Source of the DNA: a bacterium
Lineage (GTDB): Bacteria; Margulisbacteria; Marinamargulisbacteria; JAAEMD01
Direction: 5' to 3'
Length of the DNA stretch: 34,606 nucleotides
NCBI GenBank assembly: GCA_024225875.1
Contig: JAAEMD010000027.1
Coordinates: 1-34,606, forward strand
Shown here: one piece after another, positions 1 to 34,606 of the stretch
Position numbering within the stretch: position 1 is the first letter of the stretch
Layout: each line of letters begins with the position of its first letter
Notes under the pieces: model-generated
The model's database searches: none
The model's input: the letters and a program-made list of their open reading frames with translations, nothing else
What the model was told of the DNA's origin: nothing
Translations under genes and position numbers: made by a program

Positions 1-20
1 AAAACACTTTTTTATTTTTT

Positions 21-797
21 TTGACATTATTATGTGTCTTTTTTTTAGTTCCTGATAAAAACTTCGCTCTCCGCTCTGTCTATGAAGAGGTTACAGAACC
101 TGCAATAAATATTTCTCTACAGTCAATGCGTGCACATCAAATTCAAATGACTAACTATCTAATGTATACCTTGAACGCTAATACTCCTGGATATATAGAG
201 ACAGGTATATTTAATATAAGATCCAAAGATAAGAATATACATCCTGCTCCATTCGTAAGATGGAGGACCGGTCCGCCTATAGAAACAGGGCGGGATCTGG
301 ATTTCTATTGTGATTCAAACGGAATGGGTTTTTTCACTGTCCGATTACCTGGAAATAATAGAGGCTACACAAGAGACGGCAGATTTACACTCAACAGCAA
401 AAACCAGCTGGTAATGTTATCAGGTGATTTTCCTGTAGTCGGTGAAGCTGGAAATATATTTATACCGGAAGGTTCAACTGTAACAGTAACACCATCCGGG
501 GTTATTTTTGCTGATGGCGAACCGGTAGATAAAATGAAAGTAACTGTCTTTACAGCTGAAGGAAGGGAACGTCTTGTAGGTGTTACCGGGGTATTATGGG
601 TATCTGACGGGGATCCCTTGACCGTAGACTCAACTAACAGATATAAAGTACGTCAATGGCATATAGAACAGAATAATGTGTTAAAATCTATTCAGGGCGA
701 TATTTCTCTTTGTAAATATACTTATGAAGCAACAGCGAAAATAGCCCGGGCCATTACAAAAAGTATGAACTCTGCTATTCAATTAGGCAACCCTTAA
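21..797 (+). CDS. flgF: Flagellar basal-body rod protein, FlgF/FlgG family (paralog 1; 5' end uncertain)
   Basis: The N-terminal rod motif TLNANTPGYIE and the C-terminal HIEQNNV...YEATAKIARAI segment are typical of FlgF/FlgG. It is the first gene in a flgF-flgG-flgA-flgH-flgI order. There is no in-frame ATG before the conserved domain. TTG at 21 is the only candidate start, and codons 3-20 upstream have no stop, so the gene may begin left of the window. Confidence 0.7.
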   Translation: MTLLCVFFLVPDKNFALRSVYEEVTEPAINISLQSMRAHQIQMTNYLMYTLNANTPGYIETGIFNIRSKDKNIHPAPFVRWRTGPPIETGRDLDFYCDSNGMGFFTVRLPGNNRGYTRDGRFTLNSKNQLVMLSGDFPVVGEAGNIFIPEGSTVTVTPSGVIFADGEPVDKMKVTVFTAEGRERLVGVTGVLWVSDGDPLTVDSTNRYKVRQWHIEQNNVLKSIQGDISLCKYTYEATAKIARAITKSMNSAIQLGNP

Positions 798-868
798 TTA
801 CTAATGTTTGAAGTTTTTAAAAGTGGGAATATATTAAAAAACATATTTAAGATCAGGAGCAATATCTA

Positions 869-1684
869 ATGTTACCACAGTATCATATGTCCAAGTCTCT
901 ACAATTTTCCATGCAGCGAAGAATGCAGGTTATTTTGAGTAATGTTGCTAACGCCCATACGGTTGGATATAAAAGAAAAGATCTTGAGCTGGAAAATCTT
1001 TTCCCCAGAGATATGGAAACGGTTGTTGAAAAATATCATAAGAGAAGTAAAGACAAGTGGGAACTATGGGATAAACAAACAGATATGATGGAGTATGGAA
1101 CAGGAACAAGGATCTCTCAGGTTTATCGACAGTTTAATGATGGAGCTATGGAAGTAACAAACCGCCCTTATGACCTTGCCATAGAAAATGGAAAAGGTAT
1201 GTTCCATTATAGAATGCCAAATGGTCAAAGTGCTTATAGCCGGGCTGGCAATTTAAAAATGGATAGTGAGGGTTTCCTGGTTGATCCCAACGGACACCCG
1301 CTTGAACCTGCAATAAGAATACCTGTAAATGCATCAGAAGTTATGATAAACCCTGAAGGACAGGTTCTTACAAAATTAGATAATGATAGAGAGTTCCGTC
1401 AAATAGGACAAATAACTCTTGTAAAGTTTAAAAAACCGGATGAACTTACTGAAATCGGACAAAATCTTTTTGCAGAAACTCCACTATCAGGAGAACCTGA
1501 GTTCATGCCGCCTGGAGAAGAAGGTATTGGACATATTAGACAGGGCTCTTTAGAATACTCAAACGTAAATATTATGGAATCAATGATAGAAATGCTTATA
1601 ACAACACGTTTATTCCAGGTAATAGGTGGTGCAATGGATGCCACTGCAAAAATAATTAAATATGGCGCTGATATAAAAGGTTAA
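869..1684 (+). CDS. Flagellar basal-body rod protein, FlgG-like (paralog 2)
   Basis: N-terminal motif SNVANAHTVGYKRK. The C-terminal LEYSNVNIMESMIEMLITTRLFQ matches the rod/hook C-terminal signature. AGGAG lies about 9 nt upstream of the ATG. Confidence 0.8.
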   Translation: MLPQYHMSKSLQFSMQRRMQVILSNVANAHTVGYKRKDLELENLFPRDMETVVEKYHKRSKDKWELWDKQTDMMEYGTGTRISQVYRQFNDGAMEVTNRPYDLAIENGKGMFHYRMPNGQSAYSRAGNLKMDSEGFLVDPNGHPLEPAIRIPVNASEVMINPEGQVLTKLDNDREFRQIGQITLVKFKKPDELTEIGQNLFAETPLSGEPEFMPPGEEGIGHIRQGSLEYSNVNIMESMIEMLITTRLFQVIGGAMDATAKIIKYGADIKG

Positions 1685-1800
1685 ATAAAAATAATTTTAT
1701 TATTAGTGCGATCTATTATTAAGGAAGTTAAATTCGCAGGCAGATTCGAGCAGGCGGTATGTATTTTAATAAATAAATCTTTAATAAAGGAGATTAACAA

Positions 1801-2598
1801 ATGATTTCACAGCTTCATATGGCCAAAACGACACTGATTGCATTTCAACAGAGTATGCAGGTTGTCGCTAATAATGTAGCCAATGCTCAAACCCCTGGTT
1901 ATAAGGGGCGTAGAATGGAATTCGAAACAATGTATCCCTTAACGTTCCAGCGTGCTATTACCGAGTTTGAAGAAGCTGCAGGCGGCCCAAGAAACAAGAG
2001 GCGTAAAGTTATGGAATACGGACAGGGTGTACGAATCGCTGCTGTTTCCAAGAACTTTGTTCAGGGAGCTATTGAAATCACTAACCAGCCATATGATATG
2101 GCTATTAGTGGACATGGTCTATTTCAGTTCCGTATGGCAGACGGAAGCATTGCTTACGGACGTGCAGGTAATTTACACCTGGATAGAGAAGGTAACTTTC
2201 TTAACAATAACGGACAACCGCTGGAACCTGCGGTAAGGGTTCCTGACGGAGCAACAGACATTATTGTGAACGACCAGGGCAGAGTATTTGTACAGGTAGG
2301 AACAGATTCTGCTCCAAGAGAAATCGGGCAGATTATTCTTGCACAGTTTCAAAATCCGGCAGGATTAAAAGAAATCGGACAAAATTTATATTTAGAAACA
2401 GATGCATCAGGCCCACCAAGACTTGAAAACCCAGGTAAGAATGGAGTTGGGAGTATTCAACACAAAGCGCTGGAATTTTCTAATGTAAATATCATAGATG
2501 AAATGATGTCTATGGTAATGATCCAGAGAATATTCGATGTTGCTGTCAAAGCTGTAAAAGCTACTGATGAGATTCTAAAAAAAGGTGGCGGATTTTAA
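1801..2598 (+). CDS. flgG: Flagellar distal rod protein FlgG
   Basis: N-terminal motif NNVANAQTPGYKGRR and C-terminal LEFSNVNIIDEMMSMVMIQRIFD. The 265-aa length is typical of FlgG. AAGGAG lies 8 nt upstream of the ATG. Confidence 0.85.
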   Translation: MISQLHMAKTTLIAFQQSMQVVANNVANAQTPGYKGRRMEFETMYPLTFQRAITEFEEAAGGPRNKRRKVMEYGQGVRIAAVSKNFVQGAIEITNQPYDMAISGHGLFQFRMADGSIAYGRAGNLHLDREGNFLNNNGQPLEPAVRVPDGATDIIVNDQGRVFVQVGTDSAPREIGQIILAQFQNPAGLKEIGQNLYLETDASGPPRLENPGKNGVGSIQHKALEFSNVNIIDEMMSMVMIQRIFDVAVKAVKATDEILKKGGGF

Positions 2599-2631
2599 AC
2601 ATCAGCTCAATTATTTTTTATAGTTACTAAG

Positions 2632-3357
2632 TTGCATAGCATATTTTCTACAATAATTATTATTATTTTCATATCTTCAGGTTTAGCTGCTGCAAAACCC
2701 GACAAAAGTGCTATTGCTGACTATATTAAAAAGCAGGTAATCAGGCAGGTTTTAGATAAAAACAGTCAATTTTCCAGCTCCGATATAAAAATAAGCATCC
2801 AGAACAAAGAAATATTAAAATATGTGCCAGAAAATACTGTAACCTGCAAACTGGATATAAGACCAAAAGCAAATTTACTGGGAAAAACTGTACTGCCTCT
2901 CTTATTTTACAGCCAAAAAAATAATTTACTCAAAAAAACAAGCGTTATTATTAATACTAATGCTTATACAAATTTTGCCAGAACTACAAAAACAATAAAG
3001 CGTGGTACAGTCTTATCCAGAGAACATATAGTATTTAAATACGAGCCCTTTTATGGAAAACCTGTTAACTGCCTTTTAAAAACAGAAGATATAATCGGTA
3101 AAGAAGCTTTTTCTACAATACCAAAAAATGCTTTAATAACAGAATGGCTCATCAGAGATATTCCTGACATAAGAAGTAATGATAAAATTACTATTGTCTT
3201 GAATAAAAACAATTTAGAACTCCGTGTAGGAGGTATTGCTCTGGAAAACGGTTATATAGGAGATAACATACGTATCAGAACTACTTTAAAAGAAAGAAAA
3301 TTATTAGAAGGTACAATAATAGCACCACAGTGTGTTAAGATTTTTATGGTAAACTAA
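2632..3357 (+). CDS. flgA: Flagellar P-ring assembly chaperone FlgA
   Basis: Sec signal peptide (IIIIIFISSGLAAA). SAF-like segment IKRGTVLSREHI and C-terminal DKITIV...LELRVGGIALENGYIGDNIRIR pattern. It sits between flgG and flgH. TTG start with no clear SD. Confidence 0.7.
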   Translation: MHSIFSTIIIIIFISSGLAAAKPDKSAIADYIKKQVIRQVLDKNSQFSSSDIKISIQNKEILKYVPENTVTCKLDIRPKANLLGKTVLPLLFYSQKNNLLKKTSVIINTNAYTNFARTTKTIKRGTVLSREHIVFKYEPFYGKPVNCLLKTEDIIGKEAFSTIPKNALITEWLIRDIPDIRSNDKITIVLNKNNLELRVGGIALENGYIGDNIRIRTTLKERKLLEGTIIAPQCVKIFMVN

Positions 3358-3366
3358 TATCATATT

Positions 3367-3984
3367 ATGAAAAAAACAATATTTATTTTTTTACTGGCCC
3401 TCATATTTTCAGTTTATACAGTAAACTGCATAACTGCGGATTCTCTCTGGCACCAATCCCAGGGAGCTATGTACAGCACCCATAAAAAAGAAGTTCGTGT
3501 AGGAGACATTATAACCATTTATATTTCAGAAAGTTCTTCTGCAGTCCAGGAAGCATCAACAAGAACACAAAAACAGTCACAAATGTCATCAAACTTCTTA
3601 AGCAACTGGGATCAGATAGCAAATATACTGGGTAATGATACAATAAGAAAAAGACATGAACTGGACATACAGGGTGAAGATGAGTACCAGGGTCTTGGAC
3701 AAACGACCAGAAAAAGCAGTGTTAAAGCTGTTATATCTGCAATCGTAACTGAGATTCTTGATAGCGGCAATATCTATATAGTCGGTGAACATAAGGTAAA
3801 AGTAAATGACGAGGTAGAAACAATAAGAGTGTCCGGAATTATCCGTCCCGGCGATATTCAATCAAACAACAGCGTTTATTCCTATCAAATTGCTAAAGCT
3901 GAAGTCTCTGTAAACGGGGCTGGGGTTGTGGGTTCCAAGCAAACGCCTGGCATATTAACTAAAATGTTTAACTGGTTATTTTAA
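3367..3984 (+). CDS. flgH: Flagellar L-ring protein FlgH
   Basis: Signal peptide ending in Cys (YTVNC). Core motifs VGDIITIYISE and IVGEHKVKVNDEVETIRVSGIIRPGDI are typical of FlgH. Confidence 0.85.
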   Translation: MKKTIFIFLLALIFSVYTVNCITADSLWHQSQGAMYSTHKKEVRVGDIITIYISESSSAVQEASTRTQKQSQMSSNFLSNWDQIANILGNDTIRKRHELDIQGEDEYQGLGQTTRKSSVKAVISAIVTEILDSGNIYIVGEHKVKVNDEVETIRVSGIIRPGDIQSNNSVYSYQIAKAEVSVNGAGVVGSKQTPGILTKMFNWLF

Positions 3985-3986
3985 TT

Positions 3987-5108
3987 ATGAGAAAAACTAC
4001 GTCTTTATTTTTATTAAAATTCCTGATCCTGTTAAACACTGTTTTATCAGGCCAGGATCTATCACCAGAGTCCACAACACAGTACCTGCCTGTCAGACTT
4101 AAAGATCTCGCCAGGATAGTAGAAGCCAGAGATAACCAGCTGCTGGGATTTGGCCTGGTTGTTGGATTACGTAACAGCGGTGATTCCAAAAACACTTCTT
4201 ACACGCATGCAGCATTAATAAATCTCCTTTCAAAACTGGGAGTTTCCCCGGGCAGCAGCCCTGATAACTCCAGAAACATTGCAGGTGTTATGGTCACAGC
4301 AACACTTCCACCATTCACAAAAAAAGGACAACGAATCACTGTAACAGTATCCTCTTTAGGAGACTGCACAAGTTTAGTCGGGGGAACTCTGTTATTAACT
4401 GAACTGAAAGGTGCGAATTTAAGGACATACGCCGTTGCTCAGGGGCCGATTCTGGTTGGAGGTATTTCTGAAAACACTGAAAACTACAAATTCTATAAGA
4501 ATCAAACAACTGTAGGAAGTGTCCCGGATGGAGGTATAGTGGAAAACGAGGTACCAATAACTTTCACAGATCAGCATAATATTACAATAGTACTTAACGA
4601 CTCCAACTTTATAACTGTGGCTCGTGCAACCAAAGCTATTCAACAAAGCAACTTCCCCAGTGCAAGAGCTATTGATGCAAATACAATAAAAATCCCGCTC
4701 ACAGATCTTGATTCAAGTGATCTGGTTAATACAATTGCAAAACTGGAAAATATTACGCTCGTACCTGACTCATCTGCGAAAATTATTATTAACTCCAAGA
4801 CAGGTACAGTAGTTATTGGAGAAATGGTACGGTTATTCCCTGTTGCACTGACACATGGAAATATTTCAGTAAAAATAAGCGAAGGATCTGGTGCTGGTAA
4901 TACACAGGCCGAGTTAGGTGCAGAAGTACTGGAGCCAGTACAAATAGAAGAAACTGAAAGCAAAATTATTTATCTGAGTCCCAGCTCAACATTATCCAGC
5001 CTTGTTAACGCCTTAAATGAAATTGGAGCAACACCGAAAGACCTGATTTCAATTATTCAAGCATTAAAAGAATCAGGCTCACTAATAGCAACGGTGGAAA
5101 TAATATGA
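3987..5108 (+). CDS. flgI: Flagellar P-ring protein FlgI
   Basis: Signal peptide followed by RLKDLARIVEARDNQLLGFGLVVGLRNSGDS, the hallmark FlgI N-terminus. Length 373 aa. Confidence 0.9.
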   Translation: MRKTTSLFLLKFLILLNTVLSGQDLSPESTTQYLPVRLKDLARIVEARDNQLLGFGLVVGLRNSGDSKNTSYTHAALINLLSKLGVSPGSSPDNSRNIAGVMVTATLPPFTKKGQRITVTVSSLGDCTSLVGGTLLLTELKGANLRTYAVAQGPILVGGISENTENYKFYKNQTTVGSVPDGGIVENEVPITFTDQHNITIVLNDSNFITVARATKAIQQSNFPSARAIDANTIKIPLTDLDSSDLVNTIAKLENITLVPDSSAKIIINSKTGTVVIGEMVRLFPVALTHGNISVKISEGSGAGNTQAELGAEVLEPVQIEETESKIIYLSPSSTLSSLVNALNEIGATPKDLISIIQALKESGSLIATVEII

Positions 5109-5494
5109 CAAATAAATACCTTTCATTTTTTATTTTTTTTATTAAAATATTATTAGCAGCCAATTTATCTGCTCAACAATTTGGAGGTTTAAGCGACTTG
5201 GATATATACAGACAATCAAAAAACTCAAATACCAATTATCGTCAAATGCCACCTGAAAAAATTCTGGAAAAAACAGAGGCCCATTTTATAAAAGAAATGT
5301 TCTTAAAAACAATATTCCAGATGAATAAAACAACTATGGGGTCAGATGAAAATGATCAGTTTTTTGCTGCTAATTCTGAATTAGTTAATGAGTTTTTGAT
5401 GGATGAGCTGGCTAAAGATCTTGCTGAGCAGGATATTTTAGGGTTTAAAAAAGCTTTTTTAAAAAGATATAAAAATAGAGAGTCAGCAAAATAA
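5105..5494 (+). CDS. Rod-binding protein (FlgJ N-terminal domain-like, no muramidase domain)
   Basis: EAHFIKEMFLKTIFQM and ...LAEQDILGFKKAFLKRY resemble the Rod_binding (FlgJ N-terminal) pattern FE..F...ML..M ... G.A. The ATGA overlap with the flgI stop suggests translational coupling. The N-terminus looks like a Sec signal (LLAANLSA/QQ). Confidence 0.6.
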   Translation: MTNKYLSFFIFFIKILLAANLSAQQFGGLSDLDIYRQSKNSNTNYRQMPPEKILEKTEAHFIKEMFLKTIFQMNKTTMGSDENDQFFAANSELVNEFLMDELAKDLAEQDILGFKKAFLKRYKNRESAK

Positions 5495-5522
5495 TTTATA
5501 TATTGAATAAAGGACAATTTCC

Positions 5523-6269
5523 GTGAAAAAAGAAAGTGTAAATTTAGATATAAAAAAACTACAACAAACAGAAGCTCTGAGTGTGAAGGAAAATGACGTC
5601 ATTCCTGAAGAGGTTGTTGCTGAAAATATGTCTCTTGTAGAGTCAATAGCAGCTTCCATTTATGGCAGAGGCGCTCTGCCTACAGGAATAGAGTTCCGTG
5701 ATTTAGTAAGCTGGGGGGTAGAAGGCCTTATTAAGGCCTATAAAAGATTTGATGCTGAAAAAGGTTCTAAATTTAAAACTTATGCTTACTATCGTATCAG
5801 AGGTGAAATTTTCGACAATATAAGATCTGAATGGCAATACAGAAACCCCAGTGATTACAATGAGTTTCGACGCCATGTCCAGGAAAAAATTGCCGAGATA
5901 ACTGAAGAGGCGCTAAATAATCCCAATACTTTTTCAGCCGATTCACTTGAAGATTCAATAAATAATATAATTGCAAACTCATCTTTTGTTTGTATAATTT
6001 CTCTTGAGAGCTTAGGCGATACTGAGGCAGGTGTATCAGATGACCTGGAACAAGATTTTTTCACTTCTGAAAAAGAAAATATTTTATGGAATGAGATAAA
6101 CAGTTTATCCAGAGAAGAACAGATATTAATAAAATTATTTTATTTAGAAAATGTAAAACAAAAGGAAATTGCAAAAATATTAAAATGGTCCAAGAGTAAA
6201 GTTTGCCGGGCTCATATGAACATATTAAAAAAGTTGAGAAACAAAATCCAGAAAAAGCTGAAGGACTGA
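5523..6269 (+). CDS. fliA: Flagellar sigma factor FliA (sigma-28 family)
   Basis: Sigma-70 region 2 (FKTYAYYRIRGEIFDNIR) and a region 4 helix-turn-helix (QKEIAKILKWSKSKVCRAHMNILKKLR). About 248 aa, which is group-3 sigma size. It is embedded in the flagellar cluster. GTG start with AAAGGA upstream. Confidence 0.8.
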   Translation: MKKESVNLDIKKLQQTEALSVKENDVIPEEVVAENMSLVESIAASIYGRGALPTGIEFRDLVSWGVEGLIKAYKRFDAEKGSKFKTYAYYRIRGEIFDNIRSEWQYRNPSDYNEFRRHVQEKIAEITEEALNNPNTFSADSLEDSINNIIANSSFVCIISLESLGDTEAGVSDDLEQDFFTSEKENILWNEINSLSREEQILIKLFYLENVKQKEIAKILKWSKSKVCRAHMNILKKLRNKIQKKLKD

Positions 6270-6533
6270 TCAATCCCCACACATCATTTGCAAATTTTTG
6301 AAAAATATTTTTTATCTTATGCTTTTTGCAAATAGTATTGATTTCATTAATGGCGCTGTCGAAAAACTACCTTCTTCAAAAACCGAAGAAAATGGTTTAG
6401 AAAAACAGGGGCTTAAAATGACCGTTAGCGGCAATATCAATGCTAATGAATCGTCCGAAGACACTTCAAAAAACACCAATTTTGAAAATCAGTCTATTTT
6501 GCGACAGTCCCATATTGTATAATACCCGACCCT

Positions 6534-6562
6534 TTGGCTAACATATCAAAATGCTGTATAAT
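6534..6562 (+). promoter_or_regulatory. Candidate sigma-70-type promoter for flgB (TTGGCT-17 nt-TATAAT)
   Basis: TTGGCT at 6534-6539, a 17-nt spacer, then TATAAT at 6557-6562 preceded by TG. ATG 6570 lies 7 nt after the -10 box and has no SD, which is compatible with a leaderless transcript. Motif-only call. Confidence 0.3.
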
Positions 6563-6569
6563 ATTTTAT

Positions 6570-6998
6570 ATGTTGAAAACAAAATTTTATTTTATTTTTG
6601 TAATATTTTTCATTATTTCTATATCTTTTAATAATTTTTCTCTTGCCCAGAACACATTTACACCATCATCTGAAACTAATTTTGCTGAAAACATCCTTTT
6701 TGATGATACAATGTCCAACCTGAAAAAGGCTATTCTCCATGCCAGCAAAAAACAGTCTCTCTATGCTTACAATATATCAAATGCTACAACACCTGAGTTT
6801 AACCCTGTTCTAGAACAGGATGAATACAGACAGCTGGCAAGCATACTGCCTCCTGGCGAAGAAAATAACAGAAAAGTAATGATGGAGTTTATTTTGACTA
6901 AAATGTCAGAAAACAGATTAAAATATAATGCCTACTTCAGCTTACAGAAAAAAAAGTTTGAAATTCTCAGGCAGGTAGCCACACAAGGGAAAAAATAA
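6570..6998 (+). CDS. flgB: Flagellar proximal rod protein FlgB (with N-terminal hydrophobic extension)
   Basis: SLYAYNISNATTPEF matches the FlgB N-motif (NIAN..TPGY), and the C-terminal MSENRLKYNAYFSLQKKKFEILRQV matches the FlgB tail. The start is placed at the first in-frame ATG (6570). The track ORF opens at TTG 6534, and an internal ATG at 6711 is the alternative. Confidence 0.75.
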   Translation: MLKTKFYFIFVIFFIISISFNNFSLAQNTFTPSSETNFAENILFDDTMSNLKKAILHASKKQSLYAYNISNATTPEFNPVLEQDEYRQLASILPPGEENNRKVMMEFILTKMSENRLKYNAYFSLQKKKFEILRQVATQGKK

Positions 6999-6999
6999 G

Positions 7000-7467
7000 A
7001 TGATAAATATAAAGAAGTTAGTTTTACTATTATTAGTTTTTACTTTATCTACCATCATAACAAGTCAAATTTACTCACAGGGCCTTGTGGATAGTTTTGA
7101 TATTACTACCTCAGGTATAATTGTCCAGAAAATGAGATTGAATGTCATTGCTGAAAACGTTGCTAACATTACAACACTAAGAGATGAAGAAACCGGAGTC
7201 CCCTACCAGAAAAGATTTGTCGTACTACGTCCATCAGAAAAAGGTGTTCAAATCGAAAGCATTGAAAAAAGCACAGAACCTTTTGGTAAATACTTTGATC
7301 CTTCATACCCTGGAACAGATTCAGACGGATATTATTATTATCCAAATATCAGCCTTCCTGATGAGATGGTTAATCTGAATTATACTGAAATGGTATATGA
7401 AGCTAATGTATCTGTGTTTAAATCATCAAAAGCAATGTATCAGCAAGCATTAGACATAATAAAATAG
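7000..7467 (+). CDS. flgC: Flagellar proximal rod protein FlgC (with N-terminal hydrophobic extension)
   Basis: SFDITTSGIIVQKMRLNVIAENVANITT equals the canonical FlgC N-terminus. C-terminal motif LPDEMVNLNYTEMVYEANVSVFKSSKAMYQQALDI. ATG 7000 lies 1 nt after the flgB stop. An alternative GTG at 7087 would give a canonical-length protein. Confidence 0.8.
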   Translation: MINIKKLVLLLLVFTLSTIITSQIYSQGLVDSFDITTSGIIVQKMRLNVIAENVANITTLRDEETGVPYQKRFVVLRPSEKGVQIESIEKSTEPFGKYFDPSYPGTDSDGYYYYPNISLPDEMVNLNYTEMVYEANVSVFKSSKAMYQQALDIIK

Positions 7468-7476
7468 GGGTTTTGA

Positions 7477-8235
7477 ATGTCATCTTTAAAAAACATGGAA
7501 TCAATTAATACTATCAAAAAAATTATTAATTCGGATAAATCATCACTAAAAAATAATACTGCAGCTACTGCCACTCCATTTAATACCTTTCTGGACAATG
7601 CTATTAACCCCAGTAAGCAGAACTCATTACTAAATTCTAATATCCTGGCTCCTGATAAATATACACAGGTACAGCAGGCTGCTAACTTTGCACAGGCCAT
7701 AGCTAAAGATGAGCTGGACAAAAAATATAAAAAAATAATTAAAGAAACAGATGATCTTCTGGCTCAAATCATACCAGATCAAGAGATCAGCAAAAACCCT
7801 TCTACTCAAATTGCACAGGCTTTTCCAAATAACCCGGATATAACTCCTTTTACAAGAGCCACAGACATCTCTGAAGATTTAGTCGCTCAAGCGTTCCCAG
7901 ATCCTGCAACAACAACAAGAAGAGCCCCTCTGCAGCCAAGAGTACCTTTAGAGGAACTAACAGCAGAGAATGTTAACATAGCTACTCCCGGCACAAATAA
8001 ACTTGATACAACACCTTTCCAGTTTTTTATGGATAAAGCTGTTGAAGCCCTGGAAGGAGTTAGTGAAATAGAATTAAGGGTAAACGATTTAATGGATAAG
8101 TATATAGAAGGAAAGGTTTCAATTGAAGAAGTATCTATTGAAACTGCTAAGCTGACACTCGCTATTTCTTTTGCTACAACTGTAATAACACAAACAACTC
8201 AAACATTTAAGGAAATTCAAGGAATGCAGGTATAA
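7477..8235 (+). CDS. fliE: Flagellar hook-basal body protein FliE (long N-terminal extension)
   Basis: The last 85 aa or so (FQFFMDKAVEALEGVSEIE...TFKEIQGMQV) match the FliE domain, including the characteristic ...MQV C-terminus. At 252 aa it is about 2.5 times the usual FliE length. Confidence 0.7.
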   Translation: MSSLKNMESINTIKKIINSDKSSLKNNTAATATPFNTFLDNAINPSKQNSLLNSNILAPDKYTQVQQAANFAQAIAKDELDKKYKKIIKETDDLLAQIIPDQEISKNPSTQIAQAFPNNPDITPFTRATDISEDLVAQAFPDPATTTRRAPLQPRVPLEELTAENVNIATPGTNKLDTTPFQFFMDKAVEALEGVSEIELRVNDLMDKYIEGKVSIEEVSIETAKLTLAISFATTVITQTTQTFKEIQGMQV

Positions 8236-8283
8236 TTACTGACTTTCAGCATATATGTAATTAATTATTTAAGGATTAAATAA

Positions 8284-9894
8284 ATGGCAGAAATAGATTT
8301 TGAAGCAGAAGATGATTACGAAAATGATCCAGAAGAAGATTTATATGGAGATAGTGAATCAGATAATTTTTCTAATGCAGATAATGATATAGACAGTAAT
8401 ACATCCGAAAGTTTATTTTCACGTCGCCGCATAATAGTTGTACTTTCTATTATTGGCGTTGTTTTTTTAGTCAGCTTTTTTCTTTTCGGCATCAGAAATA
8501 ATAAAAATAAACCAGGTAAAAATGCTTCATTCAGCTCTGGGTATACTTCTTTAGATACTAAGCCTGAAAAAAAGAGTAAAAAGAAAAAGAAGCGTATTAA
8601 GTTTGAAAAACTATATGACTTAACATCACTCCAGCTCCCTGATGTTTTAAGAGAGCTGAGTTTAGCAGGCATAGCATTCAAAACAGAGCAGAAAGGAAAA
8701 AACTATTCTATATCAGTAGATAGCAGTCAATCAGAAAAAGCAAAGAACCTTCTTGCTGTAAAAGGGCTGCCATCAAGTGGCGCCAGAGGTTATCAGCTTT
8801 TAGATAAATCCCAAACTCTGGGAGTTACTGAATTTGACAAAAGAATTAGATTTTTAAGGGCACTTTCGGAAGAGCTTGAAAAAGCAATAATGCAGTTCGA
8901 TGCTATTGATAGTTGTAAAGTACAAATTGTTATACCGGAACAACGGCTTTTTGCAGTTACTCAACCACCTGTAACATCCTCTATTCTATTAAGGAAAACT
9001 ACTTCTGCAAAATTAACAGATGAACTGGTATTTAGTGTAATTGAACTGGTATCTAATGCAGTCGAAAACCTCCAGCCTGAAAACATATCAGTAATTGATA
9101 CGGAAGGTCATGTTTTATCTAAAGGTCTCTTAGAAAGAATGTCTAAAACAGACCGTATTAGAAGAAGACAGAAGGCAGAACAAAAAAAAGTAATAATACA
9201 GGCAAAAAAACTACCAAAAGTAGGTCAGCCGATTATTCCTGATTTCAATAGAATAAAACACTGGTATGAAGTAAAAAAACAGTTTGAGGAGTCTCTTGAA
9301 GATAAAGCTGGTAAACAGCTGACCGGCATTCTACCTGTTGGTAGTTTTAAAATCGCTATTACAGCAGATATCGGGCCTCTGGAGGAAGGTAAAATAGTCG
9401 ATATAAAACGCCTTTCAGCAAGTGTTGTAGTTGATAATGCGAACGATGATATAGAACTGGATACATCAACAAAAACTCAAATATATAATACTATCGCAGC
9501 CTCTATCGGTTATATTAAAAAAAGAGACTCCATACGACTAAGCAAAGCTAACTTTTCTCTGCTTTCACAGGATGAAAAAGATGATCTAGTCAAAAAACAA
9601 AAGCATAAAAGGCTTCTAAAGTTAATATCAAAATACAGCAGCATAGCACTTCTAGCAATTATAGTTCTCGGTATTATTATTTTTATTTACAGGAAAATAA
9701 AAAAGAAAAAAGAAACTTCTGCACCAATAATGTCCAGTGAATCACGCGAAACTGATTTTTCTGATATCCAGGATGAAATCAGTAGTGATAAAAAACTGGA
9801 AGAAATAAAATATTATACATTATCTAACCCGGACATAATCGCGCAGATAATGGAAGAGTGGCTTACAAGTGCAAAAGAGGAGGTTTTTCAATAA
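8284..9894 (+). CDS. fliF: Flagellar MS-ring protein FliF
   Basis: N-terminal TM helix, then a YscJ/FliF-type periplasmic region (LSLAGIAFK..., GLPSSGARGYQLLDKSQTLGVTEFDKRIRFLRALSEELEKAIMQFDAIDSCKVQIVIPE). A second TM helix sits near the C-terminus. It precedes fliG with a TAATG overlap. Confidence 0.8.
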   Translation: MAEIDFEAEDDYENDPEEDLYGDSESDNFSNADNDIDSNTSESLFSRRRIIVVLSIIGVVFLVSFFLFGIRNNKNKPGKNASFSSGYTSLDTKPEKKSKKKKKRIKFEKLYDLTSLQLPDVLRELSLAGIAFKTEQKGKNYSISVDSSQSEKAKNLLAVKGLPSSGARGYQLLDKSQTLGVTEFDKRIRFLRALSEELEKAIMQFDAIDSCKVQIVIPEQRLFAVTQPPVTSSILLRKTTSAKLTDELVFSVIELVSNAVENLQPENISVIDTEGHVLSKGLLERMSKTDRIRRRQKAEQKKVIIQAKKLPKVGQPIIPDFNRIKHWYEVKKQFEESLEDKAGKQLTGILPVGSFKIAITADIGPLEEGKIVDIKRLSASVVVDNANDDIELDTSTKTQIYNTIAASIGYIKKRDSIRLSKANFSLLSQDEKDDLVKKQKHKRLLKLISKYSSIALLAIIVLGIIIFIYRKIKKKKETSAPIMSSESRETDFSDIQDEISSDKKLEEIKYYTLSNPDIIAQIMEEWLTSAKEEVFQ

Positions 9895-10982
9895 TGTTAA
9901 CAGGTAAAGAAAAAGCTCAGATTCTACTTGCTTTATTAGAAGATCAAGCTCAAAACGTTTTAGCTAAACTATCACCTGAAAGTTCCGCCTTATTAACTTC
10001 CTCCATAGAAGACGCTCCTAAACCAGACCCTGCTGATCTTAATATTTTATTTTCAGAAGTACTGACAAAAGTTGATGAAATAAAAAGTAAATCTCTACTG
10101 GACGCACCAGATAATGAAGAGCATCTTGAAAGTATAGATAAAACAACTGGAGAAGAAAGTCTATTATATAGTGATGATGAAAATAAAGAAGGCGAGATAA
10201 GCAATAAAGATATAACAGATGCAGGAGAAAGTGATAGCCTTATAGAAGATCCCGAAGATAATTCGGAAGAAGAGCCACCTCAGCGGGATATATCAGAAAT
10301 AGCAGATATCCTGTCAAGACAAAAGCCGCAGATTATAGCTTTTTTCCTGGCTAAAGTTGATGATGAAATGCGTGTCCGGCTGATAGAACATCTACCAAAA
10401 AAAATACGCTCTCAAATAGAAAGCCATGAAATAGAGCCCATACCAATCTCAGACAGTGTTTTTAAAAATCTATACGAAAGCATACTAAAAAGTGCTGAAC
10501 CAAAAACTGATGACCAGGAAGCTGATAAAATCAAAGAAGCAGAAGAAGGCTCCTTTTCAGACCATACGTTAGTATCTGAAACTTCTTCTTTCTCAGATAA
10601 AAGTGACTTTGAGGATGATCTATCTGATCATTTACAAGACAACAGCACATCTGCAATACCGGAAAATGATGCTGATATCGATTCTTTATCCAGTGACTTT
10701 ATTCAAAACCAGGACCAGGTTTTAAACACAGCAGAAGAATCTGAAAACTTATCCAGCTCAATAGTAGATCTGGATTCAGAATTAACACCTGAAGAGTTTA
10801 ACGAAAATAGTCTGGATGATTATGATATCATTCCTGATGAACAGGAAACAAAAGGTACGACTGAAGATGATATTATATCTTTAGACTCTCAGGACGAAGA
10901 TATTATACAGGAAAATGATATCTTTGAAGAAGATCTTGAAGACGCAATAGACCTGGAAAACTCTGATAATCTCTCATTTTAA
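9894..10982 (+). CDS. FliG-like protein: FliG N-terminal domain plus the first part of the middle domain, then an acidic low-complexity tail (no recognisable C-terminal torque domain)
   Basis: LTGKEKAQILLALLEDQAQNVLAKLSPE aligns with the FliG N-terminus. ISEIADILSRQKPQIIAFFLAKVDDEMRVRLIEHLPKKIRSQI aligns with the EHPQ-containing segment of the FliG middle domain. The start is set at ATG 9894 (TAATG overlap with fliF, AGAGGAGG upstream) rather than the track start 9858. Confidence 0.65.
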   Translation: MLTGKEKAQILLALLEDQAQNVLAKLSPESSALLTSSIEDAPKPDPADLNILFSEVLTKVDEIKSKSLLDAPDNEEHLESIDKTTGEESLLYSDDENKEGEISNKDITDAGESDSLIEDPEDNSEEEPPQRDISEIADILSRQKPQIIAFFLAKVDDEMRVRLIEHLPKKIRSQIESHEIEPIPISDSVFKNLYESILKSAEPKTDDQEADKIKEAEEGSFSDHTLVSETSSFSDKSDFEDDLSDHLQDNSTSAIPENDADIDSLSSDFIQNQDQVLNTAEESENLSSSIVDLDSELTPEEFNENSLDDYDIIPDEQETKGTTEDDIISLDSQDEDIIQENDIFEEDLEDAIDLENSDNLSF

Positions 10983-11014
10983 TTTTTTATAAATCCTGCC
11001 TTTTATATATACTA

Positions 11015-11127
11015 TAGCTGGTACAAATTGAAATGTCCGTTTAAATGTCTGAGTGCTGTGTACTTGCGTACATAAACGAAGTCATTTAAAAACTTTAAGT
11101 GTCAGAGATTTTATTTTGGATCAGCTA
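11015..11127 (+). repeat. Family-A palindromic MITE-like repeat, copy 1 (113 bp)
   Basis: TAGCTGGTACAAATTGAAATGTCCGTTTAAAT...TTTTGGATCAGCTA. It is near-identical to the copies at 28445, 28756, 28868 and 31419. TA flanks both ends. It lies between the convergent fliG and lnt genes. Confidence 0.9.
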
Positions 11128-12631
11128 TATGATCTGACAATAATAAAGAATATATTATTAATATAATGGATATATAAACAAATATATTGCCAGTGATACT
11201 ATATAAGCTCTTATTATCACGTATTAAAAAACTTTCATTTATGATACCTTTTTTATTCAACTGCATTTTAGCTATTACTTTTCCCTTATTAGAAACCAGA
11301 CCTGATATGCCCGTATTCGAAACCTGTATCATAAACCGATCATTTTCTACTGCTCTTAATATACTCATCTGGAAAAGCTCTTCTGCGGCTATAGACCCAA
11401 AAAACCATGCATTATTAGCAAGGAAACATAAAATATCAGCTCCTTTGTTTACACCTTTTCTACTAATTTCAGGATAAATTGATTCCAGGCAAATACCCCC
11501 AGCTACTTTTAATTCTTTTACTGACAGGCACATTGGTTCATTTCCCCTTTCATAGTCTGATGTAACAAGGTCTTCATCAAAAAATTTTATAATATTTTTT
11601 GCCGGCCAGTATTCCCCGAATGGCATCAATCTAGTCTTTTTATAGTACTTTAAATTTATACCTTTATCATCAATAACAACTGCAGCATTATAATATTTAC
11701 CATCCTCATGTACAGGAGTTCCAAATATTATTGATATCTTATATTTATCAGCGATCCATTTAAGCTTACGAATAAATTCCGTACTTTCCAGATTAAAGAC
11801 CGGGGTGATCGTTTCCGGCCAGATTACAATATCAGGCTGGCCCTTAACTGCCTCAAGGGTCATATTTATATAGTCCTGCCGTATTAACGGCCAGTATTTT
11901 TTTTGCATTTTTTTTGACTGCTCATGGTTTGCCTGGATAATTGCTGCCTTTACTTCTTTATAGTCTTTACTTATAGCCGCCATGTTATCTTCTTTAGAAA
12001 GCTGTCGCCATCCAGATAAAAAAACAATAGTGCTTACTAACATTAAAATTATAAAATGCTTTTTTATCTCCTGGCCGCTTATCAGCTTCCATAACAAAAC
12101 ATTACATAAAACAATAAAAAAAGATAATCCATACAGCCCAAAACCAGAAGCTGTCTGCAGTACTGGTAAAAAAGAAGACTGCGAGTACCCCAGTGCACCG
12201 GCAGAGCTTCCCACAGGACCTGCTGTTCTTAACCATTCAGCAAATATCCAGCAGGCAGGAAAGAGGTAAATATCAGGAATTGAGTTCCTGCCCCAGGCAT
12301 ATAAAAACATCGCTGTCCCATAAAAAAGTGCATAGAATAAAGAAGCTGCAACCCATAAAATCACAACATAATACCAGGCTGCCCATGCCTGCAGCTCCAG
12401 CATCCATCTATGAAAATAGAGCATTATTATAAAGCCATAAACTAACCCTCTAAAAAAAAACTTTCTTCTTATACCTGACTTTGCGTACCTCTGATTAGAA
12501 TCTGCTGCTTTATTCAAATCAAACAGCAGTGGTATTAGACATATATATGCTATAAAAAATAAGTTAACTCCAGGGAAAATCAGACACGTCAGAAGTGCCG
12601 AAATAACTGTTATAATATTCTTACCTCCCAT
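11111..12631 (-). CDS. lnt: Apolipoprotein N-acyltransferase Lnt
   Basis: Multi-TM N-terminal half plus a C-terminal CN-hydrolase domain with WPE (IVIWPETITP), K (YYKKTRLMPFGEY) and C (GGICLESIYPE) triad contexts. The last 5 codons and the stop lie inside repeat copy 1. Confidence 0.85.
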   Translation of the reverse strand: MGGKNIITVISALLTCLIFPGVNLFFIAYICLIPLLFDLNKAADSNQRYAKSGIRRKFFFRGLVYGFIIMLYFHRWMLELQAWAAWYYVVILWVAASLFYALFYGTAMFLYAWGRNSIPDIYLFPACWIFAEWLRTAGPVGSSAGALGYSQSSFLPVLQTASGFGLYGLSFFIVLCNVLLWKLISGQEIKKHFIILMLVSTIVFLSGWRQLSKEDNMAAISKDYKEVKAAIIQANHEQSKKMQKKYWPLIRQDYINMTLEAVKGQPDIVIWPETITPVFNLESTEFIRKLKWIADKYKISIIFGTPVHEDGKYYNAAVVIDDKGINLKYYKKTRLMPFGEYWPAKNIIKFFDEDLVTSDYERGNEPMCLSVKELKVAGGICLESIYPEISRKGVNKGADILCFLANNAWFFGSIAAEELFQMSILRAVENDRFMIQVSNTGISGLVSNKGKVIAKMQLNKKGIINESFLIRDNKSLYSITGNIFVYISIILIIYSLLLSDHIADPK

Positions 12632-13380
12632 GACACAATATTAGCTGATTCATCTGCCTTGCCACTTTGGGAATCCGTCTTATTAACTCTTTCTTTTCCT
12701 GCTTTCAAGTCAATATTTGCTTCAGATAAATCATATAAAACATCCTGTAGATAGCCTGTTTCCAGGTTTTTAGTCTCATCTTTTTTACAAGTAATAAAAG
12801 CAAAATATAAAGTTTTATTATTATCTAATATATCCTGGCTGTTAAATACCAGGGTTATTGTTTTGCCGTTTACATTAAAGTCAAAATCAAATTTCTGTTC
12901 CGGCGGATAGTTTGCTAAATGATTATTAGCAGATGTTGCTTTATCAAAAGCTTCAGCACCTGATTTATAAAGCACAGCACCCTGATCAGAACAGATAATA
13001 TAATCAGACCAGGAAGAAAAATAGGTCCTGTAAAAATAGTTTACTCCCTCTTTAAGCGTTAAATCATAATTAAATTCATCATATGCTCTACCCGGGAAAG
13101 GAAAGTATTCCTGCTGTGCTATTACATTTAATGATGGAACCACCGGGCTACCAGACACTGAAAAAACAATATAATAATCATAATGGTCCAGATCAACATT
13201 ACCTGACATCGTTAACTTCATTTCCATTCTTAAGATTGTCGATTTATCACTAACAGTCCTTGCACAACTTAATAATAACAACATCCCGGTAATAATAAGG
13301 CTTCTGAAAAGATATATTCTCCCTTTGCACCAAAACTGTTCAAAATTCAATCTGTTAAAACCTCTCTGCTGATGCATCAT
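12610..13380 (-). CDS. Hypothetical lipoprotein (operonic with lptD and lnt)
   Basis: Signal peptide with lipobox LLLSC. Its start overlaps the lptD stop and its stop overlaps the lnt start. I recognise no family motif. Confidence 0.6.
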   Translation of the reverse strand: MMHQQRGFNRLNFEQFWCKGRIYLFRSLIITGMLLLLSCARTVSDKSTILRMEMKLTMSGNVDLDHYDYYIVFSVSGSPVVPSLNVIAQQEYFPFPGRAYDEFNYDLTLKEGVNYFYRTYFSSWSDYIICSDQGAVLYKSGAEAFDKATSANNHLANYPPEQKFDFDFNVNGKTITLVFNSQDILDNNKTLYFAFITCKKDETKNLETGYLQDVLYDLSEANIDLKAGKERVNKTDSQSGKADESANIVSWEVRIL

Positions 13381-15904
13381 CCAGAACTCCTTCTATTTTG
13401 GATATTTCCTTATTCTTGACATAACCTATACTATCTTCAGGAAAAGCCAGAACTGTTACCTTAAAACGGATTTCCTCTCTATTCATATCATAGGTAAATT
13501 GAAATCTCCTGCAATGATCATTCTTAATTATAGAATAGTTTTGTAACTCGTAACGATTAGCTCGAATTGTCTGCATCTGACCATTATAATTCATATATTG
13601 ATAATATGCCTCTATCTCCCACCGGTTGTCCTGGTCTCCACCAAAATTAAAATTCACCTTTAAACTGGAATCTCTAATCGAAGCCAGCTCACCTTTATCA
13701 TTTCTAAAATTATCGTTATGAAAAATATTAAAACTAAATTCTAAATTTTCCAATGGTGCTAATTGAATATCAATAATCCGGGGCTTATGTTTTGCTCCTT
13801 CAAATCCTGAACCGTTAAAATTTATTCCATAAGTCATATTAAATTTAAATATTTTATTTGGATTAATAAGCAGAGTAACACTATGATCATTACGTTCACC
13901 TGTTAAAAGGTTATAACCTCCGGTATGCTGCCATTTATATTTAGATTCACTATCCCAGTAAAAAGTTATTACCTCTGTAAAAGAGTCAGTATCCGAACGT
14001 TTCTCACTATCAAAACGGAAAAAAGGTGAATTAGAACGGTTATTATTATTTTCTTCATCATTAGGACTAAAACCGCGATTAAAAATTGTACTTGTTTTAA
14101 AAAAACCAAGGTCCATAGTATGATCGACTTTAAAGTTATACTTATATAAAGCATCCCCTTCAAATAATGAGTAACCGGCGTTTTTAAAAATATACTGATC
14201 ATAACTGGCCGATAAAAAAAGGCTGGAATCAGCAGGCAAATCTGAAAACCGCTTGTTCAGCGACTGTTTAAAAATATATGTATTCGGCTCTACTCCAAAA
14301 TCTTCCGGCTCCGGAAAAAAGCGGGCTTTACCAGTTCCATTATCATATTGCACTTCCTGGTACCTTGCTATTGTAATTTTTTCAGTTAAACTGATCCCGG
14401 CAAAAAGTTTATCATTATAATTTATATTAAACTCCGGCTGTTTGAAAAGATAATCATTTTTAGAATCATATTTTGACCTTTCTTTAGCTTCCAGATCAAA
14501 AGTATGGTCTATCACCAGATTTACGTTCAGATTATTCCAGATTTCCCTGGAAAAAATTGTAGAAGTATCAAGTCTGTAGTCATTAATACCAGAGGCTGTC
14601 TGCTCCTTATTAAAATCCAGGTCGTTAGACATTTTTATATCATCAGGCAGAAAAACACTTTGTTTTAATGTTGACCTGATATTTTTTCTCTTACTGGAAG
14701 CATAGTCTTCCTTAACTAAATTAAAGCTGTATAAGTCATCGCCATTAAATGATCTGGTTAATTTCAAACTATTCTTTTTATAGTTCTGTCTAAAATCTTC
14801 CTTAGAATATGCACTTAAATCATATTTATCGCCCAGATTATCATATTTAACATTAAAAACACTTTCTTCTACTTTCTTTCTACCACTGGAATTAATAAGT
14901 TCAGCATCAATATTAGTGTACTTTAAATCTAAAGATAAATTATTATCAAACTGCCAGCTTTGCTCCCAGTTCCTTTTGATATTTGGTATTTCATTGTGAT
15001 AAGGAACCAGCTGATAAAAATACATTTGTCCCCGGTTATCAAACAGCTTATACTGATGTTTTATACCTAAACCGGGCCGCCAGTTAGTTTCTTCTATGAT
15101 TGTATTTCCCTCTATCCTGCTCTTTTTAAATTCAAAAAAATCCAGATACAGACTTGAATCTTCACCATCTATATTGTCATAATCAATTGTATTTTGCATA
15201 AACCAGCCCCAGCCAGCTGTTTTCTTCTCTCCTATGGTAGGATTACGCCAGACAATCCTGCGTTTTCCCAGCTCATAAAAATAAACAGGGGTCCAAAAAG
15301 CAAAAGGTACAAATAAAACAGGATTATATATAAATACATTATAACCAATTAACCTTTGATCAGGATAATATTCAAAATACTGCGCCCAGACAAAATAATG
15401 ACGGGACTTATGACTACAACTGGTAAAAAAACCGTTACTGCCACTTTTCATTTTTCCTGTATCATCTAATTTTGAGGCAGAAAGAAAAAGAGGTTTTTCG
15501 TTTTTTTCAGCAGGCACGACCTTAATATTAATATCCTTAAGCTTTACCACTTCTTCATTTAAATCAAAATACAGATAGCTGGAATAAAACTCATCATCAC
15601 CACGTCTAATCCTGATATTACCAGTACCCCAGACATGATTAGATGCCGTGTCTAAACACAACTTTTGGGCCTGCACTTCTATATCACCATATATCAAACG
15701 GACATTTGATGATGCTATCAGGTTATGTGTATCTTCCTGACAATAAATATGATCAGCTGACAATTTAACTTTTTCTTGTGAAAACAGGCCGGAAGCCTGA
15801 CAGGTAATAATAAAGTAAAAACAAAGTACAACAGCTGTATATAAACCTCTTTTTTTAAAAGGATTAACAGTATTTTCTGTATTTTTCAAAAAGCTTTTTT
15901 TCAA
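13355..15904 (-). CDS. lptD: LPS-assembly outer membrane protein LptD (OstA family)
   Basis: Signal peptide, then an OstA-like N-terminal beta-jellyroll segment (LSADHIYCQEDTHNLIASSNVRLIYGDIEVQAQKL...GNIRIRRGDDEF). A long Y/F/N/D-rich beta-barrel-like C-terminal part ends in a C-terminal Phe. Length 849 aa. Confidence 0.75.
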   Translation of the reverse strand: MKKSFLKNTENTVNPFKKRGLYTAVVLCFYFIITCQASGLFSQEKVKLSADHIYCQEDTHNLIASSNVRLIYGDIEVQAQKLCLDTASNHVWGTGNIRIRRGDDEFYSSYLYFDLNEEVVKLKDINIKVVPAEKNEKPLFLSASKLDDTGKMKSGSNGFFTSCSHKSRHYFVWAQYFEYYPDQRLIGYNVFIYNPVLFVPFAFWTPVYFYELGKRRIVWRNPTIGEKKTAGWGWFMQNTIDYDNIDGEDSSLYLDFFEFKKSRIEGNTIIEETNWRPGLGIKHQYKLFDNRGQMYFYQLVPYHNEIPNIKRNWEQSWQFDNNLSLDLKYTNIDAELINSSGRKKVEESVFNVKYDNLGDKYDLSAYSKEDFRQNYKKNSLKLTRSFNGDDLYSFNLVKEDYASSKRKNIRSTLKQSVFLPDDIKMSNDLDFNKEQTASGINDYRLDTSTIFSREIWNNLNVNLVIDHTFDLEAKERSKYDSKNDYLFKQPEFNINYNDKLFAGISLTEKITIARYQEVQYDNGTGKARFFPEPEDFGVEPNTYIFKQSLNKRFSDLPADSSLFLSASYDQYIFKNAGYSLFEGDALYKYNFKVDHTMDLGFFKTSTIFNRGFSPNDEENNNNRSNSPFFRFDSEKRSDTDSFTEVITFYWDSESKYKWQHTGGYNLLTGERNDHSVTLLINPNKIFKFNMTYGINFNGSGFEGAKHKPRIIDIQLAPLENLEFSFNIFHNDNFRNDKGELASIRDSSLKVNFNFGGDQDNRWEIEAYYQYMNYNGQMQTIRANRYELQNYSIIKNDHCRRFQFTYDMNREEIRFKVTVLAFPEDSIGYVKNKEISKIEGVLDDASAERF

Positions 15905-18330
15905 GAATCCCCATTTAAAAAATCATAAAGCTGCAAATTAAAGTCATTAGACCAGTAATTAAACGTCAGACCCTCAGACAGTAAGTGACCCAAACGCCGC
16001 TGAATAAAGTAGAATAAGGTACCTGTTGACATTGAAGACTGCCAGTAATCAAACGCTCTTTTCAGATCTTTCATAAAAAAATATATATCCCCGATATTTA
16101 ATTTTGCTAAATGATTCTGTGGATTTATTGATAATGCTTTTAAAAAATGTTCTTTTGCAAGGTCATAGTTTTTCTGAACAAGAAAAACTAATCCCAAATT
16201 CAAATAAACCAGATCTAAATTCTTATTTAATTCTTCAGCCTTCCGCAAATGATCTATGGCCTGACCGGTTTCTTCTTTTAAAAGACTTAGAATTGATAAG
16301 TTACAGTACGCAACTGTAAAATCAGGTTCCATTTGAACTGCTAAATTAAATTCATCCTCTGCGGCCTTTATATGTTTCTTGATAAGATACTCTACCCCAC
16401 GATTATTATGTGGATAAGCAAAGCTCACATATTGAGTATCTGGCTGCTTTTTCTTTAATAAAGAGGCTTTTTCCATGTTTGGAACTGAAAGCACGGATAC
16501 AGACCTATTATCATTGCTCCACAAACAACCGGACAGAGCCTTACCGCTAAATGTTAAAACACTTTGCTGCTTATACCATTCCAGCAGTCCTCTTATATTA
16601 GGGAAGTTGACATCATCTTCCATTATTGACTCCAGATAGCTTATTGCTTCGGCAATATCCCCCATATTAATATAATTTACACTTATAAAATAACGGATCG
16701 TATTACTGATATCTCTATCCTTTTTCTCTAAATGAGGTAATAGTCTCATCAACTGGTTTATTGATAAATCAAAGCGCCCCATTTCTAAAAAACACCGGCT
16801 TATCAGCATATAGGCCTTAAACCTCAAGTCAGCATTTACCGAAACTTTTTGAAAGTTTTCCAGAGCAGCAAACAGATCACCCTTCCTCAAATGAATAAGA
16901 CCAGAGTTAAATAATTTATTATGAGCATCCGGACTTCGAAAGCCCTGCTTTACATCCTTCTGTTCATCAATTATTTTTCTATGCAGCTCAACCAGGTTTT
17001 GATATATATCCCAGTTATATTTATTGCCCTGAAAAACACTTAAAAGTATCTTTTTGCTTTTGACCAGGTTACCGGCATCTTTTTCAACATCAGCCTGTAT
17101 ACATTTAGCCTGATTTTCATAATCAGTACCAGTTAAAACAGCACATTCAGCAAGACATTTTTTATGTTCTTTCTTATAAAAAAAATGCTTTGCCAGTAAA
17201 TATCTGCACTTATTTTGTAAACTTTTGTCCATATTTAAGATACTCAATAAACGTTCCTGAACATTAATACTGCCGGAACTATCAAGAAAAACCATTTTCT
17301 CTATACAGTCCAGAGTTTCTGCGTAATCATGTTTTGAATAAAATATATCTGACAGTAACTGCCAGGCCAGTATTTGATCAGGATATCTTTCCAGTATCGT
17401 TTCTAGTAAATCCTTGATTAACTGATGATCAAATTCATTTTTCGAAATCAATATTTGAAGATAATTTACTCCTTCAGTATAACGAGAAGATTCAACCAGT
17501 ACTTCAGCCATGGCAAATATTACTTCGCTTGTATCAGGATAAAGTTCCAGTACATTTCGATATATATCAATTGCTTCAGGCTGTACTGAGCTATCCAGTT
17601 CCAGCATATGTTTCACAAAAAAGATACCTTTAGCAAAATCATAGATACTAAAATACATTTCAGCTAAAATCCTTCTAATCAAAATACTATTGGGACAGTA
17701 CTCAATAAGCTGTTCACATCTGCCTGCTATTCCATGGGTATCTTTAGGTAATAGTTTAGCTATTTGCTCATAAATTAATATTGCCTTTTCATATTGAGCT
17801 GCTTTTATATATAGTTCAGCCAGGGTACGCTGATATTTTATTGTTTGAGAATGTTTTTCTATTAACTCTTCATAAAAGCCTATGCTCTTATCCAGATCCT
17901 CTTCTTCCAGATAAATCCTTGGCAATAAGTCAATAATAACTGAATCCATGATATCTTTTTTAAAAGCATTTTCAAATATATACTTTATCCTGTCTTTCTG
18001 ACCATTTTTACTGTATATCTTACTTAATAAAAAATATACCTGTGTAAATTTATAATCAATCTCAAAAACTTCTTCTAATTCATTAACAGCTTCTTTATAG
18101 TCGCCATCACATATATATAACTCTGCAATTAACAATCTAATATTCAAGTTATGGTAATTTGCAGCTAACTGCCTGTATAACGGAATCAGTATGTCAGGCA
18201 ACACCCTTCTGTTATGTTTTATAAGATTTTTAAAACGGTCCAGAGCATCATAGTACTGTTTTCTCTTAACCAGCGATATGGCCAGGTTGTATTCAGATTT
18301 TTTCTTAAGAGCAGTTCCCCATTCTCGCAT
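15901..18330 (-). CDS. TPR repeat-containing protein (809 aa, no signal peptide seen)
   Basis: Many 34-aa TPR-like repeats (for example AELYICDGDYKEAVNELEEVFEIDYKF, LGLVFLVQKNYDLAKEHFLKALSINPQNHLA). ATGA overlap with the lptD start. Confidence 0.7.
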   Translation of the reverse strand: MREWGTALKKKSEYNLAISLVKRKQYYDALDRFKNLIKHNRRVLPDILIPLYRQLAANYHNLNIRLLIAELYICDGDYKEAVNELEEVFEIDYKFTQVYFLLSKIYSKNGQKDRIKYIFENAFKKDIMDSVIIDLLPRIYLEEEDLDKSIGFYEELIEKHSQTIKYQRTLAELYIKAAQYEKAILIYEQIAKLLPKDTHGIAGRCEQLIEYCPNSILIRRILAEMYFSIYDFAKGIFFVKHMLELDSSVQPEAIDIYRNVLELYPDTSEVIFAMAEVLVESSRYTEGVNYLQILISKNEFDHQLIKDLLETILERYPDQILAWQLLSDIFYSKHDYAETLDCIEKMVFLDSSGSINVQERLLSILNMDKSLQNKCRYLLAKHFFYKKEHKKCLAECAVLTGTDYENQAKCIQADVEKDAGNLVKSKKILLSVFQGNKYNWDIYQNLVELHRKIIDEQKDVKQGFRSPDAHNKLFNSGLIHLRKGDLFAALENFQKVSVNADLRFKAYMLISRCFLEMGRFDLSINQLMRLLPHLEKKDRDISNTIRYFISVNYINMGDIAEAISYLESIMEDDVNFPNIRGLLEWYKQQSVLTFSGKALSGCLWSNDNRSVSVLSVPNMEKASLLKKKQPDTQYVSFAYPHNNRGVEYLIKKHIKAAEDEFNLAVQMEPDFTVAYCNLSILSLLKEETGQAIDHLRKAEELNKNLDLVYLNLGLVFLVQKNYDLAKEHFLKALSINPQNHLAKLNIGDIYFFMKDLKRAFDYWQSSMSTGTLFYFIQRRLGHLLSEGLTFNYWSNDFNLQLYDFLNGDS

Positions 18331-18339
18331 AATACTTCT

Positions 18340-19464
18340 TCAACGCCTGAAGCTTTGCCAGGTAATTGTTAATAAAGCCAGAGACCCATAAAGAATATTT
18401 GGTATCCACACACCTAGAAAAGGAGTTATATTGCCATCTTTTGCCATTGCTCTGAACAAAGCTACAATAAAAAAATAAAAACCAACTGCCAGCACAGAAA
18501 TACAAATTGCTAAAATCACACCCCACCAGTCTTGACCGGACCTGACAAATACTAAACAAAAGGCTACTCCCAGTATACCAAAAACAAAACATGCTGCAGG
18601 AATACTTTTCTTCATATGATACTCCACATTTAAAGCTCTTGTACTGATACCACCTTTTTTCAGACTATCTATTTTTTTCTTTAATTCTCTTGAATCCATT
18701 TCTTTAGCAGTTTTTTTTCTATAATAATTACTTATCTCCTGATCTACATGTATTTTCATTTCAGAAAACTGATCTACAAAGTCAACCAGTCCTTCTGAAT
18801 TTATAACCTGAACATATCCATCCATCAGCAGCCATGATTTCTCATCCCACCTTGCTTCTTTAGCAGTAATAAACCTTGGAAACCTGGCTTTCTCTTCAAA
18901 AATCAAAACATTCTGCATAATACCTTCTTCCGGATCAATTTTCTTTATATAAAAAAACCTTTCGCCAACACCCTTAAAGACAACATTTTCTACAATATCA
19001 GGCAGAGGCTTTTTCCTGACCTCTCTTCTAATTAAACTATCCGATTCTCTATTTGCCCAGGGAACAACTTTTTCATTTACAAGATAAGATAAAAAACTTG
19101 TAATAACTGCTAAAAATAATATCGGCACCACAACTCTTATAACATTTATCCCTGATACACGTAGTACAGTCAACTCATTATCTTTTGCCATACGCACTAA
19201 AAGAAGCATCACCGCAAATAATACAGCCATCGGAAAAAAAAGCTGCATCACTGCGGGCAGTTTATACAAAAGCAGGCGTATAACAGTAAGAAAAGAGACT
19301 CCTGAAATTACAGCCAGTTCAACTAAATAAAAAAGGATATCTACAATAGCAATAATTGCAAAGCCGCATACTGCCAAAAAAAACGGCCCGGCAAATTCCC
19401 TGATTAAGTATCTATCCAAAATTGTTGTATAACGAATCAGACTATTCTTAAAATAATATTTCAT
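18340..19464 (-). CDS. LPS export ABC transporter permease, LptF/LptG (YjgP/YjgQ) family
   Basis: The N-terminus ILDRYLIREFAGPFFLAVCGFAII is the family hallmark. Six predicted TM segments flank a periplasmic beta-jellyroll-sized loop. Length 374 aa. Confidence 0.8.
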   Translation of the reverse strand: MKYYFKNSLIRYTTILDRYLIREFAGPFFLAVCGFAIIAIVDILFYLVELAVISGVSFLTVIRLLLYKLPAVMQLFFPMAVLFAVMLLLVRMAKDNELTVLRVSGINVIRVVVPILFLAVITSFLSYLVNEKVVPWANRESDSLIRREVRKKPLPDIVENVVFKGVGERFFYIKKIDPEEGIMQNVLIFEEKARFPRFITAKEARWDEKSWLLMDGYVQVINSEGLVDFVDQFSEMKIHVDQEISNYYRKKTAKEMDSRELKKKIDSLKKGGISTRALNVEYHMKKSIPAACFVFGILGVAFCLVFVRSGQDWWGVILAICISVLAVGFYFFIVALFRAMAKDGNITPFLGVWIPNILYGSLALLTITWQSFRR

Positions 19465-19597
19465 GAGACGATTTTTTCATTCTTCTTAAACTAAAAGTTA
19501 AAAGAGCAGACAAAACTTCTTCATTGATTAAAATACTATTAAAAACCTATTCTACTTTGTTAGTTTTTTCTGCTCTTTAATTCAAAAACATAATTCA

Positions 19598-19795
19598 CTA
19601 CCATCTATCTGCTTCTTGACGAAGAGTATTTCTCCTTATAGCCGCTCTTTTTTTTCTCTTCTTACTTTCAGATGGTTTTTCAAAATATTCTTTCTGTTTA
19701 AGATGTTGTAATGTACCTTCATTCTTAAGTTTACGTTTAAACTTTCTTAAAACAGAATCTATAGATTCTCCGGGTCTCTTTTCCTGCTTTGCCAT
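19598..19795 (-). CDS. rpsU: 30S ribosomal protein S21
   Basis: ESIDSVLRKFKRKLKNEGTLQHLKQKEYFEKPSE..KRKKRAAIRR matches the S21 pattern. Length 65 aa. Confidence 0.9.
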   Translation of the reverse strand: MAKQEKRPGESIDSVLRKFKRKLKNEGTLQHLKQKEYFEKPSESKKRKKRAAIRRNTLRQEADRW

Positions 19796-19846
19796 TCCTA
19801 AAACACCTCCTTAATATAACCTTAAACTATCTTCAAAAAATAATAA

Positions 19847-20191
19847 CTATCCTGGAGGCCACTCCAGTTTTCTACCTCCAAGAACATGGAAATGAATATG
19901 ATTTACTAATTGACCTGCATCTGTTCCCTTGTTGACCACTACCCTGAAACCACTATCATCAATATATAATTTCTCTGTTACCTTCTTAACTGCCTCAAAT
20001 ATATCTACTATTAAAGCAGCCTCTTCATTATATAACACTGATATATCAGCATAATGATTCTTAGGTATTACTAAAATATGAACAGGCGCCTGAGGATTAA
20101 TATCCTTAAAAGCCAGAACATTATCATTCTCAAAGACTTTTTCTGCCGGTATATCTCCCTGGACAATTTTACAAAACAGACAGTCATTCAT
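19847..20191 (-). CDS. HIT-family nucleotide hydrolase (HinT-like)
   Basis: N-terminal CLFCKI motif and histidine triad HIHFHVLGG. Length 114 aa. Confidence 0.9.
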   Translation of the reverse strand: MNDCLFCKIVQGDIPAEKVFENDNVLAFKDINPQAPVHILVIPKNHYADISVLYNEEAALIVDIFEAVKKVTEKLYIDDSGFRVVVNKGTDAGQLVNHIHFHVLGGRKLEWPPG

Positions 20192-20934
20192 AACTCATTT
20201 TTTCCTGAAGCATAAAAATACTGCTTATCTTCTAAATTATTCTTTTCTTTATTATCCTTAATAAATACTCCATTCATATAATTATCTCTTTCATATCGCA
20301 GGCAGCATTTTAATTTACCACACAGACCACATAATGATTTAGGGTTCATAGTAATCCCCTGTTCCTTTGCGCTCTTTATGGTTACCGACTTGGTTTCATT
20401 CAAAACCGAGCTGCAGCACAATGATCTACCACATATCCCAACTCCCCCTAATACTTTTGCTATCCCCCTGACACCAGCTTCTTTTAACTCTATCTTACAT
20501 CCGACAGCATTAGAAATTAAAGAACCCAGATCCTGATTTTTCATTTTCTTTTTACGCTTCTTATCATTTGTATAAATAAAATGAATATATATCTTTTTCT
20601 TATCAAATAAGAGCTCACATTTTTTAATTAGAATTGCAGAGTCAAAATTACCTGCTATACTCTTACATTTTTGCAAATAATTCTGTTCAATTCCAGATAA
20701 TTCTTCCAGAATATCAAGATCATCTTTAGTCGCCGATCTAATTGCTCTTTTAACAAAGATATCACCTGCCTTGTGTTTTTTGTTTTTAGCCATACAGCAT
20801 TTTGCAAAAACAACCTTTCCACACTCCACTCCTCTATTAGTTTCAACAACAATATATTCACCTAATACAGGCTGTTTTTTTAACCTGTTTAATCTTACAG
20901 ATTTTTCTAGTTCTCTTATGTTTAAAGCATACAT
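20188..20934 (-). CDS. PSP1 C-terminal domain protein (YaaT/RicT-like)
   Basis: Cys-rich CGRSLCC and CGKLKCCLRYE motifs are typical of YaaT/PSP1. It lies immediately downstream of holB, as in Firmicutes-type holB-yaaT pairs. Confidence 0.75.
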   Translation of the reverse strand: MYALNIRELEKSVRLNRLKKQPVLGEYIVVETNRGVECGKVVFAKCCMAKNKKHKAGDIFVKRAIRSATKDDLDILEELSGIEQNYLQKCKSIAGNFDSAILIKKCELLFDKKKIYIHFIYTNDKKRKKKMKNQDLGSLISNAVGCKIELKEAGVRGIAKVLGGVGICGRSLCCSSVLNETKSVTIKSAKEQGITMNPKSLCGLCGKLKCCLRYERDNYMNGVFIKDNKEKNNLEDKQYFYASGKNEL

Positions 20935-20949
20935 TTTATATTCATATCC

Positions 20950-21846
20950 TCACAGACAAATCAGAAGATTCTCTAAATGCAATCTAAGATTTACATTATA
21001 CTTCATTTGTCCTGTATTTTCGATTAACTTGTCTAAAATGGTATAATCTTTTTCACTCAGGTTCTGCCAGTCATTCCATATTTCCTGTATCCAGATCATT
21101 AATAACGTCTGAGCATTATGTTTATCCTTGATTAAATTCTGCACTATCTCCAGCCTGGCAAACTTATCTTTATTCAAAATATCCCTGCAGGTAATATACC
21201 CCTCACCGACTAAATAACCCTCTTCTAAAAAAACATTTAACAGATATTCATTATTATATGTTTTTTGATTAATCTCCTTCAGTTCTTCTTCTGAATAATT
21301 TTCATACAAATAGTCCATAACATTATTGTGTCCTGCTTTTGGGAAAAACATCAGCTGACACCTGGATTTAATTGTCGGCAAAACATCTGCAACATTCTTT
21401 GTTATTAATATAAAACATACACCAGGTAAAGGCTCTTCCAGAACTTTCAGAAAAGCATTGGCTGCTTGAACAGTAAATTTCTGACAGTTTCTAATAACAA
21501 CAAATAAGTATTTACCACTATTCGGGCCATACTTCACAAGTTCCTTAATTTCTCTTACCTGATCAATAGTTATATTACCGGATAGAGACTTTTCTTTTTG
21601 CGGATCAATATAAATTAAGTCTGCATAATTATTTCTGCTAATCGATCGACATGCGTGGCATTTGCCACAAAAACCCTCTAAACATACCTGGCAGTTTGCA
21701 GCACTGGCAAAGTATACGGCAGCATCACTCATAAAAGAACCTGGTACTCCATAAAAAATATAGCCGTTAGCCATTTTTTTATTTTCCGTAATACCATTAA
21801 TAATTTTTCGGTTTCTTTCAGAAAAAGGTTTTAACTTCATAATCAT
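20950..21846 (-). CDS. holB: DNA polymerase III delta-prime subunit HolB
   Basis: Degenerate Walker A (YIFYGVPGS), zinc module CGKCHACRSI, ANAFLKVLEEP and SRC motif TIKSRCQ. Confidence 0.85.
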   Translation of the reverse strand: MIMKLKPFSERNRKIINGITENKKMANGYIFYGVPGSFMSDAAVYFASAANCQVCLEGFCGKCHACRSISRNNYADLIYIDPQKEKSLSGNITIDQVREIKELVKYGPNSGKYLFVVIRNCQKFTVQAANAFLKVLEEPLPGVCFILITKNVADVLPTIKSRCQLMFFPKAGHNNVMDYLYENYSEEELKEINQKTYNNEYLLNVFLEEGYLVGEGYITCRDILNKDKFARLEIVQNLIKDKHNAQTLLMIWIQEIWNDWQNLSEKDYTILDKLIENTGQMKYNVNLRLHLENLLICL

Positions 21847-22031
21847 GGACTATTATACAATTATATAAATACGCGAACTAACCGATAAAAATTAGTATTA
21901 TTTTCAAACTGGCCCACAATAGTGTTGATAAAGATCCGTTATATAAACGTCATATTGTATGTACAGTAGTATTAAATTGATATTAATAGTTAGTATTGTT
22001 ACCATCTAAAATATGAGATGCCCGGAATGTA

Positions 22032-22068
22032 TAGCTGGTACAAATTGAACTGTCCGTTTAAATGGCTG
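22032..22068 (+). repeat. Family-A repeat, left-arm-only copy (37 nt) inside the family-B element
   Basis: TAGCTGGTACAAATTGAACTGTCCGTTTAAATGGCTG is identical to the left arm of the copies at 28445 and 31419. The sequence then diverges into AACTTAG-type 7-mer tandem repeats. Confidence 0.85.
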
Positions 22069-22081
22069 GTAATCCGGCAAT

Positions 22082-22138
22082 AACTTAGAACTTAGAACTT
22101 CCCAACTTAGAACTTAGAACTAAATAACTTCGAACTAA
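22082..22138 (+). repeat. Tandem 7-mer array (AACTTAG and variants, about 8 units)
   Basis: Read directly from the sequence: aacttag aacttag aacttccc aacttag aacttag aactaaat aacttcg aactaa. Confidence 0.8.
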
Positions 22139-22177
22139 TTTATCAACACTATTGTGAGCCAGTTTATATTATTTTTA

Positions 22178-23515
22178 TCACTCAGCACCAAATATATTTT
22201 CTAATTTTAGAAAGTATAGAGTTAAAATCAATAGATCCGCTGAACCACCACAGGAAAGATTATGAAAGTTACAATAACTGCAAAGATCCTCATACAGGAG
22301 TCTGGATCTTTCGTTCCAAAAACCGGCATCTATAATTTGACCGGCATATTCTTTAACTTTATTCAAATGATCAATTCCACCCCGGTAGATAATATTTGTA
22401 TCATTATTTTCATGTATAATTTCAGTCAGAACTGCTGTCATTAATTCTTCCCCGCTTAACCTGCTTTTAATAGATCTGGCAGCAGGGATACCCGTATTAA
22501 AAACCAGAGGCAAACCATCCTCGGCTTCCCCTCTTGCTCCAGCAAGTCCAAAATCTCTGAACACCAGCGCACCATGAGTATTTATCCTTATATTTTTTAA
22601 TTCAGCTGTAATATCTCTGGTCATATCCTTGATATCGGATGAAATAAATTCATAGTCTATTATCCCTTTATCCTTAATACTTCTGACAGAAGCTATAATA
22701 GCCAGTCCAAGTAAAAAAACAGCCCCCTTATGGGTATTAACCCCGTGTGTGACCCGTAACATCTCCTGCTCCATCTTCAGACCTGTCATCCTCATTCTAT
22801 TTAACCTGTGTTCTGCCGTCCAGTTTTCATTTAATGCCATAAATGCCATTTGCCTGTACCCTGCCATTAATACTGCACTGCTTTTTATAAAAGTAAAGAA
22901 GTTCATATCCTTATGAGGACCACTACTCAACCTTGTAACTAAACCAGGTTTTGGATGAAGCGATACCTCAGACAAGAGTGCTGAATAAACACAATAAAGT
23001 AGATTATCAACTATATTATTATTTTCTTTATCTTTTACATAAGAAATCAACAGCTGATCACAATAACCTCGTAACTCCTCTATTGAATGTTCTTTTCTTT
23101 TAATACATATTTGAGCCTGTTCATTACATAAAAAACATTTCTTCTTTTTAGAACCGGAAACTGAGCTGCCAATCTTTTCATAAATATCAATATCGCATAA
23201 CCGGCCCAGCACATGATTCTCTTCAAATTCTAAAGCAGCCTTTTTCAGTTTTTTTAAATCTTCCTCCTTTACAGGAATAAACATATAATGACCGGCTTCA
23301 TCAACACCTGTTTCCTCTTCTACTTTAAAAAAAGTACTAAAAAACATTTTCACCTCTTCTGCTAATAAAACAAAGGCTTTTTTTATATATTCAGAAGATT
23401 TAGGATAGCCTGGAATATTGAGATTAAATGTAATAAAAGAAGAGCCTGCGCTTATACGCAGGCTCTGCCTTTTTTCTCTGGCACTTAAAATCCTGTTCAA
23501 GAAACCAGAGTTCAC
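22178..23515 (-). CDS. citXG: Fused CitX/CitG: holo-citrate lyase ACP synthase plus triphosphoribosyl-dephospho-CoA synthase
   Basis: The N-terminal ILSAREKRQ...NLNIPGYPK resembles CitX. The C-terminal HPKPGLVTRLSSGPHKDMNFFTF and later GGSADLL resemble CitG. GTG start with AGGAG upstream. It is the last gene after citF. Confidence 0.8.
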   Translation of the reverse strand: MNSGFLNRILSAREKRQSLRISAGSSFITFNLNIPGYPKSSEYIKKAFVLLAEEVKMFFSTFFKVEEETGVDEAGHYMFIPVKEEDLKKLKKAALEFEENHVLGRLCDIDIYEKIGSSVSGSKKKKCFLCNEQAQICIKRKEHSIEELRGYCDQLLISYVKDKENNNIVDNLLYCVYSALLSEVSLHPKPGLVTRLSSGPHKDMNFFTFIKSSAVLMAGYRQMAFMALNENWTAEHRLNRMRMTGLKMEQEMLRVTHGVNTHKGAVFLLGLAIIASVRSIKDKGIIDYEFISSDIKDMTRDITAELKNIRINTHGALVFRDFGLAGARGEAEDGLPLVFNTGIPAARSIKSRLSGEELMTAVLTEIIHENNDTNIIYRGGIDHLNKVKEYAGQIIDAGFWNERSRLLYEDLCSYCNFHNLSCGGSADLLILTLYFLKLENIFGAE

Positions 23516-23553
23516 ATTTTCTCCTGTTTAAAACTCAATAAACTATTACCGGC

Positions 23554-25110
23554 CTAACTCTTAACTTTCCTGATAACATCAATAATGCTGCCATCCCTGT
23601 ATTCTACAACTGCTACTACTTTATCCTCAAACTCAGGTTCTTCAGGTTTCCCACAAATCCTTTCTACTTCTTCTGCCAGTTCATTTATATCTCTTATCGG
23701 CAATCCTGAACCTTCAAGTTTATCTTTTAAATCCTGCCTTAAAGGATTGATACAAATACCCTTTTCTGTAACCAGCAAATCAACTGAAGCGCCTGGTGTA
23801 ACAACTGTATGGATATTCTTTTTAACAATTGGCAAACGTCCTCTAATAGATGGTGCTACTAAAACCGTAAGACTGGCACCGGCAGCAGTGTCACTATGTC
23901 CTCCGGATGCACCCCTGATATTTCCGTCAGAACCTACCAGTACATTCACATTAAAATCAGTATCTATCTCAAGTGCAGCTAATACTACCGTATCCAGCTT
24001 ATGTGTCATACAGTCACAATTAAGCGGGTTAGCATACTGCGATGCCGAAATTTCTATATGCTTTTCATTACCATATATAGACTTTGATACCGCTGCATCA
24101 AAACTCTGAACATCAAATGCAAGATCAAAAAGACCTTCTTCCAGCATATCTGTCATAACAGATGTTATGCCGCCCAGTAAAAATCCGCCTTTTATATCTT
24201 TCTTTCTCATATAATCACAAATAAATCTGGCTACAGCTAACGAAGCTCCACCAGCACCACACTGGAAAGAAAAACCATTTTTAACATAGCCCAGTTTAAT
24301 CATTGCCTCTGCTGCAAGGTCTGCAATCCTTAAATCCATGGGATTCTTAGTTATCCTGGTTGTATCACCAGCAATTTTTTCAGGATCTCCAATACTATCA
24401 ATTTTCACAACATAGTCTACATCTTTTTGCTTTATAGAAGACGGTAAGCAGGGGTACTCCACCAGATTATCCGTTACAACAACCACCTGTCTTGAATATT
24501 CCGAATCTATCATTGCATAACCTAAAGAACCACAAGCAGATTTTCCCCAGCTCCCTGTAGCATTTCCTGCCTCATCTGCTGCTGCTGCTGATATAAACGA
24601 AACATCGATTTTTATTCTACCAGCCTCTATAGCTCTTGCCCTTCCACCATGCGAATGAAAAACAGCAACCTTCTTCAATTTACCAGCAGATACCGCCTTG
24701 CCCAGTTTACCTCTACATCCGGATGTGAAAATACGTGTAATAGTCCCGTCCTCAACATATGGAACAAGTGGTTCATGCGCTCCAGTTAATGATGAAGAAG
24801 CAAGGGTAATATCTTTTAATCCTCTTTTTGCCAGAGACTCGATAACAGGAACAATAGTTCCATCTCCACCTCTCATATGATGATGAAATGAGATCGTCAT
24901 TCCATCATGCAGTTCTAACTTATCTAAACATTCTTCAAGATTATCACATACTTTTACATGGTCTACCGGCTTTACTTTCAATGCCTGAGGAGCCTTAAAA
25001 CTGCTGCCTGATTTTATTGAATTAACAATAGCCCATTCACCCTGATAAGGAACAATATTATCAATACCATCAACACTTTGAGGAATCTCTCTTCCAATAG
25101 AATTTTTCAT
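23554..25110 (-). CDS. citF: Citrate lyase alpha subunit (citrate CoA-transferase) CitF
   Basis: 518 aa. Its position is citE-citF with an ATGA overlap. ISFHHHMRGGD and GGHSDTAAGA segments are typical of CitF. Confidence 0.9.
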   Translation of the reverse strand: MKNSIGREIPQSVDGIDNIVPYQGEWAIVNSIKSGSSFKAPQALKVKPVDHVKVCDNLEECLDKLELHDGMTISFHHHMRGGDGTIVPVIESLAKRGLKDITLASSSLTGAHEPLVPYVEDGTITRIFTSGCRGKLGKAVSAGKLKKVAVFHSHGGRARAIEAGRIKIDVSFISAAAADEAGNATGSWGKSACGSLGYAMIDSEYSRQVVVVTDNLVEYPCLPSSIKQKDVDYVVKIDSIGDPEKIAGDTTRITKNPMDLRIADLAAEAMIKLGYVKNGFSFQCGAGGASLAVARFICDYMRKKDIKGGFLLGGITSVMTDMLEEGLFDLAFDVQSFDAAVSKSIYGNEKHIEISASQYANPLNCDCMTHKLDTVVLAALEIDTDFNVNVLVGSDGNIRGASGGHSDTAAGASLTVLVAPSIRGRLPIVKKNIHTVVTPGASVDLLVTEKGICINPLRQDLKDKLEGSGLPIRDINELAEEVERICGKPEEPEFEDKVVAVVEYRDGSIIDVIRKVKS

Positions 25111-25994
25111 TTCAAACCTCCTGCATCAACACCGGCAAGCTCTAAAACCCTTTCTGCACGAGCAACAACAGGTGCATCAACCATTTTTCCATTAATAGCA
25201 AAAACTCCCACACCTTCTTTTTGAGCTTTGATATTTGCCTCAACAATTATTTTTGCTTTTTCAATAGCATCATCTGATGGCATATATACGTCATGTACAG
25301 GTTTAATCTGTCTCGGATTAATAACAGCTTTACCATCAAAACCAATTGTTTTGATCATTTCTGTTTCTTTTATAAGACCTTCTTCATCATCAACATCGGC
25401 ATAGACCGTATCAATAGCTGCGATTCCCGCGGCCTTGGCTGCCATTACAATTCTCTGTCTGGCATACGCTATTTCTTCTCCTGTATCAGTTTTAACAACC
25501 TGCATATCAGCGGTTAAATCCTGAGCCCCAATAGTTAAAGCTGTAATTCTCTGTGAACAAGTTGCTATAGAAAAAGCATTTTCTACGCCAACAGCAGTCT
25601 CAATCATAGCGTGTATCATTGTTGAACCAGCTTTTATACCATTCTCCTTCTCAATCCTGGTAATTATCTCATCAGCTTTTTTAATATCATTTTCTGTATT
25701 AATTTTAGGTATCCTGACTGCATCCGGTTTCTGAGGAACAATAGCCTCCATATCATCTATTGCATAGTCTGTATCCATGCCATTGATTCTTACTGTAACT
25801 TCAACATCCCCAAAGTCGATAAAATCAAGCATATTTCTAACTAAAACCCTGGCATCTTCTTTTCTATTAACAGCTACCGCATCTTCAAGGTCCAGCAGTA
25901 TTGAATCTGCACCATAGACAGCTCCATTCTGAACCATAGCAGGGTTATTTCCAGGAATATAAAGCATAGTTCGTTTTAATTTACCTTTTGCCAT
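25107..25994 (-). CDS. citE: Citrate lyase beta subunit (citryl-CoA lyase) CitE
   Basis: RTMLYIPGNNP...DSILLDLEDAV is a HpcH/CitE signature. The start is moved to ATG 25994 (TAATG overlap with the citD stop, AAGGAG upstream) instead of the track start 26012. Confidence 0.9.
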   Translation of the reverse strand: MAKGKLKRTMLYIPGNNPAMVQNGAVYGADSILLDLEDAVAVNRKEDARVLVRNMLDFIDFGDVEVTVRINGMDTDYAIDDMEAIVPQKPDAVRIPKINTENDIKKADEIITRIEKENGIKAGSTMIHAMIETAVGVENAFSIATCSQRITALTIGAQDLTADMQVVKTDTGEEIAYARQRIVMAAKAAGIAAIDTVYADVDDEEGLIKETEMIKTIGFDGKAVINPRQIKPVHDVYMPSDDAIEKAKIIVEANIKAQKEGVGVFAINGKMVDAPVVARAERVLELAGVDAGGLK

Positions 25995-26272
25995 TAATTC
26001 TCTCCTTTCCAAGATTTAAGAATTGCAGACTCCGCTCTAGCTTTAATTGTTGGAGTTAAAGCCCCTCTATCATTTATTTTTAAATGAACATCTTCTATCT
26101 TATGTTTATCTAAAACTTCTATGATATCTTTTTTTATCGAGTCGCCATATTCATTTAAAACCATTGACTCAAGCTCTATTTTTCTTCCAACCCCACTTTT
26201 CACAGGATCCACAACAACAATAAGATCACAAGATTCTAATGAACCCGACTGAGCTGTTGTTTTTAATTTCAT
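25994..26272 (-). CDS. citD: Citrate lyase acyl carrier protein (gamma subunit) CitD
   Basis: 92 aa. SGSLESCDLIVVV contains the conserved prosthetic-group serine context (G.LES.D). Confidence 0.85.
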   Translation of the reverse strand: MKLKTTAQSGSLESCDLIVVVDPVKSGVGRKIELESMVLNEYGDSIKKDIIEVLDKHKIEDVHLKINDRGALTPTIKARAESAILKSWKGEN

Positions 26273-26315
26273 AGTTTACCTCGCCTGTCTTTTTTATTCT
26301 TTACTAAACATAAAA

Positions 26316-26354
26316 GAACTCCCTCTGGCATATTTATAATACTAAAGGGAGTTC
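26316..26354 (-). terminator. Hairpin between acn and citD (possible weak terminator or attenuator)
   Basis: Perfect 9-bp stem GAACTCCCT/AGGGAGTTC with a 21-nt loop. On the minus strand it is followed by TTTTATGTT. The large loop and short T-run make it weak. Confidence 0.35.
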
Positions 26355-26410
26355 CATACAAACTATTTTTTTTATACCGCTTGTGTAACGCTTAACTTTA
26401 TCTATAGCTT

Positions 26411-28339
26411 TTAAGCTGTAACAGTCTGCTTTTTTACATAACCCAAAGCCCCACCAGCCAGTACTATTTCAATTTCACGCTGAGATAGTGGATGGTCTGC
26501 TTTAAAAGAGCTGCCTTTGGTTTGATTAGTTACAGTAACTTGACCTGATTCAATATCAGACAAATCAACTGCAAGCTTATCATCCTGGTCTATTGAATCA
26601 TAATCAGCTGGATTTACAAAAGTAAGAGGCAGGATTCCAAAGTTAACAAGGTTTGCCAAATGAATTCTGGCAAAGCTCTTAACTAATTTTGCTCTCACAC
26701 CCAGATACATTGGAGCTAATGCAGCATGCTCTCTACTGGATCCCTGTCCATAGTTTTCTCCACCAATAATAATTCCAGTTCCAGCAGCTTTTGCTCTTTC
26801 AGGAAATGCAGGATCAATAACTTCAAAAACATGCTTGGAAATTTCCGGAACATTTGATCTTAACGGCAGTATCTTTGCCCCGGCAGGCATTATATGGTCA
26901 GTAGTAATATCATCTTCTACCTTAAGTACTACTGTACCTTCAATTTTGCCGCTGATACCTTCGTTAAGTGGCAGTGGCTTAATATTAGGACCTCGTTTAA
27001 TTTCAACATTACTTCCATCTTCATCAGGCGCTAATATTAAAGAATCATCAATAGTAAAAGTAGTATTTACATCGTAAACAGGAGTATCCAGACCTAAATC
27101 TCTAGGGTCCGTAATTTTTCCTTCAAGGGCAGCCGCGACTGCAACTTCAGGAGAACACAGGTACGCCTGAGCACTTTTGGTACCAGTTCTACCTAAAAAG
27201 TTTCTATTAAAAGTTCTCAATGTTACGGCATCCGTTCCAGGAGAAAAGCCCATGCCTATACATGCTCCACAAGAAGTCTCAAGAATTCTCACGCCAGCAT
27301 CAAGTATACTATCTAACTCACCTGTTTGAACCAGTTTTCTTAACACCTGTTTTGAACCTGGAAGAAGACCCATAGAAATATTTTCATGAACCTTTTTTCC
27401 TTTTAACATCTGTGCAAGAGTAGAGATATCTTTATAACTTGAGTTAGTACATGATCCTACTACTACCTGATTAACTTCTTTTCCTTCTATCTCTTTTACT
27501 TTAACAACCTGATCCGGCATATGAGGTTGAGCAATCATTGTATCAAGTGTAGAAAGATCGATTTCAATAAGATCATCATATACAGCGTCACTGTCTGCCT
27601 GTACTGCAACCCACTGCTCATCTCTTTCCTGGATTGCCATAAACTGCCTGGTGATTTCATCAGAAGGGAATATTGAAGTCGTTGCCCCGATCTCAGCACC
27701 CATATTAGTAATAGTCGCTCTTTCAGGAACAGTTAAGGTTTCAATACCAGGACCTGTGAACTCCATAACTTTACCTACGCCACCTTTAACAGTTACACGA
27801 CGTAATAACTCTAGAATAACATCCTTTGCGCTGACAAAAGGTTTTAGACTGCCTGTTAATCTAACTTCTACTACTTTAGGCATATTTAAGTAAAAAGGCT
27901 GACCAGCCATTGATAGTGCAGCATCCAGTCCTCCAACACCCATAGCAAGCATACCTAATCCGCCACCAGTTGGAGTATGGGAATCTGAACCAACAAGTGT
28001 TTTACCAGGAATACCAAATCTTTCCAGATGAACCTGATGGCAAATTCCATTTCCTGGTTTTGAAAGATAAATACCATGCTTCTTTGCTATACTCTGAAGA
28101 AATGCATGGTCATCTGCATTCATAAATCCATTCTGCAGCATATTGTGATCAATATATGATACAGACAATTCCGTTTGAACTTTTTGAACTCCAAGAGCTT
28201 CAAACTGAAGGTATGCCATAGTTCCTGTAGCATCCTGTGTCAATGTTTGATCTATTTTTATAGCGATTTTCTCGCCTGCTTTCATCTCTCCACTTATGAG
28301 ATGGTTTTTGATGATTTTTTGAGTTATATTCATTCCCAC
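26411..28339 (-). CDS. acn: Aconitate hydratase (about 640-aa aconitase family protein with fused swivel domain)
   Basis: The N-terminal IDQTLTQDATG, the GSDSHT and Cys-ligand contexts (VGSCTNSS, SCGACIGMG), and the C-terminal swivel motif GENYGQGSSREHAA are aconitase/IPM-isomerase family hallmarks. Confidence 0.85.
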   Translation of the reverse strand: MGMNITQKIIKNHLISGEMKAGEKIAIKIDQTLTQDATGTMAYLQFEALGVQKVQTELSVSYIDHNMLQNGFMNADDHAFLQSIAKKHGIYLSKPGNGICHQVHLERFGIPGKTLVGSDSHTPTGGGLGMLAMGVGGLDAALSMAGQPFYLNMPKVVEVRLTGSLKPFVSAKDVILELLRRVTVKGGVGKVMEFTGPGIETLTVPERATITNMGAEIGATTSIFPSDEITRQFMAIQERDEQWVAVQADSDAVYDDLIEIDLSTLDTMIAQPHMPDQVVKVKEIEGKEVNQVVVGSCTNSSYKDISTLAQMLKGKKVHENISMGLLPGSKQVLRKLVQTGELDSILDAGVRILETSCGACIGMGFSPGTDAVTLRTFNRNFLGRTGTKSAQAYLCSPEVAVAAALEGKITDPRDLGLDTPVYDVNTTFTIDDSLILAPDEDGSNVEIKRGPNIKPLPLNEGISGKIEGTVVLKVEDDITTDHIMPAGAKILPLRSNVPEISKHVFEVIDPAFPERAKAAGTGIIIGGENYGQGSSREHAALAPMYLGVRAKLVKSFARIHLANLVNFGILPLTFVNPADYDSIDQDDKLAVDLSDIESGQVTVTNQTKGSSFKADHPLSQREIEIVLAGGALGYVKKQTVTA

Positions 28340-28444
28340 TTTTAAACGCCTTTCTTTGATAAATTTTCCAAATATATATCAATGGAATTAAAAAATAAAA
28401 AAATCCGTTTTAATCCCCCATAAAGCCTCCTTTTTACAAGTATC

Positions 28445-28592
28445 TAGCTGGTACAAATTGAACTGTCCGTTTAAATGGCTGAGTGCAGTGTACTTGCGTA
28501 CATAAACGAAGTCATTTGAAAACTTCAGTGTCGGACATTTTACTAGTGTCGGACATTTTACTAGTGTCGGACATTTTACTTTGGATCAGCTA
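28445..28592 (+). repeat. Family-A palindromic MITE-like repeat, copy 3a (148 bp, expanded right arm)
   Basis: Full left arm and core, plus three tandem 18-nt units before the terminal TTGGATCAGCTA. TA follows the right end. Confidence 0.9.
28527..28580 (+). repeat. 3 x 18-nt perfect tandem repeat AGTGTCGGACATTTTACT inside copy 3a
   Basis: Units at 28527-28544, 28545-28562 and 28563-28580 are identical. The other family-A copies carry one unit, or a different 11-nt duplication in copy 4. Confidence 0.9.
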
Positions 28593-28755
28593 TATTTTAT
28601 TAATATTAAAGCTATTTAGTATATCCAGGATATCCTGTTTTGAAAACATTTGAACATATTCAAAATCCCTGATCTATTGTAAAAAAAACTTAATTCAGCT
28701 GGTTTTTTGTAAATTTAATATCTTCTTTTACAATCAATACAACATTTCACTAATA

Positions 28756-28867
28756 TAGCTGGTACAAATTGAACTGTCCGTTTAAATACCTGAGTGCTGT
28801 GTACTGGCGTACATTAACGAAGTCATTTGAAAACTTCAGTGTCGGACAGTTTACTCTGGATCAGCTA
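28756..28867 (+). repeat. Family-A palindromic MITE-like repeat, copy 3b (112 bp)
   Basis: TAGCTGGTACAAATTGAACTGTCCG...CTCTGGATCAGCTA. TA precedes it, and it abuts copy 3c directly. Confidence 0.9.
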
Positions 28868-28979
28868 TAGCTGGTACAAATTGAACTGTACGTTTAAATG
28901 CCTGAGTGCAGTGTACTTGCGTACATTAACGAAGTCATTTGAAAACTTCAGTGTCGGACAGTTTACTTTGGATCAGCTA
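28868..28979 (+). repeat. Family-A palindromic MITE-like repeat, copy 3c (112 bp)
   Basis: It lies head-to-tail with copy 3b (…CAGCTA|TAGCTGG…), and TA follows it. Confidence 0.9.
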
Positions 28980-29085
28980 TATATATACCTGTAAATATTG
29001 CTTAACCTATAATAGCGTAGTATGATTTTAAGCTTTCTTTTAACTATTTCGTATAAAAGAATATAAAACTCGGAGGTGTCGTAAA

Positions 29086-30075
29086 TTGTCACTAATAAAA
29101 AAATTCTGGAAAACAGCTGGATCCAGAGAGAAAACAATTGTTCTTCCTGAAGGCAGTGATGAAAGAACTATTGATGCAGCTAACGAAATAACAAAAAATA
29201 AAATTGCAAAAGTTATAATTCTGGGTAATATTGAAAAAATAAAAAAATCTTTTGAAAATAAAGGCTACTTAATACACTGTGAAATTATAGATCCTGAAAA
29301 AAGTTCCCACTATAAAGAATTTTATGAAACTTATTACGAGATGAGAAAAGCCCGGGGAATGACTCTGGAAGAAGCAAAAGAAATTATGAGAGACCCTTTG
29401 TACTTTGGATCTATGCTGGTAAATAAAGGTGTTGCTGATGGTGCTGTTGCAGGTGCTGAAAATACAACTGGAGATGTCCTGCGTGCAGCTATCAGAATCA
29501 TCGGCACTAAACCTGAGATGAAAACTGTATCCAGTTGCTTTATAATGGAAACTAACAATAAAAAATTAGGTAAAGACGGGGCACTGATATTTGCAGATTG
29601 TGCAGTAAATCCAAATCCTGACCCTGCTAAACTGGCAGATATCGCACTGGCCTCTGCTGAAAGCTGTAAAACATTCCTTGAAGTTGACCCCTCAGTAGCA
29701 CTTCTTTCTTTTTCAACTAAAGGAAGTGCCAGACATGAAGATATCAATAAAGTACAGGCAGCTTACAGGCTCTTAAAAGAAAATCACCCTGATCTTAATG
29801 TTGACGGAGAACTACAGGCAGACGCAGCACTGATAGAGTCAGCAGGATCAAAAAAAGCTCCAGACAGCCCTGTAGCAGGAAAAGCAAATGTCCTGATATT
29901 TCCTAACCTCGATTCTGGAAACATTGGATATAAATTAGTAGAAAGAATTGCTGGTGCCGAAGCAATCGGCCCAATAATCCAGGGGCTTGCAAAACCTGTC
30001 AATGATCTATCAAGAGGCTGCAAATATATGGATATTGTAAACGTTGCAGCTATAACTGCCGTACAGGCTCAATAA
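29086..30075 (+). CDS. pta: Phosphate acetyltransferase Pta (short form)
   Basis: [36 protein letters not shown] and [18 protein letters not shown] are Pta/PTA_PTB hallmarks. TTG start with GGAGG 9 nt upstream. Confidence 0.9.
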
Positions 30076-30106
30076 CATAAATACTATATAAAACCAGGAG
30101 GTCATA

Positions 30107-31357
30107 ATGAAAATATTAGCATTAAACTGCGGGAGTTCTTCCGTGAAATACCAGTTATTTGACTGGGATAAAATGATAGTAATAGCCAAGGGAATTATAG
30201 AAAGAATTGGTATTGGAGAATCGTTCATAGTACATCAGACCCCGCAAAATAACGGAAAGTTCAAACAGGAGCATGAGTGTCCTGATCATGAGGCAGCAAT
30301 TCATCTAATAATAAAAACTCTAACTAACGGTGATACATCTGTATTAAAAAACATTCAGGAAATCAGTGCCGTTGGTCATCGTGTTGTTCATGGTGGAGAA
30401 AAATTTACACATAGCGAACTTATCAATGATGATGTGATAAAAACCATAGAAGAGGTATCTGATCTGGCGCCTCTGCATAATCCAGCAAACTTAACAGGAA
30501 TTAGAGCTGCGCAGCATACTCTGCCTAATTCTCCACATATAGCTGTTTTTGACACAGCATTTCACCAGAGTATGCCAAAACATGCTTATCTTTATCCTTT
30601 ACCATATGACTGGTATAAAGATCATTCGATAAGGCGCTACGGATTTCATGGCACCAGTCATTTATATGTGTCTAAAAGAGCGGCCGCTCTTTTAGGAAAA
30701 GATGCTAATAAATGTAATATAATCACTCTTCACATCGGTAATGGTGTTTCCTGCTGTGCTGTTAAAAATGGCAAATCTATTGATACATCAATGGGACTAA
30801 CTCCTCTGGAAGGTGCTGTAATGGGAACTCGCTGTGGTGATATAGACCCTGCAATACCTTTATTTATGCAGGAAAAGCTCAATATCAGTACACAAGATAT
30901 GAATAATATTTTAAATAAGAAATCCGGAGTACTTGGAATTACACGAAAATTTGCCGATAGAAGAGACATAGAAGATGGCGCTAAAGAAGGCGATAGCAAG
31001 TGCAGTCTGGCTATAGATATTGAGTCTTATAGATTAAGAAAATATATTGGTGCTTACACAGCTGTACTGGGAAGAGTCGATGCTATTGTTTTTACTGCAG
31101 GAGTTGGGGAAAACGGACCTATTATAAGGAAAAAAACTCTTCAAGACCTTGAAGATATAGGAATTGTTATTGATTATGACATAAATGGAAAAACATACAG
31201 CAAAAATGGAGAAACAGAACTATCTAAACCAGAATCAAAGATAAAAGTATTTATGATACCTACTAATGAAGAACTGGTTTTTGTTGAAGATGTAGTAGCA
31301 ATACTTCAAAATAAATATGAAGATCATACACAGTATAAATACAGTTTTTTAAAATAA
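30107..31357 (+). CDS. ackA: Acetate kinase AckA
   Basis: MKILALNCGSSSVKYQLFD, VGHRVVHGG, RYGFHGTSH and FTAGVGEN motifs. AGGAGG upstream. Confidence 0.95.
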   Translation: MKILALNCGSSSVKYQLFDWDKMIVIAKGIIERIGIGESFIVHQTPQNNGKFKQEHECPDHEAAIHLIIKTLTNGDTSVLKNIQEISAVGHRVVHGGEKFTHSELINDDVIKTIEEVSDLAPLHNPANLTGIRAAQHTLPNSPHIAVFDTAFHQSMPKHAYLYPLPYDWYKDHSIRRYGFHGTSHLYVSKRAAALLGKDANKCNIITLHIGNGVSCCAVKNGKSIDTSMGLTPLEGAVMGTRCGDIDPAIPLFMQEKLNISTQDMNNILNKKSGVLGITRKFADRRDIEDGAKEGDSKCSLAIDIESYRLRKYIGAYTAVLGRVDAIVFTAGVGENGPIIRKKTLQDLEDIGIVIDYDINGKTYSKNGETELSKPESKIKVFMIPTNEELVFVEDVVAILQNKYEDHTQYKYSFLK

Positions 31358-31363
31358 CTAAAC

Positions 31364-31396
31364 AAGGGCTGTCTATTTTCACATCTGACAGCCCTT
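31364..31396 (+). terminator. Hairpin downstream of ackA (candidate intrinsic terminator)
   Basis: 10-bp stem AAGGGCTGTC/GACAGCCCTT with a 13-nt loop, followed by TATTCATC. The T-tail is weak. Confidence 0.45.
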
Positions 31397-31418
31397 TATT
31401 CATCAAAAACAAGGATAT

Positions 31419-31542
31419 TAGCTGGTACAAATTGAACTGTCCGTTTAAATGGCTGAGCGCATGTGTACTGGCGTACATTAACGAAGTCATTTGAAAACTT
31501 ATGTGTCGGACATGTGTCGGACAGTTTATTTTGGAACAGCTA
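31419..31542 (+). repeat. Family-A palindromic MITE-like repeat, copy 4 (124 bp)
   Basis: The left arm is identical to copy 3a. The right arm carries a TGTGTCGGACA duplication. The terminal sequence is TTGGAACAGCTA followed by TA. Confidence 0.9.
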
Positions 31543-31655
31543 TATACATTAATCATCCTGGACAATCTGAAGAGGAAATAAGGACTGAAGTATATTATTA
31601 TAAATAGTCTGCTGGTAAACACTCCCCTGTTCTTCAGCCCCTGTAAATTATGATA

Positions 31656-31687
31656 CAAAAAAAGCCCGAAAGAATCGGGCTTTTTTC
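31656..31687. terminator. Bidirectional rho-independent terminator (serves actP, possibly also the ackA side)
   Basis: AAAAAAAGCCCGAaagaaTCGGGCTTTTTT. A GC stem of 6 bp is flanked by an A-run and a T-run. It lies 35 nt downstream of the actP stop on the minus strand. Confidence 0.75.
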
Positions 31688-31721
31688 TTAAGTACCTGTA
31701 TTACAGGTCTATTTTTTAATT

Positions 31722-33662
31722 CTATGCTTTTACTGCTTCTTTTTTCTTTTGCGTTAACAATGAGATAACTACCAGTGTAATAAATGCCAGCGGGATCGAA
31801 ATAATCCCGGGATTATTCAAAGTAATAGGAGCCTGAGCAGGAAGCAGACCATATCTAACATACATATCAGGAGAAATAAGAATAAGCCCTAACGAAGACA
31901 CAATACCTACAATTATTGAGCCGGTAACACCTTCCTGAGTTGTCTTCTTCCAGAAGAGAACCATTATAATAGACGGCAAATTAGCGGATGCTGCTACAGC
32001 AAAGGCCCATCCAACTAAAAATGAAACATTCATTCCTTCAAAAATAATCCCCAGATACATAGCCAGGCAGCCAACAACCACCGCAGTTATTTTACCGACC
32101 ATAACTTTTTGCTTATCTGTCATCTTAATTCTAAAAAGCACATCAAAAATATCGTGAGCCACTGCACCTGTTGCCGCAACAATTAAGCCACTTACTGTTC
32201 CCAGAACTGTTGCAAAAGCTATAGCCGAAATAATTGAAAATAATGCTATACCAAACGATTTAGCAAGAAGAGGACCTGCCATATTATTGTCTGTAATATT
32301 TAAAACACCATTTACCATAGCACCTAAGCCCATATAAAGAGTCAGAATATAAAAGAAACCAATAGCAGCAATAGCAACAATTGTTGACTTACGAGCACAC
32401 TGAGGGCTTTTAACTGTATAGTATCTGATTAAGATATGAGGTAAAGCCGCTGTCCCGCAGAATAAAGCCAGCATCAAAGAAATAAAATTAAGCTTTTCCA
32501 TAGGGGTGGCATTATCCACTTTGAACTTTAATCCTGGACGCAGCAGTCTATTTCCTCTGGTTGGCTTCTGATAATAAACTGCAACCTTACTATCTCCATC
32601 CTTAATTATTTTTTTACCCCATAAGATAACTATGCTGTCTTTTAATCTCTCTAAGTAAGAGACAGGCCCTAAAGCACCGGTTTTTTTTACATAGTCACCT
32701 TTTTCACCTTTAATAAGTCCTATGTGTCCAACAGGATAAAACCTGCCCTCTTTAGGCAGCGCACCATTGTATAGTTTTGTTCCATCATTTAAAGTAGTTA
32801 CCCATAATGTTTCCTCTAAAACTAATACCCCGCCTTTGCCCTGCCGGACAGACCAGATAGATTCCTGGTTATCTTTTACATTAACCAGCTCTATAAAACC
32901 TTTTTTGACATAGGGCGAACTCTGCCAGTCTTCTTTTGTTTTATACTCTTTATTAGATAAAGCTATTTTACCTTCTTTTGTAATCATTGCCTGAATAAAT
33001 TTAAACTTATGATAAGGTTTTTCAGTATTATAATCAGAGTTTATATGCAGACCTCTATAAAATAGACTGATAACCAGTATTGTAGAAAATATGATTAGTA
33101 AAGCTCCTTTTAAAAACTGTACATAGGTTGTTGATGTCATACCTGCTGTAGCAACAATAAAAATAACAATGGCACCAACCATTACTACTCCGACACTATG
33201 AGGCAAACCCAGCAAAGGTTTTACCAGGACTCCAGCCCCCACCATCTGAGGTATTAAATAAAACATTGAAACTACCAGTGTACTAATAGCAGCCATTGCA
33301 CGAATACCTTTGGAGTTAAACCTCACATCTAATGCATCACTGAATGTATACTTACCTAAACGCTTCATAGGCTCTGCAACAACAAACAAAGCTACAATCC
33401 AGCCTGCTAAATAACCTATTGAATACAAAAAACCATCATAACCCTTAGTCGCTATCATACCGCAAATGCCAAGAAATGAAGCTGCAGAAAGATAGTCTCC
33501 AGCAAAAGCAATCCCATTCACTGACCAGTGAATAGTACCTCCTGCTGCAAAATAACCACTTGCACTACTTGTTTTCCTTGCAAAATAAAACGATATACAT
33601 AAGACAAATAGTACAAATGCTACAAATATTACTATTGCCATAGCTGACTGACTATAAACCAT
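31722..33662 (-). CDS. actP: Cation/acetate symporter ActP-like (SSF family) with a large hydrophilic loop insertion
   Basis: N-terminal FARKTSSASGYFAAGG and central FCGTAALPHILIRYYTV...ARKS resemble ActP (MFGTAGLPHILMRFFTV..AR.S). It is preceded by a DUF485 gene, as in yjcH-actP. Confidence 0.8.
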   Translation of the reverse strand: MVYSQSAMAIVIFVAFVLFVLCISFYFARKTSSASGYFAAGGTIHWSVNGIAFAGDYLSAASFLGICGMIATKGYDGFLYSIGYLAGWIVALFVVAEPMKRLGKYTFSDALDVRFNSKGIRAMAAISTLVVSMFYLIPQMVGAGVLVKPLLGLPHSVGVVMVGAIVIFIVATAGMTSTTYVQFLKGALLIIFSTILVISLFYRGLHINSDYNTEKPYHKFKFIQAMITKEGKIALSNKEYKTKEDWQSSPYVKKGFIELVNVKDNQESIWSVRQGKGGVLVLEETLWVTTLNDGTKLYNGALPKEGRFYPVGHIGLIKGEKGDYVKKTGALGPVSYLERLKDSIVILWGKKIIKDGDSKVAVYYQKPTRGNRLLRPGLKFKVDNATPMEKLNFISLMLALFCGTAALPHILIRYYTVKSPQCARKSTIVAIAAIGFFYILTLYMGLGAMVNGVLNITDNNMAGPLLAKSFGIALFSIISAIAFATVLGTVSGLIVAATGAVAHDIFDVLFRIKMTDKQKVMVGKITAVVVGCLAMYLGIIFEGMNVSFLVGWAFAVAASANLPSIIMVLFWKKTTQEGVTGSIIVGIVSSLGLILISPDMYVRYGLLPAQAPITLNNPGIISIPLAFITLVVISLLTQKKKEAVKA

Positions 33663-33683
33663 TACTTTTCCTCCTTTAAATTT

Positions 33684-33953
33684 TTACTTATTAAGACGTT
33701 CTTCTTCTTTAGCACATAAATAGTTGTATATAAGCGCTTGTACCAATGCAAATATAATTAAACCGAAACCGTATACTATAGCCAGGTTTAGTCCACCAAT
33801 ATTTTTTTCCATTAATGTTGGCTTTATAGTATTTATTGCAACAAAAACCCCATAAAATGCAGCATATATTAAAAACATCCATATACCAAGTTTTGCCTTA
33901 TATGGAGCCGCCTTATCCTCTTTTTGTTCTGTAGGAGCTGGTTCATGAAACAT
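33684..33953 (-). CDS. DUF485 (YjcH-like) small membrane protein
   Basis: 89 aa with two TM helices. It lies directly upstream of actP in the canonical yjcH-actP arrangement. Confidence 0.75.
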   Translation of the reverse strand: MFHEPAPTEQKEDKAAPYKAKLGIWMFLIYAAFYGVFVAINTIKPTLMEKNIGGLNLAIVYGFGLIIFALVQALIYNYLCAKEEERLNK

Positions 33954-34132
33954 ATTCCTACACCTCCTTCCAAAAAATTAGTGATTTGCATCAACTTTTT
34001 AATCACAGAAATTATTTTAAATTAAATAGTTCTTATCCTGCAAATATTGAGCCTAAATTTAAATCAACATAATATTTTATCCTATATAATAGGATATAGC
34101 CATACTAAAAAGAAGTAAAAGATGATTTACAA

Positions 34133-34214
34133 CCAGGGCAATTGCACTAAAATATCAACCATTGTCATTCCTGCGCAGGAATGACAAAAAGCATTTTAGA
34201 TGCGCTAGCCCTGG
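34133..34214. repeat. 82-nt extended imperfect palindrome with a perfect 26-nt palindromic core
   Basis: The core TTGTCATTCCTGC|GCAGGAATGACAA (34162-34187) is perfectly self-complementary. The outer arms CCAGGGC...CTAAAAT and ATTTTAG...GCCCTGG pair. The element is GC-enriched relative to the flanks. Confidence 0.8.
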
Positions 34215-34299
34215 GTCAAAACCTGAAATCTATTTTATTATCATAGTGGATAATGATATGATACCTTTATATTTAAAAGTCCATATAAAGGGGTAGTTT

Positions 34300-34606
34300 A
34301 TGAGTGAGGATACCCAGGCGTTCATTCAAGAACAGAAAGAGCTTTATGAAAGCCTTCAAAAACAAATAACTAAACAAAAACAAGACTTCCACAAAAAACT
34401 GGAACATCAGGAAAAACAATATAACAAACAACATAAAAAACAATATTCTGAACTTACCGAACTTAAACAACAACACTCTGAACTTAAACAACAACACTCT
34501 GAGCTTAAAATAACATTCGAAGATGAAATCAAAATAAGAGAAGCAATAACCATACATATAGATCATTATGTAGATGAAATACAGACTAAAATAAGAGTAA
34601 TGGAGC
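34300..34606 (+). CDS. Hypothetical coiled-coil protein (5' partial view, runs off the window)
   Basis: ATG 34300 has AAAGGGG 6 nt upstream. The frame stays open to the window end: MSEDTQAFIQEQKELYESLQKQ...SELTELKQQHSELKQQHSELKITFEDE. It has K/Q/E-rich heptad character. It is absent from the ORF track because no stop is reached. Confidence 0.5.
   Translation, partial: MSEDTQAFIQEQKELYESLQKQITKQKQDFHKKLEHQEKQYNKQHKKQYSELTELKQQHSELKQQHSELKITFEDEIKIREAITIHIDHYVDEIQTKIRVME
34459..34510 (+). repeat. 21-bp in-frame tandem repeat (GAACTTAAACAACAACACTCT x2 plus partial units)
   Basis: Units at 34459-34479 and 34480-34500 are identical and encode ELKQQHS. Partial related units flank them. Confidence 0.8.

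Follow-up and report, generated by a model that had tools for sequence, protein, structure and literature searches.

The 34,606-nucleotide stretch analyzed here (hereafter the window; GC ∼0.35), from a contig of the uncultured marine Marinamargulisbacteria, raises the question of how the innermost parts of a flagellar drive shaft cross the inner membrane. Rod proteins and FlgJ are normally exported by the flagellar type III apparatus, and only FlgA, FlgH, and FlgI use Sec, a background on which the original prediction was correct. It had claimed Sec-signal-like N-termini on four proteins of this locus, the FlgJ-like protein, FlgB, FlgC, and the first rod paralog, and all four were found in the sequence as described. 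In each, a positively charged beginning leads into ∼13 core hydrophobic residues and then a small-x-small site, most often A/Q (slashes mark predicted cleavage sites).

All features described here lie on the + strand. The FlgJ-like gene (5105..5494), whose ATG overlaps the flgI stop codon (ATGA), begins with MTNKYLSFFIFFIKILLAANLSA/QQ, a predicted signal peptide of 23 aa (5105-5173, ending LSA/QQ). The proximal rod protein FlgB (6570..6998) begins with MLKTKFYFIFVIFFIISISFNNFSLA/QN, the predicted signal peptide comprising 26 aa (6570-6647, ending SLA/QN), followed by a linker of ∼20 aa and the canonical FlgB N-terminus (ILFDDTMSNLKK); the program-made ORF list starts this ORF at TTG 6534, but the orthologs fit ATG 6570 instead. 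The proximal rod protein FlgC (7000..7467; Pfam Flg_bbr_C) starts with MINIKKLVLLLLVFTLSTIITSQIYS/QG (26 aa, 7000-7077, ending IYS/QG), and its predicted mature end lies ∼5 residues ahead of the FDI..SG motif that opens canonical FlgC. The match of the FlgC family profile to the solved FlgC chains 7bin_V and 12du_W begins only at profile position 27-28, i.e., chain residue 3-4. The first rod paralog, FlgF-like (3..797; Pfam LlgE_F_G_D1), runs off the window at its 5′ end, the start codon lying beyond the edge; the frame is open up to there, and positions 3-68 encode the end of a signal-peptide-like segment (NTFLFFLTLLCVFFLVPDKNFA), after which /LRSVYEEV follows. Complete FlgF-like orthologs show an M-K/R-rich start, a hydrophobic core, and an A/(F, Y, or W) site, for example, MKNKNLFKKNLLILLILVIIGLTHTIYP in locus L001. 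In hhalign, the FlgB family aligned with E. coli FlgB at a probability of 92% (E 6.6e-7). The FlgJ-like rod-cap protein has a single domain, the rod-binding domain, and no peptidoglycan hydrolase; PF10135 matched 7 of 15 family members (best E 9e-6) and the window protein at E 0.21 only, and the family aligned to residues 40-99 of E. coli FlgJ with E 0.0036 and a probability of only 9%.

The operon order flgF-flgG-flgA-flgH-flgI-flgJ-sigma-flgB-flgC-fliE-fliF-fliG is conserved and provides controls within the same genome. The classical Sec-exported proteins FlgA (2632-3357; Pfam ChapFlgA), FlgH (3367-3984; Pfam FlgH), and FlgI (3987-5108; Pfam FlgI) served as positive controls. Two proteins with canonical N-termini and no signal peptide served as negative controls: a FlgG-like rod paralog (869..1684; Pfam Flg_bb_rod, D1, and Flg_bbr_C), which retains FPRDM and has a core hydrophobicity of 1.35, and the distal rod protein FlgG (1801..2598; Pfam). 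The remaining genes encode a sigma-70-family (FliA-like) sigma factor (5523..6269; Pfam Sigma70_r2, r4), found at the same cluster position in all related loci, FliE (7477-8235; Pfam), with a long non-hydrophobic N-terminal extension and no signal peptide, FliF (8284-9894; Pfam), and FliG (9858-10982; Pfam), which comprises the N and M domains only and is devoid of the torque-generating C-terminal domain.

Hydrophobicity, expressed as the maximum Kyte-Doolittle mean over 8 residues, was 2.9 for FlgJ, 3.8 for FlgB, and 3.8 for FlgC in the window, as against 3.6, 3.5, and 2.8 for the Sec controls FlgA, FlgH, and FlgI and 0.75-1.35 for the FlgG paralogs and FliE. The corresponding E. coli values were 2.5-3.5 for FlgA/H/I and 0.5-1.8 for FlgB/C/D/E/F/G/J. 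Across the related genomes, the core median was 3.0-3.1 for the rod/FlgJ set and 3.1-3.4 for FlgI/A/H, and the n-region was net positive in 71/79 and 59/64, respectively; the median signal length, predicted with an n-h-c heuristic that sometimes misplaces the cleavage site, was 20-25 aa as against 21.5-24 aa. Hydrophobic runs had a median of 13 residues (9 in FlgJ), compared to 13-14 in FlgI/A/H and 16 in the FliF transmembrane helix. At a fixed distance behind the hydrophobic segment came a polar c-region, often proline-containing and carrying small residues at positions -1 and -3; the -1 residue was Ala, Gly, Ser, or rarely Cys, and +1 was often Gln. The rod/FlgJ extensions are thus not distinguishable from the FlgA/H/I signals that those genomes encode.

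It is likely, on these sequence features, that FlgB, FlgC, the FlgF-like protein, and the single-domain FlgJ carry genuine signal peptides of the Sec type, cleavable by signal peptidase I. The Sec branch of the original prediction thereby gains support from the FlgA/H/I-like anatomy as well as from the loss of a docking motif described below, and we infer Sec export, signal cleavage, and assembly in the periplasm. The four proteins would cross the inner membrane via SecYEG and would be cut at the small-x-small site, mostly A/Q, leaving a mature N-terminus near that of a canonical rod protein. They may then be added from the periplasm to the growing rod, for which FliE and the export gate would be the template within the open MS ring, while FliE, the first subunit, and FlgG of the distal rod would still pass through the flagellar type III channel. 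We know of no demonstration of rod subunit assembly from the periplasmic side, and unassembled subunits, having unfolded ends, might fall prey to proteolysis or be shut out by the cap.

The extension was found in ∼25 related genomes, all uncultured as are the other signal carriers. An in-frame hydrophobic segment was present in 25/25 FlgC, 24/24 FlgB, 13/13 detected FlgJ-like, and 16/16 N-terminally complete FlgF-like proteins, which is far beyond chance; these counts are phylogenetically non-independent and represent in effect two independent gains and one graded series. The extension was found in none of 19 related loci for FlgG, where a stop codon 1-22 codons upstream of the Met leaves no room for it, and a hydrophobic core was found in FliE in no locus examined. 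Relatives with identical gene order form the graded series: the signal is present on none of the proteins in L047 (candidate division WOR-1), on FlgC only in L039, on FlgC and FlgF in L041, and on all four in L042, where fliH and fliI lie directly downstream. An uncultured alphaproteobacterial clade (GC 0.40-0.56) carries it on FlgB and FlgC, with AXA-type sites, in an operon flgB-flgC-fliE-fliQ (fliQ in L038 and L043), and this independent gain is a second origin.

Early type III substrates dock to FlhB through an F-x-x-x-hydrophobic motif, which in Salmonella FlgB (F45) is needed for secretion via the C-terminal pocket of FlhB (PMC9307174). At the corresponding position after TPGY, window FlgB (residues 78-93, 6801-6848) has no such motif. 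The motif is present in 13/13 FlgB lacking a signal peptide, whereas 24/25 Marinamargulis and 3/3 signal-bearing alphaproteobacterial FlgB are without it; in the Marinamargulis genomes, FlgG retains the Phe motif in 19/19, as against 1/14 for the FlgF-like protein. The correlation between motif loss and signal gain is not absolute, since the signal-bearing FlgB of L042 keeps the motif and FlgF of L041 appears to (FANIL, by eye; the automated scan, wrongly anchored in this case, reported no motif), exceptions that a recent signal gain would explain. The docking motif is therefore lost, with these exceptions, in signal-bearing FlgB and FlgF-like proteins and kept in FlgG and signal-less FlgB. 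This bears on the reading that type III export is retained and that the hydrophobic N-terminus has another role, such as directing the nascent chain to a membrane-proximal site or acting as an export signal peculiar to the lineage. In its favor, N-terminal type III signals are permissive in sequence, operons with signal-bearing genes also hold type III genes (fliH/fliI in L042; fliQ in L038 and L043), and the motif is kept by FlgB of L042 and apparently by FlgF of L041. However, the positive start, 13-residue core, and AXA site are the recognition features of SRP/SecA and signal peptidase I, the segments are not separable from the FlgA/H/I signals of the same cells, the motif loss is confined as described, and the same architecture evolved twice; retention of type III export is thus unlikely.

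The next reading, to which we likewise assign only a small chance, treats the segments as uncleaved signal anchors tethering the proximal rod and FlgJ to the inner membrane (N-in, C-out), as a pilin-like subunit pool or to immobilize the rod. The uncharged spans, with a median of ∼20-21 residues, and the few hydrophobic runs as long as 19-20 residues would suit an anchor, and so would the truncated FliG, which makes it uncertain that the rod rotates. The run median, on the other hand, resembles the FlgI/A/H signals and not the FliF transmembrane helix, and the polar c-region with its small -1/-3 residues also counts against an anchor. Furthermore, the extension is joined directly to the N-terminal D0 helix, a buried element of solved rods, and has no counterpart in those structures (FlgC is built from residue 3-4). 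From known rod architecture, sixteen extra helices would be unable to reach the membrane from the FlgC/FlgF positions or to fit the lumen, and signal-less FlgG must still traverse the channel. Cleavage is the coherent option, since hydrophobic helices left uncleaved on the inner D0 helices would obstruct the passage of FlgG through the channel.

It is improbable that the proteins are not a true axial rod and instead are Sec-exported paralogs from which a degenerate or repurposed flagellum builds another periplasmic structure, canonical rod genes being absent or located elsewhere. This would be in keeping with the two-domain FliG, with the absence of fliH, fliI, and fliJ within 6 kb of the Marinamargulis cluster, and with the genome scan patterns, which were specific to the signal-bearing FlgC type. 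Against it, the genes occupy orthologous slots of a conserved operon in which the relatives L047 and L039 hold canonical versions, rod motifs persist in the mature parts, which match E. coli FlgB and solved FlgC, and the alphaproteobacterial clade has them in a standard operon.

The original prediction had also offered internal starts, and the candidates ATG 5246, ATG 6711, and GTG 7087 were found where it placed them. They are not start codons in the orthologs (L001 has G, F, and K there), and in FlgC of 11/25 related loci the interval from the hydrophobic core to the conserved rod motif contains no ATG, GTG, or TTG, nor does the corresponding interval in FlgB of L014, FlgJ of L008, and the FlgF-like protein of L022, L026, and L027. 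The long starts are translationally coupled: flgI/flgJ overlap by ATGA in the window and in L001, as do flgB/flgC of L001, and a single base separates the stop of flgB from the start of flgC in the window. The extensions evolve fast, pairs 95-98% identical in the mature part being only 44-80% identical in the extension, yet the frame is open in every genome, substitutions by codon position number 997/767/1070, with position 2 the least changed, and charged residues are avoided in 85% of substitutions. The extensions thus behave as coding sequence under selection for hydrophobicity, not as non-coding DNA. Translation from the internal codons, with the upstream segments as untranslated AT-rich sequence, is almost certainly wrong on these comparative data, even though such codons exist and an AT-rich genome favors F, I, L, and K codons, since the segment spans GC 0.33 to 0.56 and composition fails as an explanation.

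In comparison with Salmonella and E. coli FlgB, FlgC, FlgF, and FlgJ, which are early type III substrates, the four proteins occupy the same orthologous operon positions and share the N-terminal motif N-I-A-N-x-x-T-P-G-F/Y, the C-terminal heptad region, and the D1 domain. They differ in the 20-30-residue n-h-c signal peptide ahead of the canonical beginning, in the missing Phe docking motif of FlgB and FlgF, and in the FlgJ-like protein lacking the hydrolase domain. Periplasmic delivery of basal-body parts is already part of normal flagellar assembly, and the signal-peptide statistics are those of the P/L-ring proteins and chaperone (FlgA, FlgH, and FlgI) of the same genomes. We know of no axial (rod, hook, or filament) protein using Sec, and a literature search found no report of Sec signals on proximal rod or cap proteins. 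If experiments confirm the assignment, four inner drive-shaft parts with Sec-type signals would contradict a textbook rule of how flagella are assembled. The preferred A/Q site type is shared with FlgA/H/I and FliP, the Salmonella FliP signal peptide being cleaved between Ala21 and Gln22 (PMC12403130), but these proteins form rings around the rod or are membrane-located, unlike the axial proteins here. Rod cap and hydrolase are separate proteins here as in Rhodobacter sphaeroides and Borrelia, where the Sec-exported lytic transglycosylases SltF and BB0259, respectively, partner a single-domain FlgJ; there, the hydrolase alone uses Sec and FlgJ is a type III substrate (PMC8517470), whereas here the FlgJ-like cap itself bears the signal peptide. 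A gene for an SLT-domain protein with an N-terminal hydrophobic segment was observed upstream of the cluster in L039, L040, and L042. The possible route also resembles that of type IV pilins and type II secretion pseudopilins, which are delivered by Sec/SRP via an N-terminal hydrophobic segment and polymerize at the periplasmic face. Pilins, however, retain the hydrophobic helix as the fiber core, prepilin peptidase cutting on the cytoplasmic side at G/F, whereas the site here is of the AXA type and lies behind the hydrophobic region, and the two systems share no homology.

The flagellar basal-body cluster occupies the first 11 kb of the window (GC ∼0.35) on the + strand. It begins with a FlgF-like rod paralog (3–797), the 5′ end of which is cut by the window edge, and continues with two FlgG-like paralogs (869–1684 and 1801–2598), flgA, flgH, and flgI (2632–5108), a gene for a 129-aa FlgJ-like protein directly downstream of flgI (5105–5494), a sigma factor (5523–6269), flgB (6570–6998), flgC between flgB and fliE (7000–7467), a long fliE (7477–8235), fliF (8284–9894), and a fliG with N and M domains only (9858–10982). 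Among contigs representing one genome per species, the closest relatives of the FlgC were SAGs and MAGs of Candidatus Marinamargulisbacteria/Margulisiibacteriota (42–55% identity), and only five close relatives, all metagenomic, were found in 5.8 billion proteins. MAGs titled ‘Actinomycetota’ (L007, L024, and L025) and ‘Rickettsiales’ (L016) harbor a Marinamargulis-type flagellar cluster, and their records have probably been assigned to the wrong taxa. The FlgG-like gene at 869–1684 represents a third paralog found only in the window and in two related loci, L001 and L010, the remaining related loci carrying one FlgF-like and one FlgG gene each. Throughout the clade, the rod genes are preceded by a gene for a FliK-like protein together with one for a separate FlhB C-terminal domain (119–125 aa, Bac_export_2), as seen in 14 loci, i.e., L001 (2378–4042), the metagenomic L039/L040 (1171–2857 in L039), and 12 others; the pair is not in the window because the window begins too late. 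In L039, L040, and the metagenomic locus L042, a lytic transglycosylase (SLT domain) that has a hydrophobic segment at its N-terminus is encoded upstream. The genes for citrate lyase (CitE, CitF, and a CitG/X fusion), aconitase, phosphotransacetylase, and acetate kinase beside the flagellar region (22178–28339, − strand; 29086–31357, + strand) are ordinary metabolism.

The original prediction had described Sec-signal-like N-termini on the FlgJ-like protein, FlgB, FlgC, and the first rod paralog, and all four were confirmed exactly in the window sequence. Hydrophobicity, expressed as the highest 8-residue Kyte–Doolittle mean, was 2.5–3.5 for the E. coli Sec substrates FlgA/H/I and 0.5–1.8 for the E. 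coli type III substrates FlgB/C/D/E/F/G/J. The corresponding values for the window were 2.9, 3.8, and 3.8 for FlgJ-like, FlgB, and FlgC, 3.6, 3.5, and 2.8 for FlgA, FlgH, and FlgI, and 0.75–1.35 for the FlgG paralogs and FliE. The frame of the FlgF-like gene (..FLFFLTLLCVFFLVPDKNFA/LRSVYEEV) stays open up to base 3, and therefore its start codon lies outside the window; the complete ortholog in L001 has the N-terminus MKNKNLFKKNLLILLILVIIGLTHTIYP. Instead of the non-hydrophobic N-terminus starting at the rod motif that marks early type III substrates, a hydrophobic extension of 20–30 residues precedes the canonical start.

Analysis of the extensions across the related genomes showed that the four families are indistinguishable from the FlgI/FlgA/FlgH signals of the same genomes. 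The net charge of the n-region was +1 or higher in 24/26 FlgC, 24/25 FlgB, 11/14 FlgJ, and 12/14 FlgF-like proteins, and was net positive in 71/79 proteins of the four families vs. 59/64 FlgI/A/H. The hydrophobic run had a median of 13 residues (9 in FlgJ) against 13–14 in FlgI/A/H, the median for the first transmembrane segment of FliF being 16. Core hydrophobicity ranged from 2.1 to 4.2 (median 3.0–3.1 vs. 3.1–3.4), and the median predicted signal length was 20–25 aa vs. 21.5–24 aa. The c-regions are polar, with frequent proline and a small-x-small pattern at the end. A rule-based search, rather than a trained predictor, placed a cleavage site in 76/79 proteins, with A, G, S, or rarely C at −1, and Gln was found at +1 in 12/25 FlgC, 17/25 FlgB, and 8/13 FlgJ. 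The commonest predicted site was A/Q in FlgB, FlgC, and FlgJ and A/aromatic in FlgF-like proteins, and in most genomes the FlgC cut was placed 1–7 residues ahead of FDI..SG. All these anatomy measures are rule-based, and, as the cleavage heuristic misplaces several sites (e.g., window FlgC, L008, and L009), group statistics and visually recognized A/Q sites were relied upon rather than single calls. The short, positively charged n-region, the h-region below transmembrane-helix length (about 7–15 residues being typical of such signals), and the polar c-region, small at −1 and −3 and free of proline at +1, thus point to putative Sec/signal peptidase I signals. A lipoprotein (signal peptidase II) signal was rejected, as neither the lipobox [LVI][ASTVI][GAS]C nor a conserved Cys was present in any of the four families, and so was a Tat signal, the n-regions being K-rich without a conserved RR motif (S/T-R-R-x-F-L-K). 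FlgH (3367–3984) and its orthologs mostly lack the lipobox Cys of E. coli FlgH (LTGC), with the signal ending in ..A/DSLW, and this L-ring protein may be non-lipidated in the lineage.

The coherent reading of these signals is a proposed hybrid export route. FliE would be exported by type III secretion and open the gate, while FlgB, FlgC, the FlgF-like protein, and the FlgJ cap would cross via Sec and be cut by signal peptidase I, leaving an almost canonical mature N-terminus. As the MS ring is open to the periplasm, the Sec-delivered subunits would then find the template in its interior and assemble there, and FlgG would travel through the completed proximal channel. One rival is that the signals persist as uncleaved anchors; cleavage, a step we infer from known rod architecture, is favored over it because the N-terminal helix is buried in solved rods and FlgG must pass the lumen.

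Another rival to the hybrid route is that these proteins continue to be exported by the type III apparatus. The most telling result of the analysis is the loss of a docking motif. Phe45 of Salmonella FlgB is essential for secretion, as it docks into a hydrophobic pocket of the cleaved FlhB C-terminal domain, and Phe49 of FlgC is dispensable (PMC9307174). The latter was therefore uninformative as a second docking test. The motif, defined as F-x-x-x-hydrophobic within 16 residues after TPGY, was scored in FlgB, FlgG, and FlgF. All 13 FlgB lacking a signal peptide had it, namely those of E. coli, Pelagibius, Dongia, and eight outgroup MAGs, plus the two canonical ones of Margulis type (L039 and L041, the latter a Margulisiibacteriota MAG). 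Among Marinamargulis FlgB it was absent in 24/25 and present in one, at an odd position, and it was found in 0/3 alphaproteobacterial FlgB with a signal peptide. FlgG of the same Marinamargulis genomes, which has no signal peptide, kept the motif in 19/19 cases (..ESLFPLVL..). It was absent in 13/14 signal-bearing FlgF-like proteins (present in one), and the FlgF of L039, which has no signal, contains FPEFL. The signal-bearing FlgB of L042 is an exception in keeping FEEEL, and the FlgF of L041 is an apparent one, with FANIL read by eye where the motif scan was mis-anchored and returned none; both exceptions would fit recent signal gains. Thus, where a Sec-type signal has appeared, the type III docking determinant has usually decayed.

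A further rival, that the signal-bearing proteins are paralogs with another function, is to be weighed against their identities. The window FlgC matched PF06429, contained the rod motif and the C-terminal Flg_bbr_C region, and occurred in the order flgB-flgC-fliE; the FlgC family profile matched the FlgC chains of PDB with E-values of 2.5e-24 to 3e-16. By motif, Flg_bbr_C region, and position, it is a FlgC proximal-rod protein. The window FlgB alone gave no Pfam match; the FlgB family profile aligned to E. coli FlgB (probability 92%, E = 6.6e-7), the FlgB orthologs of L039 and of L047 (candidate division WOR-1, GCA_001771695.1) matched PF00460, and the protein is a FlgB by its Flg_bb_rod motif and its position directly upstream of flgC. 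The FlgJ-like protein scored E = 0.21 against the Rod-binding domain PF10135 (7/15 family members matched, best E = 9e-6), its family aligned to residues 40–99 of E. coli FlgJ with E = 0.0036 and a probability of only 9% in hhalign, and the synteny with flgI was conserved. One FlgC-like sequence (P0006) from a 609-bp ENA contig was dropped, as it joins a FlgC C-terminal part to a PurD-like N-terminus (PF02844) and is most likely an assembly chimera.

It had also been considered that translation starts internally, at ATG 5246, ATG 6711, and GTG 7087, and that the upstream segments evolve like non-coding DNA. Orthologs were taken from 25 distinct related loci (L001, L005–L027, and L033). An in-frame hydrophobic core between the start codon and the rod motif was found in 25/25 FlgC, 24/24 FlgB, 13/13 detectable FlgJ-like, and 16/16 FlgF-like proteins with a complete 5′ end, all counts being phylogenetically non-independent. 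The FlgC of outgroups (Eubacterium, Planctomycetes, Phycisphaerae, Eisenbacteria, and Chitinophagales MAGs) starts right at the rod motif. FlgG showed no hydrophobic segment in 19 loci, with a stop codon 1–22 codons upstream of the Met, and the N-terminus of FliE is long and never hydrophobic in the loci compared. Alignment of the FlgC profile with the FlgC chains in PDB began no earlier than profile position 27–28, corresponding to chain residue 3–4, indicating an extension without counterpart in solved rods; in alignments with canonical FlgB, FlgC, FlgF, and FlgJ, the extension was a pure N-terminal add-on. The internal candidates are not start codons in the orthologs, and no ATG, GTG, or TTG is present between the hydrophobic core and the rod motif in eleven FlgC orthologs, the FlgB of L014, the FlgJ of L008, or the FlgF-like proteins of L022, L026, and L027. 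The long starts are translationally coupled, with ATGA overlaps of flgI/flgJ in the window and L001 and of flgB/flgC in L001, and a gap of one base between flgB and flgC in the window. A sigma-70-like promoter match (TTGGCT-17-TATAAT, 6534–6562) ends 7 bases before the flgB ATG at 6570; with it the flgB transcript would have almost no leader, which speaks against a start at TTG 6534, although it is a consensus match only (14 found vs. 9.6 expected in the region).

Non-coding DNA accumulates differences equally at the three codon positions, of which the second sets hydrophobicity. In close pairs, the mature parts were 70–98% identical and the extensions only 0–80%, with the frame never broken; differences in the extensions at codon positions 1/2/3 numbered 997/767/1070, position 2 being the least, and 85% of the amino acid changes avoided charged residues, data that represent a pattern and not a P value as the pairs are not independent. 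The intact frame, the low position-2 change, and the charge avoidance contradict non-coding evolution, and together with the start-codon and coupling data they essentially exclude an internal-start artifact. An artifact of AT-rich composition was likewise ruled out, since the trait spans GC contents of 0.33–0.56 and persists at 0.47–0.56, so that AT-rich codon bias is no explanation.

Signal carriage is graded among relatives that share the gene order: none of the proteins in L047, FlgC only in L039/L040 (with fliH, fliI, and fliJ downstream), FlgC and FlgF in L041, and all four in L042 (with fliH and fliI directly downstream). When 1.84 billion representatives were searched with a FlgC profile, 26 of the best 150 matches had signal-like N-termini, a ranking biased by the hydrophobic part included in the profile. 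One match led to an unrelated clade of uncultured alphaproteobacteria. Here, 24 of the best 120 matches carried the extension, and the nearest named relatives of the clade (Pelagibius, Dongia, Roseomonas, etc.) have a canonical 135-aa FlgC. Therefore, the trait arose at least twice. Three such loci (L038, L043, and L044) carry AXA-type signals on both FlgB and FlgC; in L038 and L043, FliE is canonical and the export-gate gene fliQ is next in the same operon, and in L044 fliX follows flgC instead. The trait thus coexists with type III components. In the Marinamargulis loci, fliH, fliI, and fliJ were not within 6 kb of the cluster, and a search with FliI brought up names of Margulisiibacteriota, WOR-1, and Saganbacteria, none of the best 120 matches being labeled Marinamargulisbacteria.

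FliG_C contacts MotA and generates torque. FliG in these loci is reduced to its N domain plus the first half of M and has no FliG_C (window, 9858–10982; L001, 12905–13921; L039, 11136–11633; L041, 8493–8990; L042, 12471–12968; L047, 8827–9324). In the Marinamargulis type, an acidic low-complexity tail follows the truncation, and the wider Margulis/WOR-1 FliG is of 165 aa and directly followed by fliH (secA in L041). The truncation could mean that the apparatus does not rotate or that the C domain is encoded separately; a tie to the signal peptides was ruled out, as the 165-aa FliG is also found in L047, where the rod proteins are canonical. In L041, with signal peptides on FlgC and FlgF, secA (9002–11485) follows fliG on the same strand after 12 bases, a single case that may be a coincidence. 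The window FliE (7477–8235) is 252 aa long owing to a non-hydrophobic, polar-rich N-terminal extension of ∼150 aa, with similar extensions in Marinamargulis-type loci, and the FliE of L039, L041, L042, and L047 is ordinary (103–112 aa). It is conceivable, if rather unlikely, that the subunits of the proximal rod and cap are delivered by Sec and assembled from outside the secretion channel, so that type III export would not be an intrinsic requirement of axial flagellar parts, and that in Marinamargulisbacteria, with a FliG devoid of the torque domain and fliH/fliI/fliJ missing from the cluster, the product could be a flagellum-derived, possibly non-rotating, envelope-spanning machine assembled largely via the general secretory pathway.

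To our knowledge, in all models of flagellar assembly, and by extension of the injectisome, all axial proteins pass the type III channel in an unfolded state before being added at the distal tip. The Sec-type signals on rod proteins, lineage-wide, of at least two origins, and accompanied by loss of the docking motif, would be a natural counter-example to this rule. If so, the proximal rod could nucleate from the periplasmic side, on FliE and the export gate, the sequence of FliE, FlgB/C/F, and FlgG could be enforced without channel passage, and export routes of subunits could be swapped stepwise in evolution, first for FlgC, then FlgF, and then FlgB and FlgJ. For annotation, gene callers and curators may trim such N-termini, and secretome predictors will call the rod proteins ‘secreted’. 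Searches of open-access full texts yielded no account of FlgB, FlgC, or FlgF with Sec-type signals, and none describing the flagella of Marinamargulisbacteria; the founding paper on Margulisbacteria is silent on both flagella and motility. The known Sec users in flagellar assembly are only FlgA, FlgH, FlgI, FliP with its signal peptide, and accessory proteins such as the lytic transglycosylases SltF and BB0259 (PMC8517470, PMC12403130). In the SltF/BB0259 systems, FlgJ is a type III substrate (PMC8517470), whereas in the lineage of the window the FlgJ-like protein itself carries a predicted signal.

Follow-up and report, generated by a model that had tools for sequence, protein, structure and literature searches.

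A short FliG lacking the C-terminal domain in a Margulisiibacteriota lineage, and a possible division of FliG between two proteins

Introduction

To our knowledge, the three-domain layout of FliG has been regarded as universal, with a single polypeptide relaying torque from the stator to the MS ring. More than one FliG-type protein can serve a flagellar system, as in spirochaetes, where FliG1 and FliG2 are both full-length soluble proteins with N, M, and C domains. Among reduced basal bodies with non-motility roles, that of Buchnera retains full-length FliG; injectisomes have neither FliG nor L/P rings. In engineered and natural FliF-FliG fusions and deletion-fusions (e.g., PDB 8z4d), FliG_N acts mainly as a tether to FliF, and FliG_C is retained.

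A published survey of the phylum considered here summed it up as 'motile by polar flagella'. A published KEGG table covering three single-cell genomes of Marinamargulisbacteria lists FlhA/B, FliOPQR, FliN, FliF, rod proteins, L/P rings, and FlgE as present and scores K02410 (FliG) as 'check_length' in two of the genomes. The same table has no FliM, FliH, FliI, FliJ, FlgD, FlgK, FlgL, FliD, FliL, FlhF/G, FlgM, or FlgN for these genomes; single-cell genomes are not complete, and divergent proteins escape KEGG models. In the same table, FliG is scored as 'reliable' for Riflemargulisbacteria, whose flagellar gene set is full. Our literature search found no account of a FliG family lacking the C domain, of a FliG anchored by transmembrane (TM) segments, or of rod proteins with Sec signals; the main texts gave no account of Margulisbacteria flagellar genes, and the supplements of the FlgV paper (PMC11607428) held nothing on Margulisbacteria.

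Results

The window, the whole stretch of 34,606 nucleotides of Marinamargulisbacteria DNA that was analyzed, opens with a rod/ring operon on the plus strand. The operon encodes a FlgF-like rod protein with a signal peptide (3/21..797), two FlgG-like rod proteins (869..1684 and 1801..2598), FlgA (2632..3357), FlgH (3367..3984), FlgI (3987..5108), a FlgJ-like rod-binding protein with a signal peptide (5105..5494), FliA (5523..6269), FlgB (6534..6998), FlgC (7000..7467), FliE (7477..8235), and the MS-ring protein FliF (8284..9894). Its last gene (9894..10982, plus strand) has its ATG start overlapping the stop codon of fliF and encodes a 362-residue protein with only the N and M domains of FliG, called short FliG below. 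In terms of the canonical block flgB-flgC-fliE-fliF-fliG, short FliG holds the fliG place right after fliF. Its stop codon lies 128 nt from the end of the gene for apolipoprotein N-acyltransferase (lnt; 11111..12631, minus strand), which is convergent with the operon and bounds it here as in most relatives. No intrinsic terminator was found downstream of the short FliG gene.

Pfam FliG_N matched residues 2–62 of short FliG (profile positions 2–63 of 104) with 24.3 bits against a cut-off of 25, and Pfam FliG_M matched residues 135–175 with 25.8 bits, each match being borderline when taken singly. A profile of 13 orthologues, searched against PDB sequences, matched residues 4–157 of Salmonella FliG (E=1e-7), and the top matches were all FliG. 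Residues 1–62 (9894..10079), the presumed FliF-binding module, correspond to the first three helices of the FliG N domain; AF2 placed helices at 4–25, 28–36, and 46–68 with pLDDT values of 70–78, Foldseek matched the region to FliG_N of 5tdy (5tdy_D, TM 0.50), and the pattern MLTGKEKAQ...LLT.SI is kept in all aligned orthologues. Residues 130–202 (10281..10499) form a complete middle (ARM_M) domain, modeled at pLDDT 84–90 and matched by Foldseek to isolated FliG_M domains (3soh_B, TM 0.68, rmsd 2.6 Å over 69 columns; 4qrm_D, TM 0.71). At the position of the ARM_M EHPQ motif, the protein reads S-R-Q-K-P-Q (residues 141–146); among orthologues, Q146 is invariant, P145 is mostly conserved, the E and H are not conserved, and the R160 position has no conserved Arg. 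A sequence-only reading of this DNA had likened residues 1–60 to FliG_N, as these searches confirm, and had taken residues 140–205 or so for the start of a middle domain with QKPQ; the motif and the domain are borne out, and the domain is complete.

No match to FliG_C (PF01706) was found in the 9894..10982 product at E≤0.1 with Pfam, and NCBIfam, including the fliG equivalog TIGR00207, likewise gave no match at E≤0.1. MFxF and GG motifs are both absent from the sequence, and residues 203–362 are predicted to be disordered, in agreement with the earlier remark that MFxF, a Gly-Gly linker, and a torque helix could not be found; the Pfam comparison proposed at that stage thus recovered N and M but not C. 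As short FliG has no stator-contacting domain, canonical torque generation is not possible for this polypeptide. Out-of-frame read-through could in principle yield a low-complexity tail of the kind seen here, as expected if a frameshift, a misassembly, or pseudogene decay had removed the true C-terminus or put it out of frame. This explanation, of which the sequence-only reading had named frameshift and assembly error as grounds against itself, is effectively refuted. First, stop codons occur throughout the other two plus-strand frames beyond nt 10400 and, together with the short gap to lnt, leave no hidden C domain downstream. Second, the same architecture without a C domain is found in over 100 independent clusters, which come from numerous samples and assemblers. 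Third, constraint is detectable on the tip of the tail. Short FliG is a genuine, widely conserved short form that keeps only the ring-attaching parts of FliG.

In short FliG, an acidic disordered linker (residues 63–129; 10080..10280) takes the place of the latter half of FliG_N and of the rigid N–M helix; it has 36% Asp plus Glu and pLDDT values of 33–41 in the AF2 model. Across the family, the N–M linker spans 10–106 residues. The polyacidic disordered tail (residues 203–362; 10500..10979) contains 34% Asp plus Glu and five Lys/Arg residues, carries a net charge of –49, and has pLDDT values below 50 over nearly all of residues 206–345. Asp plus Glu make up 28% of the whole protein, compared to 5–17% for the other 27 open reading frames of the window. 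These values bear out the D/E/S-rich linker and the acidic end of about 160 residues, from about nt 10506, that had been read from the letters. Family tails have a median length of 14 residues (range 0–169), and the long polyacidic tail is an expansion confined to some members. Expansion of a DNA repeat was considered as its origin and rejected, as the tail DNA contains no tandem repeats. By sequence comparison, the conserved feature, whatever the tail length, is an acidic tether with a Phe-rich or hydrophobic tip, which in the window's protein is ...DNLSF (10965..10979). The count of Phe in the last five residues of 71 family tails was 64, compared to 20.4 ± 4.0 when residues were shuffled within tails, and none of 2000 shuffles reached 64. 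Thus, the acidic tail that the sequence-only reading sought in orthologues is shared as a tether with its tip and not as a long tail. The Phe-containing tip resembles a docking peptide for a partner.

FliF, encoded directly upstream, has 536 residues and an acidic N-terminal cytoplasmic extension (Pfam YscJ_FliF, 142 bits; Salmonella FliF, E=1e-33). In an orthologue alignment, its residues 515–527, NPDIIAQIMEEWL (9826..9864, plus strand), match the FliG_N-binding helix of canonical FliF, and P516, A520, E524, W526, and L527 of the motif NPxxxAxxxExWL are invariant in seven orthologues. Binding of FliG_N by this motif is established from the FliF_C:FliG_N co-crystal structures 5TDY and 5WUJ. 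AF2 applied to a concatenation of FliF_C and FliG_N, run with no alignment, gave a pLDDT of 54. Short FliG has part of a FliG_N co-folding domain, and FliF binding is putative. One family member (P0179) is a natural FliF-linker-ARM_M fusion that omits the FliF_C motif along with the FliG N domain, an indication that the working end is ARM_M.

Short FliG without a C domain occurs in three close homologues and eight genome loci named Margulisiibacteriota or Marinamargulisbacteria, with lengths of 178–381 residues. A profile search (E≤1e-3) extended the family to at least 187 clusters at 50% identity; N and M were both present in 127 of the 151 clusters examined, and the median length was 200 residues. 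NCBI and JGI annotate members as 'hypothetical protein'. The family is marked by an MLxGKxKAQ N-terminus, a variable acidic linker, and an ARM_M domain with xPQxxAFxL and IPxSDxVF, and the window's protein has all family traits, including the acidic tail with a hydrophobic tip and the place at the operon end. In every locus examined, the gene lies directly 3' of fliF as the last gene of the same rod/ring operon.

A 34.6-kb window is only part of a genome, and the KEGG table scores FliG as 'reliable' in Riflemargulisbacteria. Short FliG might, then, be an accessory paralogue of a canonical full-length FliG encoded elsewhere, in the manner of the two spirochaete FliGs. We regard this as very improbable, given that short FliG occupies the ancestral fliF-fliG place with overlapping stop and start codons, that no canonical-length FliG was found among the 150 matches listed in the family profile search, and that the sole second FliG found in relatives has no N domain.

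The second FliG is encoded in a sister clade of 43–47% GC, to which loci L014–L021 and L026 were assigned by GC and a 168,390-bp contig by shared layout; the window's own clade has 34–38% GC. It was reached using matches of a protein with only an FlhB_C domain as anchors; these matches gave no bridge to a full-length FlhB locus, with small orthologues only among the 120 listed. This FliG_MC protein (491 residues) consists of a signal/TM segment, a periplasmic domain, a second TM segment, a Gly-rich linker, FliG_M, and FliG_C, with both TM segments being predicted. It matched positions 104–329 of 338 in TIGR00207 (72.7 bits), positions 3–108 of 108 in Pfam FliG_C (69.7 bits), and T. maritima FliG_MC (E=5e-18). 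Its gene is followed directly by flagellar-type motA and motB, and the MotA protein scored 176 bits with MotP/MotA/PomA-type models. On the single 168,390-bp contig, fliF and a 228-residue short FliG are accompanied by FliG_MC-motAB ~14 kb upstream, and the same FliG_MC-motAB layout occurs in L014/L015, L019, and L026. Having no N domain, FliG_MC is not capable of canonical FliF_C binding. At the EHPQ position, FliG_MC reads ENVGPDN, whereas P-Q is kept in short FliG. The torque-helix charge sites (R281, D288, D289, and R297 in E. coli) are N, Q, F, and A in the HMMER alignment, so FliG_MC may contact the stator in a non-canonical manner. The periplasmic domain was considered as a FliF homologue and rejected (hhalign probability 2%; no Pfam match even at E≤10). 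The suggestion in the sequence-only reading that a second, canonical fliG exists elsewhere is nearer to what relatives show, in that there is a second FliG gene, but its product is not canonical.

In contigs of the 34–38% GC clade, the 10 kb flanking the cluster on each side contained no FliG_MC-motAB, and a walk over these flanks gave no further flagellar genes. The window itself has no FliG_MC-type gene within its 34.6 kb, and a metagenome scan with the FliG_MC protein returned only four close relatives (71–84% identity), none from the window's clade.

Discussion

Like canonical FliG (FliG_N, FliG_M, and FliG_C; TIGR00207), short FliG is encoded right after fliF, has homologous N helices and an ARM_M domain, and is paired with a FliF that keeps the partner motif. 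Unlike canonical FliG, it has no helix MC, Gly-Gly linker, ARM_C, MFxF motif, or torque helix, retains P-Q alone of the EHPQR motif of the FliM-binding surface, and has an acidic linker and an added acidic tail with a Phe tip. We judge it moderately probable that 9894..10982 is the positional fliG orthologue in this Margulisiibacteriota lineage and that the functions of FliG are split between two proteins; the rotor protein appears to be divided because in relatives the torque part resides in a separate membrane-anchored protein encoded next to the stator genes. We observed directly which domains the two proteins contain, that they are conserved, the gene order, and their co-occurrence on one sister-clade contig; we infer that the window's genome encodes the second protein and that short FliG contacts FliG_MC.

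In such a divided rotor, the N-terminal helices of short FliG would co-fold with the FliF C-terminus, which would probably place one short FliG per FliF subunit under the MS ring. The intact ARM_M would hang from the MS ring by the disordered acidic linker, and the acidic tether with its Phe tip may dock a partner. Membrane-anchored FliG_MC would form the stator-facing ring, and FliF-tethered short FliG would join this ring, a FliN-type platform, or both to the MS ring, with the link running through ARM-ARM contacts or contacts between ARM_M and a partner. Against a divided FliG, the disordered N–M linker is a poor rigid transmitter of torque, the torque-helix charges are not kept in FliG_MC, and FliG_MC-motAB was found in the sister clade but not within the 10-kb flanks in contigs of the window's clade. 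A fuller proposal can be put forward tentatively, with the balance somewhat against it: in Marinamargulisbacteria and their relatives, FliG would comprise two proteins, an N+M adaptor tethered to FliF and a membrane-embedded FliG_MC that engages MotAB, FliM would be dispensed with, and part of the rod (FlgB, FlgC, the FlgF-like protein, and the FlgJ-like cap) would reach the periplasm by Sec instead of the type III gate.

The sequence-only reading had proposed that the protein may cap the MS ring without supporting torque, in a non-rotating or repurposed structure. The absence of a stator-contacting domain, the retained FliF motif, and the overlap with the fliF stop codon agree with its first part; the second does not follow, since FliG_MC and motAB accompany short FliG on a sister-clade contig. 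In its stronger form, short FliG would be the organism's sole FliG, capping the MS ring and recruiting a FliN-type platform in a reduced, non-rotating flagellum derivative, such as a secretion or envelope-spanning structure. We consider this possible but unlikely. The missing C domain, the low-GC contigs with neither FliG_MC nor motAB within 10 kb of the cluster, and the gaps in the KEGG table would fit a reduced apparatus. However, FliK, FlgB, and FliE, which are scored as absent in that table of incomplete genomes, do occur in the cluster, FliG is scored as 'check_length' and not as absent in two of those genomes, the operon retains FliA, and in the sister clade the same short FliG is accompanied by FliG_MC and a bona fide stator.

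Returning to a divided FliG, the arrangement resembles the spirochaete pair in having more than one FliG-type protein per flagellar system and differs in that the two are complementary fragments, N+M and TM-anchored M+C, with FliF binding open to only one. FliF-FliG fusions keep FliG_C, whereas the short FliG family never has it. As in reduced basal bodies and the injectisome, the gene set in the KEGG table is partial, with rod, rings, and export gate and few or no filament genes; unlike in Buchnera and injectisomes, a truncated FliG is retained, and relatives have motAB. By analogy only, the tail recalls that of FlgV, a two-TM protein with a disordered polar cytoplasmic tail and a short conserved hydrophobic C-terminal peptide (PMC11607428), in that a disordered tether of variable length ends in a conserved hydrophobic tip; the proteins are unrelated, and the FlgV tip has a basic residue, whereas the short FliG tip is acidic with Phe.

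The rule of a universal three-domain FliG is thus seemingly broken in a large, environmentally abundant lineage, by a fliF-linked FliG with no torque domain and a floppy N–M linker and, in at least some members, a membrane-anchored FliG_MC beside motAB. The lineage would provide a natural experiment on torque transmission, on the essential contacts of FliG, among them the debated stacking of ARM_M and ARM_C, and on the simplification or repurposing of flagella, in parallel with the origin of the injectisome.

Separately, Sec-type signal peptides are predicted on FlgB, FlgC, one FlgF-like rod protein, and the FlgJ-like protein. By the textbook rule, as far as we know, every axial protein is a type III substrate, and signal peptides on proximal-rod proteins, if functional, would contradict it.

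A short FliG with N-terminal and middle domains

The 362-residue protein encoded at 9894..10982 (+) contained every sequence element that a sequence-only reading had listed for a FliG homolog without its torque-generating C-terminal domain. First, Pfam models matched FliG_N at residues 2–62 (24.3 bits), where no more than the initial 63 of the profile's 104 positions were covered, and also FliG_M (25.8 bits), scores that are each borderline taken singly. Second, a 13-orthologue profile searched against PDB sequences matched Salmonella FliG residues 4–157 (E = 1e-7), and the top 13 of its 14 PDB matches were FliG. Third, an AlphaFold2 model had two confident helical blocks, residues 4–68 (pLDDT 70–78) and 133–201 (pLDDT 84–90), with pLDDT <50 elsewhere; Foldseek paired the first with FliG_N of the FliF:FliG co-crystal 5TDY, in agreement with the N-domain similarity proposed for residues 1–60, and the second with isolated FliG_M domains (TM 0.68–0.71, rmsd 2.5–2.6 Å, 69–71 columns). 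From these blocks and matches, the N domain is cut to its first three helices and the middle domain (ARM_M) is whole; the earlier reading was right to place a middle domain here but had recognized only its start.

The proposed acidic linker (residues 63–129, 36% D+E) and acidic low-complexity C-terminus (residues 203–362, 34% D+E, net charge –49) were both present. As claimed, the C-terminal domain was missing: the Pfam search found no FliG_C, an NCBIfam search gave zero matches, and neither MFxF nor GG occurred in the protein. A frameshift or assembly error hiding this domain, named earlier as a refutation, is contradicted by stop codons that close the other reading frames at the tail and by the same C-less N + M architecture in three homologues and eight loci from GTDB genomes (178–381 residues), and we consider an artefact extremely improbable.

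A family with acidic tails

An exhaustive profile search recovered at least 187 family clusters (50% identity, E ≤ 1e-3), with N and M domains both present in 127 of the 151 examined. Members are named 'hypothetical protein' in databases, and the genomes of the GTDB loci are titled Candidatus Margulisiibacteriota, Marinamargulisbacteria, or 'bacterium' MAGs. Median length was 200 residues, with linkers of 10–106 residues. Relatives share the character of the acidic tail (32% D+E and 5% K+R in pooled tails) and not its length: because family tails span 0–169 residues (median 14; the orthologue at related locus L007 has none), the 160-residue tail in the window is an expansion found in some members only. 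Across 71 tails, the five C-terminal positions held 64 phenylalanines in total, compared to 20.4 ± 4.0 in within-tail shuffles, a count reached by 0 of 2000 shuffles; usual ends were NLSF, ISFD, LGFI, and VFFF. The tail may thus be an acidic tether bearing a candidate docking peptide at its Phe-rich tip.

Operon context and the link to FliF

Positions 3–10982 (+) form a single flagellar operon, beginning with a FlgF-like rod protein (3/21..797) and continuing with two FlgG-like rod proteins, FlgA, FlgH, FlgI, a 129-residue FlgJ-like rod-binding protein (5105..5494), FliA, FlgB (6534..6998), FlgC (7000..7467), FliE (252 residues, 7477..8235), FliF (536 residues, N-terminus at 8284..8430), and short FliG, all on the forward strand. 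The short FliG ATG overlaps the fliF stop codon, and was chosen over an upstream GTG because all orthologues begin MLxGKxKAQ. The operon ends with short FliG, followed after a 128-nt gap by convergent lnt (apolipoprotein N-acyltransferase). In 10 of 10 relatives examined, the order was FliK-like protein, FlhB-C-domain-only protein, rod genes, FlgA, H, I, FlgJ-like protein, FliA, FlgB, C, FliE, FliF, and short FliG, with the cluster then ending at lnt in most.

The C-terminal motif NPxxxAxxxExWL of FliF, which in canonical systems is the FliG_N-binding helix (5TDY, 5WUJ), was kept, with P516, A520, E524, W526, and L527 invariant. In the 729-residue family member P0179, a fusion protein, FliF (through TM2) runs into an acidic, Pro-rich linker and then at once into ARM_M, and both the FliF motif and the FliG N domain are omitted. 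This fusion, which comes from one 12,366-bp Logan contig and is possibly an assembly artefact, indicates that the N domain would be a mere tether and ARM_M the functional end.

Several other features of the region were observed. In relatives, the first two operon genes encode a FliK-like protein bearing a Flg_hook domain and a 114–158-residue, FlhX/YlqH-like FlhB C-terminal-domain-only protein without the NPTH site (L001 1..1354, L011 8234..9814, L025 137..1778); these genes are cut off here because the contig starts inside the first rod gene (1..21). FliE has an N-terminus ~150 residues longer than usual, and FliF opens with a conserved MAE and a D/E/S/N-rich acidic cytoplasmic extension (residues 1–45) before TM1. 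The 264-nt fliA-flgB gap (6270..6533) holds a sole 74-residue ORF (6298..6522). Positions 11111..19464 (–) encode lnt, a 256-residue protein (lipoprotein-like N-terminal signal in relatives), an 849-residue protein with no Pfam match, an 809-residue TPR protein, and an LptF/G permease, a block that lies 3' of the flagellar operon here and is syntenic on the P0004 contig, at L008, L009, and L010, and partly at L004. The contig beyond the operon is unrelated, comprising the Lpt permease and, at 22178..28339 (–) and 29086..31357 (+), fused CitX-CitG, the citrate lyase operon (alpha, beta, and ACP subunits), aconitase, and pta-ackA, a citrate-to-acetate fermentation module in a low-GC (35%) organism.

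A separate torque domain beside stator genes in relatives

With FlhB_C-like proteins as anchors, we located an operon encoding a TPR protein, a ~490-residue protein (FliG_MC), MotA, and MotB next to flagellar genes in a 43–47% GC sister clade (L014/L015, L019, and L026; L014 1815..6280 (–), L019 607..4696 (+), L026 2249..6298 (–)), with FliG_MC ~6 kb from the rod/ring/FliF/short-FliG cluster. FliG_MC opens with an N-terminal signal/TM segment, followed by ~165 periplasmic residues that matched no family, another TM segment, a Gly-rich linker, and complete FliG M and C domains. These two domains matched TIGR00207 (positions 104–329 of 338, 72.7 bits), Pfam FliG_C (3–108 of 108, 69.7 bits), and T. 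maritima FliG_MC (E = 5e-18). The adjacent MotA (176 bits to MotP/MotA/PomA models) and MotB (MotS/MotB models) are of flagellar-stator type. On one 168,390-bp contig, the FliG_MC-motAB operon is followed ~14 kb downstream by fliF, a 228-residue short FliG, and lnt, so a single genome has both FliG fragments.

The two fragments look complementary. Short FliG is predicted to bind FliF and retains the P-Q of EHPQ (Q146 is invariant); FliG_MC reads ENVGPDN at the EHPQ position and has ARM_C and the C-terminal bundle. However, N, Q, F, and A take the place of its classical torque-helix charges in the HMMER alignment. A divided FliG is the best explanation, and one we think probable. In contrast to the inference of a non-rotating structure, the relatives show that the missing torque domain can sit on a separate membrane-anchored protein beside stator genes. 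A non-rotating apparatus is nevertheless possible in the window's own 34–38% GC clade (the window, L001, L008–L013, L022, and L027), in which no contig had FliG_MC or motAB at up to 10 kb from the cluster. That short FliG is the sole, torque-less FliG of a reduced apparatus seems to us a lesser though serious prospect; an accessory paralogue of a canonical FliG we regard as quite unlikely.

A published KEGG presence table includes three Marinamargulisbacteria single-cell genomes, scored with FlhA, FlhB, FliOPQR, FliN, FliF, rod, L/P rings, and FlgE; FliM, FliH/I/J, FlgK/L, FliD, and FliL are not listed for them, and MotA and MotB are not among its entries (Matheus Carnevali et al., 2019; PMC6349859, Supplementary Data). 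FliG is 'check_length' in two of the three, a score that would be compatible with a 490-residue FliG_MC. Riflemargulisbacteria have a full flagellar set in the same survey. Its Saganbacteria block (HO1A to RX8C; HO1A and LO2A are called Saganbacteria in the paper) is scored with export gate, FliH/I/J, FliN, FliF, rod, L/P rings, and FlgE, and FliG, FliM, FlgK/L, FliD, and FliL are scored absent in 26 of 26 genomes. These genomes may carry the same unrecognized short FliG.

Sec-type leaders on rod proteins

Sec-type signal peptides stand at the N-termini of FlgB, FlgC, the initial FlgF-like rod protein, and the FlgJ-like protein of the window, and are absent from both FlgG-like proteins and from FliE. 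Rod proteins normally leave the cell by type III export and carry no signal peptide, and we found no description of such leaders on them in the literature searched. The same leaders occur in orthologous clusters (4 to 6 related loci per protein, among L001, L003, L006, L008, L010, and L011), and 28 of 33 rod-1 orthologues have a hydrophobic leader. Each comprises a basic n-region, a hydrophobic stretch of 12–18 residues, and a cleavage site of the AQ/SQ/GQ type directly abutting the canonical rod N-terminus, as in FlgC (LLAQ/GLDDAFxISxSGIxVQK, slash at the junction), whose NCBIfam match begins at residue 31 of the window protein.
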